From Euryarchaeota archaeon UBA257 (GTDB lineage Archaea > Thermoplasmatota > Poseidoniia > Poseidoniales > Thalassarchaeaceae): a DNA stretch of 64,000 nt. Shown here piece by piece: positions 1-64,000 of the stretch. How positions within the stretch are numbered: the stretch's first letter is position 1; every line of letters starts with the position of its first letter. The notes below the pieces were generated by a model. That model worked only from the letters and a program-made list of their open reading frames with translations. It had not been told where the DNA came from and did not search any database. Made by a program: the position numbers and the translations under genes. The DNA is taken from contig DAJO01000030.1 of NCBI GenBank assembly GCA_002498985.1, positions 14,586-78,585 of the forward strand, given 5' to 3'.

Positions 1-137
1 ATGCTCGTGCATCTGCGGGTACAGAAGCAGAAGTTGTTTCTAATGACGGTCAAGCCGCACAGAAAAATGTTCACGATTCTGGTAAAAAAAATCGGGACAA
101 GGCAGCGAAATTAGTCATTGACTCGTTTAGGAAATAA
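1..137 (+). CDS. C-terminal fragment of a small Ala/Lys-rich protein, probably A-type ATP synthase subunit H (5' end lies outside the window)
   Basis: An open frame (codon phase starting at nt 3) enters from the left edge and stops at TAA 135-137: ARASAGTEAEVVSNDGQAAQKNVHDSGKKNRDKAAKLVIDSFRK*. It occupies the slot directly upstream of atpI that atpH holds in archaeal atpHIKECFABD operons. The call rests on position and composition only. Confidence 0.35.
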   Translation, partial: ARASAGTEAEVVSNDGQAAQKNVHDSGKKNRDKAAKLVIDSFRK

Positions 138-158
138 TTGTATCTAGGGGGTCAAAAA

Positions 159-2288
159 ATGTCTCAAATTAAAACGCAGCGCATGGGTAGATTACTTGCT
201 GCGGGGACTAAAGACAAAATTGACGAAGTAATTGATGCATTAGCAACTCTAAATGCATTACACTTCATTGAATACGATGGATCAGATGAAGGTTTCAATC
301 TAGGTACACCCAAAGATGAATCTGAGATGGTAGGAAAACGCCTCACAAAATTACGTTCTGCAGCATCAATCGTAGATTACAATGGCCCAAAATCTCCTGT
401 TACTGCCGAAAAAGTACGTTCAGAATTAGATGGTGCCCTTTCTGATGCTGTAGATGTTCTTTTGGAAAAGAGCACCCGCTTAGATACTGTAGAAAATAGC
501 CTTTCCTCGCTCCGAGAGGAAGAATCGATTATGGGACTGCTTTCCTCTATTGACTTAGATGTAGAGTTGCTTTCCGGCTATTCTACTCTCAATACATTTG
601 TAGGGACAATTTCCGGTGGATCTTCAGACATTGAGTCCCAAATTATTGATGCAGGAATTGAAGGACTATTCTTTCAAGGTTTAATTAATGGCAGCAAGGT
701 AGTCGCTGTTTTCGTTAAATCTGAACGTTCGAATGATATCCAATCTATTCTCAATCAATCAGGTTTTCAGGCGATTAATATTCCAGAGGGAATTACTGGC
801 AACCCTAAAAAGTTGATTGAAGAGATAAAATCTGAAATCAATAAACTGTCTTCCGAGCAATCTTCAATCGTCAAGGATATTGAATCTTGGAGTGATGAAT
901 TTGGTTCATCTTTAGCATGTGGCTTAGAGCTTTTAGAAAGGGAGCATGATATCCTTACTGCTCCTGTCAAAATCGCAGTTTCAGAACATGCTTTCTTTAT
1001 CGATGGCTGGATTGAACTTTCACGTTCCGAAGAAGTTCAACATGCATTAAATAATTACTGCCAGTATTCGGAAGTCACGCCGTTCAAGGTTGAGCCAGGA
1101 GGAGGCGGGCATGGTCATTCTGATCATCATCACCATCAAGAAATGCCTCCAATTGCATTTCAAAGTAGAACACTAAGTAAACCTATGGAATTACTAACTA
1201 ATGCCGTTGGAAGGCCTGCTTATGGCAGAATTGATCCCACTCTGTTCATGTTCGTAACTTATCCAATATTCTTTGGAATGATGCTCGGAGACATGGCATA
1301 CGGGATAGTAACCATTTCCCTTGGTGCCTTTGTATATAGCAAGGCACGCTCTAATGAAATGATGCATCTTGGTGGTAAGTTCTTGATTTACATAGGATTA
1401 GGTACACTCATCTTTGGTTATATTTATGCGGAGTTTGCTGGATGGGAAATTTTCCTTTACGAAAAGCTAACCTATGCCGATGGTAGTTACATGAAGGACT
1501 CAAGCGGACATTACATGTATAGTGAGAATCTATCTCCTGTGGCCTTCCTTGCTAACCTCTATCCATTTGATCTCGATCATGGCTATGGGCCTTTTGTTGA
1601 ATTAGGCTACGGTATTAACCTGGCATTCCCATTCCATAGAGTAGGGACTCATTTAGAGGACCTTATAGTATTGACAATCTACGTAGGATTCTTCCACATC
1701 ATCTTCGGTAAGTTAATCGGGTTCCGAGATGTATTATTTTACGGTACTGACCATGGTCATGTAGGCTTAGCAGCAGCATTTTTTGAACATGGCTCTTGGA
1801 TAGTGTTACTAATTGGCGGCTTCATGTTTACCTATGGTTTCCTTGGCCCTGATGAATTCGATTATTTGTTACAACCCGGTGCTGCAATTGCTATTTCTGC
1901 TGTTGTGATGTTAATTTGGACTCTTTACAATTATCATGGTATTCCAATTGCAGTCAGTTTAATCCTAGCACCTATTGAGGCAATTGGTATGATGCCGTCA
2001 GTAATTTCGTATGTCCGCCTCTTTGCAGTAGGTATTGTAGGCGTAAAAATTGCAGAAACTGGAAATAAACTATGGGAACCAATGTTGGAGGCTGAGCTAT
2101 ATTTAGTGCCTGTTTTCTTTATTGGATGGTTGTCCGTACAGATTTTCGCTTGGGTTTTAGGAGTATTTAGCCCCAACATACATGCAGCAAGGCTTCATTT
2201 CGTAGAATGGATGAGGCAATATTATGATTCTAGCGGAGAGGCTTTCCAGCCTTTCGGTTTCCGCTCGCACTTCGTGGAGGTCGAGTGA
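159..2288 (+). CDS. atpI: A-type (A1AO) ATP synthase subunit I (stator/a subunit)
   Basis: About 709 aa, with a soluble coiled N-terminal half and a polytopic C-terminal half ending in the conserved RLxxVxxxxxE-like stretch (SYVRLFAVGIVGVKIAETG). It is the first gene of an I-K-E-C-F-A-B-D series. I prefer ATG 159 (AGGGGGT SD-like sequence 7 nt upstream) over the TTG at 138 used in the ORF track. Confidence 0.9.
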   Translation: MSQIKTQRMGRLLAAGTKDKIDEVIDALATLNALHFIEYDGSDEGFNLGTPKDESEMVGKRLTKLRSAASIVDYNGPKSPVTAEKVRSELDGALSDAVDVLLEKSTRLDTVENSLSSLREEESIMGLLSSIDLDVELLSGYSTLNTFVGTISGGSSDIESQIIDAGIEGLFFQGLINGSKVVAVFVKSERSNDIQSILNQSGFQAINIPEGITGNPKKLIEEIKSEINKLSSEQSSIVKDIESWSDEFGSSLACGLELLEREHDILTAPVKIAVSEHAFFIDGWIELSRSEEVQHALNNYCQYSEVTPFKVEPGGGGHGHSDHHHHQEMPPIAFQSRTLSKPMELLTNAVGRPAYGRIDPTLFMFVTYPIFFGMMLGDMAYGIVTISLGAFVYSKARSNEMMHLGGKFLIYIGLGTLIFGYIYAEFAGWEIFLYEKLTYADGSYMKDSSGHYMYSENLSPVAFLANLYPFDLDHGYGPFVELGYGINLAFPFHRVGTHLEDLIVLTIYVGFFHIIFGKLIGFRDVLFYGTDHGHVGLAAAFFEHGSWIVLLIGGFMFTYGFLGPDEFDYLLQPGAAIAISAVVMLIWTLYNYHGIPIAVSLILAPIEAIGMMPSVISYVRLFAVGIVGVKIAETGNKLWEPMLEAELYLVPVFFIGWLSVQIFAWVLGVFSPNIHAARLHFVEWMRQYYDSSGEAFQPFGFRSHFVEVE

Positions 2289-2335
2289 TATCACATTCCA
2301 AGCAAAATGCTTAGAAAAAAATGGAGGAAAAAAAT

Positions 2336-2638
2336 ATGAATAACAGAAATAAAATGAGAGGAATGAGTATGTTGCTAACATTATCATCTATAGTGATGAT
2401 TGCTAGTAGCGTTCAGGCGGAAGACAATGCTTCAACAGAAGTAGCATACAAGAATCTAGGTGCAGGAATTGCTCTAGGTCTTGCTGGAATTGGAACTGGA
2501 TTAAGCCAGGGGCCAATCGGTGCAGCAGCTGTTGGTATGATTGCTGAAGATAGTAGTAAGTTCGTAAACGGACTGATTTTTACTGCTCTACCTGAGACTA
2601 TCGTTCTTTTCGGTTTCCTTTCAATATTCCTGCTTTAA
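2336..2638 (+). CDS. atpK: A-type ATP synthase subunit K (c-ring proteolipid), with a signal-peptide-like N-terminal extension
   Basis: Gly/Ala-rich two-helix hairpin (GAGIALGLAGIGTGLSQGPIGAAAVG ... LPETIVLFGFLSIFLL) with the carboxylate in a PET motif. GGAGG at 2323-2327 lies 8 nt before ATG 2336, so I prefer 2336 over 2321. Confidence 0.85.
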   Translation: MNNRNKMRGMSMLLTLSSIVMIASSVQAEDNASTEVAYKNLGAGIALGLAGIGTGLSQGPIGAAAVGMIAEDSSKFVNGLIFTALPETIVLFGFLSIFLL

Positions 2639-2688
2639 GCGGAATAATGGAAGTTCCCTATAACGAAATTAAAATTGAGGTGTAATAA

Positions 2689-3246
2689 ATGACATTGGAT
2701 GCATTAGCCAACGAAATCGCAGCCCAAGCGAAAGCTGAAGCTGAAGAGATTATCGCAGCCGCTAAGCAACAAGCTAAACATATTGAAGATGAAGCTAAAG
2801 TAGAAGCCAGTTCATTTTCTTTTGATATGAAAGCACGTGCTGAGCGAGAAAGCGCACAATTGTCAGTAGAAGTAGTTGCATCAGCTAAACAGGCTAACCA
2901 AAAGCATCTCTTGATCGCTAGACGTGAAGAGTTAGATGAGACTTGGGAGTCAATACGTTCAGCAGTGGCGTCACCCGACCTGGATGGTCGGTCCGATATT
3001 CTTGCTGGACTTTTAGCCGAAGCAAGTAAACCAGGCGATGGAATGATTCTCCGCCCCGTGTCTACTGACCGTAAGGTGTTAGAAAAAGGGAGTTTTACTC
3101 TCGGTGAGGATGTAGAAGGGCTTGGAGGATTTGTTCTCGAATCAAAAGATGGCTCTATAGTTCTTGATTACCGCTTTGACAGCCGCTTAGATGAGGCTTG
3201 GAAAGCAAATCTTGGTGCTGTAAATAAAACTTTATTTGGAAATTAA
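2689..3246 (+). CDS. atpE: A-type ATP synthase subunit E (peripheral stalk)
   Basis: 185 aa with an Ala/Glu/Lys-rich coiled N-terminus (EIAAQAKAEAEEIIAAAKQQAKHIEDEAK) followed by a globular tail. Operon position after atpK. GAGGTG SD upstream. Confidence 0.8.
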   Translation: MTLDALANEIAAQAKAEAEEIIAAAKQQAKHIEDEAKVEASSFSFDMKARAERESAQLSVEVVASAKQANQKHLLIARREELDETWESIRSAVASPDLDGRSDILAGLLAEASKPGDGMILRPVSTDRKVLEKGSFTLGEDVEGLGGFVLESKDGSIVLDYRFDSRLDEAWKANLGAVNKTLFGN

Positions 3247-3259
3247 AAAGGTGAATTAA

Positions 3260-4315
3260 ATGTCGGGTATAGTGAGTGGTCGTTCAAATGTCTACAATGC
3301 TTCAGCCCGCGCTAAAGCACGTAAAGCATCATTAATTGATCCTACTAGAATGAGGCAATTGCTGCAAACAGGTCCTGAATCAATTGGGGCCAGTATTGGA
3401 GAATTAGGATATCGTAATGAAATGGATATCTATTCTGCTAGAATGAGCGGTGCTGACGCTGTTGAAGCGGCTCTATTCCATAATCTCGATAATGACTTAT
3501 CCGAAGTTATGAAATTTTGTCAAGGTCCTCTTAAGTCAATAGTTTCAATTTATGTTGAACGTTTTGCTTACGAGAAAGCCAAAACCGTGTTAAGGGCAGT
3601 AAATGGGGGGTGCTCTGATGAGTTAATCGAAGCTCAGATATTACCCTCGGAAAACCCGATGAACGCAATCTGGCTAGATATTGTTCGAACAACTGAAACA
3701 GTTTCCGAAGCAGCAAACGCAATGGTAGGCACCCCTTGGGGTAAAGAATTAGCTAAGTTAGAAGGGACTGAACCTAGCCTTGAAGAGATGGAAGATGCAC
3801 TAGATCGTCAGTACTACAGTCATGCACTCAAAGTTTCAAAGGGTAAAGATTCTAATATTCACTTAATGAAATTTATTAGAACCGAAATCGATCATCGTAA
3901 TATTATCAATCAATTCCGTGAACTTCGTCAGAATATTTCTCCAGACAAACGTTTACAGATGATAATTTCCGGTGGGAGAATTTCACAATCAGTAATGTCT
4001 CAAGTATCACAAGCAACGTCTAGTGAAGCAATTGTTGATGCCTTAAGGCGAAGCAATGCATTTGATGATGTAGGTTTTGATGAGGCAATCGAGAAGTCAG
4101 AAGCAATAGGATCTCTAGATCCCATCGCGACTCTGCTAACGCACAAGAGACATGCTATTTTACGCCGTTTCGCTTATCTAAACCCTGTTTCTGCCTTCCC
4201 TGTAATTTACTACATCGAGCGTAAAGTGCTTGAAATACAAAATCTTCGTCTTCTAGTGCGTGGTAAGACGATTGGCCTCACAGCTGAGGTATTGGAAGCG
4301 CACATGGATTTTTGA
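3260..4315 (+). CDS. atpC: A-type ATP synthase subunit C (homolog of eukaryotic V-ATPase d subunit)
   Basis: 351 aa, helical. The size and the position between E and F are typical for atpC. AGGTGA SD upstream. Confidence 0.85.
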   Translation: MSGIVSGRSNVYNASARAKARKASLIDPTRMRQLLQTGPESIGASIGELGYRNEMDIYSARMSGADAVEAALFHNLDNDLSEVMKFCQGPLKSIVSIYVERFAYEKAKTVLRAVNGGCSDELIEAQILPSENPMNAIWLDIVRTTETVSEAANAMVGTPWGKELAKLEGTEPSLEEMEDALDRQYYSHALKVSKGKDSNIHLMKFIRTEIDHRNIINQFRELRQNISPDKRLQMIISGGRISQSVMSQVSQATSSEAIVDALRRSNAFDDVGFDEAIEKSEAIGSLDPIATLLTHKRHAILRRFAYLNPVSAFPVIYYIERKVLEIQNLRLLVRGKTIGLTAEVLEAHMDF

Positions 4316-4324
4316 GGTGAAAAT

Positions 4325-4624
4325 ATGGAAATTGCTGTTGTAGGTTCATTAGACTTCACTCTTGGTTTCCAACTTGCAGGTGTTTTGAGATTATATAATC
4401 CAAAAGATCTGGATGAAATGACATCAATCATGAAGTCATTACTTAATGAAAAAGAAATAGGAGTTATTGTAATTGATAATTCCGATCTATTACTTCTCCC
4501 AGAAAGGTTACGAGTTCAACTATCTGAGAGTATCACGCCCACAGTATTGGGTATCGGGACTGAAGAGGATAATACCCTCCGTGAGTCTATCAAATCGGCA
4601 CTAGGAGTCGACCTATGGAAATAA
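4325..4624 (+). CDS. atpF: A-type ATP synthase subunit F
   Basis: 99 aa. The N-terminus MEIAVVGSLDFTLGFQLAGV is typical of subunit F. GAGGTGA SD upstream. Confidence 0.85.
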   Translation: MEIAVVGSLDFTLGFQLAGVLRLYNPKDLDEMTSIMKSLLNEKEIGVIVIDNSDLLLLPERLRVQLSESITPTVLGIGTEEDNTLRESIKSALGVDLWK

Positions 4625-4656
4625 TCCTAGATTAAAATAAAAGGAAGTGAAATGAA

Positions 4657-6399
<1,743 letters not shown>

Positions 6400-6410
6400 A
6401 GGTGATATAA

Positions 6411-7796
6411 ATGACTGGAAAAGAATATAGAACAATCACAGATGTAAAGGGACCTCTTGTGTTCCTAAATAAAACGGAACCTGTAGCCTTTGGAGAAATT
6501 GTAGAATTAAGACTTACAGATGGAACATTAAAGAACGGACAAGTTCTTGATACATCCGACGATCAAGTTATTGTCCAAGTGTTCGAAGGAACAGCATCCA
6601 TAGATAAGCAAACAGGAATTAAGTTTCTTGGAGATGTATTCAAGTTACCTGTGAGTACTGATATGATTGGTAGAATTCTAGACGGTGCTGGACGGCCTAG
6701 AGACGGAGGACCTGCGATTGTTGCAGATGAAATGGCAGACATCATTGGTGCTGCAATTAATCCATACTCAAGACAAAGCCCATCTTCTTTTATTCAGACA
6801 GGAATTTCTGCAATTGATGCATGTACTTCTTTAGTTAGAGGGCAAAAATTACCAATTTTCAGTGCATCAGGTTTACCTCATAATGATATTGCCCTACAAA
6901 TAGCTAGACAAGCAAAGTTAGTTGGTAGTGATGACGATTTCGTAGTAGTTTTCTGTGCAATGGGAATCACTGCAGAAGAATATAATTTCTTCGTGCATGA
7001 CCTAGAAAGAACTGGTGCTCTTGAGAATGCTTGTCTTTTCGTAAATCTTGCAGACGATCCAGCGGTTGAAAGATTAATCACTCCTAGATTAGCTTTGACT
7101 GCTGCTGAGTATTTGGCTTTTGAACACGATTATCACGTACTAGTTATTTACACAGACATGACTAACTATTGTGAATCACTACGTCAAATTGGAGCAGCAC
7201 GTGAAGAAGTACCAGGTCGTCGAGGTTATCCAGGTTACATGTACACTGACTTGGCTATGTTGTATGAACGCGCAGGGTTAGTTAAGGGTAAGAAAGGTTC
7301 AATCACTCAGTTCCCAATTCTAACAATGCCTGGTGACGATATTACGCACCCAATCCCTGATCTCTCAGGATATATTACTGAAGGGCAAATTGTAATTTCT
7401 CGTGAACTTCATCAGAAAGGAATATATCCGCCGATCAATGTTCTACCTTCTTTATCTCGACTAATGAATGCTGGAATAGGTGACGGTAAGACTCGTGAAG
7501 ATCATAAGTCAGTTTCAGATCAACTATATGCAGCATATGCTCAAGGTAGAGAACTGAGAGGTTTAGTAGCAATTGTAGGTGAAGATGCTCTAAATGAGAG
7601 GGATTTACAGTTACTTAAGTTTGCAGATATTTTCGAAAATCAGTTCTTGAGGCAAAGTCGTGATGAAGATAGATCTATTAGCGAAGGAACTCTAGATTAT
7701 GCTTGGGAACTTCTTTCCAATATCGATACTAAGTATTTAGTACGTCTTGACCAGAAATGGATTGATAAATACCACCCTACAGATAAGAAAGAATGA
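6411..7796 (+). CDS. atpB: A-type ATP synthase subunit B (non-catalytic)
   Basis: 461 aa. Conserved [39 protein letters not shown] and [13 protein letters not shown] blocks. GAGGTGAT SD upstream. Confidence 0.97.
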
Positions 7797-7823
7797 TTAT
7801 TAGTAATTAAGGAGATGAGATAG

Positions 7824-8441
7824 ATGGCATTAGACATCAAACCAACACGTTCTGAATTAATCAATCTAAAACGTAGAATTAAACAGACTTCCAGTGGATA
7901 TAATCTTCTTAAAATGAAGAGAGATGGTTTATTCTTTGAGTTCCGAACATTACTGGCTGAAATGATAGCAGCTAGAGAGGAACTTGTAGGTACGTATAGA
8001 GATGCTTTGAAATCTATCGCGTTGGCATCTTCAATTGAAGGAGGTCTAGCAGTTAAAAGTGCAGCCATAGCGGCGACATCTGGTCCAGAGGTGACAGTAA
8101 CTAGAAGGAATATCATGGGTGTAGTTGTGCCCAAAGTGGATGGAACTAACCTTACAACGACAGTAGAAACTAGACCTACTGGAATTATTGGAGGATCCCC
8201 TTATATCGATGAATCTGCAGATTCTTACTCTATCTTAATCGCTAAAATAGTCAAGGCTGCCGAAATGGAAGCAACATTGAAGAAATTATTGGAAGAAATA
8301 GAAGCAACTAAGAGGAGAGTAAATGCCCTCGAATTCGTTGTAATTCCTGAGATGAAAGAGGCCCAATCATTTATTCAACTTAGACTTGAAGAAATGGAAA
8401 GAGAAGAAACTTTCCGACTTAAGAGATTCAAGAATAAATGA
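7824..8441 (+). CDS. atpD: A-type ATP synthase subunit D (central stalk)
   Basis: 205 aa. N-terminus KPTRSELINLKRRIKQTSSGYNLLKMKRDGL and C-terminal coiled coil with TKRRVNALEFVVIPE are characteristic. Last gene of the operon. Confidence 0.9.
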   Translation: MALDIKPTRSELINLKRRIKQTSSGYNLLKMKRDGLFFEFRTLLAEMIAAREELVGTYRDALKSIALASSIEGGLAVKSAAIAATSGPEVTVTRRNIMGVVVPKVDGTNLTTTVETRPTGIIGGSPYIDESADSYSILIAKIVKAAEMEATLKKLLEEIEATKRRVNALEFVVIPEMKEAQSFIQLRLEEMEREETFRLKRFKNK

Positions 8442-8459
8442 TTTTATTGTTTTATTTCC
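8442..8459 (+). terminator. Weak oligo-T tract after atpD (possible archaeal terminator)
   Basis: TTTTATTGTTTTATTTCC follows the atpD stop codon directly. It contains only T4/T4/T3 runs, so termination would be leaky at best. Confidence 0.25.
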
Positions 8460-8529
8460 TTCAGACTCTCACACACGGTTTGATAGGGGATGCTCTATGT
8501 TCAGTGTATATTGAGATGGAGGTGTGACT

Positions 8530-10953
8530 ATGTCAAATGTTGAACCAATAGTTATTGATGTTGAAACTTGGGGGCAGAGAGAACTTATTGAAGAAATTTG
8601 TAGCCGTTATTTCGTAATAGGTAATCAGTCTGGATTGAGTGATTTTTCTTGGGAAATAAATTCCCGTGATGGTGGAGATATTAGCACAAGCCTCAATGAA
8701 CTAAATATTCATTTGAAGCAACTAAGTTTGATAGGATTATTAGATGAAGGAAATCCTCCAACTCTCTCAATAATTCGTTATCCGGTAGATCCGGTTAATG
8801 TTCCTTTTTGGCAACAATCATTGATTTGGTTTACAATGTTCATTTTTACAACACTAGCAGGTTGCTACTGGATTTCGCAATTTGAAAATAGTATATCAAT
8901 ATTTAATTCGGAACTATTTTTAGAATCATTGACATTTTTTAGTATGCCAATATTCTTGACTATGCTCTCTGCTCACTTTATTAGGAAGTATATCGCTTCC
9001 CTTTTCAGAGTTGATGTAGGGAATCTTGTTCCCATAGCATTCCCTTTGATTTCTCCTTTTTGGCCATTTGGAATCGTAGGCGTTTTTGGTCAGAAAAGAG
9101 TTGATACTATCACTTATCCAAATAGAAGGTCTTTGGGCATAATTGAATTATCTTCAATAGTTGTGCTAGTTCTTTTCGGCTCAATACTTTCCATAATCGG
9201 GCTAAGTATTACTTCGGCAAGTCCTCCTGAGTCAGTATCTGATCCTCTAATATTACAAGCCAACTTCATTGTTGAGATGTTATCTAATCTTTTCCTAGGT
9301 GACGATGTTTCAATCAGACTTCAATGGGTTCACCCTATTGCTTTAGCAGGTTTTGGTCTATCTATGATTGGCTGGATTTTGATTTTACCAATTCCTGGTT
9401 TCCCTGGAGATAGAATTTTACATTCAATTGTTGGTTCTAAGAATTTGGACAAAAGCACAAATACAACTTCTATTTTCTTAATGACATTAACTTTAATGTG
9501 TTTAGTATTTCTTTCAACCACCTTTTGGCCTTGGCTTATTCTAGCCTCGTTAGCATCTTGGAGGAGGTTTAGCAGTGAACATATTCCGGTGGCATTAATA
9601 GTTGATGAATCTTTAGAATTAGATAGAAACTCTAAGAATTTATTGATGACTATTTCAGTTGTAATAATTTTACTGGGTTTTCCGGGGCTGAGTCCGGTAG
9701 AAGATATTGAGGATTGGGATAGTGGTTTGGATATATCAGAATGGGATACAGAATTTTCAAGTAACTCTTGGGATAATGTAGAAAAATCTCTTGAATTAAA
9801 GACATCTGGGCTTTTGTCAGTTTCTGGCCAGCTTAAGGTTCTAATTGATGGTGAATCCGATAGATGGATTATAGATTCTGATTGTTTCGATGATGAAATG
9901 AAATGTAATTTTGAAAACATTAATCAAAATAATGTAGGCGAATTTAAATTCTCTATCAAAGATAACTATCCAGAAAGAAAAACTCCTGTACAGTTAAGAT
10001 TCATCATAGAATCTGAGGGAGATTTATTTGAGCATATTCTTTCTATTTACTATAGTGATGTTACATCTCCAAGTCCTATTTGGGAAAGAGTAGAAGATTC
10101 AAGTAAGGATAAAATTTGTAATGTTGTAGAGGTAGTTAACAATCAAACTGGTATATTATCGATTAAAACGAATCCATTCTGGTCTTTGGAAAATTCTGGA
10201 AATTTATCTGAAATAGGTTCTCATGAAATTTGCCTAATTGCAGAAAGAGGGGGTTGGGAATCTTTAGCAATGGGCGAATCTGGAATTTATGGCTATAGGA
10301 TGGCTCCTGAATTAGAGTTTCGACAGAGCAATGGCAATACTACCAATTGGTATTTACCTGTGAATAACTCATTTACTAGTATTTTTTTAAATCCTAACTT
10401 TGGAATCAGTCTTGATATTATGTTTGATGGAATTATCTACTCTGAGAATAATATTTCACCAGTATGTCCGTTCAATGATGATTATCCCAAAATTGATATA
10501 AATTCTGAAGAGAACTTGACTTTGATTCATGGTTCCCCATTGTCTTATGAGGGAAACAATAGTGGCAAAAACCTGTTAGTGTCTGATGAAGGATGGTTAG
10601 TGAACTGTGCTGATGATATGGCTAAAGGTTTTATGTTAAAGCAGGGGCTAGGAATTTATATAGATAATTCTCCATTAAATGACTCTAGTTTACCGTTTTC
10701 TAATTTTGCTATTCATTCAAAAGAATCTGAAAACCTATCTCTAACAGTAGATATTTCTACTAACTTACAAAGTGATAATTCATTGAATGTTTCATTCCCT
10801 AATCAGATTCCTACTAACGGTAGTGTAATAGTTAATATTTCTCTTAATGATGAAATTAATGAAATTTGGAGAGTATTCTGGATTTCACAAGATCTTAATG
10901 GTTTAGTATTAAATTTTGTTTCTAAGTGTCCTATTGGAGGATGTTCAAATTGA
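8530..10953 (+). CDS. Polytopic membrane protein with a site-2-protease (peptidase M50)-like core that lacks HExxH, fused to a large sequon-rich C-terminal ectodomain
   Basis: The M50B-like layout is recognisable. HFIRKYIA (nt 8974-8988 for HFIRK) stands where HExxHxxxA should be, followed by G..LVPIAFPL....PFGIVGVFG......YPNRRSLGIIELSS. The second block is HPIALAGFGLSMIGWILILPIPGFPGDRILHSI (nt 9331-9423), against the usual NLLPxxxLDGGH. The C-terminal roughly 400 aa are Asn/Ser-rich with many N-x-S/T sequons. GGAGGTG lies 5 nt before ATG 8530. Confidence 0.6.
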   Translation: MSNVEPIVIDVETWGQRELIEEICSRYFVIGNQSGLSDFSWEINSRDGGDISTSLNELNIHLKQLSLIGLLDEGNPPTLSIIRYPVDPVNVPFWQQSLIWFTMFIFTTLAGCYWISQFENSISIFNSELFLESLTFFSMPIFLTMLSAHFIRKYIASLFRVDVGNLVPIAFPLISPFWPFGIVGVFGQKRVDTITYPNRRSLGIIELSSIVVLVLFGSILSIIGLSITSASPPESVSDPLILQANFIVEMLSNLFLGDDVSIRLQWVHPIALAGFGLSMIGWILILPIPGFPGDRILHSIVGSKNLDKSTNTTSIFLMTLTLMCLVFLSTTFWPWLILASLASWRRFSSEHIPVALIVDESLELDRNSKNLLMTISVVIILLGFPGLSPVEDIEDWDSGLDISEWDTEFSSNSWDNVEKSLELKTSGLLSVSGQLKVLIDGESDRWIIDSDCFDDEMKCNFENINQNNVGEFKFSIKDNYPERKTPVQLRFIIESEGDLFEHILSIYYSDVTSPSPIWERVEDSSKDKICNVVEVVNNQTGILSIKTNPFWSLENSGNLSEIGSHEICLIAERGGWESLAMGESGIYGYRMAPELEFRQSNGNTTNWYLPVNNSFTSIFLNPNFGISLDIMFDGIIYSENNISPVCPFNDDYPKIDINSEENLTLIHGSPLSYEGNNSGKNLLVSDEGWLVNCADDMAKGFMLKQGLGIYIDNSPLNDSSLPFSNFAIHSKESENLSLTVDISTNLQSDNSLNVSFPNQIPTNGSVIVNISLNDEINEIWRVFWISQDLNGLVLNFVSKCPIGGCSN

Positions 10954-11900
10954 GAATAGCCATTATCGGCGTAGGTTCAATTGGTGGTATCATTCTTGGT
11001 GCAATGGCAGATACAGATGTTGATATCGTTTGTGTATCTAGAGGAGAAACTGCCGCTAACCTTTCTGAATTAGGATTAATTTTGCATACTCCCGAAGGTA
11101 GTATCGAGGTAGTCCCCAGTGAAAGATACTTGCTTGTCGACAGTAATTCGGGTCCAATTTCTGAACAAATTCGCAATACCTGTGATATTGCAATTGTCTG
11201 CGGAAAAACCGTAGATACTCACTCATTATCTAAACTTGCATCAGAATTAGTAAGTGAAAATGGTTGTGTTTTAACAATCCAGAATGGTCTGGGTAATGCA
11301 GAACTATTAGCTCATAAAGTAGGTAGGAGTAGAGTAATTGTTGGTTCAATTACTCATGCGGCTTGGAGAAATAATGGTGGCGAAGTGCATTGGGTTGGTA
11401 GAGGAGAAATTATTTTTGGACCACTAGATGAAAGAGGTGATAAGTATACTGATTCTTTATTACAAGTGCTCAATGATGCGGAATTAAATGCTTCAAAATC
11501 AGATAATATTCAACAAATTTTGTGGAAAAAACTTCTAATTAATGTTGCGATAAATCCTGTTTGTTCGATTGCCGGTGTGCGAAATGGTGCACTTTTAGAG
11601 GTCAAATCTCTTTGGCAACAGGCGATGCAGGCAATGCGAGAAGCCGCTATTGTCGCTCGTGCAAGTGGGGTAGATTTAGGAGATATTGAATTGGAAAGTT
11701 ATCTCAGAGAAGTGGTCTCTATTTCTCCAAAGAATAGGTGTTCTATGCTTCAAGATATTATGGCGGGTAGGGAAACAGAAATTGATTCTTTATGCGGGGC
11801 TGTAGTGATGCGTGGAGAAGCAGAAGGAATCCCTACTCCTTGTAACGCTATTTTACACGGTTTAGTCAAAGGAATCGAAAAATCTTCAAGTTTAGATTAA
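10950..11900 (+). CDS. panE: 2-dehydropantoate 2-reductase (ketopantoate reductase, ApbA/PanE family)
   Basis: N-terminal Rossmann motif (M)RIAIIGVGSIGG, then ...LWKKLLINVAINPVCSI and SMLQDIMAGRETEIDSLCG (PanE C-terminal domain signature). I prefer TTG 10950 (GGAGG 9 nt upstream), which overlaps the upstream stop codon. The ORF track starts at GTG 10926. Confidence 0.8.
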   Translation: MRIAIIGVGSIGGIILGAMADTDVDIVCVSRGETAANLSELGLILHTPEGSIEVVPSERYLLVDSNSGPISEQIRNTCDIAIVCGKTVDTHSLSKLASELVSENGCVLTIQNGLGNAELLAHKVGRSRVIVGSITHAAWRNNGGEVHWVGRGEIIFGPLDERGDKYTDSLLQVLNDAELNASKSDNIQQILWKKLLINVAINPVCSIAGVRNGALLEVKSLWQQAMQAMREAAIVARASGVDLGDIELESYLREVVSISPKNRCSMLQDIMAGRETEIDSLCGAVVMRGEAEGIPTPCNAILHGLVKGIEKSSSLD

Positions 11901-13534
11901 TTTTCTAAATCTTGATTATAGTGAAGTCCAACATTGTTCTTTCTTTCTATCGATGCGTCGACAACGAGTTTTGCAACTTCAATCAGATTTCTCAATTCTA
12001 CTAAGTCTTGTGTGGGTTTACATGACTCCCAGATTCTTTTTACTTCGCCTTCTAGATGTATGACTCTTCTCTTGGCTCTTCTCAGCCTTTTACTATTTTT
12101 TAAAATCCCTACGTCCATCGTCATTGTTGTCCTTAAGGCATGTAAATCTGCTCGAAGAGGCGCATGTTCAACTAATACCTCCAAGTTTTCAGCACGCCAA
12201 AATGGTAAGTTAGTAGGTAATTCTTGTAATTCTTCATTTGATGATTTTTCAATTAAATCCCTGGCTGCTCTTTCAGAATAAACAACAGCCTCAAGTAGAC
12301 TATTTGATGCAAGGCGATTTGCCCCATGTAATCCTGTTCTAGCAACTTCTCCAATAGCATATAATCCCGGCATTATACTTTCTCCTATTTTCACTTTACC
12401 TGAGTGATCGACATCAATACCTCCAACCATATAGTGTGCAGCAGGAATGATTGGTATTGGATCAATTCCTAATTTTATACCATATGATAATAATTTACTA
12501 TCTATATTCGGGAACTCTTGGACCAATTCGCTTCTTTTGAGATGTTCAGTTATCAGGAGAGCATTCCTATCTCCTGTTTTTTTAAGTTCTGAATCGATTG
12601 CTCTAGCAACGATATCTCTTGTCCCCAGAGATCCTTTATCACAATATTTCCACATAAATGAAAATTCTTCTGGCGATTCATTTTTTGATAATTTCCATTT
12701 TTGATAATCATTTTCCATCATTAGAACTGCTCCTTTCCCTCTCATGGCTTCAGTAATCAAGAACGGCTTCGAATCATCATTTGCCAAGGACGTGGGATGA
12801 AATTGTATGAATTCAATATCTTTGATATCTGCACCTGCGCGAAATGCCATTGCTACTCCGTCTCCAGTTGCTATTGAGGGATTAGTTGTAGATGAATGAA
12901 GATAACCTACACCTCCTGTGGCTAAGATTATTGCTTTTGCAGGTAATGTATGTACTGTTCCAGATGGCGATAAACACCATATCCCTACGACTCCTTTTTT
13001 TGGGTCCCCGTATTCTCTTTGTATCAAATCTATAGCCATCCAATTTTCATATATCCTAAAATTTTCATCGATTTCGTTAGATGCAGATTTAGAAAGTGCC
13101 CTCTCAATTTCTGCTCCTGTAGCATCTTTTGAGTGTAAAATTCTTCGATTAGAATGCCCACCTTCTCTAACTTTATCATATTCTCCATCTCGATTCTTAT
13201 CAAAACGTACTCCGTGATTTTCTAGATCTCTAATTCTTTCAGCAGCTTCTAAGACTACTGATCTTACCACTTTCTCGTCGCACAATCCTGCGCCAGATGA
13301 TAGCGTATCTTGCACATGCGCTTCTATCGCCTTTTGATCATTTGAGTCTAGTACTCCTGCTATACCTCCTTGTGCCCAATTTGTATTCGATGTGGAAATA
13401 CTTTTTTTTGTTATCAAAGCCACATTCAAGCCTTTTTCGGCACAACGATTTGCTAAAAATAAACCTGCAATTCCAGAACCTATTACTGCGATGTCGACAT
13501 TTGGCATCAATTCATCATCGCCACCGCCTTGCAT
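11897..13534 (-). CDS. nadB: L-aspartate oxidase
   Basis: FAD-binding motif DIAVIGSGIAG, TNWAQGGIAG, HPT..., and RTGLHGANRLASNSLLE typical of NadB and fumarate-reductase flavoproteins. The true start may be the internal MPNVDIAVIG (13507). Confidence 0.9.
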   Translation of the reverse strand: MQGGGDDELMPNVDIAVIGSGIAGLFLANRCAEKGLNVALITKKSISTSNTNWAQGGIAGVLDSNDQKAIEAHVQDTLSSGAGLCDEKVVRSVVLEAAERIRDLENHGVRFDKNRDGEYDKVREGGHSNRRILHSKDATGAEIERALSKSASNEIDENFRIYENWMAIDLIQREYGDPKKGVVGIWCLSPSGTVHTLPAKAIILATGGVGYLHSSTTNPSIATGDGVAMAFRAGADIKDIEFIQFHPTSLANDDSKPFLITEAMRGKGAVLMMENDYQKWKLSKNESPEEFSFMWKYCDKGSLGTRDIVARAIDSELKKTGDRNALLITEHLKRSELVQEFPNIDSKLLSYGIKLGIDPIPIIPAAHYMVGGIDVDHSGKVKIGESIMPGLYAIGEVARTGLHGANRLASNSLLEAVVYSERAARDLIEKSSNEELQELPTNLPFWRAENLEVLVEHAPLRADLHALRTTMTMDVGILKNSKRLRRAKRRVIHLEGEVKRIWESCKPTQDLVELRNLIEVAKLVVDASIERKNNVGLHYNQDLEN

Positions 13535-13713
13535 GTTACTTCCATGGCATAGTAATGAATGAATCTTCGCTTATTGAAAATGATTTTCGGCTTTGAAAAA
13601 GAACTCATTTTTTCGTGTCATAGCGCCTGAGTCCTCCTCAATGTTCATAGAGTAAAATGCAGCAGCCAATGAATGATGTCGGCGATAAATTGCTGATATT
13701 ATATGGTGATGGG

Positions 13714-16700
13714 ATGCATCTTGTAAGAATTGAACTGGAAAATTTCAAATCTTTCGGTGGTGAAATAGTAATTCCTTTCGAAGAGGGATTCACTGCAATC
13801 ACTGGCCCAAATGGTTCAGGTAAGTCTAATTGTGGCGATGCCATACAATTTGTTCTCGGACCTAAATCTACTAAGTCTCTAAGGGCTTCAAATGTTTCTG
13901 AGTTAATTTACAATGGTGGTGGAAGAGGTAAAGCTGCCAGAAATATGTCTGCTACACTAGTTTTTAGAAATGAACCAGAGATTGATGGTAGGCGTAGATT
14001 GAGAATTGAAACAGAAGAAGTTTCATTCACTCGTTCAGTACGTTTAAACCGTAAAAATGATACTATTTCTTCATATTATGTCAACGGCAATCCCTCCACT
14101 GCTACTGAAATGAGAAGAATATTAGCAGAAGCCGGATTACATGGTGATGGATATAATATCGTATTACAAGGAGATGTCACTACTTTAGCGACAATGACTC
14201 CTCACAAAAGAAGAGGAGTTCTGGAAGAGGTCGCAGGAGTAACTGCATATGATGATGAGATTCGTCGTGCTAACAATCAAAGAAAAGTTGTAGAAAATAA
14301 TATTGAGACCATTGATCTTTTCGAAGACGAACAGAAAAAACGCCTAAAAGGACTTGAAAAAGAAAGGCAGCAAGCATTGAAGTTTAAAGATCTAAAAGAA
14401 GAATTAGATTCAAATAAAATCATTTTAAAACAATCAAGACATAGAAATCGGTTAGATGATGTCCGACTTCTCGGCGATGAACGTTCGAATTATAGTAAAC
14501 AAGTTGATGACTTGACAAACCAAATTAGAGATGGGAATACTGAGTTAGGAAAATATGACGAAGAACTTGTCCAAATAGGTGACGATTTAGATGAAATTAT
14601 GAGTGGCGATGCTAAGGAATTATTTGAAACAATTCGCAAGCATGAAATCGATGTTGAAACCAACTCCGACAGGATAGGGGACCAATCCAAAATCATTGAA
14701 TCTACTAATCATGAGATTGAAATAATCCGCGAAGATCATCAACGAGTCAAAGATTCCTATGATAGTGCGCACCAAGAACTTGAGAATGCACAAATTAATT
14801 TATCTAATTCACAAGAAGATTTAGCTAGGGCTGCACTCGATGAAAATCAAGCTAGGGAAGCCATACAATCAGGAGATCGTCTCGGGCGAGATTTGAACCG
14901 TGCCCTGGGTCAAGCAACTGAACTAGTGACTCAAACCCATCAAGATTATTCTACTGCTAAATTAGAATCAGACAGGGCAGAACAAAATGCCCAAATTTCA
15001 TCTGAGAAATTAGCAGATTTAGAAGAAGAATACGAACAAGCGACCCTAACTAGGGATGATTTAGAGTTATTGGGAGAAGATATCCAAAATGGTGGAGAGG
15101 CAGTCGATCGAACACACTTGGCTAATGAGTTACAAAGATTAACCAAACAAGAAGTTGGCTTAAGGGAAGACAGAGATAGGGCTGAGATTAGAGCCAGAGA
15201 TGCTGAAGTAGACTTGGCTAAAGCTAGAGCGCGACAAGAAGCAAAAGCTAACAGACCAGGCTCAGCAATCACAATAGCAGCTCTTTCGAAATTAAGACAG
15301 AGTGGAGAGATCAAAGGAATTCTTGGTACATTAGGTGAGTTATGCTCACCTAAAGATACGATTCATGAAGAGGCATTGGCTATAGCATTAGGAAATGGTC
15401 TTAGAAGTATAGTTGTAACCAATGATGAAGTAGCTGCAGATTGCATTAAATGGTTAAGAATGAATGGTGGTGGACGTGCCACTTTCCTCCCATTAAACAA
15501 ATTAAGTGTTTCAAGGCCTCAAGGTCGTACACTGATAGTCTCCAGGAACCCCGGAGTCCTAGGTTTCGCCCATGACTTACTTGATTATGATTCAGAGATA
15601 GATATCGCTGTAAGATATGCCTCTAGAAATACCTTGATTGTTCAATCGATGGATATAGCTAGGAAAAATATGGGTGGCGCAAGAATGGTCACCTTGAAGG
15701 GAGATATTATAGAAGGTTCAGGAGCAATGACAGGAGGGTCTCCAGTTGGCTCTTCGAGACCCAGTTTCGGCGGAGGTAATCCCGGACAACTAGGTTCTGA
15801 AAAATTAGAAAGGTCTTTGGAAGAAGCAAATCTGATTTATTCGACGGTCGAAGCAGCATTAAGAGAACTGAGATCTAATCAACAAGATCTAAGGGACCAA
15901 ATTCATGGATTAGATGATAGTGACCAATCTGTGAAATTAAGGGAATGGAAATCAGATCTTTCCAGAGCTCAGAAAGATGTGGACGAAATTGGAAACAAAG
16001 TATTAGCCGCACGAAAAGAACTTTCAGATGCTGAGGTTTTATTCAATTCAGCTAAATCTTATGCCGATAAGGCTAATGAGACTCACCTACAAGCTCTAGA
16101 ATCTCGAGTTAATGCAGCAGAAGCATTACAGAACCATACTCCAGACCACCTTTCCCAGATACTCCGTAATGCAGAAAAAACTAGGACTGAAGCAGAGAGA
16201 ACTAAATTGCAATCAGAATCATCTATAATTAGTACTAATGAGAGGTTGAAGATTCTTTCAGATAGAATTTCTGATTTAGAAAGGCAAATAAGTTCTAAAC
16301 AGAAATCAATCAATGAAGCAGAAGAAGAAGTTATCAAACTAGAAGAATCTATTCAGAGTTCTAGAGAATTACTGATTGACCTAAAGGGTCAAGCCTCACA
16401 ATTCAATGAAGAACAACAAATTCTGACCCAAAGAAGAGAAACTATTCTCGAGGAAAGAGCCAGTTTGAGAGCCTCTCTTGAAACTCGTTCACAAAATCGC
16501 CAAACTTTTAATTCTCGGATTGAGGATTTGAATATTCAGATTAATCAGAAAAGGGCTGCGGTAAATGAAATTGTTGCCGAATTAGCAGATGAGAATATTG
16601 AAATTCCATCAATAGATATCCAATTACCCACTGTAGCCGAGGCGGAAAAAGTAGTGCAGGGACTTGAAAGGCGCCTCGGTTATCTTGGGGATGTGAATAT

Positions 16701-17646
16701 GTTAGCAATTGAACAATATGATGTTGCAGTTGAACGTATAGCAGGCCTTGTAGAGGATGGTAAAATTCTTAGACAGCGTCGAAATGATCTTGTTGGAATC
16801 GCAGAAAGACTTGAATCCGAGAGGAAGAAGAGGTTGTTATTAGTATTCGACCATGTGAATAAAAATTTCAGCAGAGTGTATCAGAGTTTGCAACCTGGAG
16901 GAATTGGTAGTTTAAGGCTAGAAAATAGAAAAAATCCCTTTGAAGGCGGTTTAGAGATGGATTGCGTACCTCCAGGTAAGAATAGTAAAACTAGAAGAAA
17001 CCTTCTTTCGGGTGGAGAGAAATCTATGGCCGCTCTTGCTTTGATATTCGCCATTCAAGATTATGAACCAAGTCCATTCTATTATTTCGATGAAGTAGAC
17101 CAAAACTTAGACCCGTTTAATTCAGAGTTAATTGCTTCACTTTGTTTAATGCGTTCACAAAGAGCTCAGTTCATTATGGTGACACTAAGGAAAGTCAGTT
17201 TAAATCTGGCAAATCACCATATTGGCATTACTCATGCGGGAGATGGTTGTAGCCGTAGAATCACAGATTTCGATCGTGCAGCAGCATTACAAATGAGTGA
17301 AGATATAGAAAAAGAAGAAGCGGCTAGGAAACAATCCGATGAAGAGCGCTCAGAATTAGTCCTGCCAGATCCAAATCAAATGCCTAGAGTACCTGAGCCG
17401 CTTGGCACCCCCAAATCACTTGGAGGGCTTGCCGGAAGAGCGGGTGTAGAGTTAGAAGATGAATCAGAAAACTCTGAATCTCCATCACCCGATATTGAAA
17501 ATAAGAATCTAGAAGCATTAAGAGAAAGGACAGAAGACTGGAGCGAAGATATTGCTGAAGACAATATCGTTCAAAAAGCCATCACTGATGAGAGTTTAGG
17601 TGAAGATACAGAAGAGGTTGAATCATCAGAAGTAGAAGTTGAGTGA
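13714..17646 (+). CDS. smc: Chromosome segregation ATPase SMC, with an acidic C-terminal extension of about 117 aa
   Basis: N-terminal head MHLVRIELENFKSFG...ITGPNGSGKSN, long coiled coils, a hinge (GILGTLGEL...ATFLPLN), and C-terminal signature and Walker B LSGGEKSMAALALIFAIQDYEPSPFYYFDEVDQNLD. I prefer ATG 13714 (GGTGAT upstream) over 13657. Confidence 0.92.
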   Translation: MHLVRIELENFKSFGGEIVIPFEEGFTAITGPNGSGKSNCGDAIQFVLGPKSTKSLRASNVSELIYNGGGRGKAARNMSATLVFRNEPEIDGRRRLRIETEEVSFTRSVRLNRKNDTISSYYVNGNPSTATEMRRILAEAGLHGDGYNIVLQGDVTTLATMTPHKRRGVLEEVAGVTAYDDEIRRANNQRKVVENNIETIDLFEDEQKKRLKGLEKERQQALKFKDLKEELDSNKIILKQSRHRNRLDDVRLLGDERSNYSKQVDDLTNQIRDGNTELGKYDEELVQIGDDLDEIMSGDAKELFETIRKHEIDVETNSDRIGDQSKIIESTNHEIEIIREDHQRVKDSYDSAHQELENAQINLSNSQEDLARAALDENQAREAIQSGDRLGRDLNRALGQATELVTQTHQDYSTAKLESDRAEQNAQISSEKLADLEEEYEQATLTRDDLELLGEDIQNGGEAVDRTHLANELQRLTKQEVGLREDRDRAEIRARDAEVDLAKARARQEAKANRPGSAITIAALSKLRQSGEIKGILGTLGELCSPKDTIHEEALAIALGNGLRSIVVTNDEVAADCIKWLRMNGGGRATFLPLNKLSVSRPQGRTLIVSRNPGVLGFAHDLLDYDSEIDIAVRYASRNTLIVQSMDIARKNMGGARMVTLKGDIIEGSGAMTGGSPVGSSRPSFGGGNPGQLGSEKLERSLEEANLIYSTVEAALRELRSNQQDLRDQIHGLDDSDQSVKLREWKSDLSRAQKDVDEIGNKVLAARKELSDAEVLFNSAKSYADKANETHLQALESRVNAAEALQNHTPDHLSQILRNAEKTRTEAERTKLQSESSIISTNERLKILSDRISDLERQISSKQKSINEAEEEVIKLEESIQSSRELLIDLKGQASQFNEEQQILTQRRETILEERASLRASLETRSQNRQTFNSRIEDLNIQINQKRAAVNEIVAELADENIEIPSIDIQLPTVAEAEKVVQGLERRLGYLGDVNMLAIEQYDVAVERIAGLVEDGKILRQRRNDLVGIAERLESERKKRLLLVFDHVNKNFSRVYQSLQPGGIGSLRLENRKNPFEGGLEMDCVPPGKNSKTRRNLLSGGEKSMAALALIFAIQDYEPSPFYYFDEVDQNLDPFNSELIASLCLMRSQRAQFIMVTLRKVSLNLANHHIGITHAGDGCSRRITDFDRAAALQMSEDIEKEEAARKQSDEERSELVLPDPNQMPRVPEPLGTPKSLGGLAGRAGVELEDESENSESPSPDIENKNLEALRERTEDWSEDIAEDNIVQKAITDESLGEDTEEVESSEVEVE

Positions 17647-17652
17647 GGTGTT

Positions 17653-18663
17653 TTGTTGTCTGTTTTCGATGGTTCTTCAATGAGAGATGACATAGTATCT
17701 CGATTACTTGGAGGTGATGCCGATCTGGATACAAACAGGTACCTAGACAGATTAGTCGAATTATCGAAAGTAGAAGAAGCTGAACATCAGTTTTTGATAG
17801 ACCCTTTCGATCGTTCAGTAGCATTAGTTTTCCAACTATTCCATAATAGTGATTTAGACCCATGGGATGTAGATTTATCTGTATTCCTAGAATTATTTTC
17901 TAATAGAATTAATGACTCAGAAAATATCGATTTACCTACTTGTGGACGTTTAGTTCGTATGGCTTGGTCAATACTCAGAGGCCAGGCAAGTACATTGATT
18001 GAGAGGCAAGAGAGATCCCTCTTTGAAGAAGAAATTGAAGATACTTGGGATTTCGAGGATACATGGGAAAGTGATTTTTCAGATGAGGATTATAATTTCT
18101 CAGTAGGAGTACTTACAGGCGCTGCCGATGAAGTGCTACCCAGTATGTTCGAAGGGAGAATTCACCGTGAAGAAGGGAGGCCAGTTACGTTAGGAGAACT
18201 TCTAATGGGTCTCCAAGCAGCAGGAAGACTTTCTGAAGAGCAAAGAATGAGAGAACAAATTGCGAAAGAACGTCGTGAAGCTAATGAGAAAGCAAGGGCT
18301 AGGTTTGGAGGTAGCTTGCATGTTGAAAATCTTGAGGGTGATCTTGAAAGAACTTGGAATGCATTACGTAGCCGTACGATTTCTAATAATGAATCAACTG
18401 ATCTTAGTGAGATAGTTGATATCCTCAAAGAAAATTCTTTGAAGTCAGGGATTGGTCTAGATGAAGCCGAGTCAGAAGCCCAAGTCACAGCTTTAATTTC
18501 ATCTTTGTTTCTTACACATAGAGGTTATGCTGAGGTTTCACAAGATAGTGAGGGGAATATATCTCTGAAGAATCTTCATTTAGATGATGATGATTTTTCA
18601 ACTTTAACAAATAGAATAAACCCTAAATCCAAACTTCCTGGGGGAATTATTTTCAATGAATGA
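17653..18663 (+). CDS. scpA: Segregation and condensation protein A (kleisin)
   Basis: Follows smc directly. Has the LDPWDVDLS motif typical of the ScpA N-terminus and an acidic insertion. TTG start with GAGGTG upstream. Its stop overlaps the scpB start. Confidence 0.8.
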   Translation: MLSVFDGSSMRDDIVSRLLGGDADLDTNRYLDRLVELSKVEEAEHQFLIDPFDRSVALVFQLFHNSDLDPWDVDLSVFLELFSNRINDSENIDLPTCGRLVRMAWSILRGQASTLIERQERSLFEEEIEDTWDFEDTWESDFSDEDYNFSVGVLTGAADEVLPSMFEGRIHREEGRPVTLGELLMGLQAAGRLSEEQRMREQIAKERREANEKARARFGGSLHVENLEGDLERTWNALRSRTISNNESTDLSEIVDILKENSLKSGIGLDEAESEAQVTALISSLFLTHRGYAEVSQDSEGNISLKNLHLDDDDFSTLTNRINPKSKLPGGIIFNE

Positions 18664-19267
18664 TGCAAGTCTTTCAGTAATCCTCGAAGCAATAATGTTC
18701 ACTTCTGGACGCTCAATGTCTACTGAAGAGCTTTCTAAAACAGTTGATAAATCTATTGACGAGGTTAAATCATCTCTAGACGAATTACAATCTAGGATAA
18801 AAAGAAGGCAAGATTCTGCATTGCAATTAACCGAAGTTTCTGGGAGATGGATTTTCGAAGTTCGTCCAAATCTTTCTCCCTTCTTGCCTGAAACATTCCG
18901 TCCTGATACTCCTCAAAGACTCCTTCCTGCGGCTGCATTAATAGCATATCATCAGCCCATGGCCCAGTCTCAATTAGTCGAAATGCTAGGTCAAAGAGCC
19001 TATGATCATGTTAGAGATTTAGCAAACTTAGGTCTTATTGATAGACGTAGAGATGGTTTGACTAGGCGCCTCACTACAACTAGGAGATTCGCAGAGTATT
19101 TCGGTTGTCCTGAAGTTGATTATCGTGCTGTTCGTACATGGTTCCGTTCAGAAGCAGCTAAGGCTGGCCTTACTAGTGCTCAATTGGCTGCTTCTTTGGC
19201 TCCGGATGAACAGATGTCAATTACTGAATTCACTGGTGAAGACGAAATAAATAATTCCGATGAATAA
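18656..19267 (+). CDS. scpB: Segregation and condensation protein B
   Basis: 203 aa. LEAIMFTSGRSMSTEELSK and LPAAALIAYHQPMAQSQLVEMLG...LANLGLI form the tandem winged-helix ScpB pattern. Confidence 0.85.
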   Translation: MNDASLSVILEAIMFTSGRSMSTEELSKTVDKSIDEVKSSLDELQSRIKRRQDSALQLTEVSGRWIFEVRPNLSPFLPETFRPDTPQRLLPAAALIAYHQPMAQSQLVEMLGQRAYDHVRDLANLGLIDRRRDGLTRRLTTTRRFAEYFGCPEVDYRAVRTWFRSEAAKAGLTSAQLAASLAPDEQMSITEFTGEDEINNSDE

Positions 19268-19268
19268 T

Positions 19269-20582
19269 TTATCCATTTCTAATTGTATTTAGAGCAGCCT
19301 CTACAGTTGCCATTGTTATTCTGTCCCCACTCTCTTTGACGATAGTAGCTACTTGATCAATTTCTTCGTCTTTTGCTCCCGCAGAACTAATCATATTTTT
19401 CAAATGTAATTTCATATGTCCTGCTTGTATTCCAACAGTGGCCAATGCTCTTAATGCACCCAAATTTTGAGCCATACCTGCAGCAGCCATTACTTTAGCT
19501 AAATCATCAGCACTATTTATTCCTAGCAGTGCAACGTTGGTTTGAGCGCCGGGATGTATCCTTACTGCTCCGCCAACCAACCCTACAGCCATAGGGCATT
19601 CTATACTTCCAACTAGGTTCCCATCTGCATCTTTTTCCCAATGTGTCATTGAAGTATACTGCTTCTCATGTGCACAGTAAGAGTGTGCGCCGGATTCAAT
19701 AGCTCTCCAATCTTGCCCGCAAGCTATTGCTATAGGTGAAATTGCATTCATTATTCCTTTGTTATGTGTAGTAGCTCTGAAAGGATCTGCTGCTGCAAAA
19801 TGGTATGCTTGTATTACTCCATCTATTACTTCTGAACCTTGTTTTGCATCTCCACTATCTGACATCTCTTCGGGAGTGAATGTAGCACTAACTCTAGCTA
19901 GTCTATGAATCGCGAGATTACTAATAATCCTTAGAATAACAGTGCCTCCTGACAATGCTTCTATTCTGGGTGCGATAGTTTCTGCCATTGTGTTTACTGC
20001 ATTGGCTCCCATTGCATCTCTACAATCTACTAATATGTGGGCAATGACCATAGGGCCGGACATAGTTTCGATAATTCGAACTTCCACATCTTTGCACCCT
20101 CCTCCAAATTTAACTAAGATAGGGTCTACGTCATTGCACAACTGAATCAACTCATCTTTGGCGGAGAGAATAGATTTTTTGGAGGCTTCAGGATCTTCAC
20201 AATTAACGATTTGAATTTGTCCTATCATGATAGGGTCTGTGTTGTTAGATGTAAATCCTCCATTTGATTGACACCTCTTTGCCATATTGGATGCAGCTGC
20301 TACGACACTTGCTTCTTCAACTACAAAAGGTATCAGATAATGTTCACCATCAATAATGAAATTAGTAGCTACTCCAATTGGTAATGAATATCTACCAACA
20401 ACATTCTCTATCATCCGATCCGCAGCGTCTTCTGATAGTTCTGAGTCTGCCCAAGCATTTACTTGTTCAGGAGTTAGCCCTGCAAGTTGTGCGAGTTTCT
20501 CTCTCCTCTCAGGTACTGATAGTTTGTAAAATCCTTTCAATCGACTGTTATCTACTGGCATGTCTCCACCATTCTTTGCCAA
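19269..20582 (-). CDS. hmgA: Hydroxymethylglutaryl-CoA reductase, class II (bacterial/Thermoplasma-type)
   Basis: ENVVGRYSLPIGVATNF, VVEEASVVAAASNMAKR, RDAMGANAVNTMAE, and C-terminal AQNLGALRALATVGIQAGHMKLH match class II hallmarks (EEPSVVAA, GHMxLH). The longest ORF starts at TTG 20582. ATG 20561 (MPVDNSRLKGFYKLS) aligns better with class II N-termini. Confidence 0.9.
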   Translation of the reverse strand: MAKNGGDMPVDNSRLKGFYKLSVPERREKLAQLAGLTPEQVNAWADSELSEDAADRMIENVVGRYSLPIGVATNFIIDGEHYLIPFVVEEASVVAAASNMAKRCQSNGGFTSNNTDPIMIGQIQIVNCEDPEASKKSILSAKDELIQLCNDVDPILVKFGGGCKDVEVRIIETMSGPMVIAHILVDCRDAMGANAVNTMAETIAPRIEALSGGTVILRIISNLAIHRLARVSATFTPEEMSDSGDAKQGSEVIDGVIQAYHFAAADPFRATTHNKGIMNAISPIAIACGQDWRAIESGAHSYCAHEKQYTSMTHWEKDADGNLVGSIECPMAVGLVGGAVRIHPGAQTNVALLGINSADDLAKVMAAAGMAQNLGALRALATVGIQAGHMKLHLKNMISSAGAKDEEIDQVATIVKESGDRITMATVEAALNTIRNG

Positions 20583-20664
20583 GACATATCGTTTGTAATC
20601 TCTTTGCTTTAAAATGCTTGAATGTATTGATTATTTAAGTTAGATACTATTGTTGAATAATCTC

Positions 20665-20710
20665 AAATCTACTTGTTTATCTTGACATTTATCTTTAGAA
20701 AAGTAGATTT
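20665..20710. repeat. Perfect 10-bp inverted repeat AAATCTACTT-N26-AAGTAGATTT enclosing two TTTATCTT direct repeats
   Basis: Arms at 20665-20674 and 20701-20710. TTTATCTT at 20676-20683 and 20688-20695. Read directly from the sequence. Confidence 0.8.
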
Positions 20711-20729
20711 TATTCTTGGTTATTGACTC

Positions 20730-20899
20730 ATTAAAGCGTTAATTTTCATGTTAACGCTTCGTTAACGCATCAAAAAAGCGTTAATAATGCGTTAATAATA
20801 TTTCTAAAAGATAGTTTTAATCAATTTTTTTAGAGTTTTCTATTTAGTTTTTCAATTAAAGCGTTAATATGGTGAATTAAATGCGTAATTAAGCGTGAG
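20730..20899. promoter_or_regulatory. Array of six perfect and two degenerate GCGTTAA motifs (candidate ORB-like origin repeats or operator array)
   Basis: GCGTTAA on the + strand at 20736, 20778, 20789 and 20861; TTAACGC at 20751 and 20762; degenerate GCGTAAT at 20883 and GCGTGAG at 20893. Palindrome AAGCGTTAA-N8-TTAACGCTT at 20734-20759. 11-bp phasing within pairs 20751/20762 and 20778/20789. The exact 14-mer ATTAAAGCGTTAAT occurs at 20730-20743 and 20855-20868. Near-pure A/T core at 20796-20860. Confidence 0.6.
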
Positions 20900-20929
20900 T
20901 ATTATGAACTAGTACTCTTACCGATAGAT

Positions 20930-22909
20930 ATGTACGACAGTGGAGTCAGTTTGATTGACTTCCCTGCAGTACGAGGGAATCCTTTTGATAACCGACCTAT
21001 TGAATCATCAAGAGCTCAAGATTTAGTTGGACGTAAAGAAATGCTACGCAGATGGAGAGAACATATCCATTCCGGTTCACCTAGAATGATCTTATTAGTT
21101 GGAGAATCAGGATCAGGTAGAACTTCAATGATTAATGCTATATCATCCCAAACTCCAAAGAAATATATTGGGCAGTTTCTTTCGGAGGAGAACGATCAAG
21201 AAAAGTCAGTTCTACATGAGATATTAACTCATTTCACATCATTTCAATCTATAACAACAATGAATCAATTATCTCAAAAGTTAATTTCATTATTTGATGA
21301 AGAGAAAGGGCCTTTACCAATTATTGCTTTAGATTATCCTCCTCAAGTAATAGAAATAAATTCCTTCTTGTCCAGAATTTGTCCAATCCTTTCCAGACTT
21401 AGGGCCATGGTAATTGTAAGTCTGACTGAATCGCAATTATTAGAACTCGACGATGAATTAAGAAACCTTTTTGATGAGCCGGATCGGCTAGAGAATTTCA
21501 CAAAGTCTGATATTCAAGATATGGTTAATAATAGAATGAGACTTAAGTCAAAAGAGAAATGGATAATTAATTCAACGATTCTCAACTCTATATTTCAGCG
21601 AACTGGAGGTAATCCAAGAGATGTAATAAGAATTTTGAAGCGTCTAGTAGATGAAAAAAGAGATCTTGGATACCAAGGGACATTGGAAAGTCTGATGTCT
21701 TCCCAGGAGAATAAGAAACCTATAGTGCCTGAAAGAAAATATGTTGAGGATAAGGAATATACAGACAATTATTTCTCTGAACCCGAAACCTATATTCCAG
21801 AAAATAGGGAACATGATATTGAAAAAGATGATTTTATCGATGAAGAACCATCAGACTTATGGGATTATAATGATGAAGAAAACCTTCCTTTATCGGACAA
21901 TAATGAATCAATCAATGAAGAGCATTCATTGTGGGATGATAACTTTCCCGAAATAGATGAGGATTTAGTTGATGATGAAGCCTTTATTCAGGAAGATAAC
22001 CAAGTGGCTAACTTACCACCAGTATCAGAAGAAATTAATCTTCAAAATGACATATTAGAAAACGAGAAAGAATTGTTTATGTCTCCCGGTACTGAACCTC
22101 CAGAAAGATCGCCGCGACCTGCACCTAGAATGAAAAATGATAAATTTGGTTTCTTACTTAATAGAGCAAAAAAAACAACTTCAGGTATAGAATCAAGTCC
22201 TATGTCCGATGTTCCAATTACTTATGCCGATACTAAACCATCACAATCAACTATAGATGATTATGTCAGTAACGAGAATTTCAGAATTAATAATGATGGC
22301 GACACAGATGTGCCAATCGTTACTGAAGCAAAAGTTGACAGAAACATCCTGTCGACTGATTATGAACACATAGATAGTGATGAAGGGGCAGAATGGACGG
22401 TCGAGCCCTCTTACAAATCTACAGTCCCAAAGACAATCTCAAATCCTCCCCAACCTTACGATGAATCTCCAGAAGTAGAAGAATCTTTTCTCGAGGAACA
22501 GATTTTCGAAGACACTGAAATTGAAGTGCCGATTTCACAAGAACCTGAATTTGATAATCCTGTTGAGTTAATTGAATCAACTCCAATATATCGAGAAGAA
22601 AGTAAGGTAATAATTACCAATGTGACTCCTTCAAAAAAATCAAGATTTTCTCCAATCTGGGAACAAGATAAGAAATTGGATGTTGATAGGTTTTATTCCC
22701 TTTCTGATGCTGAGAGAATGATATTGGAAGTTGCAACATTAAGAGAAATATCTCCATCTGACGATGAATTACAGGCTAGATTAGAAGTCGGACGGCCTCG
22801 CCTATCTCAATTATACAATAGCCTTCACAAATCAGGAATGTTGTCGGTTAGAAAGCAAGGTAGGACTCGATTATTCAAATTAAGCGAAGCTGCCGCAAAT
22901 GAATTTTGA
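20930..22909 (+). CDS. Divergent Orc1/Cdc6-like AAA+ protein: degenerate Walker A and B, acidic disordered linker of about 330 aa, C-terminal winged helix-turn-helix
   Basis: The N-terminal roughly 250 aa parallel the canonical Orc1 in this window. LVGRKEML matches LVGRDREL. The P-loop is GESGSGRT (Lys to Arg, nt 21101-21124). The Walker B position reads IIALDY (nt 21332-21337 for DY) against LVLDEVD. Sensor-2-like GGNPRDVIRILKRL matches GDARLAIELL. The C-terminal roughly 70 aa (LSDAERMILEVATLREISPSDDELQARLEVGRPRLSQLYNSLHKSGMLSVRKQGRTRLFKL) form a wHTH pattern. Confidence 0.55.
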   Translation: MYDSGVSLIDFPAVRGNPFDNRPIESSRAQDLVGRKEMLRRWREHIHSGSPRMILLVGESGSGRTSMINAISSQTPKKYIGQFLSEENDQEKSVLHEILTHFTSFQSITTMNQLSQKLISLFDEEKGPLPIIALDYPPQVIEINSFLSRICPILSRLRAMVIVSLTESQLLELDDELRNLFDEPDRLENFTKSDIQDMVNNRMRLKSKEKWIINSTILNSIFQRTGGNPRDVIRILKRLVDEKRDLGYQGTLESLMSSQENKKPIVPERKYVEDKEYTDNYFSEPETYIPENREHDIEKDDFIDEEPSDLWDYNDEENLPLSDNNESINEEHSLWDDNFPEIDEDLVDDEAFIQEDNQVANLPPVSEEINLQNDILENEKELFMSPGTEPPERSPRPAPRMKNDKFGFLLNRAKKTTSGIESSPMSDVPITYADTKPSQSTIDDYVSNENFRINNDGDTDVPIVTEAKVDRNILSTDYEHIDSDEGAEWTVEPSYKSTVPKTISNPPQPYDESPEVEESFLEEQIFEDTEIEVPISQEPEFDNPVELIESTPIYREESKVIITNVTPSKKSRFSPIWEQDKKLDVDRFYSLSDAERMILEVATLREISPSDDELQARLEVGRPRLSQLYNSLHKSGMLSVRKQGRTRLFKLSEAAANEF

Positions 22910-22918
22910 GGAATAATT

Positions 22919-23215
22919 ATGTCAGACAATGGAAGTATCGTATCTAAAGAAAAAGTTCAGAAGTATCTCGATTTAACTACTGAAGCAAGATTAAAAGCCA
23001 CTCCAATTACAAATAATATTGAAGATGAAAAAAGGCTTGAAGATATGCTTAAGATGTGCGATGACTACCAAAAAGACGCTCTTTACTTCATGAATAATGG
23101 AGATTTAGTCCGTGCTTTCGGTGCCATTAATTATGCTCATGCATGGATTGATGCTGCTGTTAGAATTGGCTTACTAGATGGCCATGGAGATGACAGATTG
23201 TTTACTCTACCTTAA
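22919..23215 (+). CDS. Small conserved archaeal protein, DUF357-like
   Basis: 98 aa. INYAHAWIDAAVRIGLLDG resembles the YAHGWLDAGVRLGL signature I associate with DUF357. GAGGAA SD upstream. Family assignment is from memory only. Confidence 0.5.
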   Translation: MSDNGSIVSKEKVQKYLDLTTEARLKATPITNNIEDEKRLEDMLKMCDDYQKDALYFMNNGDLVRAFGAINYAHAWIDAAVRIGLLDGHGDDRLFTLP

Positions 23216-23580
23216 TTCTGTATAAACCTCAATACATTTTTTGAAGTTACTTCAATGTATGAACCACCTGTATTAATTAATCTCTCTTTCAATTTCCTAT
23301 CTACAGTTAGAACTGGCCATCTATTCTCTCTTGATAATTCTAGTAACATTTGGTCAGTATGCCTTAATCCTTCAGGTGCCTTGACTAATTCTGACTTCTT
23401 ATCTAATAGATCCAACAAAAGCCCTCTTCTTTGTTTTGATAATGATAACAACTCTTTTTTGACTTTTTCCAATAATAGATATTTTGGTTTCCCAACAATT
23501 TTACTCATTGCAATATCTATGTTAAGTTCAGCATCAACTAATGCTGCCCATCCGCAAGCGTCTATTAGGACGCATTCCAA
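23212..23580 (-). CDS. PIN-domain protein (predicted nuclease) downstream of eIF2-gamma
   Basis: 122 aa. N-terminal VLIDACGW (first acidic residue) and VLTVDRKLKERL (T-x-D motif) fit a PIN fold. TTG start with GGGGTGA 6 nt upstream. S6e-eIF2gamma-PIN synteny is common in archaea. Confidence 0.55.
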   Translation of the reverse strand: MECVLIDACGWAALVDAELNIDIAMSKIVGKPKYLLLEKVKKELLSLSKQRRGLLLDLLDKKSELVKAPEGLRHTDQMLLELSRENRWPVLTVDRKLKERLINTGGSYIEVTSKNVLRFIQN

Positions 23581-23586
23581 GTAGAT

Positions 23587-24831
23587 TCACCCCACAATTG
23601 TTCCATGGCCTATCAGACGCCATCTGGAACCAACTCTTCTTGATAGTGTGATTCTACTACCAACTTTAGCACAAATTGGTAGTCTAAGAGAAATTTTCGA
23701 AACTTTACCTTTTTTTGTAACTGTACCAACAGAAGTAGCAGTAGCAGAATTAATCATTAACATTTCATTCATAGATAAAGGTCTAACAGGATCTGAATCT
23801 CCTTCCCCTCCAGCAACCATTTTTTCTAGTAGTTCTAAATCCAGTTCTAGAGTCTCCCAAATCGGAGGTAATTCTCCTTGTTTGGCCATAACTTGTCCTG
23901 ATAACTCATCTGCCTTAGTAGTAACAGGATCTAATGGAGTTGCAATCCCACATAATCCTCCTGCATGAGCAGTTTCTAGATTCATCCCTCCCCCCTTAAT
24001 GCTCTCGATATATGTTTCTAAGGGCTCCCAGCGAGTTTTGTTTCCTGCTTTGATTCTTCTTCCAGGTGCAATTGTAATTTTATCACCAACTGAAAAAGAT
24101 CCTTCAACGATACTACCTCCAATTATTCCTCCTGAAAGATCATTTGGGCGAGCACCTGGTCGATTTGTATCAAATGATCTTGCTACATACATTAATCCTA
24201 CATCTTCTTTTGTTCTATCAGGAGTGGGGATTGTATGTTCGATTGCTTGGATTAAAACATCAAGGTTGACATCATGGTGCGCAGAAATAGGTATTATCGG
24301 AGCATTTTCTGCTAATGTTCCTTTTACAAATTGTTTTATTTCATTAAAGGATTCGATTGCTCTTTCTTCAGAAACTAAATCAATTTTATTCTGTACAATG
24401 ACTATATTTTTTATCCCAGCAATCTGTAAAGCAGCTAAATGTTCTCTTGTCTGTGGTTGAGGGCATTTTTCAGTTGCTGAAATTAACAATAATGCACCAT
24501 CCATTATCGATGCACCTGATATCATCACGGCCATCAGAGTTTCGTGACCAGGTGCATCAACAAAAGAAACGACTCTCAATAATTCTTTTTTTGAGTCTTT
24601 TTTCCCTTCGGGATGTTTCCCTTTAGCATAATAATCTCCATCTTCAGTACAGTAAAATGTAGTGTCAGCATATCCAAGTTTAATGCTTATGCCTCTCTTT
24701 CTTTCTTCAGAATGAGTATCTGTCCAAGTTCCGGATAGAGCTTTTGTCAAAGTAGTCTTACCATGATCGACATGTCCGACCATACCGATATTTACCTCTG
24801 GCTGCCTTTTACTTTCAGCCAGAAGCATCAT
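23587..24831 (-). CDS. eif2g: Translation initiation factor 2 subunit gamma
   Basis: GTPase motifs GHVDHGKTTL, DAPGHE and NKID. A zinc-knuckle-like region is absent or reduced. 414 aa. Confidence 0.95.
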   Translation of the reverse strand: MMLLAESKRQPEVNIGMVGHVDHGKTTLTKALSGTWTDTHSEERKRGISIKLGYADTTFYCTEDGDYYAKGKHPEGKKDSKKELLRVVSFVDAPGHETLMAVMISGASIMDGALLLISATEKCPQPQTREHLAALQIAGIKNIVIVQNKIDLVSEERAIESFNEIKQFVKGTLAENAPIIPISAHHDVNLDVLIQAIEHTIPTPDRTKEDVGLMYVARSFDTNRPGARPNDLSGGIIGGSIVEGSFSVGDKITIAPGRRIKAGNKTRWEPLETYIESIKGGGMNLETAHAGGLCGIATPLDPVTTKADELSGQVMAKQGELPPIWETLELDLELLEKMVAGGEGDSDPVRPLSMNEMLMINSATATSVGTVTKKGKVSKISLRLPICAKVGSRITLSRRVGSRWRLIGHGTIVG

Positions 24832-24841
24832 CCCCTACGAT

Positions 24842-25312
24842 TCACTCCTCTTCATCGCCAAGGATAGAACCTAGAGATTTCTTACCATACTCTAGGACCT
24901 TAAGGTTAAGTTGCCGAGTATCTGTACTAATGGTGTTCCCTCTTAGATTTCTACGTCGACGCAATCCATCATATTTGTAACGATAAATTTTAGAATTTTT
25001 CTTAACATAGCGCTTGCCTTTGTAACCAGTTCCAGCAGTAATAAGAACTGATTTGACATTTCCACCTTCTAGTTCAGAACGCATAGGGCGGCCTGTTTTA
25101 TCAGATCCGCCTGTGATTTGGAGCTTATATCCATTCAATGATTGGTCAGCATCTCCCACAAACATACCTTCAACAGAATCTCCAATTTTCTTCCCTAAGA
25201 AGTGATTGAAGTTAGACCCTGTAATTTCTACCGAGAATGAACGACCTTTGGCGCTCGGCCTAGTATCGTTGATTACAGCCTTGAAAGATTGCTCACCTGC
25301 CATTTTACTCAC
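24842..25312 (-). CDS. rps6e: 30S ribosomal protein S6e
   Basis: 156 aa. FKAVINDTRPSAKGRSFSVEI...GYKLQITGGSDKTGRPMR is the typical S6e pattern. AAGGTGAG SD upstream. Confidence 0.9.
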   Translation of the reverse strand: MSKMAGEQSFKAVINDTRPSAKGRSFSVEITGSNFNHFLGKKIGDSVEGMFVGDADQSLNGYKLQITGGSDKTGRPMRSELEGGNVKSVLITAGTGYKGKRYVKKNSKIYRYKYDGLRRRRNLRGNTISTDTRQLNLKVLEYGKKSLGSILGDEEE

Positions 25313-25378
25313 CTTAGACGACTTGCCGACATACGACCCCTATAAGAGCGGTTCGGAAGACGATTTCAAACTGAATAA

Positions 25379-26557
25379 TCATCTTTGCAATTCTTTCTCG
25401 ATTCTTTCTGCTAAATTTGCAGGTGCTACATTGTTCATTGTAATATATTGAGTCCTACCTCTTCCAACATTTGATTTGTCGTTTCTTGTTTCAATTAAGC
25501 CCTGATTTTCTAGAAATTTTAGATGCTTCCAAAATGTAGTATAACTTCTAGCTTTAGTTTCATATTCTTCACAAACAATTTTGTAAAGTTTTTCGGCATC
25601 TCCTGTGTTTATTTCAGACTCCTTTTTCAATCTTCTACAAAGTCCAAGCATGATCAATTTTTGATCTTTCGAAAGCACATCTACTTGACTTGGTTCAATT
25701 GCAGCAACTCTTGCTGAGCTTTGTTCAATATCTTCAATTAGAACTTCACCTCTCCCTGATGATTCAGCCCTTCTTATGGATGAATCAAGTAGTTCAATAG
25801 CTAATCTAGCATCTCCTGATTCTGCAGCCATAACTCCTATTTTTTGTAGAACTTCTTCACTTATTGAACCATTTCTACAGGCTATATCTGCTCTCTGTCG
25901 CGCAATTTCTGTCAATCCCTTTTTATCGTAAGGATTCATTTTTAGGATATTACTTGCACCTAACCTTGATATTATTGCAGGCTCAAATAACTTCAGCAGC
26001 ATAGAATCTTGACTTACTAATATCAATGACAAAGAACCCTGTTTTTCTTGCCCTTCATCAATTCTGAGAAGTTTGTATATCAAATCAGAATTATCCCTTC
26101 TAATTAACAAATCAACTTCATCAAGAACCAATAGAAGGTGGCTATTATGTGAAATTAGGTTTCTTCTAATTGATTGTATAATTTCTCCCGAACTAAGGCC
26201 TCTTTCAGGATGTCCAGAGTCCAATGTAGAAGCAATTCGTTGTAATACTTGAGAAGTTGAGGGGTGGTTTCTACAATTTACATGTGCTAGAACAACTTTC
26301 CTTTTTCCTTCTAAATGACTTAACAAATCATGTCCAAAACGTCTTGTTAGAACGGTCTTACCTGAGCCAACAGGTCCTGTTATTACTGCTCTACAACTTG
26401 AATTATGATTCTCTACATGAGTAAACATACTGGCTAGTTCAGTTAGTTCTCTATCTCTTCCTACTAAGTTGTCAGGTGTCCAGTCAAAAGAAAAAGGCTC
26501 TCTATTTACCAAAACTTTCCCTGCACCTATGCGGTCGAGGTATCCTGGCATCAGCAC
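25379..26557 (-). CDS. cdc6: Orc1/Cdc6 replication initiator (canonical)
   Basis: 392 aa. LVGRDRELTEL, Walker A GPVGSGKTV, Walker B LLLVLDEVD, sensor 2 GDARLAIELL and a C-terminal winged helix (TFWKHLKFLENQGLIETR...GRGRTQYI). Confidence 0.92.
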   Translation of the reverse strand: MLMPGYLDRIGAGKVLVNREPFSFDWTPDNLVGRDRELTELASMFTHVENHNSSCRAVITGPVGSGKTVLTRRFGHDLLSHLEGKRKVVLAHVNCRNHPSTSQVLQRIASTLDSGHPERGLSSGEIIQSIRRNLISHNSHLLLVLDEVDLLIRRDNSDLIYKLLRIDEGQEKQGSLSLILVSQDSMLLKLFEPAIISRLGASNILKMNPYDKKGLTEIARQRADIACRNGSISEEVLQKIGVMAAESGDARLAIELLDSSIRRAESSGRGEVLIEDIEQSSARVAAIEPSQVDVLSKDQKLIMLGLCRRLKKESEINTGDAEKLYKIVCEEYETKARSYTTFWKHLKFLENQGLIETRNDKSNVGRGRTQYITMNNVAPANLAERIEKELQR

Positions 26558-26628
26558 GTTCTTTATTCGGTCGTTCTTAGACCTATCCTAACCTATATGT
26601 ATCTGGTTAATTTTAGATGATGATTTCC

Positions 26629-27738
26629 TCATGGTATTTCATCAAATTGGTATCCATTTTCCCAATTCTTTTCGCCTAATGAGACTTCTAATTCGAATGG
26701 TGTGATTAATGGCTTAGCATACTTTACGGCATCATCAATTGCAATTCTTGGGCAAGCAGTGTTAACGAAAGCATCTACTGGATAGAAATCAATCAAATCT
26801 GGACCTACGTGATCCATTGCTAACAAGTATCCTTTTTTACCGTGTTTCTTGAGTAAATTTTTCATCCTTATCGCTAAATTTCTCCTCATTTGACCGGGTT
26901 TTTCACCAATTAGGATACCAAAACTCTTCGCATTATCTACTGCAAAGATTAGCCCCATCCTCTGTCTTAATAGCCTTTCAATTCGACTGAAAGACATTTC
27001 ACTTGCATCTCCAGTATAAGGGTCAAGCAATGCCAACGGTTTACCTGTGTGCATTACTAGTCCTATTGGATGGAAATCTCCTGAGCCCAAGAATAAGTAG
27101 TGACCAATTGAGGGGTCATCTCCTGAGTAATTGCAGCCTAGAACTTGTCCGGGGAATGTCAATCTCGCACCACCTACTGGTATTTCAACTTCAAAACCAG
27201 CACTTTCAAACCTTTTTTTGTAATCAAATAATAAGTGTAGGTGCTGTATTGAACCAACTAATCCTAATTTTGTTCCTGTAAGAGGAGCAACTCTACCTAC
27301 AGCATCGACAAATCTCTCAACTGCTTCTTCATCAGTAAGGTCAATTTCCTCTCCTGAACTTGTCAATCTTTCTTCCGCGATTGCTTTGTGTTCCATTAGA
27401 ATTGGTATTACTGGATCTATTTTTGGGTCGCCTTCGTATGTCACTGGGATGAAATGTGTGGGCATACCTGAATCTATATTCATCTGAGAATGGCCCATAT
27501 GGGCGACTAATTCAACCCCCATCATTTTCATTTTATCATGTACTAAGTCACAGGCTCCATAACAAGGATCTGCAGCTAAGACTACTTTCGCCGCGGACTC
27601 ATCTTCTATTGCATCCATCATTTCTAATGCTTGCATTTTCAGCCCCTCAGGAACTTGTAATGCAACAAGTCGATGGTCATTTTCTTTAATTCTAGTGACT
27701 AAATCATCCAGCTCGAAATCATGTTTATCCAAATCCAA
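26629..27738 (-). CDS. dph2: 2-(3-amino-3-carboxypropyl)histidine synthase (diphthamide biosynthesis Dph2)
   Basis: 369 aa. VALQVPEGLK, ADPCYGACDL and NTACPRIAIDD are Dph2 radical-SAM-like Cys-containing blocks. Confidence 0.85.
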   Translation of the reverse strand: MDLDKHDFELDDLVTRIKENDHRLVALQVPEGLKMQALEMMDAIEDESAAKVVLAADPCYGACDLVHDKMKMMGVELVAHMGHSQMNIDSGMPTHFIPVTYEGDPKIDPVIPILMEHKAIAEERLTSSGEEIDLTDEEAVERFVDAVGRVAPLTGTKLGLVGSIQHLHLLFDYKKRFESAGFEVEIPVGGARLTFPGQVLGCNYSGDDPSIGHYLFLGSGDFHPIGLVMHTGKPLALLDPYTGDASEMSFSRIERLLRQRMGLIFAVDNAKSFGILIGEKPGQMRRNLAIRMKNLLKKHGKKGYLLAMDHVGPDLIDFYPVDAFVNTACPRIAIDDAVKYAKPLITPFELEVSLGEKNWENGYQFDEIP

Positions 27739-27750
27739 TTTCTCACCTCA

Positions 27751-28338
27751 TCAATCTACAATCTCTACTTTACCATTAATAATGTCAATTCTCGCAAGAG
27801 ACCTTATTGGCCATTCAGGTCTTTCTTTATTCAACCTTTCACGACCATCTCCTTTCTCAATTGCAATCACTATATCTTGGAGAATTACTCCCATATTCTC
27901 TAGAGTTTCTAAGAGTGGTTCCAATGTCCCACCAGTAGATATGACATCATCCACTATCAGAATTCGTTCACCTGCTTTAATGTCATTGATAAAAACCGTA
28001 GACTGAGAATATCCCGTTGCCACATCCACTCTTGCCTCGCCTTCCATACCATAAGATCGTTTACGAATAACCACTGTTGGAATACCAGTTGCGTCACCTA
28101 CAGCGGCTAAAAGTGGTAAACCCATAGCCTCAACAGTCACAATCAAGTCTATTTTTTCCCAATCTACACTTTCAATAATTAAATCTCTAGTAGCACGTAA
28201 AACTTTAGCATCCATTCTAGGGATACCATCAGAAATAGGGTGAATGAAATACGGATATTCCCCCTTCCAAATAATTGGTGAACCACGTAAGGATTCGTGT
28301 AAAACTGAAAGTGGATCTTCGGGCATCATGCCCAACAC
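27751..28338 (-). CDS. hpt: Archaeal-type hypoxanthine/guanine phosphoribosyltransferase
   Basis: 195 aa. LRGSPIIWKGEYPYFIHPISDGIP plus the PRPP loop ILIVDDVISTGGTL match the archaeal HGPRT family as I recall it (MJ1655-like). Confidence 0.75.
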   Translation of the reverse strand: MLGMMPEDPLSVLHESLRGSPIIWKGEYPYFIHPISDGIPRMDAKVLRATRDLIIESVDWEKIDLIVTVEAMGLPLLAAVGDATGIPTVVIRKRSYGMEGEARVDVATGYSQSTVFINDIKAGERILIVDDVISTGGTLEPLLETLENMGVILQDIVIAIEKGDGRERLNKERPEWPIRSLARIDIINGKVEIVD

Positions 28339-28340
28339 AC

Positions 28341-28877
28341 TCAGACTAGTCCTTTCAAATGGTCGGAACCTTCAGTTACCTTGATAGTACAAGGTGTTGG
28401 GAATTTACAGTTTGCCTTACGCAATGCATCTCTTGCAACAATGTAGTTTTCAGGAGTTGTTACTATAGATATCACGGTTTGCCCTCTTTGAACTCTTGCA
28501 GCTGTACCTACATTTTTACCAAATGCTTGTCTCATACCTTGAGATACACGATCGGCACCTGCGCCAGTTGCTTGCTTGTTTTCACGAAGAATTTGGTGTG
28601 GATAAGTATGCATTCTTAGAGCATAATTTTCTCCTGCAGCATCTCTTATTCTCGCATTTGCAACCTGACGAGCGGCTTCCAATGCTTTATCTTGAATTTG
28701 GCATGAATTATCTGCTATCAGAATAACTTTTACAGGAAAGCCTCCTGCTTCAGCCTTCTTTCGATTGCCCATAAAATAACGTAGAATTCGATTATTAGGT
28801 ACACCACCAGTGTACTGGCGTCTTGTAAATGCTTGACCCTTAAGTCGGCGATACATGGATGCGGGCTTACGTGCCAT
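28341..28877 (-). CDS. rpl10e: 50S ribosomal protein L10e (uL16)
   Basis: MARKPASMYRRLKGQAFTRRQYTGGVP... and RMHTYPHQILRENK are typical L10e blocks. 178 aa. Confidence 0.92.
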   Translation of the reverse strand: MARKPASMYRRLKGQAFTRRQYTGGVPNNRILRYFMGNRKKAEAGGFPVKVILIADNSCQIQDKALEAARQVANARIRDAAGENYALRMHTYPHQILRENKQATGAGADRVSQGMRQAFGKNVGTAARVQRGQTVISIVTTPENYIVARDALRKANCKFPTPCTIKVTEGSDHLKGLV

Positions 28878-28961
28878 TTGAACTACCTCGACTTCGGCCG
28901 ACTGGCCTACCGTATTTAATGATAAGTGAGCAGGATAAATTATCTTTGAACTATAATGAAA

Positions 28962-29903
28962 TCAAGAAGTGTTTAATCTCGCGCTCTCAATTTGAACAAT
29001 TCTCACACCCATTAGTATCATTATGAAACCAATAATTATTGTATATCCCAGATTTTCATCCAATAACCACCACCCTCCCAGAATCCCAAATAATGGTACT
29101 AAGAAAATATATGATGAGGCTGCAGTTGCTCCTAATTTCTCTATTCCAATGGTGAACCAGTAATAAGCCAATACAGTTGAAAGGGCAGCCAAGTACACTA
29201 TTGCTAACCATCCTTCTTTTGTTGGAAGAATTAACCCTTCCATCCATATATCGTATATTGCAAACGGTGTCATCATAATAGTTCCAATTAATGAGTACCA
29301 AACTACAATTTCTAACGCAGTATAATTGTTATCACCGTCTCTTCCTTGCATTAATCTTTTTGTCATATTAGTGGTCGCTGCCCAAGAGAATGAAGCACAT
29401 AAAATTAACAAATCTCCTAATATTCTATCTTCAAAATCTATCTGTGTATTTGGGCTCCAACCAGTAACAATTCCAACTCCTATAAATCCACAAAATAGAC
29501 CTATAAACATCTTCTTTGATATTGGTTGTCCAAGTAATGGAGCAGCTAAAATCACAGTAAAAATCGGATTGAATGTAATAATTAGTGAAGCGTCTCCCGC
29601 AGCAGTATAATACATTCCATGCATAAAGAAAAATTGATAGCATAAAACTCCTGTAAATCCTATAATAATCAGACTCTTATATGTCTCTCTATTATTTGGT
29701 AACCATCTTATTTTTTCCCCTTTAACTTTTAGAATCATAAACCATAGATAAAATATTAACATAGTTAAGATATATCTGAGCCAAGCTCCTGTCATAGGGG
29801 GTATTTCTAATGAAAGGATTCTACCTATTGCCCAGGATAAACCCCAAATTATGGCGACCAGGAGCATTAAAAAATGAGTCTTTATGTTACTTGTTTCTTT
29901 CAT
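28962..29903 (-). CDS. EamA/DMT-superfamily transporter
   Basis: Ten predicted hydrophobic helices in two similar halves; SWAIGR and WAATTNMTKRL are EamA-like. I prefer ATG 29903 (MKETSN...) over TTG 29930. Confidence 0.75.
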   Translation of the reverse strand: MKETSNIKTHFLMLLVAIIWGLSWAIGRILSLEIPPMTGAWLRYILTMLIFYLWFMILKVKGEKIRWLPNNRETYKSLIIIGFTGVLCYQFFFMHGMYYTAAGDASLIITFNPIFTVILAAPLLGQPISKKMFIGLFCGFIGVGIVTGWSPNTQIDFEDRILGDLLILCASFSWAATTNMTKRLMQGRDGDNNYTALEIVVWYSLIGTIMMTPFAIYDIWMEGLILPTKEGWLAIVYLAALSTVLAYYWFTIGIEKLGATAASSYIFLVPLFGILGGWWLLDENLGYTIIIGFIMILMGVRIVQIESARLNTS

Positions 29904-30060
29904 AAAAAACACTCTTCTGTGATGCCGCAATGCTTCTACTAATTTATCTCTAGTACTGTTGAGATTTGATATCTTTCTTGAGATTACAGGCGATTTGCTT
30001 ATGCACCCCCCGCTTTGTGGTTAAGCCCATGCTCGGGTGTGAGCATTGGAGTTACTAGGT

Positions 30061-32754
30061 ATGGCGAAGAGATCAATGCTAGATCAATTTGCAGAAATAA
30101 AGGCTCAGCACCCTGATACGGTTCTTTTTTTTCGAATGGGAGATTTTTATGAGATGTTCCATGACGATGCAGTTGTAGCATCCGAAGTTCTTGGAATTAC
30201 TTTGACAAGTCGCGATAAAAATTCTGAAAATCCCGTACCTATGGCAGGCGTTCCTTGGCATTCTGTGGAATCGTATTTACAGTCAATGTTACGTGCTGGT
30301 TACAAAGTTACAATGTGTGAGCAGGAAGAAGAGCTACGCCCCGGTTCTAAGATTCTTGAAAGAGTAGTTACTAGAGTATACACACCAGGATCACTTTACG
30401 AAGAGAATTTGATTGGAGAGGATGGTTCTAGTATTTTAGCGTCAATATCAATTAAAGATGATATAATTGGAATGGCAATTTTAGATTCTTCCACAGGTCG
30501 TTCTTGGATTCAAGAACAATCTGGAGCAGGTCGTTGGGAGAGGATCAAAGACGAGATTCAAAGATGGTCACCGAGCGAATTAGTGGTCTCAAAGAAAGAT
30601 GCATCATCGCAATTAGTTTTGTCCCTAATATCTGATTTAGATAATGTGATTCTTAGTGTCTATGATGCCAACCCTAAGCAAATGCTACAAGCACTTCGTG
30701 AACATCTGAAAGTTTCAGACCTTGGAAGTATAGACCTGGACTCTAAACCTTTAGCTTTACAGGCATGTGGACTTGCTGCCAGATACATAGCAAATTTACA
30801 TCTAATTGATACTGTCCCTCTCCGCGAACTTCATTTTGATGCAGATGAGGGGCATTTAGTATTAGATCAAACTACTCTGAGAAATTTAGAATTAAGCCGT
30901 ACTTTAGTAGGGGAGAAACAAGGTTCACTATTACAATCAATTGATTCAACAAGAACTTGGATGGGGAGAAGATTACTAAGAGAATGGATAATGAGACCAC
31001 TAACAAATATAGAAGAAATTGGGCTAAGGCATTCCGCAGTAAGTAGTTTATTCAAAGCACCCAGAAGACTTGATTCACTCAGAGAGTCACTTAAATCAAT
31101 GAGGGATTTAGAACGTCTTTCAACCCGTTTAGCCTATGGTAGAGCAAATGCCAGAGATTTGGTTGCAATTTCCGAATGTCTTGGGCGTATGAAAAAAATT
31201 CAAACCCTGCTAAGCGAAGGTAATTCTGAACTTTTACACCAATCCTCTGTAGGGCTGGATAACTTATCTGAGATTAATAGTTTGATTTCTGAAAAAATAG
31301 TGGATGAGCCACCTGCAACAATTAGAGACGGAGGGATATTTAGATTTGGAGTCGATAAGAAGTTAGATGATCTTAGAAATAAAGCAGGTGAGGGAACTGA
31401 TTGGTTGAAGAATTTTGAATCCCAAGAGAGAGAAAAATTAGATATTCCGAATTTAAAAATCAAACATAATAGGCAATTTGGTTTCTTTATTGAGGTTACG
31501 AAATCTCATATTAATAAGATACCCGAACATTATCGTCGTCGACAAACTATGACAAATGCAGAGAGGTATACCACTGAAGACTTAGCATCTTGGGAAGAAA
31601 TAATTTTGACTGCTGATGATAGAGCAAAAGCTCTCGAAAGAGAATTATTTATCGAATTACGAAAACTTGTGTCTAATTTTTCTTCAGAATTAGCAACCAT
31701 AGCTAGAAAAATTGCAATTGCTGATGTAATATGTTCTTTTGCTACTCATGCAAGAAGAAATTCTTGGTGTAAACCAGAAATTGTCGAAGGGAATAAGATT
31801 GAGATTATCTCTGGAAGACACCCCGTTTTAGAGTCAGATGGTAGGTTCGTACCAAATGATGTTAGAATAGATAAAAAAAGAAGTTTTTTGCTATTAACGG
31901 GTCCAAATATGGGCGGTAAGTCAACTTATCTTCGTCAAACTGCATTAATTTCAATATTAGCTCAGTCAGGTTCTTTCGTACCCGCTGAAAAAGCAAAAAT
32001 TGGCATTATTGATAGAGTATTCACAAGAGTTGGCGCACATGACGATTTACGTCGTGGGCGATCAACCTTCATGATGGAAATGATAGAAGTCGCTCATATA
32101 CTGAGGCGGGCGACTGACAAAAGTCTCATTCTTCTTGATGAAATAGGCAGAGGGACCTCAACTTTTGACGGCCTAGCAATTGCTTGGTCAGTTACAGAAG
32201 ATATTTGTCAAAGACTGGGTGCAAGAACTCTATTTGCCACTCATTATCATCAATTGATTGGCTTAGAAAATGAGTTTCAAAATCTGAAGAATATTCATGT
32301 TCAGGTAGCAGATATCAACGGTGAAATTCGCTTTTTACACACAATTTCTGAAGGCTCTTGTGACCAATCATATGGTGTGCAAGTCGCTGCATTAGCAGGT
32401 CTGCCAATATCAGTGGTTGAGAGAGCTAGAGATCTACTAATTTTCCTAGAAAGTCAAGCACAGGGGGCCAAAGCAGGTTCCAATAAATCTCCTGATTATA
32501 GACCAGGGGGTCAATCAAGTATTTATGGCTGGATGCTTAACTCTACTCCCTCCGAAATAGCAAATGAAGAAATTATTGAATCTAATTCACCATCTATAAA
32601 AGAAGAGATAATTATCGACCCCATGCTGAAAGAAATTGCCGAAAGGTTAAGATCAATTGACCCTGATAATCTAAGTCCTAGAGAATCCCAAGAAGTATTG
32701 TACGCGATGATTGAATCTCTTCAGAAATCTCAATATTATGATTTAATGGAGTGA
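30061..32754 (+). CDS. mutS: DNA mismatch repair protein MutS (bacterial MutS1 type)
   Basis: N-terminal mismatch domain FFRMGDFYEMF, Walker A GPNMGGKST, DEIGRGTSTFDG and ATHYH. I prefer ATG 30061 over TTG 30046. Confidence 0.93.
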   Translation: MAKRSMLDQFAEIKAQHPDTVLFFRMGDFYEMFHDDAVVASEVLGITLTSRDKNSENPVPMAGVPWHSVESYLQSMLRAGYKVTMCEQEEELRPGSKILERVVTRVYTPGSLYEENLIGEDGSSILASISIKDDIIGMAILDSSTGRSWIQEQSGAGRWERIKDEIQRWSPSELVVSKKDASSQLVLSLISDLDNVILSVYDANPKQMLQALREHLKVSDLGSIDLDSKPLALQACGLAARYIANLHLIDTVPLRELHFDADEGHLVLDQTTLRNLELSRTLVGEKQGSLLQSIDSTRTWMGRRLLREWIMRPLTNIEEIGLRHSAVSSLFKAPRRLDSLRESLKSMRDLERLSTRLAYGRANARDLVAISECLGRMKKIQTLLSEGNSELLHQSSVGLDNLSEINSLISEKIVDEPPATIRDGGIFRFGVDKKLDDLRNKAGEGTDWLKNFESQEREKLDIPNLKIKHNRQFGFFIEVTKSHINKIPEHYRRRQTMTNAERYTTEDLASWEEIILTADDRAKALERELFIELRKLVSNFSSELATIARKIAIADVICSFATHARRNSWCKPEIVEGNKIEIISGRHPVLESDGRFVPNDVRIDKKRSFLLLTGPNMGGKSTYLRQTALISILAQSGSFVPAEKAKIGIIDRVFTRVGAHDDLRRGRSTFMMEMIEVAHILRRATDKSLILLDEIGRGTSTFDGLAIAWSVTEDICQRLGARTLFATHYHQLIGLENEFQNLKNIHVQVADINGEIRFLHTISEGSCDQSYGVQVAALAGLPISVVERARDLLIFLESQAQGAKAGSNKSPDYRPGGQSSIYGWMLNSTPSEIANEEIIESNSPSIKEEIIIDPMLKEIAERLRSIDPDNLSPRESQEVLYAMIESLQKSQYYDLME

Positions 32755-32758
32755 AAAA

Positions 32759-34714
32759 ATGTCTGATTCAACTCGTAGATCAATTCAACAACTTGACGAA
32801 TTAACTATCGATCAAATAGCGGCAGGAGAGGTTGTCGAAAGACCCGCTCAAGTTGTTAAAGAGTTAGTAGAAAATTCTATTGATTCTGGTTGTGGAAAGA
32901 TAAGAATTGAAATTGTGAATGGTGGGTTCTCTAGAATTTCAGTAATCGACGATGGCCATGGAATCCCTAAAAAAGAACTAAAATTAGCTATAAAAAGACA
33001 TGCAACTAGTAAGATTTCTTCCTCAGAGGATTTGAGAACAATTGTGACCAAAGGATTTCGTGGTGAAGCATTAGCATCAATAGCTGCGGTTAGTAAAATG
33101 ACCCTTTCTAGTAAGGTTAGGGGATTAGAAGGTTTTTCAATAACAGTCGACAATGGGTCCATAGAGAATATCGAATTAATGGGAATTCCTCCTGGTACGA
33201 AGGTAGATGTGGTTAATTTATTTGAAAAAATACCGGCTCGTTTATCCTTTCAAAGAAGGCCTTCTACTGAAAATGCTGCAATAGTTGATATTGCAATTTC
33301 GTTAGCTCTGAGTGAACCAAAAGTTGGAATTATAGTTGAAATTGATGATCGTGTAGTATTAGACTGTCCTCCATGTGATAGTATGGAAGACAGATTATAC
33401 GACTTATTTGGTTCTACTTCATCTAAATTAATACCTCTTGAATCTTCAGAAAACGATAAAGATGCCCCTGGTAAAGAAAATTGGAATGGATGGATTTCCC
33501 CTCCGGGGATTTCACGTTCTCGCTCTGATGATATTCATGTAATGGTAAATGGCCGACCTGTAAGTTCGGGTCCTTTTTTGCAGTCTATTAGGCGTGGATA
33601 TCATACCAGGTTGATGGTAGGTAGGCATCCTGTTGGTGTCTTTTCTCTTAATCTTCCAACTGAAGAGGTAGATGTCAATGTCCATCCAACTAAGAGAGAA
33701 GTCCGATTACAACATTCATGGAGGGTCCTAGAGAGATTGGAGAGAAGTATAAAATATACATTAAGCAAAATCTCGACTCAACCAGAGTTCAAAGATTTAA
33801 CAATTTTAGAAGGAATAAATATTGATGAAAATAGTGATAGAGTAGAAGATGACTCTGAAGATTTCATGCCGTCTTGGGCTCAAGTGAGCAATAAAGAAAA
33901 AATACAAACGCATTTTAGTAGTATTAGAACTTCAGTAGATAGAGTCCCCTCTGCTAATAATGATCCAGATTTGAATAATTCCGAGCAGCAAACTTTACCT
34001 GGATTAGATTCCAATCCCATTTCTCAGTCGTTATCGTCAGAAGAACGTAAATTACATCGTTTTTCCTTAACTGGTAAATCAGTCTCTCCCGTTGACGAAC
34101 CTCTGAGTGAAGCAGCAATAATACCTGATTTGCCTAAGATGAACGTTTTATCACAATTTTCAGATTCATATATTTTAGCAGAAGGAGAAGGTGAATTATT
34201 CATAGTTGATCAACATGCTTTACATGAAAGAATTAGATATGAAAGATTGCGTTCATCCATGGTTAACTGGGCTCCTCAAGAATTAATCAATCCAGTAGAT
34301 ATTTCTTTGGGAGCAAGAGAACTATCTGCTGCACGTTCTAATTCTGAAAGGTTACTTGATTTAGGCATTCGATTTACTGAATCTAAAGGGAAAATATTCG
34401 TAGAATCTGTTCCAGATGTTTTGATTGGTGATTCAGGACTAGTTGATTTCATTCATGATTTACTAATTGATATTTCTTCTCAACCTGAATCTAGAGGAAT
34501 TGATACGGTAGAGAAATTACGTGATAAAGTTGCTTTCATGAAATCTTGCCGTGGTTCAGTTAAGGCAAATCAAGAACTTAATTTAGCTGAAATGAGGCGT
34601 TTATTACTTGATATGAGGACGGTCCCAAATCCATGGGCATGTGTACATGGGCGCCCAACAATACTCAAACTATCTCAAAATCATCTTGACAAGCACTTTG
34701 GAAGACACGGTTAA
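32759..34714 (+). CDS. mutL: DNA mismatch repair protein MutL (endonuclease-proficient type)
   Basis: GHKL ATPase N-terminus IAAGEVVERPAQVVKELVENSIDSG, GFRGEAL, endonuclease motif DQHALHERIRYE and C-terminal CVHGRPT. GGAGTGA SD upstream. Confidence 0.93.
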   Translation: MSDSTRRSIQQLDELTIDQIAAGEVVERPAQVVKELVENSIDSGCGKIRIEIVNGGFSRISVIDDGHGIPKKELKLAIKRHATSKISSSEDLRTIVTKGFRGEALASIAAVSKMTLSSKVRGLEGFSITVDNGSIENIELMGIPPGTKVDVVNLFEKIPARLSFQRRPSTENAAIVDIAISLALSEPKVGIIVEIDDRVVLDCPPCDSMEDRLYDLFGSTSSKLIPLESSENDKDAPGKENWNGWISPPGISRSRSDDIHVMVNGRPVSSGPFLQSIRRGYHTRLMVGRHPVGVFSLNLPTEEVDVNVHPTKREVRLQHSWRVLERLERSIKYTLSKISTQPEFKDLTILEGINIDENSDRVEDDSEDFMPSWAQVSNKEKIQTHFSSIRTSVDRVPSANNDPDLNNSEQQTLPGLDSNPISQSLSSEERKLHRFSLTGKSVSPVDEPLSEAAIIPDLPKMNVLSQFSDSYILAEGEGELFIVDQHALHERIRYERLRSSMVNWAPQELINPVDISLGARELSAARSNSERLLDLGIRFTESKGKIFVESVPDVLIGDSGLVDFIHDLLIDISSQPESRGIDTVEKLRDKVAFMKSCRGSVKANQELNLAEMRRLLLDMRTVPNPWACVHGRPTILKLSQNHLDKHFGRHG

Positions 34715-34715
34715 A

Positions 34716-35909
34716 CTATTTCAGTGAACTTATCAAATCCATAAATTCAGGATGTGTGACTTTAATTATTTCTGTATTATCAATTTCTGCTCCGCAGTAG
34801 GTTGCTAATATTACGGCGGTCATAGCTAATCTATGATCCATATGTGTTTTAATCTCCACTTCAGGCCTCTTAGGGAGTTCTTTTCCATACAATATAATTC
34901 CGTCTTTTTTTGGTTTACAGTTTATAGAAAAAGCATTTAATAATTCACATGTCTTAATTATTCTATCCGATTCTTTACCCTTAGTATGCTCGGCTCCAAT
35001 TATTTCTCCTCCATTTGAAATAGCCATTAAGGCCGCAGCAGGAGTAATAATATCACTAGCATTTACAAGATTTAATATCTCGAAGTTTGTTTTTTCTAAG
35101 TCTTCAAGAGTCGATGACAATAGATTATCTGGGTCATCTTTCTTCACTTTAATTTGTAAATCTTGATGTAATTTTTCTAACAATATAGCCATAGGGTATA
35201 AACTAATTTCACTCGGTATTATTACAGTACCTGGTGACTTCACATCCCAATTAGATAATCGGATATTGTTATTCTCTAACCTCCCCTCAAAGCCCCACTT
35301 TCTGGCCAAGTTTATTGTCAATTCTAGATATCCTCTACTGACCTTTTCGCCCAATAAACTAATATCAATTTCCTCTTTAAAATCTGAAGAAGATAGTATC
35401 AGAGAAGTAATTGGCTGACTCGATCTTGAAACATCAATGTCTAATTTTTTCTGGATTTTCATTGGCCCTTTTATTCTACAGGGGAAACCATTCCCTGAAA
35501 CTTCACACCCTAGTTCTCTGAGAAAATTAGCCAATTCAATATTACTTCTATTGCGTAGAGAAGAGTCTCCATCCACAATAATTTCAGAATCAAAAGTAGC
35601 AGCTATCACACTCATTATTTTGGCAACGGTCCCTGAGTTGCCACAATCTATTTCTTCTTTAGGCGCAATTAAGCCATTTTTTGGAGGTTTAACTATCCAT
35701 TTCCTCTCTTCTTTGATAATTTCTACACCCATTAATTCTAAACAATTACTCATTGAAATTATATCCTCCCCTGGAGTTCCATTGAAAATTATTTCAGTAT
35801 TCTTCATAGATTTGGATGCAAGCATCAATTCTCTAATCATATGACTCTTGGACGGCGGTAATCTATACTCAAAAACTCCTTTTGGAGTAATAGGTTCAAT
35901 CCTTTCCAC
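34716..35909 (-). CDS. aroA: 3-phosphoshikimate 1-carboxyvinyltransferase (EPSP synthase)
   Basis: 397 aa. LPPSKSHMIRELMLA, GNSGTVAKIM, KESDRI and DHRLAMTAVILA are EPSPS motifs. Confidence 0.88.
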   Translation of the reverse strand: MERIEPITPKGVFEYRLPPSKSHMIRELMLASKSMKNTEIIFNGTPGEDIISMSNCLELMGVEIIKEERKWIVKPPKNGLIAPKEEIDCGNSGTVAKIMSVIAATFDSEIIVDGDSSLRNRSNIELANFLRELGCEVSGNGFPCRIKGPMKIQKKLDIDVSRSSQPITSLILSSSDFKEEIDISLLGEKVSRGYLELTINLARKWGFEGRLENNNIRLSNWDVKSPGTVIIPSEISLYPMAILLEKLHQDLQIKVKKDDPDNLLSSTLEDLEKTNFEILNLVNASDIITPAAALMAISNGGEIIGAEHTKGKESDRIIKTCELLNAFSINCKPKKDGIILYGKELPKRPEVEIKTHMDHRLAMTAVILATYCGAEIDNTEIIKVTHPEFMDLISSLK

Positions 35910-35945
35910 ACTCTTCGATAGTTGGGTAGTTGTTGAATACTTTTG

Positions 35946-36791
35946 TCAAGGCTCCACATTTCTAATAGTGTCTCCAAAGTCACTTATTTCATCCCAAGAC
36001 CTTGCTTTCTCTTCTATTTGATTAATTTTCATTTCTTCCTTAATGCTACCACCCCTTAATTTCACTAAATTTTTTCTACTGAGTAATTTAGGACTTAAGC
36101 CAGGTAGTATCACACCAATTGCACGAGGGACTCTACCGGGGTATACGTCGTTTACGTGTGATGCAATATTTGTAGTGCAATTATTGAATATGCTATTATA
36201 AAACTCAGGTTTATTATGTAAATCATTGGTTCTTTTTAGATATGATTCTAACATTCTACACTGGTTTCCTTCCCCTAAAATGACGGCTTCAAAAAGATGA
36301 GTTTCAGATTTTCTACATCTACTTCTTACACCAATTACATCTTCTTCAGTAGCCCAGACATACATTATTTCAAACTCTCTTAATAGCCCTTTTAATGGAC
36401 TAAATCTTTCACTAGGCTCTCTTCTAATTTCTATTGAACACGAGATTCTATCTCCATTTTTAAATTCGAAACTTAGTAAAGTGTGTGCAACAGGTCTTCT
36501 AGTTGGATAAAAATATTCTAGAACTAACCATATCTTAGTACATTCAGATATCTTAAACTTCTTTTCTATCCATCGCTCATCATAATCTTTTGTTGTTCTC
36601 CAATTAAAATCTCTGACATTTTTTAGTATTACATCGTCTCCATTTATTTCTGCAAAAGAAGTAAATTTGTTTTCATTTACCCATGATAAATCGTTAGAAG
36701 GGGTTAGATGCCTTATTCTTGACCATACCCATAATAATAGGATAGTGACTGATAATATCAGAACTAAAGTCATTACAGTCAGGTAATTCAT
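35946..36791 (-). CDS. N-terminally anchored membrane protein, DUF4105 (Lnb N-terminal domain)-like
   Basis: One N-terminal TM helix (MNYLTVMTLVLILSVTILLLWVW). VAHTLLSFEF and YNSIFNNCTTNIASHV resemble DUF4105 blocks (from memory). The start is trimmed to ATG 36791 because the longer ORF (to 36890) overlaps the tRNA-Ser gene. Confidence 0.5.
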   Translation of the reverse strand: MNYLTVMTLVLILSVTILLLWVWSRIRHLTPSNDLSWVNENKFTSFAEINGDDVILKNVRDFNWRTTKDYDERWIEKKFKISECTKIWLVLEYFYPTRRPVAHTLLSFEFKNGDRISCSIEIRREPSERFSPLKGLLREFEIMYVWATEEDVIGVRSRCRKSETHLFEAVILGEGNQCRMLESYLKRTNDLHNKPEFYNSIFNNCTTNIASHVNDVYPGRVPRAIGVILPGLSPKLLSRKNLVKLRGGSIKEEMKINQIEEKARSWDEISDFGDTIRNVEP

Positions 36792-36836
36792 GGCTGTGCT
36801 GAGAACGACGTAAACAAGAAACCTCCTATCAATTAA

Positions 36837-36923
36837 TGGCGCGGCAGGGGAGATTCGAACTCCCGAGGTGAAACACCACTGGATTAGCAATCCAGCGCAA
36901 TGGCCAGGCTATGCGACTGCCGC
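36837..36923 (-). tRNA. tRNA-Ser (anticodon GCT), type II with a long variable arm and genomically encoded CCA
   Basis: Folded by hand. Acceptor GCGGCAG/CTGCCGC; D stem GCA/TGC with a GG-containing loop; anticodon stem CTGGA/TCCAG with loop TTGCTAA; variable arm GGTG-TTT-CACC; T arm GGGAG-TTCGAAT-CTCCC; discriminator G followed by CCA. Confidence 0.95.
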
Positions 36924-36969
36924 AACGTCCATCCGACTTTTGATTATGGCTTAAGCGGAACGGTCTATC

Positions 36970-41698
<4,729 letters not shown>

Positions 41699-41853
41699 AT
41701 TTAACTGTATAATTGGGGTGTCAGGGGGTTATTGAATGCTTTCGATATCTTTCACGAAATATGTCCAAACAAGGCTAAAACAAGACATTCTAGATTATTT
41801 TCTCTGAGAAAACCCTCGGCACGATTAAACGGGCCTCATTTCTCGCACCTTCA

Positions 41854-42660
41854 ATGAGTTTGCCCTTGATATGTGTTTCTCTCACCGGTTGTACAGTCGA
41901 TGAGATGGTAAAAGATGCAGCAAGAGCCACTGCAGTCGGTGCTGATATTGTTGAAGTTCGTTTAGATAAATTATGGGTTGTAGAACAAGAAATTGATGTC
42001 TCAGAAAAAGTAAAATCAGATTCTGATGATAATCGTAAATCTGTTTATACCCCACCTGAATTTATCTCTCAGTCAATGGATTCAGTAGATTTAGAATCAT
42101 CATTAATTTCCTTTAGAACTGGTATTGAATTACCTGTTATCTTAACTTGTAGGCCTGAAAGACAAGGGGGTTATTTCCCAGGTTCTGAGAAAGAGAGAAT
42201 TGAAGTATTAACTAAGGCCATAAAGAGTGGAGTAAGTTGGATTGATTTAGAGACTGATATAGAATCTAAAGAAAGGGAAAAATTAGTGAAAATGGCCGGA
42301 GATAGTACGAAGATAATATCTTCCAACCACTATGATCAATCCCCGGGCTCTACTAATGAAATCATTGAAGAAATCGATGAAATTTCTGGTTCTGGAAATA
42401 TTATCAAAATTGTTTTCAATACTGCTGGTAAGAAAGATGCTTTGAAGTTATTTGATATTGCATGGAGAACCAGAGATTCTAAGGATAAACTATCAATAAT
42501 GGGTATTGGTGCTGGAGGTGATTGGACAAGAATTCATGCACCTTTGTTGAATCAAAGCATGGTCTACACTACAATGGAAAATGGATGGTATCTTGCTCAA
42601 CAAGGTAAAATTAATACCAGTGACTTAAAAACTGCTTGGAAACTACTTGAATACAATTAA
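41854..42660 (+). CDS. aroD: 3-dehydroquinate dehydratase, type I, with an acidic insertion of about 45 aa
   Basis: GADIVEVRLDKL, SNHYDQSP (His-containing block), IIKIVFNTAG (Schiff-base Lys block) and SIMGIGAGGDWTRI correspond to type I DHQase motifs. Confidence 0.8.
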   Translation: MSLPLICVSLTGCTVDEMVKDAARATAVGADIVEVRLDKLWVVEQEIDVSEKVKSDSDDNRKSVYTPPEFISQSMDSVDLESSLISFRTGIELPVILTCRPERQGGYFPGSEKERIEVLTKAIKSGVSWIDLETDIESKEREKLVKMAGDSTKIISSNHYDQSPGSTNEIIEEIDEISGSGNIIKIVFNTAGKKDALKLFDIAWRTRDSKDKLSIMGIGAGGDWTRIHAPLLNQSMVYTTMENGWYLAQQGKINTSDLKTAWKLLEYN

Positions 42661-43541
42661 TTCTCTAATATTGGAATTTCTATTTCTTCAACTTGTTCTT
42701 TTTCAAGTCCATATGAATGATACTTACTATTAATTATTAATGGGACAATTAGGCAAGATAAAGGAAGTACAGCTAGCAATATATATGCTGTGAATTTAGG
42801 CAGGATAAGTCTGTTTTCAACATCAACTAATAATTCAACATTCAACGCGCCTCCTGCTGATTCCTGATCTGTATTTCTGTTGTTATCCCAATTATCGAAA
42901 ACCAAGTAGTATTCTATTAATTGCGAACTTCCAAACCAAGATGATGATGTTTGTGTATCTACTGATACTGAAAAATAACCTGATTCCGATTTTTCATATG
43001 AATGCACATCTCTAAAAGGCATCCAAGTAATCATATCTCTATATTCAACAGGCAGTGAATCAAATTCATCTAACCAGTTTTCAGCTCTGTCTTCATAATT
43101 CCAATAATAAAAGTCCCTATAATTTCCCTCACTCATTAAGTAAACATCTGCCTTCACCCCATTACTTGGAGGTGAATCTACATCTCCTGAATAAGTGTAA
43201 CAGAAAGTATATGATTTACCTGGAGATAAAGCCATACTAATAGCAGTAGCTGAATCATTATTTACACTTAATTCCATACTGAAATCCTGAGAAATTGGGG
43301 CGTATATAGTTGGTTGGTTGTCACTATCAAATCCGTCAAACCAATCAGATGTAGGGTTAAGATAATGATAGTTTATCCTCTCATCTATATCCCAACTATT
43401 ACTTGCAGGAACCCCACAAACGCTGTCTGCTTGAACTATAGGGGTAATACTAATTACTAACGTAATCAGTACCATTGGCATAAGAAAACATGAGTTTAGG
43501 AAAACTGCACTTAATTTCCTTTTGAAAGACAAACTAATCAT
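42657..43541 (-). CDS. Bitopic surface protein of unknown function, translationally coupled to the upstream metalloprotease gene
   Basis: 294 aa. N-terminal signal/anchor (...VISITPIVQA|DS), an ectodomain of about 210 aa rich in Trp/Tyr/Asp/Asn, a C-terminal TM helix (FTAYILLAVLPLSCLIVPLII) and a short acidic tail. Its start overlaps the stop of the 1397-aa gene by 4 nt. Confidence 0.6.
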   Translation of the reverse strand: MISLSFKRKLSAVFLNSCFLMPMVLITLVISITPIVQADSVCGVPASNSWDIDERINYHYLNPTSDWFDGFDSDNQPTIYAPISQDFSMELSVNNDSATAISMALSPGKSYTFCYTYSGDVDSPPSNGVKADVYLMSEGNYRDFYYWNYEDRAENWLDEFDSLPVEYRDMITWMPFRDVHSYEKSESGYFSVSVDTQTSSSWFGSSQLIEYYLVFDNWDNNRNTDQESAGGALNVELLVDVENRLILPKFTAYILLAVLPLSCLIVPLIINSKYHSYGLEKEQVEEIEIPILEN

Positions 43542-46500
43542 TTCCTTCTAGTCCTAATAGGTCGTATGTATCCTGACTCTTTGTTTCTTCGTTCTTCGAC
43601 TGTCAAATATTTCGGCTGTGGTGGGGGGTTATGCTGATCCATCCCGGGCAACCCTCCTTCTGCTTTAACTTCCTGAACATCATAAGTCTCAGTACTATTC
43701 TTTGCATCCATTTCTTCTTCATCTTTCTGCCTCATTATCAACCAGCCTAACAAAAGTACTGTGGCTACTAATGCTAGAAGACCTGCGCTTCCAGCATCAG
43801 GGACAAAATCTTTCCAAGTCAAATCGGATATAGATAACGGCCCATCGTCTTCTTCAATGCTTAGGACTGTAATTTCAAATTGCTTGCTTGAACAAACATT
43901 TACTCCGTCACATGTTTCAAGAATAATTACTAACGGTTGATATTCCGGTAACATCCATACCTGTTCTCCCCAAACAAAGTCATTCATAGTATTTCCATCA
44001 TTATCTATTCCATCAATTGCGATATTCAAATCCCATTTTATTTCCGGTTCACTAGATAAATATCTATCTTTGTCATTCTCAAAATCACCATCGCCATTTG
44101 AATCTTCATTAATATCTGTATCTAACCATGCTTCTATTCCATCTTCAAGGTCTCTATCAATCACTTCTGCATAAAGATTGACAATCTCTCCCACTATGAC
44201 ATATTCTAATCCTGTAGGGTCATTTGTAACTATTTCTGGAGTTCTAGAAACATAAATCATTATTGATGTAGTGTTAGTTTCTCCAGCTTCAAAACCATCG
44301 ACAACTGTTAATTTCACTATGTAAGTGCCTGGAATTTGATATTGGTGCCATACTTCAAACCCTTCTTTAACCGGAGACGAATCTCCGAAATCCCAAATCC
44401 ATCTAGTAATCCCATTCCATTCAGGGTCTTCTTGATTTGTTGAGATCATTCCTTCGAAGATAGGATCTGAGTCATAACTCTCCGACCCATCAAACAGTAG
44501 TGGCATATTTGGAGCAATAAATCCCCCCCCGTTTTCAGTGAAAGGTATCTGCCATGAGATTTGAGAATAATCAGCGGGTATGTAGTCTAAGTTGCTACCA
44601 TTAATACTTGGTTGTCTGAATTTTATTTCAGGAACCGGTAAAGGATTATCTATTCTAATTGTATAAGATTTTGTTGCAGATTCCATTCCTCTTTCATCAA
44701 TTACTGTTAAACTAATACTGTATAATCCGGGCGAAGTAAATGTGTGATAAACGGTTGAAACATTGTATAGGTCTTCATCAAATGCAGAAATATTCCATAT
44801 TATCTCTAGAGTAGAGCTATTTCCGTCAGGATCAAACGATAGACTTTCAAATATATATTCTGTATCGACAAATCCATCAACAGGTCTAGCAAATACTGCT
44901 ACTGGTCGTTGATTAACAACAAGTACTTGAATGGTAGTGGTTGAAGTATTACCATCATCGTCAGTAACCTCTAAACTGATATTTTTCATCCCTGGTTCTT
45001 TCCATCCAATAACTGGATTTCTTTCTAGTGACTCAGTCACTGAGAAATCTGAGGTTAATGTCATCCCCGATCCTTCAATATTTACTCCTTCTTCAAATGT
45101 CCAACGATATTCAACTATAAATCCATCTTGATCTTCGAAGATTATTGGCATTTCTATAGGTGTTAGAGTAAACGTTTGTAACGTATCATCAAAGATTTGT
45201 TCAGGGACTCTGTTTAGAACTCTAATATAGATTGAATAATCTACAAATTGATTCCCATCATCTATTGTTAGAGTTAAAGTATACATAATTCCATCTGAAC
45301 TTCCATCGACCCATGCATGTCCTAATTCAGCTAACCCTTTACCTTGTTCAATTTGTCCATCCCCCCAATTCCAAGTAAAAGTCATCTCATCAATTGGTAC
45401 ATTATCTTGACTTGATTGTGCAGAAAACTGAACTCTTTGATTAGTCATTAAAGTTAATTCTGAATCTTGAACTATACCGTCCACAGTAATGACGGGGATA
45501 GGTACCGATGTGTCGCTAACAGAGATTGTCCAAGACTGAGGTTCAGAAAAATACCCTCCTTTATCTTTGATAGTCAATACAATTGTATATATTCCTGATT
45601 CAAGATATGAATGAACAGGATTTTTCAGTCCTGAAGATGTATTATCTCCTAAGTCCCAATAATATGCTATAGGTGTCTCATTATGGCTAAAACTTCCATT
45701 AACTTGACTGAACCCCCACTCGTCATAGCCAGAACCAAACATGGCTACAGGGAGCCAAGTTTGAGTAACATTTGTAGTCAGAGAACCAGATGCTACTGGT
45801 TCCATGTTGGCAACGTTAACTGGTAATGCAAACGCTTGATCTACCGTGACTCCTGTGAAGTCAGTAATTTTAACTCCATAAGTCCAATCTCCCGTTTCTG
45901 GAGGAGTAAACCAAATACTTTTTTCAGTTGCTACACTATTTCCAGCAGTCAAATCGAAAATTAATGTATCTTGAATGGTATTGTTTAGATAAGCGTTGAC
46001 TTCAACTTCAAGAATCTCAAAGAATGCATTAGAAGTGACTTCTAAGTCTATTCTGCTACTGTCATCTAGATTATCTCCATCTCTATCGAAGTTTTCTATA
46101 CTAGCAATTTCTACTTCTGCAGGATCAGTTATTAAACCGGCCTGAACTGTAATCGCTGCTTCTGGATAAGAACCCGTAGTAATGCCACAACTAGCATAAT
46201 TATAGTCGCAATCATCAACAATTGATTCATACCAAGTAATCAACCAAACTTCGTCGCTGATATTACCAAATCCGTATACTAAACCTGTTCCTGCACCACT
46301 TGCTGGGTCGATTCTCAATCTATCCATTGACCAAGTTCCTGTAGATGCTTCTTTGGACATAATTATTCCCTCAAAACCAAATTGTGTTGGAGATACCATC
46401 AGATTTAGCGGCGCACCTGAGCCCTGTGAAAATTTATACGACCTCATACCCCATCCCTCTACTGAATCGCTATTACTCGTCCAATCGTTTACCCACTGGT

Positions 46501-47731
46501 CATTGTATCCACTTTTCTGTACCTTACAGACGTAAGCTGCTGTACAGGCTTCGGATAAATCTAAGTTTGAAAAACCAAAAGCTCCCTGTGCGCTATCAAG
46601 TGTTACTGCTGCACTGAAATTGGCATAAATTTGACTCATTGTGGAGCCAATTGATGTAGATCCAGGTTGAGGATTTGCAGCTAAATTTTCAATTCCTGCT
46701 CCTCCAGTAGCAGTGTCTGCTACCAAACTCTGAATTGCATTACCCCCGCCTAATTTATCTGCTAAATACATCAAAAACATGAATCCAGCGCCATAATCTG
46801 CTAGTCTTTGATTCCACCACCTTACGCTCATATTCGAATTTTGAGCCCATTCATTGGCATGTCCAGTCAGAGCAGAAGTTACTCCGAAGCAGAGGTAAGC
46901 GGCCATATCTGCAGCGCCTTCATCAATCCATAAATTCTCAAACGGGTCTCTTGCATTATGTAATAAATGTTGAAACTCATGCGCTATTATCGTATTTCTC
47001 CAACTCATATCATCAACGTCAATGAATATAGATTCTCTTTGCGAAGAAATTCCTGGTGAGAAATAACCTCCTATCCCTCCACCTCCATCAATAGCTAAAA
47101 TCATAATTTCAACCTGGCAATTATTGTCCACATCAGGCATTGATCCAAAGTAAGTTGTATCGGTTGGGAAAATTGTTGATTCAAATGTCGAAGCAATATC
47201 ATTTAGAGTAGTTGCAGATAGTATCTGTCCGTCCTCGACAAATATTGCAGCATTAGATGAAATTTTTTGTACTGTTGCCTCAACATTTCCATTGGCAGAA
47301 GGAACAGTATCAGTATCTCCTTGACTCCATGCATTAGTACAATTACGTGTTGATGATTTAGAGTTCAAATATGCTTGAGAAAATGGAAGCACTAGATTTG
47401 GATAACCATCTTCTATCCACTGCTTTTTTAGGTGACCAGTAGCCGAAAATGCAGGTTTAGATTCATTTACAAACATATATTTTTTCCCCTCAATTGAAGG
47501 GTCGAAATCATCTAAATTCCCATAAGAAATTTCTGATAAATTGCTATCAGAAGTAGGAGTTGCCATAGCAAGTGGGGATAAACTTGCAAGTAACATTACC
47601 ATTACAATAAACAATGGAGTAGTGAGATTGTTTTGCTTATTATTTAGTCCCAATAGTGGCACATCCTGTTTATTACTAGTTAATGCCCGTTTGAGACCTA
47701 TTTTAACATCGATGGAGCATCGTTCGTACAT
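43538..47731 (-). CDS. Giant membrane-anchored extracellular zinc metalloprotease (HEFQH gluzincin-like catalytic domain plus multiple PKD-like repeats)
   Basis: HEFQH at nt 46967-46981, followed 16 residues later by DEG (candidate third ligand). At least four PKD-like repeats (WDLGDNTSS, WNWGDGQ, WDFGDSSP and others). C-terminal TM helix (AGLLALVATVLLLGWLIM) plus a tail of about 65 aa. Signal peptide MVMLLASLSPLAMA. The real start may be M44/M46 (about 47602), because the longest ORF abuts the divergent gene. Confidence 0.8.
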   Translation of the reverse strand: MYERCSIDVKIGLKRALTSNKQDVPLLGLNNKQNNLTTPLFIVMVMLLASLSPLAMATPTSDSNLSEISYGNLDDFDPSIEGKKYMFVNESKPAFSATGHLKKQWIEDGYPNLVLPFSQAYLNSKSSTRNCTNAWSQGDTDTVPSANGNVEATVQKISSNAAIFVEDGQILSATTLNDIASTFESTIFPTDTTYFGSMPDVDNNCQVEIMILAIDGGGGIGGYFSPGISSQRESIFIDVDDMSWRNTIIAHEFQHLLHNARDPFENLWIDEGAADMAAYLCFGVTSALTGHANEWAQNSNMSVRWWNQRLADYGAGFMFLMYLADKLGGGNAIQSLVADTATGGAGIENLAANPQPGSTSIGSTMSQIYANFSAAVTLDSAQGAFGFSNLDLSEACTAAYVCKVQKSGYNDQWVNDWTSNSDSVEGWGMRSYKFSQGSGAPLNLMVSPTQFGFEGIIMSKEASTGTWSMDRLRIDPASGAGTGLVYGFGNISDEVWLITWYESIVDDCDYNYASCGITTGSYPEAAITVQAGLITDPAEVEIASIENFDRDGDNLDDSSRIDLEVTSNAFFEILEVEVNAYLNNTIQDTLIFDLTAGNSVATEKSIWFTPPETGDWTYGVKITDFTGVTVDQAFALPVNVANMEPVASGSLTTNVTQTWLPVAMFGSGYDEWGFSQVNGSFSHNETPIAYYWDLGDNTSSGLKNPVHSYLESGIYTIVLTIKDKGGYFSEPQSWTISVSDTSVPIPVITVDGIVQDSELTLMTNQRVQFSAQSSQDNVPIDEMTFTWNWGDGQIEQGKGLAELGHAWVDGSSDGIMYTLTLTIDDGNQFVDYSIYIRVLNRVPEQIFDDTLQTFTLTPIEMPIIFEDQDGFIVEYRWTFEEGVNIEGSGMTLTSDFSVTESLERNPVIGWKEPGMKNISLEVTDDDGNTSTTTIQVLVVNQRPVAVFARPVDGFVDTEYIFESLSFDPDGNSSTLEIIWNISAFDEDLYNVSTVYHTFTSPGLYSISLTVIDERGMESATKSYTIRIDNPLPVPEIKFRQPSINGSNLDYIPADYSQISWQIPFTENGGGFIAPNMPLLFDGSESYDSDPIFEGMISTNQEDPEWNGITRWIWDFGDSSPVKEGFEVWHQYQIPGTYIVKLTVVDGFEAGETNTTSIMIYVSRTPEIVTNDPTGLEYVIVGEIVNLYAEVIDRDLEDGIEAWLDTDINEDSNGDGDFENDKDRYLSSEPEIKWDLNIAIDGIDNDGNTMNDFVWGEQVWMLPEYQPLVIILETCDGVNVCSSKQFEITVLSIEEDDGPLSISDLTWKDFVPDAGSAGLLALVATVLLLGWLIMRQKDEEEMDAKNSTETYDVQEVKAEGGLPGMDQHNPPPQPKYLTVEERRNKESGYIRPIRTRRK

Positions 47732-48764
47732 GGCAGAGCAGAGGGGAGGTCACAAATCTGTTTGGTTAATATTTTTCATACTACTATTTTCCTTATTTTC
47801 AGCCTCTGCCTCATCTAATTCATCCTTAGAAAATATTTCAAATAATGTAGAAAAAGTCTTTCCCGAAGTAATTGAAATTCTTCCTCATGATTCTTCAGCA
47901 TTTACGCAAGGACTTGTTTTTTTAGATGGCAAATTGTATGAGAGTACTGGGTTGTACGGAGAATCAAGTATTAGAATTGTTAATATCACGACAGGAGAAA
48001 TTGAATCGATTACTAATTTATCAGAAACATATTTTGCAGAGGGTATTTCGATATCAAATGATAGTATAATCCAGTTAACATGGAGAGAGAATATTGGATT
48101 TATTTACAATATTTCAACATTAGAAAATATTGGAAATTTTTCTATTGATGGTGAAGGATGGGGAATTTGCAGTACTCCAAGTGGAGACATATGGCTTTCA
48201 GACGGTTCTTATCAATTATCAAAGATTAATCCAAATAATCTTTCATCAATTATAGGCTCCCTAACTGTATATTATAATAATTCTCCAATTAACAGATTAA
48301 ATGAACTTGAATGCCCTTTTGATTCTGGCTTAATTTTCTCAAATATCTGGCTCGAAGATAAAATATTAGCAATCAATCCTTCAACTGGAAATGTGTGTGC
48401 TGAATATGATTTTTCAGAGGTCCGTAAACAATATGAAAATAATAATTCACGAGAGTTGAATGGTATTGCCTATGATAATGAATCATCACTTTTTTGGATT
48501 ACTGGAAAAAATTGGTCGAACTATTACCTAGTTGATTTAGAAATAGATTCTAATTTTTGCCAATTATCCGAATCAGAAATTTGTTGTGATGAAGATAGTT
48601 TTTCTCCATTTAAAGTTCTATTTTTTATTGTAGTTGGAATATTTTTAATCCCCTTTTCTTGGCCTATTTTTGGAATGATATTCTACAAAATATTTAGGCG
48701 ACAAACTCAACATCCCCCCCCTCCTCGCATAATTAAAGATACATCAGAGGGGCTACAGGGATGA
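47730..48764 (+). CDS. Glutaminyl-peptide cyclotransferase (beta-propeller, plant/bacterial type) with signal peptide and C-terminal membrane anchor
   Basis: ILPHDSSAFTQGLVFLDGKLYESTGLYGESSIRIV matches the HD..AFTQGL....G.LYESTG.YG.S.LR signature of PF05096-type glutaminyl cyclases (from memory). N-terminal signal peptide WLIFFILLFSLFSASA. TM helix near the C-terminus. Start trimmed from 47541 to ATG 47730 (47712 is also possible). Confidence 0.8.
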   Translation: MAEQRGGHKSVWLIFFILLFSLFSASASSNSSLENISNNVEKVFPEVIEILPHDSSAFTQGLVFLDGKLYESTGLYGESSIRIVNITTGEIESITNLSETYFAEGISISNDSIIQLTWRENIGFIYNISTLENIGNFSIDGEGWGICSTPSGDIWLSDGSYQLSKINPNNLSSIIGSLTVYYNNSPINRLNELECPFDSGLIFSNIWLEDKILAINPSTGNVCAEYDFSEVRKQYENNNSRELNGIAYDNESSLFWITGKNWSNYYLVDLEIDSNFCQLSESEICCDEDSFSPFKVLFFIVVGIFLIPFSWPIFGMIFYKIFRRQTQHPPPPRIIKDTSEGLQG

Positions 48765-49504
48765 GTGATGAAGATAGTGATTCAGGATTTGAATTATGGT
48801 TACACGATCTTTCTATTGACCCTGCCACTAGAGTAGCCGGAGCAATTTTGATTATTCTTGGAAGTGCCTTAGGTGCGATGCTTGGTGTTTTACTTATGGC
48901 CGCGGATCCAGCTGATATCATGAGTCAGATTGGCGAAGACCAGTCTTCGGATTCGGTTAATGGAATAGTAATTTCATCTCTAGAAGATAATAATACTGGT
49001 GGAGACCCAATTGAAGGAGTTTTGGTTGAATTGTTGAATGAAGATAGAACCTCAATTGGGAGTGATATAACTGATTCAGGAGGCCGTTTTTCAATTGTAG
49101 ATGTCCCTAGACAGTCATCTATCTTATATGTTCAACATTCTGGGAATTATACTGTAGAAATTTTACTAGTACCGGGGGATCATTCACAAATTGTAGTTAC
49201 TCTAGAACCAGGTGATGGATTCATTGGCCCTATTGACATGAGAGGAGATAGTAACCTTGCAGACTCTGTTTTCGTAGGATTCTTTATTGCAGCAATTACC
49301 TTACTTACTGGTTTAGCAGGGATTGTTGGTGGATTGGAAGCATATAACGGGAATAAATATAATAGGTCCTGGTGGTTAACTTTCTTTGGTTTGTTTAGTA
49401 GAGGAATGATTTTCATAGGGCCTTTACTTATTCTAATTGGACTCGGATTAATGTACCTGACTAGAGATCAGTTTACTGATTATATTTCTTCAGAGGGACA
49501 ATGA
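48761..49504 (+). CDS. Four-TM membrane protein with an extracytoplasmic carboxypeptidase-regulatory-like (Ig-like) domain
   Basis: 247 aa. TM1 (AGAILIILGSALGAMLGVLLMAA), then VNGIVISS...GVLVELLNEDRTSIGSDITDSGGRFSIVDVP...YTVEI, a CarboxypepD_reg-like pattern, then three more TM helices. The start overlaps the cyclase stop (ATGA). Confidence 0.6.
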   Translation: MSDEDSDSGFELWLHDLSIDPATRVAGAILIILGSALGAMLGVLLMAADPADIMSQIGEDQSSDSVNGIVISSLEDNNTGGDPIEGVLVELLNEDRTSIGSDITDSGGRFSIVDVPRQSSILYVQHSGNYTVEILLVPGDHSQIVVTLEPGDGFIGPIDMRGDSNLADSVFVGFFIAAITLLTGLAGIVGGLEAYNGNKYNRSWWLTFFGLFSRGMIFIGPLLILIGLGLMYLTRDQFTDYISSEGQ

Positions 49505-49509
49505 TTTAG

Positions 49510-50853
49510 ATGTATCTAATTAGCGTTGAAGGGGGAGATGGTAGTGGAAAAGGTCTTGCGACTAAAGTGATAGCTGAAGTTCTTGAAAAAGAGTTTACAT
49601 TTACTTCTGTTGAAGTCACAGGAGAACCTAGAAGAGATCATCCATTAGGGCGTCTTGCTATTAATTCAGTGCGTACAAAAACAATGACTCCTGAGGGTGA
49701 AGCAGGTTTATTTGCTGCAGATAGGGTAGATCACTCTCATGGTTGGATTTTACCTAGATTGGAGGAAGGAAGAGTAGTAGTTAGTGAAAGAAATGTTCAT
49801 TCTTCACTAGTTTATCAAGGAATTGTAGGTGGTTTAGGATTAGAAAAGGTATCTCATATGAATTCTGCGGCTTTAGTCCCTGACCTATGTGTTTGGGTAG
49901 ATTGTAATCCTGATTTAGCACTTAATAGAATTAGGACAGGGACTCTTCGTGCTCACTCAGAAAAAGAAGAATATTTTGAGACTAGTTCTTTGCAGAAGGA
50001 AATTAGGTCAGGATACCATAGTTTACTTTCCGGGGAATTAGAAATGCCTATTCCATTTGACATGGGAGCAATCATAGGACCTGTATTAAATGAAGAGAGT
50101 GAAGAAGAATTCAGAAATAAGTTGAGAATGAGGGTTAGGAGATTCCTGAACTCTCACCCTAATCCAATAAATGTTAAAGTAGAAATTGTAGAGCAAAATC
50201 TAATACGGAAATTACTGATTAAAAGCAAAGGTCAGACTACTCTTGTTGGACTTGGCGTTGAACCGAATAATACTCGTGATGATTGGCTTAATGGTAAGAA
50301 ACCATGGCAAGTTCTGAAAAATGCTCAAAAACAACATGATGATGTTTTATCTAATCATGAGGGGTGTGTTTCCCCCTATGTGCCAAAGAGTGTCCTTTCT
50401 CATTCAATATCCTCTATAGTTGGGACATTATCAATAATGGCGAATGCAGATGTTGGAGAGCTACGTCATGCTCAGGGACCTATAAGAGCAGTTTCTGAAA
50501 GTCATTGCCATAAAATAATTAGATATCTAAATGATGATTTAGATTGGTTACACCAACATCGCTCGTTAATTGGAAGAGATACGGCTAGAAACCAGATTAA
50601 AGAACAAGTCTTGCCATTTGGATATCTTTCGCTCGCAATTTGGCCTCTAAGGAAAGAAATTAAATCATGGATAGGAAAAAATCCAAGTACTCATATTCGT
50701 TTTTGTATTGGTCAAATTATTAATTCAGGAAGATATTCTGTAGCAGTTAATAGTTGTATTCAGAGAATAAAAATATTAGGTCCTGGTAATTCTTCTATCA
50801 AACCCCCTTTTGATGAAAAGGATTTGATAAAATGGTGGCAAGGGAAAAATTAG
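49510..50853 (+). CDS. tmk: Thymidylate kinase fused to a C-terminal domain of about 235 aa with unknown function
   Basis: N-terminus ISVEGGDGSGKG (P-loop), FAADRVDH (DR motif) and a LID-like NRIRTGTLRAHSEKEEYFE. Residues from about 212 to 447 match nothing I recognise. Confidence 0.8.
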   Translation: MYLISVEGGDGSGKGLATKVIAEVLEKEFTFTSVEVTGEPRRDHPLGRLAINSVRTKTMTPEGEAGLFAADRVDHSHGWILPRLEEGRVVVSERNVHSSLVYQGIVGGLGLEKVSHMNSAALVPDLCVWVDCNPDLALNRIRTGTLRAHSEKEEYFETSSLQKEIRSGYHSLLSGELEMPIPFDMGAIIGPVLNEESEEEFRNKLRMRVRRFLNSHPNPINVKVEIVEQNLIRKLLIKSKGQTTLVGLGVEPNNTRDDWLNGKKPWQVLKNAQKQHDDVLSNHEGCVSPYVPKSVLSHSISSIVGTLSIMANADVGELRHAQGPIRAVSESHCHKIIRYLNDDLDWLHQHRSLIGRDTARNQIKEQVLPFGYLSLAIWPLRKEIKSWIGKNPSTHIRFCIGQIINSGRYSVAVNSCIQRIKILGPGNSSIKPPFDEKDLIKWWQGKN

Positions 50854-51599
50854 TCTTTGAATATCAACCTAGCATTTGCAGGAAGTTTAACTTGACTTGA
50901 ATCTGTAAAATCTTCTGTTTTTGAACTAATTGCAGCACAGAACCACCATGATAGTACAAATCCTGCTATGGTGCCTGTAATCAATCTGATAGGATTAGTT
51001 GACTCATAATCTGTTAATAGTTGATAAAAACCATCAAAACCTATTGGTAATGCTCCTATTGAAAGAAACAATATCATAGCAAGCATTCTTCTATCTTCAA
51101 CATAAAATGATTTTATATTTTCATCTCTGAACACAGATAGAAAAGAGTCTCTAACAGTCCATCTATTCAAACCTTTAGATCTCCAAAACAATGCTCCCAT
51201 AAATAAACCTAGAAATAATCCCACATCTCTGACACAAACTGCTAATTGATTACCATTTATTTCCCAAGATCTCTCACTTTTTTGATGGCAATTTAGGTCT
51301 CCAAAAGAGTATACAAATGCTGCCACTGGATTTAGTTCAGTCCAACTAAAGTAACCGAATACTTCTTGGTCATGTCCAATATCTTCATTCAGACCATTAT
51401 TTTGATTTCCCCAAGACCCCCATCCGTCTTCAGTAGCATAGTCTATTCGATTTGCTCTACCGGAAAGTTCAGGTACCGAGTTCGTAACTAAGAAAACTGG
51501 AATTATGAATAAAAGAATCAAGTATACTCCTGTAATTGATGCAATAAGTCTCCCGACTCTTTCTTCCCTAGTCCTTTCCTCCCGTCCATTGGGTAGCAT
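50850..51599 (-). CDS. Membrane protein, DUF2085-like
   Basis: 249 aa, several TM helices. The NCHQKSERSW block resembles the CHQ..RSF signature of DUF2085 (from memory). Confidence 0.55.
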   Translation of the reverse strand: MLPNGREERTREERVGRLIASITGVYLILLFIIPVFLVTNSVPELSGRANRIDYATEDGWGSWGNQNNGLNEDIGHDQEVFGYFSWTELNPVAAFVYSFGDLNCHQKSERSWEINGNQLAVCVRDVGLFLGLFMGALFWRSKGLNRWTVRDSFLSVFRDENIKSFYVEDRRMLAMILFLSIGALPIGFDGFYQLLTDYESTNPIRLITGTIAGFVLSWWFCAAISSKTEDFTDSSQVKLPANARLIFKD

Positions 51600-51651
51600 C
51601 TACAATGATACAGTTCATTTGTGGATATAAATCATTTGAAATTTTAATTCA

Positions 51652-51789
51652 TCAATAACTCGGAACTCCCTCACAGCATGCTTCAACAACTCTTCTACAA
51701 TTAGGGCATTCCATATGCTGTCTAACTGGTATTGCCGCTCCTGAGAAACCACAAATACAAGTTATTTCTTTACAATGGTCATAGTCCAC
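51652..51789 (-). CDS. Putative 45-aa Cys-rich (zinc-ribbon-like) small protein, not in the ORF track
   Basis: Hand translation of the minus strand gives (GTG)M-DYDHCKEITCICGFSGAAIPVRQHMECPNCRRVVEACCEGVPSY*. It has 7 Cys including a CPNC pair. It lies 34 nt downstream of the sufD stop on the same strand. There is no convincing SD and the start is GTG, so confidence is low. Confidence 0.3.
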   Translation of the reverse strand: MDYDHCKEITCICGFSGAAIPVRQHMECPNCRRVVEACCEGVPSY

Positions 51790-51823
51790 AAGAGGTCTAC
51801 GGTAAATAGGTTCTAATTTCTTT

Positions 51824-52930
51824 CTATGTTGTTAGAGACTTTAATTCATCTTGCAAGTTCTCTGCTAACCACTGATGTAATGTTTCGCTCCCCATTTCCG
51901 AGAGAGTAGTATTTAGAAAAGCCGCAATCAATGCATCTTTTGCATCATCCGGACTAAACCCTCTAGCTTCCAGATAGAATAGTTGTTCTTCATCAACAGG
52001 CCCGTTAGCAGTTCCATGCCCACAACCAACAACATCATGCTCACTAACTTCTAGTTCAGGAATACTATCTGCTTCTGCTTTCTTTGAAAGTAATAGGTTA
52101 TGGAATAACTGACCTGCATCAGCACCTTTAGAGCCATCTGATACTCTTAACATACCAGTCCCTATTGTCTTACTATTCCCACCGCAGGCAGAATGCCAAT
52201 CTAGTCTACTATAAGTCTCTGGTGCATCATGGTAAATCTCGATATGGTGGTCAATATGCATCTTTTCTGCTGATAAGATTGATCCAAGAACTCTAAGGTT
52301 ACTGCCACTTTTATCCATCATATATCTTAAATCAGCCTTAGTTTTTTCCGAACCAGAACTGATATTTCCTGCTTTAACTTGAGAATCCTTGCCAATATTA
52401 ATTGCATCAACTCTTAGTAAAGTCCCACTTTTCATTTGACCAACAACGACATCATTTACTATCGTTCCTTCACCAATGTTACCTTGACGCAAAAGCCCAA
52501 ACCACTCTGGTTTCCCTTCTACTAATGTGATTAATTCCAATTCACAATGTCTTCCGATTTCAATTGATAAATTTATAGCAGAGTTTAATGATTCAGAATC
52601 TATTCTCAATAAAATTGGCTTTTCTAGAATTGTATTATTCTCCACTTTGAAAGTAAATTTTGAATCATGGGAAACCGACTCAATGAAACTCATTGAAACC
52701 GGATCGCTGAAACTATTTTTCTTGTTTTTACTTTCTTCTTTGGTTATGCTACATGCACTTGGTAAATCACTTCCATCAAGATAAGATAATTTTATTTTTG
52801 GTTGTTTATACTGTTTAGGTATTTCTCTAATATTCCCAGTAGGGTGAATTCTCTTCCAAGGAGAATATCTCCACAGATGATCTGCATTATCAGGCTCATC
52901 TAGAGAGAGGTATAATTCTTCAGATTTCAT
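51824..52930 (-). CDS. sufD: Fe-S cluster assembly protein SufD
   Basis: 368 aa. C-terminal beta-helix region with EVSEHDVVGCGHGTANGPVDEEQLFYLEARGFSPDDAKDALIAAF typical of SufB/D. Follows sufB. Confidence 0.85.
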   Translation of the reverse strand: MKSEELYLSLDEPDNADHLWRYSPWKRIHPTGNIREIPKQYKQPKIKLSYLDGSDLPSACSITKEESKNKKNSFSDPVSMSFIESVSHDSKFTFKVENNTILEKPILLRIDSESLNSAINLSIEIGRHCELELITLVEGKPEWFGLLRQGNIGEGTIVNDVVVGQMKSGTLLRVDAINIGKDSQVKAGNISSGSEKTKADLRYMMDKSGSNLRVLGSILSAEKMHIDHHIEIYHDAPETYSRLDWHSACGGNSKTIGTGMLRVSDGSKGADAGQLFHNLLLSKKAEADSIPELEVSEHDVVGCGHGTANGPVDEEQLFYLEARGFSPDDAKDALIAAFLNTTLSEMGSETLHQWLAENLQDELKSLTT

Positions 52931-52948
52931 TTGGATAGAACACCTCGA

Positions 52949-54358
52949 TTAACCAATACTTCCTTCCATTTCCAATGCCATCAACTTATTCAGTTCAACA
53001 GCATATTCCATTGGAAGTTCTCGGGTAAAAGGTTCAAAGAATCCATTCACTATCAGTGCTAGTGCTTCTTCTTCTGAATGTCCTCTACTCATTAAATAAA
53101 ATAATTGATTATCACTAACTTTTGAAACACTGGCTTCATGTTCGCAACGCGCTGTAGGATTTGCTACTTCCATTGTTGGGTACGTGTCACTCCTGCTATT
53201 TTCATCTAGAATTAGAGCATCACAGACCACGTTTAATTTACAATTATCTGCTTTAGGCGATACAGTTACTTGCCCTCTGTATGAACCTCTTCCTCCATCC
53301 TTACTTATTGATTTAGATAATATTTTACTTGTTGTATTACTTGCCAAGTGATGTATCTTTGCACCAGCATCTTGATGTTGTCCTGCACCTGAATAAGCTA
53401 CTGAAATAACCTCTGCATGGGATCCTTCTCCTTTGAGAATTACTGATGGATACTTCATAGTAAGTTTACTACCTATATTTCCATCTACCCATTCAATTTT
53501 TGCTTTCTCATGAGCGATACCTCTTTTCGTAACAAGGTTGTACACGTTAGCACTCCAATTCTGAACAGTACTGTACCTGATGTGTGCTCCGGGTAATGCT
53601 ATTAGTTCTACTACTGCAGAATGCAGTGAATCTGTTGAGTAAGTTGGTGCAGTACATCCTTCAACATAGTGGATACTACTACCTTCGTCTGCAATGATTA
53701 GTGTTCTTTCAAATTGACCCATATTCTTTGCATTAATTCTAAAATATGCTTGAACGGGTAATTCTACATGGACTCCCTTTGGCACATAAATAAATGACCC
53801 ACCTGACCAAACTGCAGTGTTTAGTGCACTAAATTTATTGTCAGAATAAGGAACTACGCTACCAAACCATTCTTTTACTAATTCTTCATGTTCTCTTAAG
53901 CCGCTATCCATATCCAAGAATATCACTCCTTGTTTTTCTAAATCTTCTCTGATTGAGTGATAAACTGCCTCAGATTCATATTGAGCGGTGACACCACTGA
54001 GCCATTTTTGCTCAGCATCTGGTATACCTAATTTATCGAATGTATTCCTAATATCTTCCGGGACGTCATCCCAGTCATTTTCTGTAGCCTTTGATGACCT
54101 TAGGTAATAGCAAATGGAATCGAAGTCAATTTGCTTGAGCATAGACATATTCCCCCAAGTTGGCATCGGCCTTTCATCAAAGTGTTTGAAAGCCTTCACC
54201 CTCATTTCAGTCATCCATTCAGGTTCATTTTTTAGTTCAGAAATATCTCTGACAACCTTTTCCGATAGACCTGCATCAAATCGAATTGTTGAGTTCTCTG
54301 GATCATGCCATCCTGCATTGTAGTCTCCAACTGCTTCCCTTGCATCATTATCTAACAT
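52949..54358 (-). CDS. sufB: Fe-S cluster assembly protein SufB
   Basis: 469 aa. [51 protein letters not shown]. Confidence 0.95.
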
Positions 54359-54372
54359 ATTTATAACTCCAT

Positions 54373-55137
54373 TTAATCCTCAGAACCTTCTTCCAACCAA
54401 TCATAGCCTCTCTCTTCAAGTTCTAATGCCAATTCAGGTCCTCCAGTTTTTACAATCTTACCCGAAATAAGAACATGTATCTTATCAGGTTTTACATGTT
54501 CAAGAATTCTAGAGTAATGAGTAATAATCAATGCCCCTGACTCTGTACCTCTAATAGCGGCATTAATTCCCTTAGCAACTGTTCTGATACCGTCAATATC
54601 TAATCCTGAATCAGTTTCGTCTAGGATTGCTAATTTTGGTTTCATTAGCATAAGCTGTAATATCTCGAATCTCTTTTTTTCTCCTCCACTAAATCCATCA
54701 TTGACATATCTCCCAAGGAATGAAGAAGGAATATCTAATTCTTTCATAGATTCTTTTAATTTATTTCTAAATTCTTTTCCTTTAGCCGCTTCTTCACCTA
54801 GAATCGCCGCAACTGATTTTCTTAGGAAGTTTCCAACTTGTAGCCCCGGAACTGATTGTGGGTATTGGAATGATAAAAATACTCCTTCCCTAGCTCTTTC
54901 CCATGTTTCCATTTCTAGTAGATTTTCGCCATTCAGTTCGACTGTACCACTTTCAACTTCATAGTCTGGATGCCCCATTATGATATTTGCAGTAGTAGTT
55001 TTACCACTTCCATTTCTTCCCATTATTGCATGAATTTCTCCAGGTTTTATTTCTAAATTAATACCCTTTAAGATGGATGTATCATCAATACATGCATACA
55101 AATCTTGGATTTTTAGTAGTTGTGAATCGTTAGACAT
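54373..55137 (-). CDS. sufC: Fe-S cluster assembly ATPase SufC
   Basis: Walker [10 protein letters not shown], signature [14 protein letters not shown], Walker [13 protein letters not shown]. Confidence 0.95.
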
Positions 55138-55264
55138 GTTAACTCCCTAACCTTTCGTGTATGCCACCCCTTTTGAATAAATGCTTATTTGCTTGATAAA
55201 ATATTCATCAGAACATAGTTCTTATTGGTCACCCTAAAGTGAAATAACATACTCGCGATAACTG

Positions 55265-55762
55265 ATGAGCAACCACCCGGATAACAAATTACCCGTCACG
55301 GAAGACTTATCTGAATCATATAGAAAACAGATTGAAGATGTCATTAAAGAAGAAGCAATGCGTCGTATCTCTGAGTCTCAAAACCCTGAAGAATTAGAAA
55401 GATTAAGTACATTATCTTTAGTTAAGTTATTTGAATCGAATGATTCCGATTTAATTCCAGCTTTAATGTCTAGGTTAGGAGTAGTTAGAGCCGCTTTGGA
55501 TGGTCATGGAGGCGGCCTGTTAGTAAGTTCGGCAGAAATTGAGACGAATAATATTGGCGAGAGGGTGTTATCTTTAATTCTAGATTTGGATGGAGCTTGC
55601 GTTTCGTGTGGTGCTGCTCCAGGGACGCTGAAGGGAATTCAGGATGATCTATTGATGGATAAAGAAATAGTTTCTGTTCGATTTACGGTTTCGATGCTAG
55701 AATGGTTCGATGAGATTCAAAAAGAGTTTGTACTGAAATTTGGAGGAGTAGTTTTCGTTTAG
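55265..55762 (+). CDS. NifU/Nfu-like Fe-S scaffold domain protein
   Basis: The C-terminal half has GHGGGLLV...LDLDGACVSCGAAPGTLKGIQDDL, the Nfu CxxC pattern. The N-terminal roughly 70 aa are unassigned. Divergent from sufC. Confidence 0.75.
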   Translation: MSNHPDNKLPVTEDLSESYRKQIEDVIKEEAMRRISESQNPEELERLSTLSLVKLFESNDSDLIPALMSRLGVVRAALDGHGGGLLVSSAEIETNNIGERVLSLILDLDGACVSCGAAPGTLKGIQDDLLMDKEIVSVRFTVSMLEWFDEIQKEFVLKFGGVVFV

Positions 55763-56385
55763 ATTATCGCTTCAAACTCGTCAATTGCTTGCTTTGAGAA
55801 ACCTAGAACCGTTACTACGTCTCCTTCAATTATTTTTGTATATTGACCGGCCTCTCCGGCAAAATCGTAACCTCCTGCCTTCCCCACCCATGAATTATTT
55901 TCAACCAAAGAAATCAAATTTCCTTCACTCAGATCGTCAAATTCTACTACTGCATAATCGGTCCAAATTTTATATCTCCATTTAGAATATAGTTTTTGGT
56001 ATTGATTATTATTACGAGTCAATATAGCTGTAGAAGACCAAACTCTGTGTCTTTTCCCTGAAAGTCTCAGTAACATACTTGCTGCTTCCATTTTATCTTT
56101 GGGTTTTCCCAACGCTATTTCCTCTCCTGGGGCTTCTACTAAAGTATCTGAGACAATTATTAGGTCAGGGGAATTGATTGCCTCTGAATCTCTTAAACTC
56201 CACTCTAATGCTGCTGATTCAGCTTTTGTAAAACAAATATCTAACGATTGTTGTTCGACATTCACCTCATTTTCTATATTTTTTTCTTTACTTAAAAGAG
56301 GCATACAAATTAGTTCAATGCTTTCATAACGGCCATTTAACCAATCGAATCTCCTCTCCGAAGCGGATGCAAGCAAGACTCGCAC
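55759..56385 (-). CDS. maf: Maf-like nucleoside triphosphate pyrophosphatase
   Basis: VLLASASERRFDWL (LASxSxRR) and GKAGGYDFAGEAGQYTKIIEGDVVTVLGFS match Maf N- and C-terminal blocks. Confidence 0.85.
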   Translation of the reverse strand: MRVLLASASERRFDWLNGRYESIELICMPLLSKEKNIENEVNVEQQSLDICFTKAESAALEWSLRDSEAINSPDLIIVSDTLVEAPGEEIALGKPKDKMEAASMLLRLSGKRHRVWSSTAILTRNNNQYQKLYSKWRYKIWTDYAVVEFDDLSEGNLISLVENNSWVGKAGGYDFAGEAGQYTKIIEGDVVTVLGFSKQAIDEFEAII

Positions 56386-56393
56386 TATCTCAC

Positions 56394-59300
56394 CTACAAT
56401 GAAATTCTATTATCGCAAATAGGACATTTAATCATTTTAAGTCCCATTGATACTTCAAATCTTGATGAACACTCAGGACATAAAATTGGTCTATTAATTT
56501 GTGGTATTTCTGCCACTCCTAGAGGTGGTAAGGGTATTTTTTGTAGAGGTTCTACTAATTCTTGTTTACTCTCTTGTAATTGCATTTGTGTATTCCAAGC
56601 ATTAGTATTTTTTCGACTATCTCTTCTTTGTTTTCGAGCATTAGTTTCCTCAATTTCCTCATCTATCAATTCAATTTCTGAAGACTTAATTTCTATGTCT
56701 GTCGATTCTACTATATCGACTACATTTTCTTCTAAGACTATATTCCCGGTAGCAACTCTTGTTCTTTTTCTACCTAACCATTTTACTGCACTTAGCGACA
56801 TTGTAGAGAGCAACAATAAACATATTAGCAGGACAGTTATTGAGATTCCTGCCATCAATATTCCAAAATTTTGTTCATCGAGTCCTAGATATATTCTCAT
56901 ATCATCAAGTAAATTCAAATCGCCTCTATCTGGATCACTATCATCTATTAAAGATCTTATTTCCCATCCATATATCTCATTCCAACTTAGAATTATTGAT
57001 TGGTCACTCAAAGGACTTCTATCTACTGATGAAAGGTGATTTTTCCCTGTTGTAATCCTATTTGATAGTCCAATCCATTCTTCCTCATGAATTGGATTCA
57101 TCAGACCATATTGTATCTGACTGCCAGTAGGTCCAACAAAGTCATAAAAAATCTGTATCCCTAAGTGAGTTTCAGTCATTTGAATATTCTCGATTCCTTT
57201 AGATGGTATCTCTACACTTAGATTTTCTAAAGCTGTCATGGTTGAATCAGTAACTTTTGAAACTAATTTCGATTCTGCATCTGAGCCTTCTTTCCAAACT
57301 GAATAGATATAATCACTTCCTTCATGTGTTATTACAGACATCTTTTGCATACCTGCTTCATCTCCAACAGCCTTCCTGTAGGTCCAAGAAGTTTGGTCAC
57401 TGGAACCATGTGCATACCACAATCCGATTCTCTCATCACCAGTAATATCATCTCTATTTGATTGGTATAGTATGTGAGTGTATTCTTCTCCAAATTCTAC
57501 AGCTACTGGGTCGGAATCATACATACTAAGTTCAATTTCATCAATTACATTTGGCGTGAGTTTCCAGTCATCGAATGAGGTTGGATAATCTGATTTTAGT
57601 AAGAATACACTCGTTAGGTCCTTGAAAGTCCCTCCTGTTGAAATATCTCTATGATATCCTCCAATAATTATGTCAGTGCCTCTTACATCCATATCGATAC
57701 CAAAATATTTCCCCTCTGATAACGATATAGGTTGAATTAAGTCTTGAACAGGGCTCATTTCACAAGAAGCATCAATTCTTGAGTAACTAATAGTTTGTTT
57801 GAAATAACCTAGATTGTCAATATATCTCCTAGTCCAAGAAATATGAGCGTATCCATCACTGGTACTCCAAGATGTCAAATCTCCTGACCACTTTGTTTCA
57901 AGAACATTAGAACAAGGAACTAGTGCAAGATTCTCATTTAATCGATATAGAGCTAATCCTCCTTCTTTACTTGTTATAACTAAACCTTCTCCATTCAGAT
58001 CTATCACTTTCACTGGTTCTTCTCCATAATCAAATGCCAAATTACGAGGAGCTTTCAATGATGACTGGTCCACAAGAATTGTGGAAATGATCTCATTATT
58101 ACTCATATCTAAATCACTTTCTCCCTGAACTGTAATTTTGATCTCTAGAGGCCCTACTTCTTGAGCAATGTAGGCAAATGCAATTTGACTAGCGCCCTGT
58201 CCTACAACAAGCGAGATAGTGGTCGTTCCTTCTTTCATCCAACCTAAATCACTTTTCAGCCAAAGTGTCGCATCCACAGAAATTGCATTAGTTGAACCTA
58301 AGTTATCGACTCTACCAGTGATCAAGAATTGTTCCTGAGGCCTTGGAATAGAAGGCTCTGTCTTCACCGCTCCATCTCTGAATGCTAAATCAATACCTTG
58401 AGGTCTTTGCAAAACTGGGAACGTAATTGATATGTCGTTATCGGATTCATTATTTTCTTGTATATCATCTAGAGGGTCTAAAGAAACAGTTAATTGTTTA
58501 TTACCTACAGTAGATGGATTCCATGAAAGTGAAATTTCAATTATGTCTCCACTTTCTACACTCTGTATGATTATCTCATCTTTCCTGTAACCGTCTTCCA
58601 AAAGATAAATTGTTAACTCATCTGCTGAAATATCACCTATATTTCTTATCTGAACTTTTGCTTCTAAAAATGTATTTACATATGTCTCACTAACTGGTAT
58701 GCCATATTCTTGAACTGAGATTCCAGTTCTAAACATCAAGTCGGGTGATGGGGGTTTATTGTCAATTTCTACAGTAATACGAATCTCTTCAGAAGCAACA
58801 CCAACTCCACTAACAAACCTGACAGAGAACCTTTGTATTCCATCATCTGTATCTTCAGAATCCCAAGGAATAGACCATTCTATTTCTTCTGCTCCTGAGC
58901 CTGAATAGTAAGTCATATTTTTCCATTCATCAGTCCCTAGTCTCCACTGTAGTTGAGCCCCATTCACTGTTTCCAATAATCCGCTAATTTCAACATTTCC
59001 GCTTACAATATCCTGATTATTCGGCGAATTTACTTCAAGAGATATTATCCCTAAATTGTGAGTATTTTTTGTTGTATTACTCCATTGTTCAAACTCATTT
59101 CTAGATTTAACCTCGATTTGGAGAGTTTCTGCATCTACATCGACATCTTCTTCAAAATTCGGAATATCAAAATTTGTGGTCCAATTAATTGTTCCAAGTG
59201 CCTGGTGCCAATCAACTAGTACACCAGTTGAAAGAGGTCCTCCTCCCGTAGGTCTATACTTGTAGGTGACCCGAACTTGAACTTCTTCAGTAGTTCCATT

Positions 59301-61217
59301 CTCTTCCCCAGCATCATTAATATGTCCTCTGACACTATAACTTTCACCTTCTATTAACCACAAGCCACTCGGTTTTTCAATAACTGCCCAATTCCCTGTT
59401 CCTTCACCAACTGGAGGGTCTCCTCCTCCAGTTCCATTACCGGGATCTCCTCCTCCACCAGTATCATCTCCTAACATAGCCTGAAGGATTAGATTTCCAT
59501 CAATAATTCCAAATCCATAATCCTCATTCCATATGTCTGAAACTGATGGCATTGAGGCAGGCCCTCTAACCTCCGAATTATTTCTCAATAAATCCTTAAC
59601 TTCTTGAGGTTCTAATTCATCATCTATTTGTAAAATGATTGCAACTAATCCTGCTACGGCAGGTGTCGACATACTGGTGCCATCCATAGAGACATAACCA
59701 TCATCGGCTAGAGAAGTAGAGTCTTGCCCTGGAATTGTAGAACTTGACGTAGCATGTTGCGCTGATGTAATACCTGAGCCTGGAGCTACTACGTCAGGTT
59801 TCAATTCATCCCATTTATTTTCATCATTATCATCGACCCTAGGTCCCGAGTTTGAATAATCTGCTATGTCATCGTCATTTCTTTGGATTGTATTTTTGTC
59901 ATCTATTGCTCCAACAGTAATGGAAGAATCTGCTGCACCTACTGAAGTTACTCTATTGCTACCATCATTCCCTATTGCAGCAATAGGTACAATTCCTGCT
60001 TCTGCACAATTATTAACAAGCCTGGCTGCAGAATTATTCCCGTCGTCTCCTTGATCATTTTCACCAACTGGTGAACTTCCACTACCGAATGACATCGTCA
60101 TTACGTCGATACCTTCACTTGAATCATTATTTCCCCAATCAGTATTTACATTTTGTAAGACCCATTGTAATCCTTTGATAATAGGCCCCTCATCTCCACC
60201 TGCACTTCCTCCAGAATCTGTCATTACTTTCACATCAACAAGGTAGGATCCAGGTGCATAGCCTTGGTTAACCCTTCTTGAATCTCCAGTTCCTAAAGCA
60301 ATACCTGCAACATGTGTTCCATGACCATGTCCATCATCTGGATCAAACTCACCATCGTTACATTCTTGAGAGTTCCAAGATGTTGCATCACAACCCGCTA
60401 ACCATTTGGGATCCGAGAGATCATCGGGTTGTTTTTCATTATCATTATTGTTATCTGAGAAATCATCTAAAGAAAAATGCTCATTATCTACTCCTGAGTC
60501 CAATACTGCGATAACAACTCCCGAACCATCATATCCAAAATCTCTCAAGGTCTCATCATAAACATCAGATGTTTGAACCTTAGATCCTCTTGTAGCTACG
60601 CTCAGATATGAAACAATCTTATCTTGTTCTTCTATCATAACTACTCCCTCTTGCTGCCAAATTTCTATCAATGAACTGACTGGGACATGATCTATGACTA
60701 TTGAATCAATATAATCTACAGGGAAAAACCAAGAACCTTCTTCTTCCCATCCATGTCTAGTTAAAATTTCTTTCAATTTTTGTAGATCGGTCTCTCCGGG
60801 GTGCCATGAGAACCCTACAATTATCGCAGTAGTCATACGTCCATCATCTCCTAGAATTGCTGTCGCAGAATGAGATTCTTTTTGCCCCGCAATCATATAT
60901 TGTAGACTATCTTCCATTCCATTGGAATCTTTATCTGTGTTGAAGTTCATCCACCAGTACGGTTCCTCAACTGCAGGACTTGCATCCCATGGAGGGAACC
61001 CTATTCCAAGAAATTTTTCTGGACATGCCTCTTCACCACAAATTAGTAGTGGTATTTCATCATCTAGCGCCTGTAACAAATCTTCATTTTCTTCGTTAAG
61101 GTGTTGATTAGAGTCATCTTCTGATGGTACAATTGCAGAAACTCCCACTGATAAATCTAGTACCAACATCAACATTACAACTAACATAGGTCCAACTGTT
61201 TTCGATGCTCCTGCCAT
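56394..61217 (-). CDS. Giant type I membrane-anchored subtilisin-like (S8) serine protease with CARDB/Ig-like and Asp-box-like domains and a cytoplasmic C-terminal zinc ribbon
   Basis: Signal peptide. Catalytic triad motifs VIAVLDSGVD (Asp codon 60498-60500), HGHGTHVAG (His codon 60321-60323) and GTSMSTPAVAG (Ser codon 59673-59675). Gly-rich linker. CARDB-like repeats (IRNIGDISA, VDNLGSTNA). TM helix at about nt 56790-56870. Tail of about 130 aa ending CPECSSRFEVSMGLKMIKCPICDNRISL. Confidence 0.85.
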   Translation of the reverse strand: MAGASKTVGPMLVVMLMLVLDLSVGVSAIVPSEDDSNQHLNEENEDLLQALDDEIPLLICGEEACPEKFLGIGFPPWDASPAVEEPYWWMNFNTDKDSNGMEDSLQYMIAGQKESHSATAILGDDGRMTTAIIVGFSWHPGETDLQKLKEILTRHGWEEEGSWFFPVDYIDSIVIDHVPVSSLIEIWQQEGVVMIEEQDKIVSYLSVATRGSKVQTSDVYDETLRDFGYDGSGVVIAVLDSGVDNEHFSLDDFSDNNNDNEKQPDDLSDPKWLAGCDATSWNSQECNDGEFDPDDGHGHGTHVAGIALGTGDSRRVNQGYAPGSYLVDVKVMTDSGGSAGGDEGPIIKGLQWVLQNVNTDWGNNDSSEGIDVMTMSFGSGSSPVGENDQGDDGNNSAARLVNNCAEAGIVPIAAIGNDGSNRVTSVGAADSSITVGAIDDKNTIQRNDDDIADYSNSGPRVDDNDENKWDELKPDVVAPGSGITSAQHATSSSTIPGQDSTSLADDGYVSMDGTSMSTPAVAGLVAIILQIDDELEPQEVKDLLRNNSEVRGPASMPSVSDIWNEDYGFGIIDGNLILQAMLGDDTGGGGDPGNGTGGGDPPVGEGTGNWAVIEKPSGLWLIEGESYSVRGHINDAGEENGTTEEVQVRVTYKYRPTGGGPLSTGVLVDWHQALGTINWTTNFDIPNFEEDVDVDAETLQIEVKSRNEFEQWSNTTKNTHNLGIISLEVNSPNNQDIVSGNVEISGLLETVNGAQLQWRLGTDEWKNMTYYSGSGAEEIEWSIPWDSEDTDDGIQRFSVRFVSGVGVASEEIRITVEIDNKPPSPDLMFRTGISVQEYGIPVSETYVNTFLEAKVQIRNIGDISADELTIYLLEDGYRKDEIIIQSVESGDIIEISLSWNPSTVGNKQLTVSLDPLDDIQENNESDNDISITFPVLQRPQGIDLAFRDGAVKTEPSIPRPQEQFLITGRVDNLGSTNAISVDATLWLKSDLGWMKEGTTTISLVVGQGASQIAFAYIAQEVGPLEIKITVQGESDLDMSNNEIISTILVDQSSLKAPRNLAFDYGEEPVKVIDLNGEGLVITSKEGGLALYRLNENLALVPCSNVLETKWSGDLTSWSTSDGYAHISWTRRYIDNLGYFKQTISYSRIDASCEMSPVQDLIQPISLSEGKYFGIDMDVRGTDIIIGGYHRDISTGGTFKDLTSVFLLKSDYPTSFDDWKLTPNVIDEIELSMYDSDPVAVEFGEEYTHILYQSNRDDITGDERIGLWYAHGSSDQTSWTYRKAVGDEAGMQKMSVITHEGSDYIYSVWKEGSDAESKLVSKVTDSTMTALENLSVEIPSKGIENIQMTETHLGIQIFYDFVGPTGSQIQYGLMNPIHEEEWIGLSNRITTGKNHLSSVDRSPLSDQSIILSWNEIYGWEIRSLIDDSDPDRGDLNLLDDMRIYLGLDEQNFGILMAGISITVLLICLLLLSTMSLSAVKWLGRKRTRVATGNIVLEENVVDIVESTDIEIKSSEIELIDEEIEETNARKQRRDSRKNTNAWNTQMQLQESKQELVEPLQKIPLPPLGVAEIPQINRPILCPECSSRFEVSMGLKMIKCPICDNRISL

Positions 61218-61286
61218 GGCTCTCTTAGAGAGCCAGCATAGGTAGTGGTATAATTTGAACTGATAATTAATTCATTTTTTTCCGAA

Positions 61287-62354
61287 TTATGGCCAAAAAA
61301 GATGTTCTTTATTCAAGGAACAAATCAGACTGTAATTTTCATCTTTCTCGAATAACTTCACTTCCCCATCACATATTGGACAAATTGTATTCTCTGCTAG
61401 CTCTTCAAGCCATGCCTGTCTTGTTTCTAATTCATCTCCCTGCTCTTTAAGATTCTTCAAAATTCTTTTTGCATTTCCTTGAAGAGGCTTTCCTTCAATC
61501 TCCCAAGGATCTTCATTTAAGACTCCTAGATTTCTTTTTGCAATAATTCTCTTTGCTTCACCGATGTTTGCAGCATTGTTTTGAGTGCTTTCTGAATTAA
61601 GTGGACTTGGCCCTCCTCTCGCTATAACTCTCGCCAATAAAAATGCCATAAAAAATCCCCCTATATGAGCCATATGGGCAATATTGGTGTCCCCCGAGGT
61701 TCCCTCTTGTATTACATAAATTTGATAAATTTCTAATCCTAATCTCACAAATACAATTATCCATACTGGCCACGCTCTAATTAAGAATAATAGTGGGAAT
61801 TCTATTTCATCATTTGGCCAACATGCCATGTAAGCTCCCAATAATCCAAAAGCAGCACCGCTAGCACCTATAGCAGGATTTATTGAATCTGGATGTGTAG
61901 CAACCCAGGCTACATTCCCTCCTAAGAATCCTAGGGCGTAAACAAGCAGCCATCTTTTACTGCCTAACCTTTGTTCCAAGGGTACACCAACAAGTCCAAT
62001 GACAAGAATGTTCGATAGTACGTGAAGCCAATCTGCATGTAACCAAGCAGATGTTATAAAACGATGAATTTGTGTGGGGTCATCTGCCAAAACAGGGTAT
62101 AAAGAGAGAAAATGTATCTCATTGAAATCTAGTTCCAAGATAGTAAAGGTGAATCTAACAAACATTACTAGAAGCAGTGAGAGAACCATAGCCAATGCTA
62201 CACTTGTTTTTTCTCTTAATGAATTAACAAAAGGAATTATTGAAACTATAACATATATTGAAAGAAGTATGAAATCACTATTTTCTAATTGTGACCAGTA
62301 TAAATCATACTCCGCAGAGGTAATCACGAACTGTATCCGGCCGTATTGTAGCAA
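61287..62354 (-). CDS. Rhomboid-family intramembrane serine protease with a C-terminal cytoplasmic zinc-ribbon-like tail
   Basis: WLHADWLHVLSNIL (H..xxN), the catalytic GASGAAFGLLGA (GxSG) and AHIGGF (His) are rhomboid hallmarks. The tail ends CPICDGEVKLFEKDENYSLICSLNKEH. The start codon is uncertain (TTG at 62354 in the ORF track). Confidence 0.85.
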   Translation of the reverse strand: MLQYGRIQFVITSAEYDLYWSQLENSDFILLSIYVIVSIIPFVNSLREKTSVALAMVLSLLLVMFVRFTFTILELDFNEIHFLSLYPVLADDPTQIHRFITSAWLHADWLHVLSNILVIGLVGVPLEQRLGSKRWLLVYALGFLGGNVAWVATHPDSINPAIGASGAAFGLLGAYMACWPNDEIEFPLLFLIRAWPVWIIVFVRLGLEIYQIYVIQEGTSGDTNIAHMAHIGGFFMAFLLARVIARGGPSPLNSESTQNNAANIGEAKRIIAKRNLGVLNEDPWEIEGKPLQGNAKRILKNLKEQGDELETRQAWLEELAENTICPICDGEVKLFEKDENYSLICSLNKEHLFWP

Positions 62355-62389
62355 TAGCGCCTTCGATACTTTGTCGAACGACTCAAACG

Positions 62390-63823
62390 ATGAACCACCC
62401 TCGGAAGTGTATGGAAGTTCAGACCCTAATACGGATTTCGGGTCTTCAAATTCATAGAGGTAGCCGCCTTGTAATATCAGATTTTGATTTTGAATTATTG
62501 GAAGGAGAGGTGGTTACTTTAGTGGGTCCAAATGGTTGCGGTAAGACCACATTACTCGAATCTATTGCAGGTATGCATACAATTTCTTCTGGATCAGTCT
62601 ATTGGAAAGACGACTTATCGGAAATGAAATTAGTAAGAGATTCAGATGGTAGAAGAAATTCTTTACCTCCAATGGGTTTAACTCTACAAAAGAACGGAAT
62701 ATCAGGCGAGGAAACGGTTGAAGAAAGAATAAAAACAGTATTGACAGTTTCTGGTTGCGAATTCGATGATATCAAAGTCCTAGAATTACTTGATTGTTGG
62801 GGTCTTAAACATAGAATTTCAGATAGAGTTTCTCAATTGTCTGGAGGATTAGCTAGACGACTCTCGGTACTTTCAGGACTTGCACCTGCTTTGCTATCTA
62901 AAAAATCTCGAGTCGTACTACTAGACGAACCTTCAGAAGGACTAGATAAATCTGCCAAATTGCTATTGATTAATTGGCTGAAGGCTCTAATTTTAAGAGG
63001 TCATGGCATAGTTATAGCAACACATGATTCTGACTTAATTTCAATAGCAAATAGAACACTCACATTTACTGATAATAAAGAAATTAATCTTAGTTCCCAA
63101 TCGCAACCAGATTCAGATTTCATAATCCCTAATTCTACAAATAATGTTCCAATAAAAAAAGTCTCCAGTCTATTCAATTGGGCTTACAGGATGGAAAAAA
63201 GAAATCCAATCGATACAATCAATCGTCTAATCCCTGCAATTCTTGCACTATTGCTGTCCCATGCTTTGGTATCCCAGGAAGAAATATCCCTCGTAGGAAC
63301 TGACTTTCTATCCGCCTTAATATTACTTCCCTCCTTTATCTCTGTAGTAATCCCTCCTGCTTTGATTAGCAGATATGCAGAAGAAAATTGTGGTCGATGG
63401 TGGTCAGCAGTAATAGGGCCCAAATTCCGTCTTTCATCATCTATTATTGGTTCCTCGATTTTACTTCCAATACCATTAATTTATGTTTCATGGTTTATTC
63501 TTTCCGATAATTTATTCATTCCTAATGATTCTGTAGTCTATTGGTTATGGTTACCTTGCTTAGTAATGTATTTTGTTGCAATTGCAGCCTCATCACTGCA
63601 TTTGTTGGTTTCAGATTTGAGAAGATCAGGAGCCTCTGTTGTGGCTCTTCTCTTGTTAGTTCTAGTTTGGCCATTTATTGAGCTGGTGGATTCTCTAGAA
63701 ATGATTTTTCTCAATGGTATGAGTTGGGGATTTTCATTAGAAGAACCAATTTTTATGATGTTTCTGGCGGGTATAATTAGTTTATTGGTGTGGATGGTTT
63801 CTGTTTATCTTCCGGAAGCATAA
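62390..63823 (+). CDS. ABC transporter with fused ATPase and permease domains (possibly a CcmA-CcmB-like heme exporter)
   Basis: Walker A GPNGCGKTT, signature LSGGLARRL, Walker B VVLLDEPSEGLD, then about 220 aa with about 6 hydrophobic helices. ATG 62411 (MEVQTLIRISGL) is an alternative start. The Ccm assignment rests only on the CcmC-like neighbour. Confidence 0.75.
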   Translation: MNHPRKCMEVQTLIRISGLQIHRGSRLVISDFDFELLEGEVVTLVGPNGCGKTTLLESIAGMHTISSGSVYWKDDLSEMKLVRDSDGRRNSLPPMGLTLQKNGISGEETVEERIKTVLTVSGCEFDDIKVLELLDCWGLKHRISDRVSQLSGGLARRLSVLSGLAPALLSKKSRVVLLDEPSEGLDKSAKLLLINWLKALILRGHGIVIATHDSDLISIANRTLTFTDNKEINLSSQSQPDSDFIIPNSTNNVPIKKVSSLFNWAYRMEKRNPIDTINRLIPAILALLLSHALVSQEEISLVGTDFLSALILLPSFISVVIPPALISRYAEENCGRWWSAVIGPKFRLSSSIIGSSILLPIPLIYVSWFILSDNLFIPNDSVVYWLWLPCLVMYFVAIAASSLHLLVSDLRRSGASVVALLLLVLVWPFIELVDSLEMIFLNGMSWGFSLEEPIFMMFLAGIISLLVWMVSVYLPEA

Positions 63824-63870
63824 AAACGAGCATTCATCATATAGTGACCTCTCCCAAGTTTGTGCCTTCA

Positions 63871-64000
63871 ATGAAATATTATGGTTGGGGTTTGACATGC
63901 ATAGGTGGAGCAGGCGTTTTACTAACTGCAATTATGGGTTACACATATGCGCCCTTAGTACAATCTCCGCCATTTAGATCTCCAGAAGCCTATCGAATAT
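63871..64000 (+). CDS. N-terminal fragment of a membrane protein, possibly heme exporter CcmC (runs off the right edge)
   Basis: Hand translation gives MKYYGWGLTCIGGAGVLLTAIMGYTYAPLVQSPPFRSPEAYRI... A TM helix followed by (F/Y)AP.......YRI resembles the CcmC N-terminus (E. coli FAPADYQQGNSYRIIYLHVP). Only 43 aa are visible. Confidence 0.4.
   Translation, partial: MKYYGWGLTCIGGAGVLLTAIMGYTYAPLVQSPPFRSPEAYRI

Follow-up and report, generated by a model that had tools for sequence, protein, structure and literature searches.

The window, by which is meant the whole 64,000-nucleotide stretch of DNA analysed, contains on its forward strand an A-type (A1AO) ATP synthase operon, atpI-K-E-C-F-A-B-D (138..8441, +), recognised by Pfam matches to V_ATPase_I, ATP-synt_C, vATP-synt_E, vATP-synt_AC39, ATP-synt_F, ATP-synt_ab (twice) and ATP-synt_D, and given here as context rather than as a demonstrated part of the system. 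Behind it on the same strand is the gene of interest, here called gene X (8530..10953, +; P0001), encoding a predicted pseudo-site-2-protease of 807 amino acids, whose assignment draws on the open reading frame and its translation, on intact orthologues and on dN/dS. Its stop codon (10951-10953) overlaps the start of panE/apbA, the ketopantoate reductase gene (10941..11900, +; Pfam ApbA and ApbA_C), whether that start is the ATG at 10941 or the GTG at 10926. A first-pass annotation had called this reading frame and its overlap with panE, the 88 nt separating it from atpD (which ends at 8441, with the ATG of X at 8530), a strong GGAGGTG Shine-Dalgarno sequence ahead of that ATG and a terminal CPIGGC (aa 800-805 of X), and all of these hold.

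The gap between atpD and X is the largest within the operon. Directly after the atpD stop there is a T-rich tract, TTTTATTGTTTTATTT (8442..8458, +), and T-rich tracts are present in genus orthologues also; it is possibly an archaeal oligo-T terminator. Comparison of orthologue gaps revealed a conserved block, CACACACGGTTTGATAGGGGATGCTCTATG (8470..8499, +), that is near-invariant in genus orthologues whose X proteins share only 58-88 % identity, and looser GATTGAT/GATTCATGGGG versions of it occur across the order. Other genes in the window have similar ..ATAGG(G/T).. elements some 30-45 nt upstream. (The exact intergenic 13-mer was considered as a repeated motif and rejected, its count within the window being at chance level.) The block is most likely the TATA-like promoter, or a regulatory site, of X itself. 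The Shine-Dalgarno-like GGAGGTG (8518..8524, +) is 5 nt before the ATG and is kept in genus orthologues as GGAGGTG or GGAGGGG. X probably has its own promoter and is probably translationally coupled to panE via the overlapping codons.

The position of X invites its assignment to the ATP synthase, as a dedicated accessory for assembly, quality control or regulation that would be co-transcribed with atpD and bind a membrane subunit such as c/K or I, and a tight link to the operon had been proposed in the first-pass annotation. The adjacency is real. Among 36 Poseidoniales loci from three families, X is directly after atpD on the same strand in all 35 that reach atpD, its start is led by a Shine-Dalgarno sequence, and the c subunit has an unusual 45-aa N-terminal extension before its Pfam match that could be a client segment. 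However, X and atpD are neighbours within a longer stretch, atp–X–panE–nadB–SMC–ScpA (with nadB standing for a nadB-like gene), which exceeds 19 kb and is collinear across the order, so their adjacency was rejected as functional evidence. With the T-rich tract and a conserved promoter-like element in the longest gap of the operon, and with the tighter coupling of X to panE, coupling to the ATPase is unsupported. In sister families, the active relatives of X described below lie away from the atp genes, and no X-like gene comes after atpD; in two annotated sister-family loci the active gene overlaps an amidohydrolase gene, whereas X is between atpD and panE. Neither Pfam nor NCBIfam reveals homology of X to any ATPase subunit. 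That X comes after the ATP synthase operon reflects conserved collinearity of the genomes and is not evidence of function; a role as ATPase accessory is quite unlikely, and a tempting assignment is thereby corrected. Of the link as first proposed, adjacency stands order-wide and coupling lacks support.

X consists of an N-terminal alpha/beta domain, then a polytopic core, and then an ectodomain of about 420 aa. The AlphaFold2 model used here was built on a diverse alignment of 30 sequences (pLDDT 85.3, pTM 0.74) and replaced an earlier, poor one on a 15-sequence alignment (pLDDT 51). In it, the soluble N-terminal domain (aa 1-88; 8530..8793, +) has a helix at 16-25, strands at 28-33 and 40-45, a second helix at 51-63 and strands at 67-72 and 78-83, with block pLDDT of 80-92 from residue 11 and about 49 for residues 1-10. 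The domain is common to X and active M50 relatives, with which it is aligned by hhalign from residue 18, and is presumably cytoplasmic.

The relationship of the core (aa 93-385; 8806..9684, +; supported by hhalign, hmmsearch and omega) to peptidase family M50 escapes single-protein searches. Scans of X against Pfam and NCBIfam gave no M50 match even at E <= 1, phmmer against the PDB returned only noise, and a genome-wide search with PF02163 did not detect X but found two other, genuine M50 genes in the same genome. A profile of 15 X orthologues, searched against 1.84e9 proteins with hmmsearch, does reach seven genuine PF02163 proteins with HELGH and LDGG (E 3.2e-8 to 8.3e-4) that themselves score 76-88 bits on PF02163. 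Aligned by hhalign, the X family and an archaeal M50 subfamily match over 407 columns (99.84 %, E 3.3e-30), the alignment taking in the N-terminal domain and running into the ectodomain as far as residue 452. This bridging subfamily in turn matches MjS2P (3b4r) at 8.9e-7. PDZ-type and short M50s of the same phylum were also tried as hhalign comparator and rejected as too distant (29 columns at the LPIP..GG motif, P = 0.059). The homology rests on one archaeal subfamily as bridge, because the Pfam M50 model and the PDZ-type comparison both miss X. By these profile comparisons, the core of X is homologous to M50 / site-2 protease (PF02163), and the M50-like blocks picked out earlier represent genuine homology. 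Foldseek with the full-length model yields only Ig-like proteins among the 50 matches listed, as the Ig-like domains dominate and mask the core.

Two blocks of the core outside the catalytic residues are strongly conserved. The first is a beta-hairpin region (9025..9123, +) with W178-P179-F180-G181 and R190, modelled as strands 166-170, 182-187 and 195-198, which hhalign pairs with the LPFFIP...GTFGAFI...R block of active relatives; W178 and P179 are present in 30/30 diverse representatives, F180 in 29, G181 in 28 and R190 in 27. From S2P structures in general, we take this to be the membrane-re-entrant substrate-binding hairpin. The second is W-x-H-P-x-x-x-A-G (aa 266-274; 9325..9351, +), identified by hhalign and column counts (W266 29/30, H268 24/30, P269 28/30, A273 27/30 and G274 28/30 in the X family). 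Its counterpart in active M50s is HPxAFAGW, in which H251, P252, A256 and G257 are invariant within the active subfamily.

The catalytic residues are gone. With invariant Pro140 and Ala156 as anchors, the columns mapped by hhalign place the former HExxH at A148-H149-F-I-R152 (8971..8985, +). The string HFIRK noted in the first-pass annotation is at aa 149-153 (nt 8974-8988) as reported, though its register was off by one residue, His149 falling in the Glu column and not in that of the first His. The shift leaves the conclusion unchanged, since the ligands and the base are lost under either register. Across 30 diverse representatives, the column of the first His reads A22 S3, that of the Glu S24 N2 H1 (with His only in the clade of the window) and that of the second His Q14 R13 H2. 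The former NxxPxxxLDGG motif is now L-P-I-P-G-F-P-G-D-R-I-L-H (aa 286-298; 9385..9423, +; from hhalign and column counts), with LLPAGQLDGGHI of X paired by hhalign with ILPIPGFPGDRI of the active subfamily, and its PGDRILH, at aa 292-298 (nt 9403-9423), is inside the range given earlier. The column of the LDG Asp, the third zinc ligand, is Pro292 (P27 A2 S1 in the 30 representatives). His149 and Asp294 are both kept only among close relatives of the window, column 294 being G15 D12 in the same set. Order-wide, Ala/Ser and Gln/Arg thus stand in for the zinc-binding His pair, Ser for the catalytic Glu and Pro for the LDG Asp. In 46 full-length representatives and 20 genome orthologues, the catalytic sites contain neither HExxH nor LDG. 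A search for an alternative HExxH at the catalytic helix was negative in every orthologue, and the only two such strings (residue 59 of P0145 and residue 71 of the fragment P0164) are both outside that helix. The earlier description of an M50 homologue devoid of HExxH and of the LDG aspartate, with its scaffold kept, is supported by profile searches and column counts, and the orthologues in related genomes share the loss. By comparison, HExxH is present in 7/7 active matches and the LDGG pattern in 6/7, the seventh reading IGQLDGG. No intermediates between dead and active forms were found among the representatives, genome orthologues and active matches.

X cannot be a zinc metalloprotease, because both His, the catalytic Glu and the ligand Asp are replaced throughout Poseidoniales. 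Could it still be a protease, or another hydrolase, with a non-canonical active site formed from remaining polar residues? The core is very strongly conserved (omega 0.06-0.11), and the polar residues that persist in the family are H268, D192, R190, R199, R295, Q312 and D359/E360, with H268 in 24/30, D192 as D/E in 27/30, R295 conserved and D359 as D25/N5, some of them shared with active relatives. Against this, none of the three zinc ligands survives in either register, nor does the general base, and the one conserved core His that is left is equally conserved in active M50s, where, going by S2P structures generally, it is presumably not a ligand. Neither Ser-His nor Asp-Asp nor Glu intramembrane protease chemistry can be assembled from the invariant residues. 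Such an enzyme is very unlikely.

The active archaeal M50 subfamily nearest to X is characterised by HELGHY ... LPFFIP..GTFGAFI ... PNRKAL ... HPxAFAGW ... NLLPxGQLDGGH ... HPPPL, an N-terminal alpha/beta domain and an Ig-like tail (examples are P0201, P0209, P0210, P0224 and the single-copy enzyme of sister families, L068-L079). With its GQLDGG motif, we take it to resemble the EGY / cyanobacterial type. X shares with this subfamily the order of domains and, catalytic residues apart, the conserved blocks; X differs in having Ala/Ser-Ser-x-x-Gln/Arg and Pro where the active subfamily has HExxH and LDGG, and in an ectodomain longer than the active tail. Both occur once per genome, and they are reciprocal best matches. 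Searches of Poseidoniales genomes found X as a single copy with an intact ORF in 41/41 and 31/31; in 31 Poseidoniales genomes the active profile matches nothing but X, whereas sister families have the active enzyme in 30/30 genomes. The reverse search with X is bimodal, with 1e-140 to 1e-268 in Poseidoniales and 1e-11 to 1e-21 in sister families. By this genome comparison, X fills the slot that the active enzyme holds in sister families. In the tree, X forms its own clade on long stems, sister to the active clade and not nested within it, a topology that fits an accelerated orthologue and an older paralogue alike. Among the orthologues, one (G060) has a single in-frame TGA.

The ectodomain (aa 386-807; 9685..10950, +), characterised by the model, Foldseek and counts of sequons and Cys, had been described as being of no recognisable family. 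This does not stand: it folds like tandem Ig-like/PapD-ASH-like beta-sandwiches (model pLDDT 85), about four of them, at roughly 405-510, 515-612, 616-712 and 723-800, and the Foldseek matches are to HYDIN, CEP192 SPD-2, Caf1M/EcpB, ClfB, SbsB, FnBPA and Cnm. The idea that its fusion to the protease core was a novelty was likewise rejected, active relatives already possessing both the N-terminal domain and, at the C-terminus, an Ig-like tail. The dozen or more sequons counted earlier are there (X has 14 N-x-S/T, 12 of them in aa 386-807); the ectodomain count compares with 6.9 +/- 2.3 in shuffled sequence (P about 0.02), a modest enrichment, and in the 30 diverse representatives there are 6-16 in the ectodomain versus 0-4 in the core. 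The ectodomain in the window has 8 Cys. Cys numbers are even across representatives, with Cys459, Cys646 and Cys693 invariant and Cys452, Cys530 and Cys568 near-invariant. The ectodomain is probably outside the cell, N-glycosylated and disulfide-bonded.

One might suppose that this glycosylated ectodomain is the relevant part of X, a structural protein of the surface or envelope or an adhesin, and that the core is a mere anchor. The Foldseek matches to adhesins (ClfB, FnBPA, Cnm) and to the S-layer protein SbsB, the richness in sequons and Cys pairs, and the growth to about four domains from the shorter tails of active relatives would accord with that. However, the ectodomain is the least conserved part of X (18 % mean identity versus 31 % for the core), the core and N-terminal domain are the most constrained parts, and a mere anchor would not hold S2P motifs invariant. 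The supposition is scarcely plausible. Neither is X a decaying pseudogene, its ORFs being intact everywhere and omega about 0.1; purifying selection on the gene is strong (dN/dS is 0.06-0.16, lowest in the core).

Homology to the family, loss of zinc-binding and catalytic residues, and purifying selection are what mark an S2P pseudoprotease, and all three are found for X. On the evidence of its sequence, X is an archaeal S2P pseudoprotease, and by analogy it is probably a client-binding scaffold. We hold with good confidence to the explanation as a whole, that of a dead descendant of an archaeal S2P whose architecture was kept and whose catalysis was lost, with docking of a client proposed and with a promoter of its own. 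X keeps the N-terminal domain of its active relatives, the S2P core with the WPFG hairpin, the HP..AG helix, the helix-breaking LP.P..PG.R motif and the extracellular Ig-like stalk. In the mechanism proposed, what was once the substrate groove would still receive a transmembrane or juxtamembrane segment of one or more clients and leave it uncut, which would make X a holdase, scaffold or regulator comparable to iRhom/Derlin and plant EGY3; selection or sensing outside would fall to the Ig-like ectodomain, and the N-terminal domain would face the cytoplasm.

The earlier remark that the arrangement is not a described one is partly true; the kind of protein itself is known. Plant chloroplasts have EGY3, an S2P pseudoprotease that is highly conserved in its lineage and is thought to bind and stabilise its client CSD2 rather than to cut it; reports of it are confined to plants, and it has been described as the family's sole pseudoenzyme (PMC9355673). 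Like EGY3, X is an S2P-family pseudoenzyme conserved within a lineage. Unlike EGY3, it is archaeal and has an Ig-like ectodomain and an N-terminal domain, and it replaces the active copy of its own subfamily while other M50 paralogues remain, which is not claimed for EGY3. As X groups with the archaeal active clade (the comparison being one of non-plant sequences), we infer an origin within the archaeal group that is separate from that of EGY3. In the literature searched, EGY3 was the only pseudo-S2P named and none was found outside plants. An order-wide inactivation of an S2P in archaea, independent of plant EGY3, appears to be new.

Among intramembrane pseudoproteases, iRhoms and Derlins are major regulators in eukaryotes. 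As set out in two accounts, these dead intramembrane proteases still recognise the transmembrane domains of clients, and their extramembrane domains, newly gained or enlarged, are integral to what they do (PMC6451368, PMC3149277). The analogy with X is functional only, the fold being unrelated, the chemistry that of a serine protease and the proteins eukaryotic. Pressed further, it would have Poseidoniales turn the one EGY-like S2P they had into the prokaryotic equivalent of an iRhom, which captures the transmembrane segment of a client, has the enlarged, glycosylated Ig-like ectodomain as extracellular sensor or gate and takes as client perhaps a membrane subunit of the neighbouring A1AO ATPase, whose c subunit has the N-terminal extension noted above. 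This extension is speculative and rather unlikely; if true, regulated intramembrane proteolysis would have been replaced order-wide by non-proteolytic client control.

Marine Group II archaea (order Poseidoniales) are among the most abundant planktonic archaea and, to our knowledge, hardly any of the conserved membrane proteins exposed on their surface have been annotated. With X recognised as a probable S2P pseudoprotease, a universal Poseidoniales 'hypothetical protein' gains a name, a fold and a predicted topology. With the dead copy the sole representative of its subfamily and sister lineages active, there is a natural before/after pair for the S2P scaffold devoid of its chemistry.

MjS2P (3b4r) and RseP are structurally characterised S2Ps; unlike them, X is without zinc ligands. 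RseP (7w6y/7w6z) has periplasmic PDZ domains inserted in its core and X has Ig-like domains at its C-terminus. The sole PDB sequence match of the X family profile, which at E 0.75 is not significant, is to a motif of RseP (7w6y): RseP has LLPIPxLDGGH where the X family has LLPIPxFPGGR, giving the Pro292 motif the same register as does hhalign.

The reading frame at 8530-10953 (+), which starts with ATG at 8530 and encodes the 807-aa protein P0001 (X below), very probably specifies a site-2 protease (S2P) pseudoprotease. A Pfam scan of X gave no family at E ≤ 1, NCBIfam and a PDB phmmer search gave noise only, and a six-frame search of the genome with the M50 family PF02163 did not match X; the two genes that it found encode other enzymes, one of PDZ type with HEYGH (514 aa) and one with HELAH (278 aa). 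Profile-profile comparison of the X family with the PDZ-type and short M50 proteins of the phylum aligned just 29 columns (P = 0.059). The link to M50 becomes visible only through one specific archaeal M50 subfamily. An HMM built from 15 X orthologues and searched against 1.84 billion representatives returned 108 proteins; seven among its weakest matches (E 3.2e-8 to 8.3e-4, with alignments of as many as about 400 residues) are bona fide PF02163 proteins, with 76-88 bits on that family. HEL/MGH and GQLDGGH are present in all seven of these active relatives, an N-terminal soluble domain in most, and a sequon-rich C-terminal tail in five. Alignment by hhalign of 30 diverse X-family sequences with the seven gives 99.84 % (E 3.3e-30, 407 columns) and spans X residues 18-452, from the N-terminal domain through the core into the beginning of the ectodomain. 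The active subfamily in turn matches MjS2P (3b4r) at 8.9e-7. Together, the profile matches, the hhalign result and this last match establish, at the level of sequence, that X is homologous to S2P.

The M50-like blocks listed in the first-pass annotation are essentially right in the light of that alignment. LPFFIP..GTFGAFI of the active proteins corresponds to VPIAFPLISPFWPFGIVGVFG in X, PNRKAL to PNRRSL, and HPxAFAGW..NLLPxGQLDGGH to HPIALAGF..ILPIPGFPGDRILH. HFIRK (8974-8988), PGDRILH (9403-9423) and, at the C-terminus, CPIGGC are likewise present as that annotation had them. From the invariant Pro140 (Pro132 of the active proteins) to the conserved Ala156 the alignment is free of indels, and the HExxH columns are therefore A148-H149-F150-I151-R152, while the Asp column of LDG is Pro292. 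The sole weak PDB match of the X profile, RseP LLPIPMLDGGH against LLPIPtFPGgR, is not significant (E 0.75), though its register agrees with Pro292. The loss of HExxH had thus been recognised correctly, but in a register (H149 as His1, K153 as His2) one residue off; that register likewise gives no ligand set (columns S24; K10 R10). Among 30 X-family representatives at most 50 % identical, the His1 column (A148) holds A22 S3 V2 C T G, the Glu column (H149) S24 N2 H1 D G Y, the His2 column (R152) Q14 R13 H2 E1, and the Asp column (P292) P27 A2 S1. His149 and Asp294 of X are confined to its own subclade. Neither HExxH at that helix nor an LDG motif occurs in any of 46 full-length or long representatives or of 20 orthologues from genomes across the order Poseidoniales. 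Of the active relatives, all seven have HExxH and six the LDGG pattern, the seventh (P0218) reading IGQLDGG. No form intermediate between dead and active was present among the 46 + 20 X and seven active sequences.

X is a functional protein. A decaying gene is ruled out by a single-copy intact orthologue in 41 of 41 relatives and, in a second sample, in 31 of 31 Poseidoniales, by pairwise within-genus dN/dS (core 0.06-0.11, N-terminal domain 0.08-0.16, ectodomain 0.10-0.14) and by core positions that vary little or not at all across the order: W100, P140, P168, W178-P179-F180-G181, R190, R199, G217, G224, W266, P269, A273-G274, W282, L286-P287, P289, P292-G293, R295, Q312 and W335. One orthologue (locus L049, G060:C23:36955-39390) has a single in-frame TGA in its six-frame match; a sequencing error, recoding or a pseudogene confined to that genome could each account for it.

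In Poseidoniales X replaces the active copy of the subfamily. Each of 30 genomes from two sister families of the class has one active enzyme of the subfamily (E 1e-117 to 1e-156), whereas the active profile, searched against 31 Poseidoniales genomes, matches nothing but X (E 2.7e-25 in the window's genome). The reverse search with X is split bimodally, at 1e-140 to 1e-268 in Poseidoniales and 1e-11 to 1e-21 in the sister families, where the active gene scores best. Poseidoniales retain two other canonical M50 genes. In a maximum-likelihood tree the X clade (SH-aLRT 99, stem 1.22) adjoins the active clade (99) and is not nested beside the class's own active enzymes, so X may be either an orthologue that has evolved fast or an older paralogue. 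The sister families have no X-like gene after atpD, and neither atp genes nor panE lie near their active genes. In both annotated sister-family loci, one from each family (L080:6181-8963 and L082:8140-11225), the active gene overlaps a downstream Amidohydro_1 gene by 4 nt, a conserved pairing and possibly a clue to the enzyme's ancestral pathway.

An AlphaFold2 model of X built from a diverse alignment (pLDDT 85.3, pTM 0.74) has an alpha/beta domain (residues 16-83) followed by long helices, 93-116 and 127-158, the second of which bears the former HExxH; next come a three-stranded hairpin region with WPFG (166-198) and more helices as far as residue 382, and then beta-sandwich domains from about 405 to 800. 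Foldseek of the full-length model against the PDB gives tandem Ig-like/PapD-ASH-like proteins (HYDIN, 7sqc; CEP192 SPD-2; Caf1M/EcpB; ClfB/FnBPA; the S-layer protein SbsB), with Ig-like entries swamping the list. Twelve of the 14 sequons lie within residues 386-807, against a shuffling expectation of 6.9 ± 2.3 for that segment (P about 0.02). Across 30 diverse representatives the ectodomain has 6-16 and the core 0-4 (0-8 with the genus set added). Ectodomain cysteines number 8, 6 or 4, three being invariant and three nearly so. This pattern fits an extracellular, glycosylated, disulfide-bonded stalk. Of the parts of X, the ectodomain is conserved least (mean identity 18 % vs 31 % for the core). 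The tails of two active relatives, P0201 (378-464) and P0209 (429-516), have NCBIfam matches, under the cut-off (E 3e-6 and 5e-5), to 'choice-of-anchor T', a surface-protein domain family.

X has lost all ligand and catalytic residues of its S2P ancestry, and its non-catalytic motifs and both extramembrane domains are retained under selection. The retained hairpin and helix-breaking motifs we take, from general knowledge of S2P structure, to be the substrate groove. On that basis X would still bind a transmembrane or juxtamembrane segment there without cutting it, and would act on this putative client as holdase, scaffold or regulator, in the way of iRhom/Derlin or EGY3. The chances of this mechanism seem about even. 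The former metal site may be filled by the Gln or Arg of the His2 column. Database curators may class such proteins as non-peptidase homologues. EGY3 has been described as plant-specific and as the sole pseudoenzyme among S2P proteins (PMC9355673), and the S2Ps listed in a review of archaeal membrane proteases are all presumed active (PMC9263693). In the literature searched no prokaryotic S2P pseudoprotease was found; X would be an archaeal instance of a kind described there from plant EGY3.

Upstream of X is a complete A-type ATPase operon, atpI-K-E-C-F-A-B-D. (Its 105-aa c/K subunit, at 2321-2638, is matched by Pfam ATP-synt_C at residues 46-105 only, leaving a 45-aa N-terminal extension outside.) X starts 88 nt past the atpD stop, with a Shine-Dalgarno-like GGAGGTG 5 nt before its ATG, and its stop (10951-10953) overlaps the start of panE/apbA (ATG 10941 or GTG 10926), beyond which a nadB-like flavoprotein gene lies on the opposite strand. 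The adjacency to atpD that the first-pass annotation had stressed is kept in relatives: the order atpD–X–panE–(nadB-like) is found in all 35 examined Poseidoniales loci that reach atpD, from three families. However, SMC and ScpA follow in the same loci, as in the window, so the adjacency belongs to a collinear block of >19 kb, atpIKECFABD–X–panE–nadB-like–SMC–ScpA (window 138-18663; loci L052-L066), whose genes are functionally unrelated and whose protein identities across the three families drop to 26-50 %. With gene order so unusually stable in these archaea, conserved synteny by itself says little about function. Moreover, the 88-nt gap is the longest of the operon (others 9-50 nt), opens with a T-rich tract, and contains at 8470-8499 a 30-mer, CACACACGGTTTGATAGGGGATGCTCTATG, which is almost invariant among genus orthologues while the flanking X proteins are merely 58-88 % identical. 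It has recognisable counterparts (GATTGAT/GATTCATGGGG) across the order and resembles ..ATAGG(G/T).. elements 30-45 nt upstream of other window genes. We infer that it serves X as its own TATA-like promoter, in which case the leader would be short and contain the Shine-Dalgarno sequence; the conservation of the 30-mer exceeds the needs of a plain TATA box, so a regulator might possibly bind there. Because of the collinear block, the long gap, its T-rich tract and 30-mer, and the ATAGG(G/T) parallels, adjacency is weak evidence of a functional link to ATP synthase, and a role of X related to that enzyme is improbable. At one locus (L058, G061:C15) the gap is about 900 nt rather than the usual about 90 nt, and its additional sequence includes a ~30-nt repeat (GGCGTTGCGTCTGATTCTATTGCGGCCGCA) present three times, further duplicated segments and a string of Ns; this may be an insertion, mobile or repeat-derived, or an artefact of assembly.

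What the first reader, a model, noticed from the sequence alone, without database searches (positions are those of the whole stretch)
20583..20929. Largest non-coding gap holds a phased GCGTTAA repeat array and palindromes around an A/T-only core: candidate lineage-specific replication origin
This 347-bp gap is the largest non-coding stretch in the window, where I tally only about 2.1 kb of non-coding sequence overall.

What the sequence shows:
- Six perfect GCGTTAA copies: + strand at 20736, 20778, 20789 and 20861; TTAACGC at 20751 and 20762.
- Two degenerate copies, GCGTAAT at 20883 and GCGTGAG at 20893. They abut a TATA-like TATTAT (20900-20905) about 27 nt before the ATG at 20930.
- Copies 1 and 2 form the palindrome AAGCGTTAA-N8-TTAACGCTT (20734-20759).
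- Copies 3 and 4 form the opposite-polarity pair TTAACGC-N9-GCGTTAA.
- Pairs 20751/20762 and 20778/20789 are direct repeats spaced exactly 11 bp, about one helical turn.
- The 14-mer ATTAAAGCGTTAAT recurs exactly, 125 bp apart.
- The roughly 65 bp between copies 5 and 6 (20796-20860) are almost entirely A/T.
- A second symmetric element, AAATCTACTT-N26-AAGTAGATTT (20665-20710), lies on the hmgA side.

Interpretation: initiator-binding repeats flanking an A/T-rich unwinding element next to an orc1/cdc6-family gene is the established layout of archaeal origins. As far as I recall, this heptamer does not resemble the published ORB/mini-ORB consensus, so it would be a new repeat type. The alternative is an autoregulatory operator array for the wHTH protein encoded immediately downstream, since the degenerate copies overlap its presumed promoter.
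Basis: partly seen in the sequence, partly recalled or inferred. Interest (0 to 1): 0.8.

Follow-up and report, generated by a model that had tools for sequence, protein, structure and literature searches.

The report
Conserved repeat array before Orc-like gene
Upstream of one gene in Marine Group II archaea lies a strictly conserved set of eight short DNA repeats, which most likely is the docking and self-control site of the unusual replication-initiator-like protein encoded next to it, not a demonstrated replication origin.

Summary
Six perfect GCGTTAA copies, the only ones in 64 kb, and two degenerate copies lie at 20736-20899.

The window comes from a Marine Group II archaeon (Poseidoniales). 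In 79 related genomes the array sits at the same distances from the downstream start codon, even at about 35% protein identity. There are 336 heptamers inside the array zone and 19 in the other ~1 Mb. The unit is RAWGCGTTAAY, often at an 11-bp period. The last two copies abut the TATA-like box.

The downstream 659-aa protein has an AAA+ domain whose predicted fold is closest to Orc1/Cdc6. Its ATPase motifs are degenerate. A ~310-aa acidic disordered linker leads to a near-invariant winged helix.

Against an origin:
- The A/T-rich core is lineage-specific. Only its length (~60-66 bp) is conserved.
- The sites flanking the spacer point the same way.
- There is no canonical ORB motif.
- Strand composition at four-fold sites keeps one sign across the locus. 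The raw GC-skew maximum only reflects a switch in gene orientation.

Best reading (0.5): a multi-site operator platform for the adjacent protein. Origin (~0.2) and centromere-like roles are not excluded.

The parts
20736..20742 (+). Site 1, GCGTTAA (extended AAAGCGTTAAT)
   Evidence: 18.1 bits. Exact in 69 of 77 aligned orthologous regions.
20751..20757 (-). Site 2, TTAACGC on the + strand. With site 1 it forms the palindrome AAGCGTTAA-N8-TTAACGCTT.
   Evidence: I8. At most 1 mismatch in 77 of 77.
20762..20768 (-). Site 3, 11 bp from site 2 in the same orientation
   Evidence: D9. At most 1 mismatch in 72 of 77.
20778..20784 (+). Site 4. It is inverted relative to site 3 (TTAACGC-N9-GCGTTAA).
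   Evidence: I1. At most 1 mismatch in 76 of 77; GCGTTAG is common in relatives.
20789..20795 (+). Site 5, 11 bp from site 4 in the same orientation
   Evidence: D2. At most 1 mismatch in 77 of 77.
20796..20860 (.). Spacer between the distal cluster (sites 1-5) and the proximal cluster (sites 6-8). Its length is conserved; its sequence and A/T richness are not.
   Evidence: Length is 60-66 nt in nearly all loci. GC ranges 0.11-0.54 and correlates with locus GC (r = 0.75).
20861..20867 (+). Site 6, GCGTTAA, at -69 from the ATG
   Evidence: It sits 69-75 nt before the ATG in the 39 loci with a perfect copy there, mostly -69 to -71. At most 1 mismatch in 63 of 77.
20883..20889 (+). Site 7, degenerate GCGTAAT
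   Evidence: The GCGT core is exact in 65 of 77.
20893..20905 (+). Site 8, degenerate GCGTGAG, fused to the TATA-like TATTAT. The consensus is GCGTGAAYATTAWG. This is the best-conserved block.
   Evidence: invariant columns. Its role as core promoter is inferred from its position 25-37 nt before the ATG.
20930..22909 (+). 659-aa gene ('X659'): Orc1/Cdc6-like AAA+ domain (residues ~25-257), acidic disordered linker (~261-571), winged helix-turn-helix (~585-658). It is the presumed binder of the array.
22919..23215 (+). DUF357 gene, 9 bp downstream of X659 and always linked to it; probably co-transcribed
19269..20582 (-). hmgA (HMG-CoA reductase), divergently oriented. The likely true start is the ATG at 20561. 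Its distance to site 1 varies between species, so the array is anchored to X659 and not to hmgA.
25379..26557 (-). Canonical orc1/cdc6, 4.5 kb away. Given for context; it is not part of the element.
   Evidence: TIGR02928, E = 3e-67. Its synteny is conserved. No GCGTTAA lies in its 71-bp upstream gap.

Best explanation
The eight repeats (unit RAWGCGTTAAY) are binding sites for the winged helix-turn-helix of the protein encoded immediately downstream.

Proposed mechanism:
- That protein has an Orc1/Cdc6-like but catalytically degenerate AAA+ domain. It probably oligomerises through this domain, while its DNA-binding domains hang on ~310-residue acidic flexible tethers.
- Several copies can therefore occupy the distal cluster (five sites, partly at an 11-bp period) and the proximal cluster (three sites) at the same time.
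- The two most proximal sites abut the TATA-like box, so occupancy would block TBP/TFB and shut off the gene's own, probably leaderless, promoter. That is negative autoregulation. The distal cluster would supply cooperativity.

Shown:
- the sites exist, are unique and are conserved across the order;
- their register relative to the start codon is fixed;
- the protein has this domain make-up.

Inferred:
- who binds the sites;
- that the protein oligomerises;
- the sign of regulation.
For: - All six perfect heptamers of the window lie here. The next best site in 64 kb scores 9.3 bits against 17-19 bits.
- In 79 Poseidoniales loci, 336 heptamers lie within 200 bp upstream of the promoter block and 19 in the other ~1 Mb.
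- Site order and distance to the ATG are kept down to ~35% protein identity. The distance to hmgA varies.
- Sites 7 and 8 are fused to the best-conserved block, GCGTGAAYATTAWG, 25-37 nt before the ATG.
- The downstream protein ends in a winged helix with ArsR/BigR-like sequence similarity. This domain is almost invariant across the family, which matches an invariant DNA motif.
- Some clades replace inverted copies with three or four tandem copies at an 11-bp period (L041, L047, L052, L054, L056, L071 and L074). The motif and its phase are conserved, not a hairpin.
- The site 5 to site 6 distance varies from 72 to 78 bp among loci with the standard layout. That fits flexibly tethered domains better than a rigid loop.
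- There is precedent for an Orc1/Cdc6 paralogue acting as a transcription regulator: Orc1-2 of Sulfolobales (PMC6061795, PMC9738581).
Against: - No binding data exist. The binder could be another factor.
- Eight sites kept in fixed architecture across a whole order is more than ordinary autoregulation needs. It hints at a higher-order chromosome function, such as an origin or a centromere-like site.
- The promoter and transcription start are inferred only. Other promoters in the window show no clear common TATA to calibrate against.
- The fold search with the winged helix alone was inconclusive.
Confidence: 0.5

Rival explanations
1. The gap is the chromosomal replication origin of Poseidoniales, or one of several. 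GCGTTAA repeats would replace canonical ORB elements as initiator-binding sites, bound by the Orc-like 659-aa protein and/or the canonical Orc1. The spacer would be where DNA is opened or MCM is loaded. Autoregulation of the adjacent gene would be a by-product, as at orc-adjacent origins elsewhere.
For: - It is the largest intergenic region in the window.
- It lies directly upstream of a gene with an Orc1/Cdc6-like AAA+ fold and a C-terminal winged helix.
- The canonical orc1 is 4.5 kb away and has no intergenic room of its own: 71 bp and 66 bp.
- smc-scpA-scpB lie next door, and the synteny is conserved across the order.
- The arrangement of the repeats is conserved across the order, as reported for ORB clusters in Thermococcales (PMC1904270).
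- The site cluster is unique in 64 kb.
- The spacer is 85% A+T in this lineage.
Against: - Four-fold-site purine skew keeps the same sign on both sides. Left is -0.139 (CI -0.173 to -0.106) and right is -0.082 (CI -0.115 to -0.049). The cumulative curve has no extremum at 20.8 kb.
- Genes of the same orientation on either side have similar skew.
- The raw GC-skew maximum coincides with genes converging on the gap. This is the opposite of the divergent orientation usual at origins.
- Spacer A/T richness is not conserved: GC reaches 0.54.
- Sites 4-5 and 6-8, which flank the spacer, point the same way. The inverted pairs are only 8-9 bp apart.
- No TTCC...GAA ORB core lies in the gap, and there is no such cluster anywhere in the window.
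- The protein has Arg in place of the Walker A Lys, and Tyr in place of the Walker B Glu.
- Caveats: only two minus-strand genes lie on the left side, it is not shown that these genomes carry a replication-linked skew, and a weak or secondary origin would leave none.
Confidence: 0.2
2. The array is a centromere-like or chromosome-organising site. Two iteron clusters would be coated by the adjacent DNA-binding protein, as in parC/ParR or tubC/TubR. The complex would mark the chromosome for segregation or SMC-ScpAB loading, and would also repress the adjacent promoter.
For: - The layout resembles R1 parC. parC has two sets of five 11-bp iterons in 159 bp next to the par promoter, and they serve as both operator and centromere (PMC2241845). 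Here five plus three sites of an 11-bp unit span about 165 bp.
- In tubC/TubR the binding protein is a winged-helix protein that also regulates transcription (PMC6009700).
- The array is always adjacent to smc-scpA-scpB.
- There is a single cluster in 64 kb.
Against: - No ParA, ParM or TubZ-type motor is encoded in the operon or next to it.
- The AAA+ domain resembles initiators and clamp loaders, not partition ATPases.
- The resemblance is one of layout only.
Confidence: 0.12
3. The array is an operator for a different transcription factor, encoded elsewhere, that controls the divergent hmgA / X659 promoters.
For: - It is a divergent promoter region.
- The identity of the binder is untested.
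Against: - The hmgA-proximal half of the gap is not conserved, and the distance from the array to hmgA varies.
- No second site occurs in the 64-kb window, and no recurrent second site in the +/-7 kb around the 79 loci. A trans-acting factor with a regulon would be expected to have more.
- The adjacent near-invariant winged helix is the simpler candidate.
Confidence: 0.1
4. The inverted repeats encode a structured RNA or a transcription attenuator rather than protein-binding DNA.
For: - Copies 1/2 and copies 2-3/4-5 can pair as hairpins.
Against: - The consensus fold of 77 sequences is -3.38 kcal/mol, with a covariation term of -0.07. The pairs are invariant and not compensatory.
- Clades with all-direct copies lose the hairpins but keep the motif.
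- No Rfam match was found.
Confidence: 0.02

Closest known systems
Orc-adjacent archaeal replication origins (oriC with ORB/mini-ORB repeats, e.g. Pyrococcus, Sulfolobus oriC1, Aeropyrum)
   Same: - A cluster of short repeats lies in the intergenic region directly upstream of a gene with an Orc1/Cdc6-like AAA+ plus winged-helix layout.
- The arrangement is conserved across an order.
- The sites reach into the gene's promoter.
   Different: - The repeat is a 7-11-bp unit, RAWGCGTTAAY, and lacks the TTCC...GAA core (PMC1904270).
- Units are packed at an 11-bp period, unlike 13-36-bp ORBs.
- The A/T-rich region is not conserved.
- The flanking sites are not inverted across the spacer.
- There is no strand-composition switch.
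- The adjacent protein is not a sequence-level Orc1/Cdc6 and has degenerate ATPase motifs.
Orc1-2 of Sulfolobales (a non-initiator Orc1/Cdc6 paralogue acting as a transcription regulator; PMC6061795, PMC9738581)
   Same: A protein built on the Orc1/Cdc6 plan (AAA+, then winged helix) that is used for promoter binding and not for origin firing.
   Different: - Orc1-2 is a clear sequence-level Orc1/Cdc6 with a compact architecture and a regulon of many promoters.
- Here the protein has a ~310-aa acidic disordered insert, a Walker A Arg and a Walker B Tyr.
- Only one target is known, and it is an eight-site array.
Iteron-type plasmid centromere-operators (R1 parC/ParR; pBtoxis tubC/TubR)
   Same: - Two clusters of ~11-bp repeats span ~160 bp at the promoter of the adjacent operon.
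- They are bound cooperatively by the operon's own small DNA-binding domain and serve as its operator (PMC2241845, PMC6009700).
   Different: - This element is chromosomal and restricted to one archaeal order.
- Site orientation is mixed.
- The promoter lies downstream of the proximal cluster, not between the clusters.
- No cytomotive NTPase partner is present.
ArsR/SmtB-type winged-helix repressors (BigR, HlyU)
   Same: They give the best sequence matches to the C-terminal domain. They too are autoregulatory operator binders.
   Different: - Those are ~100-aa dimers that bind one or two inverted repeats.
- Here the domain is the tail of a 659-aa AAA+ protein, and the sites occur in several orientations and spacings, which suggests monomeric docking.

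Membership tests
Archaeal Orc1/Cdc6-dependent replication origin | ORB or mini-ORB repeats with the conserved TTCC...GAA core (PMC1904270) | tested here: not met
   TTCCN4GAA gives 19 matches in 64 kb against 13 expected. None lies in the gap and there is no cluster. The repeats here are RAWGCGTTAAY.
Archaeal Orc1/Cdc6-dependent replication origin | An A/T-rich unwinding element flanked by initiator sites in inverted orientation | tested here: not met
   The spacer is 85% A+T here, but its GC ranges 0.11-0.54 across relatives and tracks genome GC. The sites on both sides of the spacer are all on the + strand.
Archaeal Orc1/Cdc6-dependent replication origin | Adjacency to an orc1/cdc6 gene | tested here: inconclusive
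   The adjacent gene is Orc-like only at the fold level. The canonical orc1 is 4.5 kb away, and this layout is conserved.
Archaeal Orc1/Cdc6-dependent replication origin | A switch of strand composition (skew extremum) at the site | tested here: not met
   The four-fold-site purine skew has the same sign on both sides, and the cumulative curve is monotonic. The raw GC-skew maximum follows gene orientation. Only 64 kb could be tested.
Archaeal Orc1/Cdc6-dependent replication origin | Replication initiates there in vivo (marker frequency, 2D gels, ARS assay) | not testable with these tools
Orc1/Cdc6 protein family (for the 659-aa protein) | A match to curated Orc1/Cdc6 models (TIGR02928, PRK00411, Pfam Cdc6_lid and Cdc6_C) | tested here: not met
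   Only AAA_16 matches, below its cut-off (30.9 bits against 32.6). NCBIfam gives no Orc1 model. hhalign against the Marine Group II Orc1 gives probability 25% over the N-terminus and P-loop only. The representative search finds only 202 relatives among 1.84 billion proteins; the 150 best listed are mostly same-plan proteins of ~500-730 aa or shorter fragments, and Orc1/Cdc6 identity cannot be checked because the library carries no names.
Orc1/Cdc6 protein family (for the 659-aa protein) | AAA+ fold of the initiator clade, followed by a C-terminal winged helix | tested here: met
   The top Foldseek hits in the PDB are ORC1/Cdc6 of human, yeast, fly, Aeropyrum (2v1u) and Sulfolobus (2qby_A), with E = 3e-7 to 1e-6. 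RFC, TnsC and RuvB follow closely. The model shows two helices between strands 2 and 3, and a C-terminal winged helix.
Orc1/Cdc6 protein family (for the 659-aa protein) | Catalytic Walker A Lys and Walker B Asp-Glu | tested here: not met
   GSGRTS has an invariant Arg64, and LDY has invariant Asp135-Tyr136, across the aligned homologues (20, 62).
Orc1/Cdc6 protein family (for the 659-aa protein) | A winged helix of the Cdc6_C type | tested here: inconclusive
   Pfam gives no Cdc6_C match. The best sequence similarity is to ArsR/BigR. The domain-only model is of moderate quality, and all Foldseek E-values are above 0.1.
Autoregulatory operator of a winged-helix regulator | Binding sites overlap or abut the core promoter of the regulator's own gene | tested here: met
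   Sites 7 and 8 are fused to the TATA-like block 25-37 nt before the ATG, and this block is conserved in the 77 aligned regions (window plus 76 loci). The promoter itself is inferred.
Autoregulatory operator of a winged-helix regulator | The regulator binds these sites and changes transcription | not testable with these tools
   This needs EMSA or footprinting and in-vitro transcription.
Iteron-type centromere (parC/tubC-like) | Two clusters of ~11-bp iterons at the promoter of the adjacent operon | tested here: met
   Five plus three sites of an 11-bp unit span ~165 bp. Compare PMC2241845.
Iteron-type centromere (parC/tubC-like) | A cognate partition NTPase (ParA, ParM or TubZ) in the same operon | tested here: not met
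   The neighbours are hmgA, DUF357, a PIN gene, eIF2-gamma, S6e and orc1.
Structured cis-regulatory RNA | A conserved secondary structure with compensatory changes | tested here: not met
   RNAalifold gives -3.38 kcal/mol with a covariation term of -0.07. Rfam gives no match.

The most novel reading that the evidence does not exclude
Poseidoniales would have replaced the canonical ORB-Orc1 origin recognition with a new replicator. This would be an eight-copy RAWGCGTTAAY array read by a catalytically dead, Orc-derived AAA+ protein whose winged helix sits on a ~310-residue acidic tether. The ~65-bp constant-length spacer would be the helicase-loading or opening zone. The locus would then be the long-sought origin of the most abundant surface-ocean archaea, and would give a cultivation-independent handle for in-situ growth-rate estimates.
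Probability: 0.2. Interest if true: 0.85.

Novelty: new variant of a known kind. Interest (0 to 1): 0.6.

Why it matters
Marine Group II archaea are among the most abundant planktonic archaea and are uncultured. Almost nothing is known about their gene regulation or chromosome biology.

What this locus offers:
- A cis-element and protein pair conserved across the whole order, with single-nucleotide definition.
- A previously uncharacterised protein family with 202 detectable relatives among 1.84 billion representative proteins. It is built on the Orc1/Cdc6 plan, has lost the catalytic residues and has gained a long acidic disordered tether.

Either outcome is of interest. A purely regulatory role would be a second, independent case of an initiator-type AAA+ protein turned into a promoter-bound regulator. 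An origin or centromere-like role would define a new replicator type and make replication-based growth estimates possible for this group. The binding sites and the domain are small enough for direct in-vitro tests without cultivation.

Tried and rejected
- Structured RNA. Rfam on the gap and on the whole window found only a tRNA at 36840-36923. RNAalifold on 77 orthologous regions showed no covariation. Rejected.
- Canonical ORB search. TTCCN4GAA shows no cluster anywhere in the window.
- Viral contig scan for GCGTTAAN4GCGTTAA. It returned 120 loci, and none carries the 659-aa gene or its neighbours. A few phage contigs have unrelated 11-bp tandem arrays containing the heptamer. I judged these coincidental.
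- Defence-system and phage protein libraries. Only weak generic AAA+ or clamp-loader similarity.
- Winged-helix-only structure model and fold search. Inconclusive, with all E-values above 0.1.
- The hmgA-side inverted repeat (20665-20710). Not conserved beyond the two nearest relatives, so I dropped it from the element.
- Skew across the related loci. In the low-GC clade (including the window) the strand component has the same sign on both sides. In GC-rich clades the right-hand value is about 0. Across species the two sides correlate at 0.58 and show no antisymmetric pattern. The same genes recur in every locus, so gene-specific codon effects cannot be separated, and I treat this result as weak.
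- Promoter consensus from other genes in the window. No clear common TATA emerged, so the promoter assignment stays an inference.
- Literature searches. Nothing was found on a Marine Group II origin or on this motif.
- Not done: the metagenome-wide pattern scan. It would have been swamped by copies of this same locus and by chance hits. Whole-genome skew was not possible, because only +/-7-10 kb of any contig can be fetched.
Full report
**What is there.**
- GCGTTAA occurs on the + strand at 20736, 20778, 20789 and 20861, and on the - strand at 20751 and 20762. These six are the only copies in the 64-kb window, which is expected to hold 2.85 in total.
- The palindrome AAGCGTTAA-N8-TTAACGCTT, the opposite-polarity pair TTAACGC-N9-GCGTTAA, the two 11-bp direct pairs and the exact 14-mer repeated 125 bp apart are all confirmed.
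- A weight matrix built from 333 orthologous sites gives the unit RAWGCGTTAAY. The six sites score 17-19 bits, and the next best position in the window scores 9.3 bits.
- Two degenerate copies, GCGTAAT at 20883 and GCGTGAG at 20893, run into TATTAT at 20900-20905, 25-30 nt before the ATG at 20930.

**Corrections to the observation.**
- The spacer is about 85% A+T and not pure A/T.
- The gap is the largest non-coding stretch only because 23216-23586 holds a PIN_9-like ORF.
- hmgA probably starts at the ATG at 20561.

**Organism and context.** The flanking genes are archaeal: HMG-CoA reductase, eIF2-gamma, S6e, Orc1/Cdc6, a diphthamide synthesis protein and SMC/ScpB. Homologues of the downstream protein come from marine metagenomes. 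The 80 related loci from species-representative genomes are almost all labelled Poseidoniales, Thalassarchaeaceae or Marine Group II. Where the contigs extend far enough, the gene order is the same in these loci: smc, scpA and scpB rightwards; hmgA leftwards; the array; the 659-aa gene and DUF357 rightwards; then the PIN gene, eIF2-gamma, S6e, orc1 and dph2 leftwards.

**Conservation of the array.**
- The array is present upstream of the 659-aa gene in essentially every locus that reaches that far.
- In 79 loci totalling 994 kb, 336 perfect heptamers lie within 200 bp upstream of the promoter block and 19 lie elsewhere. That is 0.019 per kb, at or below chance.
- In the alignment of 77 regions eight sites keep their order and their distance to the start codon: site 1 (+), sites 2-3 (-, 11 bp apart), sites 4-5 (+, 11 bp apart), a spacer, site 6 (+, at -69 to -75, mostly -69 to -71), site 7 (GCGTnAn) and site 8 (GCGTGAAYATTAWG).
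- This holds from 34% to 63% locus GC and down to about 35% protein identity.
- Seven loci from divergent clades carry three or four tandem + copies at an 11-bp period in place of some inverted copies.
- The hmgA-proximal half of the gap, including the AAATCTACTT/AAGTAGATTT inverted repeat, is not conserved. The distance from the array to hmgA varies. The array therefore belongs to the downstream gene.

**Not an RNA.**
- The consensus fold of the 77 sequences is -3.38 kcal/mol with a covariation term of -0.07. The predicted pairs are invariant and not compensatory.
- Rfam finds nothing in the gap.
- Sequence conservation, 11-bp phasing and tolerated changes of orientation all point to protein recognition of double-stranded DNA.

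**The adjacent protein.**
- Pfam gives only AAA_16, below its cut-off, at the N-terminus. NCBIfam and PDB sequence searches give weak RFC-type matches at the N-terminus and ArsR/BigR-type winged-helix matches at the C-terminus.
- The AlphaFold model is confident for residues ~25-257 (AAA+ base and lid) and ~585-658 (three helices and a wing). Residues 261-571 have low confidence apart from two short stretches; by composition this region is acidic and carries a few conserved Trp-containing motifs.
- Foldseek against the PDB ranks ORC1 and Cdc6 of human, yeast, fly, Aeropyrum and Sulfolobus first, with E = 3e-7 to 1e-6. RFC, TnsC, RuvB and MuB follow closely.
- Walker A reads GSGRTS with an invariant Arg where Lys is expected. 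Walker B reads LDY, with no Glu.
- A profile comparison with the canonical Orc1 of the same genomes is weak: probability 25%, covering only the N-terminal LVGR motif and the P-loop.
- A full HMMER search of 1.84 billion representative proteins finds only 202 relatives. Many of the 150 best hits are proteins of ~500-730 aa matching both ends of the profile. The rest match only one part or are fragments.
- The C-terminal winged helix is almost invariant.
- In short, the protein follows the Orc1/Cdc6 plan but is not a sequence-level member. It is probably not an active ATPase, and its DNA-binding domain sits on a long flexible tether.

**Testing the origin reading.**
- *Skew.* The raw cumulative GC skew has a broad maximum at 18-23 kb. 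This is where gene orientation switches from + to -, and the coding strand is G-rich.
  - To remove that effect I used four-fold degenerate third positions. Genes on + and - strands show opposite coding-strand purine skew, so the + strand is pyrimidine-rich throughout.
  - The strand component is -0.139 (gene-bootstrap 95% CI -0.173 to -0.106) left of the gap and -0.082 (CI -0.115 to -0.049) right of it. The coding-strand component is about 0.
  - 13 of 15 genes on the left and 23 of 31 on the right show pyrimidine excess on the + strand. The cumulative curve falls through 20.8 kb with no extremum there. It only flattens over 23.6-28.9 kb, a stretch that includes the translation genes.
  - Across the related loci the two sides share the same sign in the low-GC clade and correlate at 0.58, with no antisymmetric pattern. 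This second result is weak, because the same genes recur in every locus.
- *A/T richness.* Spacer GC ranges from 0.11 to 0.54 and tracks genomic GC (r = 0.75). Spacer length stays at 60-66 nt in nearly all loci.
- *Site orientation.* The sites flanking the spacer point the same way. The inverted pairs are only 8-9 bp apart.
- *ORB motifs.* The canonical mini-ORB core (TTCC...GAA; PMC1904270) is absent from the gap and forms no cluster in the window.
- *Gene orientation.* Genes converge on the gap and do not diverge from it.

**What still favours an origin.**
- The gene next door is Orc-like.
- The canonical orc1 is 4.5 kb away with no intergenic space of its own.
- smc-scpAB are adjacent.
- Eight sites kept in a fixed layout across an order is more than simple autoregulation usually needs.

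**Limits of the skew test.** It covers only 64 kb. The left side has only two minus-strand genes. It assumes that the observed strand asymmetry is replication-linked.

**Most likely mechanism.** The winged helix of the adjacent protein docks on the RAWGCGTTAAY units. The varied orientations and the 72-78-bp variation in the distance between the clusters among loci with the standard layout fit independently tethered domains better than a rigid dimer or loop. The AAA+ domains probably hold several subunits together. Sites 7 and 8 abut the TATA-like block, so a loaded array should exclude TBP/TFB, which is the usual archaeal mode of repression (established knowledge). The gene would thereby limit its own expression. 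The sites, their conservation and the domain structure are shown. The binder, the oligomer and the sign of regulation are inferred. I put this at 0.5.

**Rivals.**
- An origin that also acts as operator: 0.2.
- A centromere-like or SMC-related platform: 0.12. It would be analogous in layout to parC/ParR, which has two sets of five 11-bp iterons in 159 bp serving as both operator and centromere (PMC2241845), or to tubC/TubR (PMC6009700).
- A different transcription factor: 0.1.
- A structured RNA: 0.02.

**Comparison with known systems.**
- The element works most like an iteron-type operator.
- The protein is closest in plan to Orc1/Cdc6. There is precedent in Orc1-2 of Sulfolobales for an initiator paralogue that acts as a transcription regulator (PMC6061795, PMC9738581).
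- It fails the defining tests for an ORB-type origin: motif, conserved unwinding element, inverted flanking sites and skew switch.
- The protein fails those for sequence-level Orc1/Cdc6 membership.

I found no publication on this motif or on a Marine Group II origin. I classify it as a new variant of a known kind and rate its interest as moderate to high.

Noticed in passing
window 23212-23580 (- strand): The 371-bp stretch between DUF357 and eIF2-gamma looks like a gap. It holds a 122-aa PIN_9-like ORF (E = 2e-5, just below the Pfam cut-off). The spacing is conserved at ~376 bp in most related loci.
   Followed up: partly
whole window, 1-64000: At four-fold degenerate sites the + strand is pyrimidine-rich whichever way the genes point. 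The strand component is about -0.08 to -0.14 and the coding-strand component about 0. The whole window appears to lie in one replichore. This suggests these genomes carry a usable replication-type skew.
   Followed up: yes
L017-L037, L046, L057-L062 and others, alignment A3 columns ~120-165: In the GC-richer clades the spacer carries semi-conserved motifs, roughly AAAACGnnnTACTG and CTCGGAA. These are absent from the window's own low-GC clade. They could be a second factor's site or a clade-specific promoter.
   Followed up: no
L068 9412-12738; L076 9319-11900; L015, L049 and L064 (~0.8-0.9 kb): Several genomes have insertions of 0.8-3.3 kb between DUF357 and eIF2-gamma. Elsewhere this stretch is a constant ~376 bp.
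   Followed up: no
L060 (PAQG01000020.1): The contig is labelled Acidimicrobiaceae bacterium, but it carries the full Marine Group II synteny block and the array. It is almost certainly mis-binned.
   Followed up: partly
L187 1733-1830; L166 2702-2775; L120 2003-2051; L172 5998-6026; L165, L164 and L160: Viral contigs unrelated to this locus carry 3-5 GCGTTAA copies, mostly at an 11-bp period, just upstream of ORFs. They look like independent iteron or operator arrays that happen to share the heptamer.
   Followed up: partly
window 21710-22640 (protein residues ~261-571): The acidic disordered linker contains short conserved motifs with invariant or near-invariant Trp and Pro: DEEPxDLWD, ELFMxPGTEPP, VPITYAD, EGAEWxVEPS and FxPxWExD. 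They look like docking motifs for unknown partners.
   Followed up: no
window 36840-36923 (- strand): A tRNA gene overlaps the annotated TTG start (36890) of the mechanical ORF 35946-36890. The true start of that ORF must lie further downstream.
   Followed up: no
window 20562-20640: In the low-GC clade, ~60 bp upstream of the hmgA ATG (20561) are conserved, including TTTAAA at ~20609-20614. A GGTGGAG stretch lies just before the ATG. This suggests hmgA has a leadered mRNA with a Shine-Dalgarno-like element, whereas the 659-aa gene appears leaderless.
   Followed up: partly

What the first reader, a model, noticed from the sequence alone, without database searches (positions are those of the whole stretch)
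20930..22909. Orc1/Cdc6-like paralog with a dead-looking ATPase site and a ~330-aa acidic disordered insert between the AAA+ and winged-helix domains
The N-terminal roughly 250 aa track the canonical Orc1/Cdc6 encoded 2.5 kb away block by block:
- LVGRKEML against LVGRDREL.
- A P-loop.
- A sensor-2-like GGNPRDVIRILKRL against GDARLAIELL.

The catalytic positions differ:
- The Walker A lysine is arginine (GESGSGRT, codon AGA at 21119-21121).
- The Walker B acidic pair reads D-Y (IIALDY) instead of D-E.

Together these predict nucleotide binding at most, without hydrolysis.

A C-terminal wHTH of about 70 aa (nt about 22691-22906) is separated from the AAA+ module by about 330 aa of D/E/N-rich low-complexity sequence (nt about 21692-22687). 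That linker contains a twice-repeated LWD-x-N motif (SDLWDYNDEE and HSLWDDNFPE). Canonical Orc1/Cdc6 proteins join the lid domain to the winged helix directly. I am not aware of a described archaeal Orc with such an insert and a K-to-R/E-to-Y active site. Because it lies directly beside the repeat array, it could be an origin-specific adaptor, regulator or decoy initiator.
Basis: partly seen in the sequence, partly recalled or inferred. Interest (0 to 1): 0.75.

Follow-up and report, generated by a model that had tools for sequence, protein, structure and literature searches.

The report
Orc-like dead ATPase with acidic linker
This gene encodes an uncharacterised DNA-binding protein, found in every marine Group II archaeon (order Poseidoniales) examined, that looks like a replication initiator with its ATPase catalytic residues replaced and a long acidic floppy segment inserted, and it always sits beside a conserved array of short DNA boxes that it probably binds.

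Summary
ORF 20930-22909 (659 aa) has three parts:
- an N-terminal AAA+ module whose Walker A reads GESGSGRT (Arg, not Lys) and whose Walker B reads ALDY (no Glu);
- a disordered linker of about 314 aa with net charge -54;
- a C-terminal winged helix.

These features are not a local accident. They are fixed across a single-copy family found throughout Poseidoniales, always in the same gene neighbourhood.

The "Orc1/Cdc6 paralog" reading is only partly right.
- The AAA+ fold is closest to Orc1/Cdc6 (Foldseek top 5; hhalign E 4e-10).
- The protein fails every curated Orc1/Cdc6 model.
- Its winged helix is ArsR/MarR-like, not Cdc6-type.
- Its nearest relatives (hhalign E 2e-22) are compact proteins of about 390 aa, each an AAA_16 ATPase domain joined directly to a wHTH. 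One is named as from Nitrosotalea. They keep GKT and a DD Walker B and have no linker.

So the family is a derived form that gained the linker and lost its catalytic residues.

The upstream gap holds GCGTTAA boxes phased at 11 bp. They lie at a fixed distance from the start codon and are conserved across the order while the flanking DNA is not. The tandem-box pattern occurs once per genome.

Most likely the protein binds this array through its wHTH as a non-hydrolysing oligomeric scaffold, autoregulating its own operon. An origin role is possible but unproven.

The parts
20930..22909 (+). Whole gene, 659 aa: a degenerate AAA+ module, an acidic disordered linker and a wHTH
   Evidence: ORF list. 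More than 500 homologs are found, many of them full length at 586-685 aa. Single copy in conserved synteny.
20930..21715 (+). N-terminal AAA+ core plus lid (residues 1-262), Orc/Cdc6-like fold
   Evidence: AF2 pLDDT 89.8, pTM 0.85. Foldseek top hits are Orc1/Cdc6. hhalign against MGII Orc1 gives E 4e-10, and against compact relatives E 1.8e-22.
20969..21004 (+). Conserved N-terminal segment VRGNPFDNRPIE (residues 14-25), which precedes LVGR
   Evidence: P18 and F19 are invariant across both families of the order. pLDDT 87-91 with no secondary structure.
21101..21127 (+). Walker A / P-loop GESGSGRTS, with Arg64 in place of the canonical Lys
   Evidence: Arg in 162 of 170 long members and Lys in 8. 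The glycines and S66 are invariant.
21320..21340 (+). Walker B strand IIALDYP: Asp135 kept, catalytic Glu replaced by Tyr
   Evidence: D is invariant. The next residue is Y/F/H/V/C/A/S/L and never E in the 25 diverse members aligned.
21602..21622 (+). Lid motif TGGNPRD, aligned with Orc1 sensor-2 GDAR
   Evidence: hhalign. R230 is conserved only in the MGIIb branch. G227 is invariant, and Pro229 is the consensus residue, kept in nearly all members.
21713..22654 (+). Acidic disordered linker, residues 262-575 (net charge -54)
   Evidence: Composition. pLDDT 30-40. Mean column identity 0.39 against 0.70 and 0.78 for the two domains. Absent from compact relatives.
21839..21880 (+). Linker island 1: DEEPSDLWDYNDEE (acidic with Trp)
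   Evidence: D304 and D309 invariant, W311 nearly invariant in A1.
21923..21952 (+). Linker island 2: HSLWDDNFPE (second acidic-Trp motif)
   Evidence: W335 is conserved (at least 80% of sequences) in A1.
22070..22165 (+). Linker islands ELFMSPGTEPP and FGFLLNR (short predicted helix 408-415)
   Evidence: E389, L409 and R412 invariant and F406 nearly invariant. The MGIIa consensus keeps GMFGGLxxR. Helix in the AF2 model.
22211..22231 (+). Linker island VPITYAD
   Evidence: Conserved in A1.
22376..22411 (+). Linker island SDEGAEWTVEPS (predicted beta-hairpin 479-491)
   Evidence: W489 invariant, G486 nearly invariant. Hairpin in the model at pLDDT about 52.
22646..22669 (+). Junction motif FSPIWEQD just before the wHTH
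   Evidence: P575 and W577 invariant, D580 nearly invariant.
22682..22906 (+). C-terminal ArsR/MarR-type winged helix-turn-helix. The recognition helix is GRPRLSQLYNSL (22787-22837) and the wing is 22841-22885.
   Evidence: pLDDT about 85. Foldseek matches HlyU, SmtB and CzrA at TMt about 0.6, rmsd 2.0-2.3 A. NCBIfam BigR 4e-5 and HTH_metalloreg 3e-4, both below cutoff. hhalign to the wHTH of compact relatives gives E 1.1e-12.
20736..20795 (.). Core array of five GCGTTAA boxes. They lie at 20736 (+), 20751 (-), 20762 (-), 20778 (+) and 20789 (+), with start-to-start spacings of 15, 11, 16 and 11 bp.
   Evidence: Invariant in the alignment of 5 loci while the flanks are unconserved. The layout recurs in 48 loci.
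20861..20899 (+). Promoter-proximal boxes: GCGTTAA (20861-20867), GCGTAAT (20883-20889) and GCGTGAG (20893-20899)
   Evidence: Conserved columns in A2. The box at -69/-70 is present in most MGIIb loci.
22919..23215 (+). DUF357 gene immediately downstream, probably in the same operon
   Evidence: PF04010 E 6e-18. It follows the homolog in every locus, and stop and start overlap in L075-L077.
25379..26557 (-). Canonical Orc1/Cdc6 (context and comparison; not part of the gene)
   Evidence: TIGR02928 E 3e-67. AAA_22, Cdc6_lid and Cdc6_C all hit.

Best explanation
The gene encodes a Poseidoniales-specific, sequence-specific DNA-binding scaffold. It derives from a compact Orc/Cdc6-like protein in which an AAA_16-type ATPase is joined directly to a MarR/ArsR-type winged helix.

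**What is shown**
- The family replaced the Walker A Lys with Arg.
- It lost the Walker B catalytic acid and has no conserved arginine finger.
- It acquired an acidic disordered linker of about 320 aa between the lid and the wHTH.

**What is inferred**
- The wHTH recognises the 7-bp GCGTTAA boxes upstream of its own gene, one protomer per box.
- The 11-bp phasing puts protomers on one face of the helix.
- The P-loop, whose glycines, Ser/Thr and Walker B Asp are still under selection, binds nucleotide without turnover. It holds the AAA+ modules in a stable oligomer rather than a switch.
- The long linker uncouples the orientation of each wHTH from the AAA+ core. This would explain why box orientation flips between lineages while spacing is kept.
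- The immediate output is control of its own promoter (the target-DUF357 operon), and possibly of the divergent HMG-CoA reductase promoter.
- The conserved Trp/acidic islands in the linker either recruit partner proteins to this single locus or act as a DNA-mimicking auto-inhibitor of the wHTH.
For: **A family-wide degenerate active site with a preserved P-loop scaffold**
-.

**Compact relatives link the parts**
- They have GSGKT, hhhhDD, GNPR and the same recognition-helix motif R-x-R-L-S-Q, which lies only 71-77 residues after GNPR. In the target the distance is 396 residues.
- hhalign gives E 1.8e-22 for the N-domain and 1.1e-12 for the wHTH.

**The box array**
- The boxes are invariant across 5 loci at 39-100% protein identity, while the flanking DNA is unconserved.
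- The array lies at about -200 to -141 and -69 from the ATG in 48 loci. The 11-bp phasing is kept but orientation varies.
- The GCGTTAA core persists in MGIIa, where the protein is only 20-28% identical but keeps the R-x-R-L-S-Q helix.
- All 40 Poseidoniales hits to the tandem-box pattern lie between HMGR and this gene, with one hit per genome. The 14 bacterial hits are in the range I estimated for chance matches, roughly 17; this is my own arithmetic from the collection's size, not a tool output.

**An independent analogy**
- The compact relative P0263 has two near-identical clusters of five GTTAAT boxes. One lies over its own start codon.

**A precedent**
- Sulfolobus Orc1-2 is an Orc1 paralog that works as a transcription regulator. 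ATP binding switches it on and hydrolysis switches it off (PMC9738581).
Against: - No direct evidence links this wHTH to these boxes. Co-conservation and adjacency would also be seen if another protein, for example Orc1, bound them.
- The recognition helix and the box core are both invariant, so no covariation test is possible.
- Nucleotide binding by a GxxGxGRT loop is assumed, not shown.
- The sensor-2 Arg is lost in MGIIa.
- A 659-aa protein with about seven conserved linker motifs seems over-built for simple autoregulation.
- A motif that occurs at one locus per genome also fits an origin or a centromere-like site.
Confidence: 0.5

Rival explanations
1. Origin-specific accessory or co-initiator. 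On this reading the box array is, or is part of, the chromosomal replication origin of Poseidoniales. The protein marks it and uses its linker motifs to recruit or restrain MCM, Orc1 or other replisome parts. It would be a catalytically inert Orc-like subunit, comparable in logic to the eukaryotic subunits Orc2 and Orc3 (Orc2/3).
For: - The canonical Orc1 gene has only 66-bp and 71-bp flanks, too short to hold an origin. The 347-bp gap is the largest true intergenic region in the 64-kb window and lies 4.4 kb from orc1.
- No classical ORB-like element is enriched in the window, and no other repeat array lies next to orc1.
- The tandem-box motif occurs once per genome.
- The boxes occur in inverted groups.
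- Synteny with SMC-ScpAB and Orc1 is conserved across the whole order.
- The fold is nearest to Orc1/Cdc6.
- An accessory origin-binding protein exists in Sulfolobus: UBP (PMC12141716).
Against: - The boxes bear no resemblance to known ORB or mini-ORB sequences (my own knowledge of those consensus sequences).
- The array keeps a fixed distance to this gene's ATG, while the HMGR side varies between 280 and 430 bp. That is typical of a promoter-linked operator.
- The 60-65-nt spacer is AT-rich here but not in L003, so no conserved unwinding element is evident.
- Genes on both sides mostly point towards the gap, not away from it.
- A GC3-skew regression shows no break at 20.8 kb, although 64 kb is too short to be decisive.
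- The nearest relatives sit in a transposase/AbiEii island, not at origins.
Confidence: 0.25
2. The boxes are not this protein's target. Another factor binds the array to control HMG-CoA reductase and/or this operon, and this protein binds DNA elsewhere or not sequence-specifically. The adjacency would then reflect only the very stable gene order of Poseidoniales.
For: - The whole 20-kb neighbourhood is syntenic across the order, so adjacency alone is weak evidence.
- HMGR is divergently transcribed from the same gap.
- The box unit contains a TATA-like TTAATA.
Against: - The array is positioned relative to this gene rather than to HMGR.
- A relative with the same recognition-helix motif has clusters with a GTTAAT core over its own start.
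- The tandem-box pattern was found nowhere else in 40 genomes.
Confidence: 0.17
3. A STAND-type or defence-type signalling NTPase (AAA_16/nSTAND/KAP-like) that was fixed in the core genome, with the linker acting as a sensor region.
For: - Pfam hits to AAA_16 (26 of 26 members), nSTAND1 (16 of 26) and NACHT (2 of 26).
- CED-4, Apaf-1 and NLR proteins appear among the fold matches.
- The compact relative lies next to AbiEii, a HATPase_c protein and transposases.
Against: - The nSTAND hits cover only the P-loop stretch and fall below the cutoffs.
- The protein has no repeat-type sensor domain.
- It is single-copy, lies in a housekeeping neighbourhood and is universal in the order. That is the opposite of the patchy distribution of defence genes.
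- PADLOC was not run.
- No homologs or linked boxes were found in viral contigs.
Confidence: 0.05

Closest known systems
Compact AAA_16 / 'ORC-CDC6-like' (PF24389, weak) + MarR/TrmB-wHTH proteins of about 360-400 aa (P0263, P0265, P0398-P0412; one is annotated 'AAA family ATPase [Nitrosotalea sp.]')
   Same: - Colinear N-domain (hhalign E 1.8e-22 over 222 columns) and wHTH (E 1.1e-12).
- A shared G-N-P-R lid motif and the R-x-R-L-S-Q recognition helix.
- Clustered short boxes with a GTTAA(T) core at the protein's own promoter.
   Different: - The relatives keep the canonical GSGKT, and the three in which a Walker B was identified keep hhhhDD.
- In them the lid joins the wHTH within about 10 residues, so there is no acidic linker.
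- They form a small family and sit in a mobile or defence-like context.
- They are themselves uncharacterised.
Archaeal Orc1/Cdc6 initiators (TIGR02928; structures 2qby, 2v1u)
   Same: - AAA+ core, lid and C-terminal winged helix in the same order.
- Two helices between beta2 and beta3.
- LVGR and sensor-2 motifs align.
- Best Foldseek matches.
- The gene lies 2.5 kb from the resident orc1.
   Different: - Fails the curated models (13.8 bits against a cutoff of 181).
- Walker A has R rather than K, Walker B has DY rather than DE, and there is no conserved arginine finger.
- The ISM-equivalent helices are not basic. I read this directly from the sequence.
- The wHTH is not Cdc6_C type.
- A 314-aa linker is inserted.
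- The adjacent boxes do not resemble ORBs.
Saccharolobus Orc1-2, a non-initiator Orc1 that acts as the DNA-damage transcription regulator (PMC9738581)
   Same: An Orc-type AAA+-wH protein put to use as a promoter-binding regulator. Its nucleotide state controls DNA binding, and a hydrolysis-dead form stays 'on'.
   Different: - Orc1-2 keeps canonical Walker A and B motifs, the ISM and a Cdc6-type wH joined directly to the lid.
- It controls hundreds of genes.
- Here the dead state is the evolved wild type, and the tandem-box motif is found at one locus only.
ArsR/SmtB-family winged-helix repressors (HlyU 4k2e, SmtB 1smt, CzrA, BigR)
   Same: The fold of the last 75 or so residues (TMt about 0.6, rmsd 2.0-2.3 A). 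Sequence hits are weak.
   Different: - Scores fall below the family cutoffs.
- It is fused to an AAA+ module through a disordered linker.
- No metal- or redox-sensing residues were assessed.
- The target sites are 7-bp boxes at 11-bp phasing rather than a single 12-2-12 palindrome (the latter from my own knowledge).
Catalytically inert ORC subunits of eukaryotes (Orc2, Orc3) and other AAA+ pseudo-ATPases
   Same: An Orc-like AAA+ fold kept as a structural or oligomerisation module after the catalytic residues were lost (general knowledge; a resemblance in logic only).
   Different: - No evidence here of a hetero-oligomer with Orc1.
- The P-loop glycines and the basic residue are retained, which suggests a ligand is still bound.

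Membership tests
Orc1/Cdc6 (TIGR02928 / COG1474) | Scores above the curated family model cutoff | tested here: not met
   TIGR02928 gives 13.8 bits against a cutoff of 181.3, and only residues 37-77 match. The neighbouring Orc1 scores 226.9.
Orc1/Cdc6 (TIGR02928 / COG1474) | AAA+ core with an extra helical insert between beta2 and beta3 (initiator-specific motif position), followed by a lid | tested here: met
   The AF2 model (pLDDT 89.8) has E78-81, H90-102, H111-123, E131-134 and lid helices H192-243. These align colinearly with Orc1. The same insert also occurs in STAND and AAA_22 proteins, so it is not exclusive to Orc1/Cdc6.
Orc1/Cdc6 (TIGR02928 / COG1474) | Walker A GxxGxGK[ST] lysine | tested here: not met
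   GESGSGRT. Arg in 162 of 170 long members.
Orc1/Cdc6 (TIGR02928 / COG1474) | Walker B hhhhDE catalytic glutamate | tested here: not met
   IIALDY. No Glu at this position in any of the 25 diverse members aligned.
Orc1/Cdc6 (TIGR02928 / COG1474) | Arginine finger (box VII, 'SR' after sensor 1) | tested here: not met
   The column aligned to the R of Orc1 ISRL is L, with no conserved Arg nearby. The family consensus there is xxxFD.
Orc1/Cdc6 (TIGR02928 / COG1474) | Sensor-2 arginine in the lid (GDAR) | tested here: inconclusive
   GGNPR aligns with GDAR, and R230 is invariant in the MGIIb branch. In the MGIIa branch it is replaced by A/G/S.
Orc1/Cdc6 (TIGR02928 / COG1474) | Cdc6-type winged helix (PF09079) joined directly to the lid | tested here: not met
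   No PF09079 or PF22703 hit. hhalign of the C-terminus against the Orc1 WHD gives E 0.1. The two domains are separated by 314 disordered residues.
Orc1/Cdc6 (TIGR02928 / COG1474) | Nearest structural neighbours are Orc1/Cdc6 | tested here: met
   Foldseek ranks 1-5 are Orc1/Cdc6 (E 1.8e-8 to 1.9e-7). RFC, TnsC, MgsA and CED-4 follow within tenfold, with equal TM-scores.
Orc1/Cdc6 (TIGR02928 / COG1474) | Binds ORB elements at an origin and loads MCM | not testable with these tools
   Needs biochemistry or marker-frequency analysis. No ORB-like motif is enriched in the window.
Compact AAA_16-wHTH ('ORC-CDC6-like') family of P0263 | Colinear homology of both the ATPase-lid module and the wHTH | tested here: met
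   hhalign E 1.8e-22 and 1.1e-12. Two colinear BLASTP HSPs. The reciprocal search with P0263 recovers the MGII family directly after its own family.
Compact AAA_16-wHTH ('ORC-CDC6-like') family of P0263 | Canonical GKT and DD motifs and a direct lid-wHTH junction (about 390 aa) | tested here: not met
   All 14 compact members have K. The gap from GNPR to the recognition helix is 71-77 aa, against 396 aa here.
ArsR/SmtB wHTH regulators | Winged-helix fold of the ArsR type | tested here: met
   Foldseek: HlyU, SmtB, CzrA, SqrR and NolR at TMt 0.55-0.63, rmsd 2.0-2.8 A.
ArsR/SmtB wHTH regulators | Scores above the curated family cutoff; dimerisation helices and sensing sites | tested here: not met
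   HTH_metalloreg scores 20.6 against 55 and BigR 23.5 against 155. Only a short helix follows the wing. Sensing residues were not examined.
STAND NTPases | NACHT/NB-ARC-type NTPase followed by a repeat sensor domain | tested here: not met
   nSTAND1 and NACHT hits are below cutoff and limited to the P-loop region. A disordered acidic segment follows the lid, not TPR, WD or LRR repeats.
Clamp-loader (RFC) clade | Minimal AAA+ with a single helix between beta2 and beta3, plus a C-terminal collar domain | tested here: not met
   There are two helices between beta2 and beta3 and no collar. RFC matches are comparable in TM-score but rank below Orc1/Cdc6. The one-helix criterion comes from my own knowledge of RFC structures.

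The most novel reading that the evidence does not exclude
The GCGTTAA array is the non-canonical replication origin, or a centromere-like chromosome-organising site, of Poseidoniales. This Orc-derived pseudo-ATPase would then be its dedicated recognition factor. It would form a permanently 'ATP-locked' oligomer on the 11-bp-phased boxes. Its Trp/acidic linker motifs would recruit MCM, Orc1 or SMC-ScpAB. That would make it an archaeal counterpart of the inert ORC subunits combined with a Cdt1/WhiP-like adaptor in one polypeptide.
Probability: 0.2. Interest if true: 0.85.

Novelty: new variant of a known kind. Interest (0 to 1): 0.6.

Why it matters
Poseidoniales (Marine Group II) are among the most abundant planktonic archaea and have never been cultured. 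Nothing is known experimentally about how they start replication or organise their chromosome.

This work defines a universal, single-copy, order-specific protein together with its probable DNA site. The site is an 8-box array conserved over a divergence at which the protein keeps only 20-40% identity. This gives three things:
- a concrete protein-DNA pair that can be tested in vitro without culturing the organism;
- a natural example of an Orc/Cdc6-like AAA+ module that evolved into a non-hydrolysing form (K to R, with no catalytic Glu and no arginine finger), yet keeps its P-loop under selection;
- a clear case of a roughly 320-residue acidic disordered insertion with conserved short motifs in an archaeal DNA-binding protein, for which compact relatives without the linker are available for comparison.

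If the array proves to be the origin, it would also define a new class of archaeal origin element.

Tried and rejected
- **BLASTP against the window's Orc1.** No significant match. The "block by block" similarity appears only at profile level.
- **Full-length AF2 model.** Its confidence was too low for fold assignment (pLDDT 53). On it RFC ranked first. The N-domain model built on a 26-sequence alignment superseded it.
- **Classical ORB search.** TTCCAGTGGAAAC with up to 3 mismatches gave 21 hits against 19.9 expected, none near the gap.
- **Repeats in other gaps around orc1.** Nothing comparable.
- **GC3/AT3-skew regression across the window.** A break at 20.8 kb fits no better than arbitrary breaks, so this is uninformative.
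- **RNA element in the gap.** Rfam gave only RAGATH-6 at 25 bits against a cutoff of 170. Box1/box2 and box3/box4 could pair as hairpins, but lineages whose boxes are all direct repeats (L017, L021, L047) rule out a conserved RNA structure.
- **Viral or mobile origin.** The box pattern hits 11 viral contigs, none carrying a homolog of the target or of HMGR. The search for related loci with A4 could not run.
- **Stand-alone wHTH paralogs** (80-200-aa hits). On inspection they are C-terminal fragments or chimeric gene calls.
- **A PIP-box reading of QSTIDDYV** (about residues 440-447). The motif is conserved only in the closest clade and its last position is not aromatic, so I did not pursue it.
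- **Position in a 1.5-Mb contig** (811-833 kb). This says nothing about the origin.


Full report
**1. The observation**

ORF 20930..22909 (+, 659 aa) exists as described.
- Arg64 is encoded by AGA at 21119-21121, inside GESGSGRTS.
- Walker B reads IIALDYP (residues 131-137).
- The lid carries TGGNPRD (residues 225-231).
- The two LWD motifs are at residues 304-317 and 332-341.

The segment 262-575 has 26% D+E, 10% Pro and net charge -54. AlphaFold leaves it unstructured at pLDDT 30-40, apart from a short helix (408-415) and a hairpin (479-491). The last 75 or so residues form a confident winged helix at pLDDT about 85.

A canonical Orc1/Cdc6 lies 2.47 kb downstream (TIGR02928 E 3e-67).

**2. 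It is a family, not an accident**

More than 500 homologs were found, many of them full length at 586-685 aa. All are from marine metagenomes or genomes labelled Poseidoniales, MGII, Thalassarchaeaceae or Poseidoniaceae.

An exhaustive HMMER pass over 1.84 billion cluster representatives found only 204 proteins at E <= 1e-3. No Orc1 was seen among the 150 listed or those I examined.

The two families of the order are only 20-28% identical in the N-domain, yet they share the architecture.
- Walker A has Arg in 162 of 170 long members and Lys in 8.
- The residue after the Walker B Asp is Y/F/H/V/C/A/S/L and never Glu in the 25 diverse members aligned.
- No conserved Arg occupies the arginine-finger column.
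- The sensor-2-like Arg is kept only in the MGIIb branch.
- In contrast G58, G61, G63, S66 and D135 are invariant.

I infer a pocket that still binds phosphate or nucleotide but has no catalytic machinery.

The linker is variable (mean identity 0.39 against 0.70 and 0.78 for the two domains) but holds conserved islands:
- DEEPxDLWD
- a second acidic Trp motif
- ELFMxPGTEPP
- FGxLxxR
- PITYAD
- EGAEWTVEPS
- FxPxWxxD

**3. What the domains are**

Pfam gives only AAA_16 (26 of 26 members), AAA_22 (17) and nSTAND1 (16), all near or below their cutoffs. BLASTP against the resident Orc1 finds nothing.

Profile-profile comparison of a 26-sequence N-domain alignment with seven MGII Orc1 sequences gives 96.7% probability and E 4.3e-10. 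The alignment covers 212 columns, running from LVGR through the P-loop, the two-helix insert, Walker B and sensor 1 to GGNPR/GDAR.

With that alignment AlphaFold gives pLDDT 89.8 and pTM 0.85. Foldseek then ranks S. solfataricus Orc1-1, Drosophila Orc1 (twice), A. pernix Orc1 and yeast Cdc6 first (E 1.8e-8 to 1.9e-7). RFC small subunit, TnsC, MgsA and CED-4 follow closely with the same TM-scores of 0.5-0.6.

The C-terminal domain is not Cdc6-type. It gives no Pfam hit, and hhalign against the Orc1 WHD gives E 0.1. It superposes instead on ArsR/SmtB/HlyU proteins.

**4. The nearest relatives**

Weak hits led to compact proteins of about 360-400 aa: P0263, P0265 and P0398-P0412. One is annotated as from Nitrosotalea. 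They have these features:
- AAA_16, ATPase_2 and weak 'ORC-CDC6-like' Pfam hits;
- a MarR/TrmB-type wHTH;
- canonical GSGKT, and hhhhDD in the three where a Walker B was found;
- a GNPR lid motif;
- the recognition helix R-S-R-L-S-Q, as in the target.

hhalign gives the following:

| Comparison | E-value | Columns |
|---|---|---|
| Target N-domain vs compact family | 1.8e-22 | 222 |
| Target N-domain vs MGII Orc1 | 3.8e-10 | 210 |
| Target wHTH vs compact family | 1.1e-12 | 67 |
| Compact family vs MGII Orc1 (includes the winged helix) | 1.5e-8 | 207 |

In the compact proteins the recognition helix follows GNPR by 71-77 residues. In the target the distance is 396 residues.

The most economical reading is a lineage running from Orc/Cdc6-like proteins, to the compact AAA_16-wHTH form, to the Poseidoniales form. 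The last step involved inserting about 320 disordered residues and losing the catalytic residues. The direction of change is inferred, not shown.

**5. The DNA next to it**

The 347-bp gap is the largest true intergenic region in the window. All six exact GCGTTAA copies in the 64 kb lie at 20736-20867.

The layout is as follows:
- forward box, 8 nt, reverse box, 4 nt, reverse box, 9 nt, forward box, 4 nt, forward box;
- then about 65 unconserved nt;
- then GCGTTAA, GCGTAAT and GCGTGAG, ending 31 nt before the ATG.

An alignment of five loci whose proteins are 39-100% identical shows the boxes invariant and everything else unconserved.

Across 48 loci the array stays at about -200 to -141 and -69 from the ATG. 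The 11-bp steps persist, but box orientation differs between lineages. Examples are four or five direct repeats in L017, L021 and L047. The HMGR side of the gap varies from 280 to 430 bp.

MGIIa loci keep the GCGTTAA/TTAACGC core, including palindromes such as TTAACGCGTTAA.

A scan of 185,579 species genomes for AAGCGTTAAYAAWGCGTTAA gave 54 hits.
- 40 are Poseidoniales, one per genome, and every one lies between HMGR and a homolog of this gene.
- 14 are bacterial, in the range I estimated for chance matches, roughly 17; this is my own arithmetic from the collection's size, not a tool output.

Orientation flips with preserved phasing argue for protein-binding sites on DNA, not an RNA structure. 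Rfam finds nothing.

**6. An independent hint linking wHTH and boxes**

The compact relative P0263 lies in a transposase/AbiEii island. It has two near-identical 45-bp clusters of five GTTAAT boxes each. One covers its own start codon and the other lies 4 kb away. Together they hold 10 of the 18 copies in 17 kb.

So a related recognition helix is found next to a related box core. This is suggestive, not proof.

**7. Mechanism proposed**

Shown:
- the architecture;
- the degenerate active site;
- the disorder of the linker;
- the conservation and uniqueness of the array;
- its fixed register to the gene.

Inferred:
- each wHTH reads one box;
- the AAA+ modules, with nucleotide bound but not hydrolysed, hold the protomers together;
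- the long linker lets the wHTH domains reach boxes in either orientation;
- the complex controls the promoter of the target-DUF357 operon. DUF357 follows by 9 nt here and overlaps the target's stop in L075-L077;
- the linker islands recruit partners or mask the wHTH.

Sulfolobus Orc1-2 is a precedent. It shows that an Orc-type protein can be a transcription regulator that is 'on' when it cannot hydrolyse ATP (PMC9738581).

**8. Origin hypothesis**

It remains open.

In favour:
- orc1 has flanks of only 66 and 71 bp;
- no ORB-like element or other array lies nearby;
- the tandem-box motif occurs once per genome;
- the locus lies in a neighbourhood that includes SMC-ScpAB and Orc1.

Against:
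- the register to the ATG looks like an operator;
- the spacer is not consistently AT-rich;
- genes converge on the gap rather than diverge from it;
- the skew analysis shows nothing, though the window is too short for it to count.

I put it at about 0.25.

**9. Verdict**

This is a real, order-wide, undescribed family. Sources label its members 'hypothetical', 'ATP-binding protein' or 'wHTH regulator'.

I class it as a new variant of the Orc/Cdc6-like AAA+-winged-helix kind. It is not a member of Orc1/Cdc6 proper.

It is interesting for three reasons:
- the naturally fixed hydrolysis-dead site;
- the large acidic insertion carrying conserved motifs;
- the deeply conserved, genome-unique box array, in an abundant lineage that has never been cultured.

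Noticed in passing
window 41674-41698 and 41800-41817: A perfect palindrome, TGAGGGTTCC-CTAAA-GGAACCCTCA, lies in the 191-bp divergent gap upstream of gyrB (39692-41662, - strand). A 72% partial inverted copy lies 107 nt away. It could be an operator. Its TTCC...GGAA dyad is faintly ORB-like.
   Followed up: no
L060 9845-10900; L061 10016-11068; also L055, L053, L013, L047: In Poseidoniaceae-type loci an extra ORF of about 350 aa with no Pfam hit lies between the target homolog and DUF357. Its start overlaps the target's stop. It has W/G-rich repeats (GGGWVL, DGWWVL) and a helical TPR-like tail. It is absent from the window and from the other MGIIb loci examined, and is a possible partner protein.
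   Followed up: partly
window 22919-23215: A DUF357 gene follows the target by 9 nt here, and its start overlaps the target's stop in L075-L077. It is present after the homolog in every locus, so it is probably co-transcribed. Its function is unknown.
   Followed up: partly
L073 3866-3912 and 7973-8011: There are two near-identical clusters of about 45 bp, each with five GTTAAT boxes, in a transposase/AbiEii/HATPase_c island. One cluster covers the P0263 start codon. This looks like a two-site regulon of that protein.
   Followed up: partly
window 13657-29930: The block SMC-ScpA-ScpB-HMGR-target-DUF357-PIN-eIF2gamma-S6e-Orc1-Dph2-PRTase-L10e-EamA is syntenic across both families of Poseidoniales. 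Only small insertions interrupt it: an MscS channel in L075 and L077, and a luciferase-like gene in L001.
   Followed up: yes
L065, L066, L068 (IMG/VR contigs): Some viral contigs carry many GCGTTAA copies (14 in L065; two arrays on IMGVR_UViG_2615840593_000001) but no homolog of the target or of HMGR. These are probably unrelated iterons that share the core by chance.
   Followed up: partly
P0264 (488 aa, Logan): One compact relative carries a C-terminal cupredoxin/plastocyanin-like domain (PF00127, E 7e-9) after the wHTH. This fusion is odd for a DNA-binding ATPase.
   Followed up: no

What the first reader, a model, noticed from the sequence alone, without database searches (positions are those of the whole stretch)
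56394..62354. Adjacent rhomboid and 1607-aa single-pass S8 subtilase both end in cytoplasmic CPxC zinc ribbons: possible protease-shedding or signalling pair
On the minus strand, a rhomboid intramembrane protease (61287-62354) lies 69 nt upstream of a giant type I membrane-anchored subtilase (56394-61217). A maf gene then follows after an 8-nt gap.

- The subtilase has one TM helix (about nt 56790-56870) and a cytoplasmic tail of about 130 aa ending in CPEC-x17-CPIC (about 56397-56486).
- The rhomboid carries its own C-terminal tail ending CPIC-x16-C-x5-H (about 61290-61385).

Rhomboids cleave single-pass type I TM segments, so the neighbour is an obvious candidate substrate, with cleavage releasing the protease ectodomain. 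The shared CPIC-type ribbons could dock both tails to one cytoplasmic partner or to each other.

The subtilase architecture also looks unusual: S8, then a Gly-rich linker, then CARDB-like repeats, then a region with an Asp-box-like SSDQTSW, then TM, then a zinc ribbon. A 6-bp-stem palindrome, GCTCTC-TTA-GAGAGC (61218-61232), abuts the subtilase start codon.
Basis: inference. Interest (0 to 1): 0.65.

Follow-up and report, generated by a model that had tools for sequence, protein, structure and literature searches.

The report
Archaeal rhomboid paired with anchored subtilase
In the abundant ocean archaea of Marine Group II, a membrane-embedded rhomboid protease gene always sits directly upstream of a giant membrane-anchored protein-degrading enzyme. 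Relatives of the same rhomboid in other archaea sit beside a different anchored enzyme, so the neighbour is a strong but untested candidate substrate.

Summary
**Observation.** It is confirmed, with small corrections. The window comes from a Marine Group II (MGII; order Poseidoniales) archaeon of the MGIIb family (Thalassarchaeaceae). It encodes:
- an active-looking rhomboid with one extra N-terminal helix, a 6-TM core and a cytoplasmic C-terminal tail;
- 69 nt downstream, a 1607-aa S8 subtilase with a signal peptide, Ig/CARDB domains, a large beta-rich domain, one TM helix and a 125-aa cytoplasmic tail.

Both tails end in invariant zinc-ribbon-like motifs.

**Adjacency.** The rhomboid-then-subtilase order holds in 80 of 80 MGIIb genomes. 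It also holds in 9 of 9 other Poseidoniales clades, where the genes on both sides differ.

**The rhomboid tail.** Its helix plus zinc ribbon is an old feature of a wide archaeal rhomboid subfamily. It is not specific to this pair.

**Independent support.** In Thermoplasmata and other uncultured archaea, subfamily members overlap the end of a different large secreted enzyme (LTD-CARDB-PLD). That enzyme ends in a TM helix plus DWRKRKW.

**Verdict.** This matches the "dedicated sorting protease next to its single cargo" rule known for bacterial rhombosortase. The substrate idea gains real support. The idea that the two ribbons dock to each other does not. Cleavage itself is untested. I rate this a new variant of a known kind, interest about 0.6.

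The parts
61287..62327 (-). Rhomboid intramembrane serine protease gene. The probable start is GTG at 62327; the mechanical ORF runs up to TTG at 62354. It has one extra N-terminal TM helix plus the 6-TM core.
   Evidence: - ORF.
- Pfam Rhomboid, E 7e-28.
- Homologues start at MITSAEY.
- AF2 model, mean pLDDT 79.6, helices at 25-47, 52-72, 109-130, 132-153, 163-178, 197-215 and 224-245.
- Foldseek best hits are GlpG.
61665..61862 (-). Stretch holding the catalytic dyad: Ser165 in GASGA (nt 61860-61862) and His230 in AHxAHxGG (nt 61665-61667). The TM2 residues H111 and N115 lie upstream of it.
   Evidence: All four residues are invariant in 29 homologues. They are also invariant across the distant subfamily alignment.
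61290..61619 (-). Cytoplasmic C-terminal tail of the rhomboid (aa 246-355). It runs: disordered linker, DPW, helices including GDELETRxAWLEELAE, then CPxC-x16-C-x5-H (nt 61302-61382), ending in WP.
   Evidence: - C325, C328, C345, H351, W354 and P355 are invariant.
- pLDDT is 83-96 for aa 270-355, with a beta hairpin at 331-345.
- The tail is homologous to that of 68 of 97 full-length subfamily representatives.
61218..61286 (-). Conserved 69-nt spacer between the two genes. It holds a TATA-like AAATTATAC (61248-61256). The 8-3-8 palindrome occupies 61217-61235, its last base being the first base of the subtilase ATG.
   Evidence: - Sequence.
- Unique in the window.
- Spacer length, TATA-like box and palindrome are kept across most MGIIb loci, with symmetric arm changes and a variable loop.
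- RNA hairpin -16.4 kcal/mol, z -2.2.
56394..61217 (-). Gene for the 1607-aa type I membrane-anchored S8 subtilase.
   Evidence: - ORF.
- 120 full-length orthologues at 44-100% identity.
- Conservation profile along the protein.
59508..60527 (-). Peptidase S8 catalytic domain (aa 231-570), with D240 (DSG), H299 (HGTH) and S515 (GTSMS).
   Evidence: - Pfam E 3e-44.
- Triad motifs located.
- Motifs nearly invariant in orthologues.
58071..59387 (-). Four Ig-like beta-sandwich domains after a Gly-rich linker (aa about 611-1049). The third is the Pfam CARDB domain (aa 837-928).
   Evidence: - AF2 model of aa 590-1607, mean pLDDT 80.7.
- Pfam CARDB.
56943..58019 (-). Large all-beta ectodomain (aa about 1067-1425) of about 28 strands. 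It is propeller-like and matches no Pfam family.
   Evidence: - AF2 pLDDT about 90.
- No Pfam hit above cut-off.
- No PDB sequence match.
- Whole-model Foldseek gave only generic hits.
56772..56873 (-). Single TM helix (aa 1449-1482) with conserved flanks: G1445-L1446, F1451, G1457 in the outer third of the helix, and W1480 followed by a basic cluster.
   Evidence: - Hydropathy.
- Alignment of 120 orthologues.
- Invariant and nearly invariant columns.
- Helix in the AF2 model.
56397..56771 (-). Cytoplasmic tail (aa 1483-1607). It runs: acidic LEE(D/N)VVD segment, variable region, RRxRR helix, Pro-rich linker, then zinc-ribbon-like CxxC-x14-CPxC (nt 56415-56480).
   Evidence: - The four Cys are invariant in 120 MGIIb orthologues.
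- The motif is present in 8 of 9 other Poseidoniales clades.
- AF2 predicts four short strands, pLDDT about 70.

Best explanation
**What it is.** The two genes form a dedicated intramembrane-protease and substrate pair. It is an archaeal analogue of the bacterial rhombosortase and its cargo.

**Proposed mechanism.**
1. The subtilase is exported through its signal peptide. It is held on the cell surface by its single C-terminal TM helix, with the catalytic domain outside and the 125-aa tail inside.
2. The rhomboid is catalytically intact, and its own C-terminal tail is cytoplasmic.
3. The rhomboid cuts the subtilase in or just outside the outer part of that TM helix.
4. Cleavage sheds or re-anchors the roughly 1450-aa protease ectodomain. 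A TM stub with the zinc-ribbon tail stays on the cytoplasmic side.
5. The rhomboid's conserved acidic helix plus zinc ribbon probably acts as a cytoplasmic exosite or regulator. One possibility is that it docks the basic cluster that follows the cargo's TM helix.

**Shown versus inferred.**
- Shown: gene structure, domain content, topology signals, conservation of the motifs, and conservation of the adjacency.
- Inferred: that cleavage occurs, where it occurs, and what the two tails do.
For: 1. **Catalytic competence.** The Ser-His dyad and the TM2 H/N residues are invariant. The fold is GlpG-like.
2. **Right substrate class.** The subtilase is type I and single-pass, with a positive-inside cluster after the TM helix. 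The TM and juxtamembrane block is as conserved as the ectodomain: 0.61 against 0.26 for the variable part of the tail. A nearly invariant Gly sits in its outer third.
3. **Adjacency within MGIIb.** It holds in 80 of 80 genomes.
4. **Adjacency in the rest of Poseidoniales.** It holds in 9 of 9 other clades.
   - The rhomboids there are about 44-46% identical to one another and to the window's.
   - Gaps range from -10 to 169 nt.
   - Downstream, glmS or glmU replaces maf.
   - Upstream, the ABC gene can be absent (L084), an ORF can be inserted (L192), or NMD3/PGI can be inverted (L085).
5. **Same subfamily, unrelated cargo.** Other members of this rhomboid subfamily overlap the 3' end of an unrelated exoenzyme.
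   - The rhomboids share the extra TM helix, the acidic helix and the zinc ribbon.
   - The exoenzyme is a 610-1300-aa LTD-CARDB-PLD protein.
   - It ends in a TM helix plus DWR[KR][KR].
   - This is seen in 6 of 8 loci of the P0265 clade, in L095, and in a Thermoplasmata locus, L194.
6. **Precedent for adjacency.** When a rhombosortase has a single GlyGly-CTERM target, the two genes tend to be adjacent. Known targets include S8 proteases and extracellular nucleases (PMC3237569).
7. **Precedent for the cargo type.** ExeM is listed as an extracellular nuclease of Shewanella (PMC6085458). From my own knowledge, it carries an LTD domain and is a rhombosortase substrate.
8. **Closest curated model.** Rhombosortase is the best NCBIfam hit for these rhomboids.
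Against: - No cleavage data exist, and co-folding could not be run.
- All 89 S8 cases lie within one order, so shared ancestry explains part of the conservation.
- MGIIb loci carry a conserved TATA-like box and a palindrome in the spacer. The subtilase may therefore be transcribed and regulated separately from the rhomboid.
- The subtilase's TM helix is followed by a 125-aa tail. This differs from the known rhombosortase signals and from the PLD-type cargo.
- The rhomboid scores below the rhombosortase cut-off: 45 against 84 bits.
- Two distant subfamily members give no clear cargo neighbour. P0286 (L196) has none; P0289 (L195) is ambiguous.
- The small-residue features in the TM helix are generic.
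Confidence: 0.5

Rival explanations
1. The pair is conserved neighbourhood without direct proteolysis. Both are envelope proteins that stay together by ancestry or shared regulation within Poseidoniales. The rhomboid's real substrates are other membrane proteins (general membrane-protein quality control or another pathway), and the subtilase stays permanently anchored.
For: - The whole ABC, rhomboid, subtilase, maf, nifU, sufCB block is syntenic in MGIIb, so adjacency there is uninformative.
- The subtilase appears to have its own promoter and operator.
- Substrates of archaeal rhomboids are unknown, and those proposed in Haloferax are unrelated proteins (PMC9263693).
Against: - The pair is the only link that survives flank rearrangements in 9 of 9 other clades.
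- An unrelated cargo family shows the same tight linkage, with overlapping genes, to the same rhomboid subfamily. Ancestry within Poseidoniales cannot explain that.
Confidence: 0.25
2. The rhomboid acts on the subtilase as a partner, adaptor or quality-control factor rather than as a sheddase. It would bind the TM helix and tail to control trafficking, activity or turnover. Comparable cases are iRhom2 with the single-pass protease ADAM17, and Bacillus YqgP, which hands MgtE to FtsH.
For: - Both proteins carry conserved cytoplasmic modules that could mediate regulated contact.
- iRhom chains appear among the structure and sequence matches.
- YqgP is cited as an FtsH adaptor in PMC9263693.
Against: - The catalytic residues are invariant, unlike in iRhoms.
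- The PLD-type cargo has no cytoplasmic tail beyond a 5-7 residue basic cluster, so tail-to-tail regulation cannot be the general mode of the subfamily.
Confidence: 0.13
3. The two CPxC zinc ribbons bind each other or a common cytoplasmic partner. The pair would then be a signalling device in which the released zinc-ribbon fragment carries information into the cell.
For: - Both ribbons are invariant over long evolutionary distance.
- They are the only such motifs among 46 ORFs in the window.
- The subtilase tail also keeps a basic RRxRR helix.
Against: - The rhomboid ribbon predates the pairing and occurs with ribbon-less cargo.
- The L086 subtilase lacks a ribbon while its rhomboid keeps one.
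- Similarity between the ribbons is only the Cys register.
- No Pfam zinc-ribbon model reaches its cut-off.
Confidence: 0.1

Closest known systems
Rhombosortase (RrtA/RssP, TIGR03902) with GlyGly-CTERM cargo in Vibrio, Shewanella and other Proteobacteria
   Same: - A rhomboid-family intramembrane serine protease is paired with secreted hydrolases that are held by a C-terminal TM helix plus a basic cluster.
- Known cargo includes S8 proteases, the serine protease VesB and extracellular nucleases.
- Where there is a single target, enzyme and target genes are adjacent (PMC3237569; PMC6219818).
- Rhombosortase is the best NCBIfam hit for these rhomboids.
   Different: - The host is archaeal.
- The score is below the family cut-off: 45 against 84 bits.
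- The rhomboid has an extra N-terminal TM helix and a cytoplasmic acidic helix plus zinc ribbon.
- The MGII cargo has no Gly-Gly motif, and its TM helix is followed by a 125-aa zinc-ribbon tail rather than ending the protein.
- Any lipid re-attachment is unknown.
Haloferax volcanii rhomboids RhoI and RhoII
   Same: They are archaeal rhomboids whose physiological substrates are still unknown. Knock-out of rhoII affects cell-envelope proteins (PMC9263693).
   Different: - No conserved neighbouring candidate substrate has been reported for them.
- The putative targets proposed in Haloferax (PibD, Agl15) are unrelated to a subtilase.
- Their relation to the tail-bearing subfamily was not tested here.
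Extracellular S8 subtilisins of Marine Group II
   Same: All MGII genomes were reported to encode one to four extracellular S8 subtilisins, thought to degrade external peptides (PMC6864105). This gene is one of them.
   Different: That report does not describe the TM anchor, the zinc-ribbon tail or the link to a rhomboid. A search for 'Marine Group II' plus 'rhomboid' found no paper.
iRhom2 with ADAM17, and RHBDL2 with thrombomodulin (animals)
   Same: Both involve a rhomboid-fold protein working with a single-pass membrane protein. In the ADAM17 case that protein is a protease whose ectodomain acts outside the cell. Cytoplasmic regions take part in regulation or recognition (own knowledge; iRhom structures appear).
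   Different: iRhoms are catalytically dead, whereas this rhomboid keeps its dyad. There is no sequence relationship in the tails.

Membership tests
Rhomboid protease family (MEROPS S54, Pfam PF01694) | Pfam Rhomboid model above the gathering score | tested here: met
   98 bits against a cut-off of 22.6, aa 94-245.
Rhomboid protease family (MEROPS S54, Pfam PF01694) | Catalytic Ser in GxSG (TM4), His in TM6, and the H...N pair in TM2 | tested here: met
   S165, H230, H111 and N115 are invariant in 29 close homologues and in 25 distant ones.
Rhomboid protease family (MEROPS S54, Pfam PF01694) | Six-TM GlpG-like core fold | tested here: met
   The AF2 model has 7 TM helices, one extra plus six. 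The best Foldseek PDB hits are GlpG chains, TM-score 0.6-0.73 normalised to the target.
Rhombosortase (NCBIfam TIGR03902) | Score at or above the curated cut-off of the equivalog model | tested here: not met
   45.3 bits against 84 for the window protein. Distant subfamily members score 43-45 bits.
Rhombosortase (NCBIfam TIGR03902) | Cargo ends in a GlyGly-CTERM tripartite signal (Gly/Ser-rich motif, TM helix, basic cluster) at the extreme C-terminus | tested here: not met
   The subtilase has a TM helix and a basic cluster, but no Gly-Gly motif, and a 125-aa tail follows. The PLD-type cargo of distant relatives does end in a TM helix plus DWRKRKW, but also without a Gly-Gly motif.
Rhombosortase (NCBIfam TIGR03902) | In a dedicated system, enzyme and single target are encoded next to each other | tested here: met
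   89 of 89 Poseidoniales loci. The rule itself is from PMC3237569.
Rhombosortase (NCBIfam TIGR03902) | Rhomboid-dependent removal of the C-terminal anchor from the cargo | not testable with these tools
   This needs a cleavage assay or proteomics.
Subtilase (MEROPS S8, Pfam PF00082) | Pfam model above the cut-off, with an Asp-His-Ser triad in DSG / HGTH / GTSMS motifs | tested here: met
   151.9 bits against 21.8. Motifs are at residues 240, 299 and 513 and are nearly invariant in 43 orthologues.
CARDB domain (PF07705) | Pfam model above the cut-off | tested here: met
   68.7 bits against 22.7, aa 837-928. The neighbouring domains are Ig-like only by the AF2 model.
BNR / Asp-box repeat | SxDxGxTW motif recognised by Pfam and conserved | tested here: not met
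   There is no BNR hit even at E up to 10. The SSD positions vary among orthologues.
Zinc ribbon | Four metal ligands on two beta-hairpin knuckles, conserved | tested here: inconclusive
   - The ligands are invariant in both proteins.
- Short beta hairpins are predicted: rhomboid pLDDT above 90, subtilase about 70.
- All Pfam zinc-ribbon models score below their cut-offs.
- Metal binding cannot be tested here.
iRhom-type pseudoprotease partner of a membrane protease | Loss of the catalytic Ser/His | tested here: not met
   The dyad is invariant.

The most novel reading that the evidence does not exclude
A widespread archaeal rhomboid subfamily may be the sorting or shedding enzyme for a so-far undescribed class of C-terminal anchors. 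The subfamily has one extra TM helix, the 6-TM core, an acidic cytoplasmic helix and a zinc ribbon. The anchors are a TM helix followed by a W/basic cluster.

In Marine Group II the system would have been elaborated into regulated intramembrane proteolysis. Cutting the universal surface subtilase would release the cell's main exoprotease. It would also free a cytoplasmic fragment that carries a basic helix and a zinc ribbon. That fragment would signal back, for example at the conserved palindrome on the subtilase's own promoter.
Probability: 0.12. Interest if true: 0.85.

Novelty: new variant of a known kind. Interest (0 to 1): 0.62.

Why it matters
- **An open question becomes testable.** Natural substrates of prokaryotic rhomboids are known in only a handful of cases, and none is established in archaea. 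A pair with invariant linkage gives a concrete candidate enzyme-substrate couple. Independent support comes from a second cargo family. The couple can be tested by simple co-expression.
- **Ecological relevance.** Marine Group II archaea are among the most abundant surface-ocean microbes and are thought to live on proteins. It is unknown whether their one universal giant subtilase stays on the cell or is released. The answer bears on how they feed and how dissolved protein is turned over.
- **A domain to annotate.** The conserved helix plus zinc-ribbon tail defines a large, unannotated rhomboid subfamily.

Tried and rejected
- **Foldseek of the 1018-aa subtilase model against PDB.** It returned only generic multi-Ig matches (complement C3/C5, alpha-2-macroglobulin) with TM-scores near 0.1. 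This says nothing about the beta-rich domain.
- **PDB sequence search of aa 1040-1450.** Nothing significant.
- **Pfam on both tails and on aa 1040-1607 at E up to 10.** Only sub-threshold zinc-ribbon or RING-like hits.
- **Viral-contig scan for distant tail-bearing rhomboids.** Only short tail-less rhomboids were found.
- **Literature searches.** 'Marine Group II' plus 'rhomboid', and 'rhomboid' plus 'archaea' plus 'zinc ribbon', both returned no papers.
- **A shared TM-flanking Trp as a universal signal.** Rejected: it is present in MGIIb and in the PLD cargo but absent in several other Poseidoniales clades.
- **The palindrome as a regulon motif.** It occurs only once in the window and is absent outside MGIIb.


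Full report
**1. What is in the window**

The region holds three genes on the minus strand.
- A rhomboid ORF at 61287-62354.
- A 1607-aa ORF at 56394-61217, starting 69 nt after the rhomboid stop.
- maf at 55759-56385, starting 8 nt after the subtilase stop.

Pfam confirms Rhomboid (aa 94-245), Peptidase_S8 (aa 231-570) plus CARDB (aa 837-928), and Maf.

Homologues of the rhomboid all begin at MITSAEY. The true start is therefore probably the GTG at 62327, giving 346 aa.

Names attached to homologues and to the loci fetched place the window in Marine Group II (MGII; order Poseidoniales), in the MGIIb family Thalassarchaeaceae.

**2.

- **Topology.** Hydropathy gives the subtilase an N-terminal signal-like segment. 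There is one TM helix at aa 1449-1482, followed by KWLGRKRTR and 125 further residues.
- **Cysteine motifs.** The subtilase motif is CPEC-x14-CPIC, not x17. The rhomboid motif CPIC-x16-C-x5-H is as described. Among 46 non-overlapping ORFs in the window, only these two carry such a motif.
- **S8 triad.** The motifs are present at residues 240, 299 and 513.
- **Asp-box.** It is not supported: there is no BNR hit, and the residues are not conserved.

**3. Structure predictions**

*Rhomboid (mean pLDDT 79.6).*
- It has seven TM helices: one extra N-terminal helix plus the six-helix core.
- The core matches GlpG in Foldseek.
- GlpG's C-terminus is cytoplasmic (established knowledge), so the tail that follows TM6 must be cytoplasmic too.
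- The tail is confidently predicted (pLDDT 83-96 for aa 270-355). It forms three to four helices followed by a beta hairpin that carries the Cys/His ligands.

*Subtilase aa 590-1607 (mean pLDDT 80.7).*
- Four Ig-like beta-sandwich domains.
- A roughly 360-residue all-beta domain of about 28 strands, which looks propeller-like. It matches no Pfam family and no PDB sequence.
- The TM helix.
- A disordered tail that contains one basic helix.
- A small four-stranded ribbon at the end (pLDDT about 70).

**4. Conservation of the parts**

- **Rhomboid.** In 29 MGII rhomboids at 53-91% identity, several features are invariant. These are the dyad, the TM2 H/N pair, a DPW, the helix GDELETRxAWLEELAE, and C325, C328, C345, H351 and the final WP.
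- **Subtilase.** It has 120 listed full-length orthologues at 44-100% identity. The four tail cysteines are invariant.
- **TM block.** The TM and juxtamembrane block is as conserved as the ectodomain, 0.61 against 0.26 for the middle of the tail. Nearly invariant residues are G1445, L1446, F1451, G1457 and W1480. A plain anchor would not be expected to be this constrained, but this is suggestive only.

**5. Is the adjacency conserved?**

- **MGIIb.** A scan of one genome per species found 297 genomes with a relative of the rhomboid. In the best 80, all MGIIb, the subtilase follows the rhomboid every time. The whole block (ABC, rhomboid, subtilase, maf, nifU, sufC, sufB) is syntenic there, so on its own this says little.
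- **Other clades.** I took the next rhomboid clusters from an exhaustive profile search, found their relatives and looked up their contigs. These include Poseidoniaceae (MGIIa).
- **Result.** In 9 of 9 clades a 1541-1711-aa S8/CARDB protein follows the rhomboid, with gaps from -10 to 169 nt.
- **Flanks differ.**
  - Downstream, glmS or glmU replaces maf.
  - Upstream, the ABC gene is missing in L084.
  - An ORF is inserted in L192.
  - NMD3/PGI is inverted in L085.
- **Conclusion.** The rhomboid-subtilase junction is the stable link in this neighbourhood.
- **Subtilase ribbon.** Eight of the nine subtilases keep TM, basic cluster, acidic stretch, RRxRR helix, Pro-rich linker and CxxC-x14-CPxC. 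One (L086) ends without a ribbon, while its rhomboid keeps its own.

**6. The rhomboid tail is older than the pairing**

- The exhaustive search collapses all MGIIb rhomboids into one 50%-identity cluster.
- After a few other Poseidoniales clusters, scores drop to about 120 bits. At that level there are many roughly 300-aa rhomboids ending in ...ED.PEVR.AWLE.F....CPxCG..L......C..CG.
- Of 97 full-length representatives among the best 149 hits, 68 carry this tail. The last ligand is CxxC, CxC or C...H.
- An alignment shows the tail is homologous to the MGII tail.
- One such cluster is named Thermoplasmata archaeon.
- Neither Pfam nor NCBIfam has a model for this tail. Rhombosortase is the best NCBIfam hit for the core but falls below its cut-off.

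**7. What sits next to the distant relatives**

- **P0265 clade.** The metagenome scan recovered eight loci.
  - In six, the gene immediately upstream overlaps the rhomboid start by 10-55 nt.
  - It encodes a 610-1300-aa secreted LTD-(CARDB)-PLD/NucT-like protein.
  - That protein ends in a TM helix plus RDWRKRKW at the very C-terminus.
- **L095.** A ninth locus, with a rhomboid of a different cluster, shows the same cargo end.
- **L194.** The Thermoplasmata locus shows it again, with a 4-nt overlap and the ending ...IIVVLIDWRRRFG.
- **Less clear or negative.** One subfamily member (P0289) has a 1276-aa type I single-pass DUF4129 protein 310 nt downstream. Another (P0286) has no such neighbour.
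- **Conclusion.** The same rhomboid subfamily is tightly linked to two unrelated large exoenzymes, which share only the C-terminal TM anchor.

**8. Interpretation**

- **Bacterial precedent.** Haft and Varghese described this pattern for bacterial rhombosortase. When a genome has a single GlyGly-CTERM target, target and rhombosortase genes are adjacent. Targets include S8 proteases and extracellular nucleases (PMC3237569).
- **Most likely reading.** The MGII rhomboid processes the C-terminal anchor of its neighbour.
- **What differs from rhombosortase.**
  - The host is archaeal.
  - The rhomboid has an extra TM helix and a helix plus ribbon tail.
  - The cargo has no Gly-Gly motif.
  - In MGII, a long zinc-ribbon tail follows the cargo's TM helix.
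- **Ribbon docking.**
  - The rhomboid ribbon occurs with ribbon-less cargo.
  - L086 lacks the cargo ribbon.
  - Profile comparison of the two ribbons finds only the Cys register.
- **A more economical guess (inference only).** The rhomboid's acidic helix may contact the basic cluster that follows every cargo TM helix.

**9. The spacer**

- **Elements.** The 69-nt spacer holds a TATA-like AAATTATAC. Twelve nt further on lies a perfect 8-3-8 palindrome that ends in the A of the subtilase ATG.
- **Conservation.** Spacer length, box and palindrome are kept across most MGIIb loci.
  - The bases between the box and the palindrome vary freely.
  - The loop varies.
  - The arms change symmetrically: TGGCTCTC/GAGAGCCA, TGGCTCTGC/GCAGAGCCA and TGGCTCTAC/GTAGAGCCA.
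- **Limits.** It is absent outside MGIIb.
- **As RNA.** It would fold at -16.4 kcal/mol.
- **Reading.** It is either an operator over the transcription start or a hairpin masking the start codon. Either way the subtilase is probably regulated on its own. This weakens the 'one operon' view but not the substrate idea.

**10. Novelty and limits**

- **Literature.** Reviews state that natural targets of archaeal rhomboids are scarcely known (PMC9263693). MGII papers mention extracellular S8 subtilisins but not this pairing (PMC6864105; no paper).
- **Rating.** I rate it a new variant of a known kind.
- **Limits.**
  - All evidence is comparative.
  - The cleavage, its site, and the roles of both ribbons remain untested.

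Noticed in passing
window 61217-61256 (minus strand), and the same spacer in L001-L080: A conserved TATA-like box (AAATTATAC, 61248-61256) is followed by a perfect 8-3-8 palindrome, TGGCTCTC-TAA-GAGAGCCA, that overlaps the subtilase start codon. Across MGIIb genera the arms change symmetrically (..CTGC/GCAG.., ..CTAC/GTAG..), the loop varies, and the spacer between box and palindrome varies freely. This looks like an operator or a start-codon-masking hairpin. It is absent in other Poseidoniales clades.
   Followed up: partly
L087-L095 and L194 (e.g. L094:4237-8010, L194:3963-7004): Large secreted LTD-(CARDB)-PLD/NucT-like proteins in Thermoplasmata and other uncultured archaea end in a conserved C-terminal signature. 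It consists of a TM helix plus (R/L/I)DWR(K/R)(R/K)(K/F)(W/G). Their last codons overlap the start of a tail-bearing rhomboid. NCBIfam has no model for this putative sorting signal.
   Followed up: partly
L086:10082-14707: One Poseidoniales clade has a shorter subtilase (1541 aa). Its cytoplasmic tail ends without the zinc ribbon, although the adjacent rhomboid keeps its own ribbon. The next gene starts 55 nt later, so this is not a split gene.
   Followed up: partly
window 62390-63823 (+): A 477-aa fusion of an ABC ATPase with a six-TM domain is transcribed divergently from the rhomboid, about 62 nt away. In other Poseidoniales clades the equivalent is two genes, an ABC ATPase plus a CcmC-like 'Cytochrom_C_asm' membrane protein. 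It is missing in L084.
   Followed up: no
window 43538-47731 (-): This is another very large (1397 aa) protein with an N-terminal hydrophobic segment and a single TM helix near the C-terminus (about aa 1309). It has no zinc-ribbon motif. It is a second type I surface protein that could be compared as a possible rhomboid substrate.
   Followed up: no
L195:8330-14121: Next to a distant tail-bearing rhomboid (P0289) lies a 1276-aa type I single-pass DUF4129 protein with a roughly 180-aa cytoplasmic tail. It is followed by a DUF4350 protein and a MoxR-type AAA ATPase. Whether it is cargo is unclear.
   Followed up: no
L081-L085, L191-L193 (C-termini of the subtilases): Outside MGIIb the subtilase tails carry long proline-rich repeats (LPPLGELPP..., PPPG...) between the RRxRR helix and the zinc ribbon. 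The repeats vary in length between clades.
   Followed up: no
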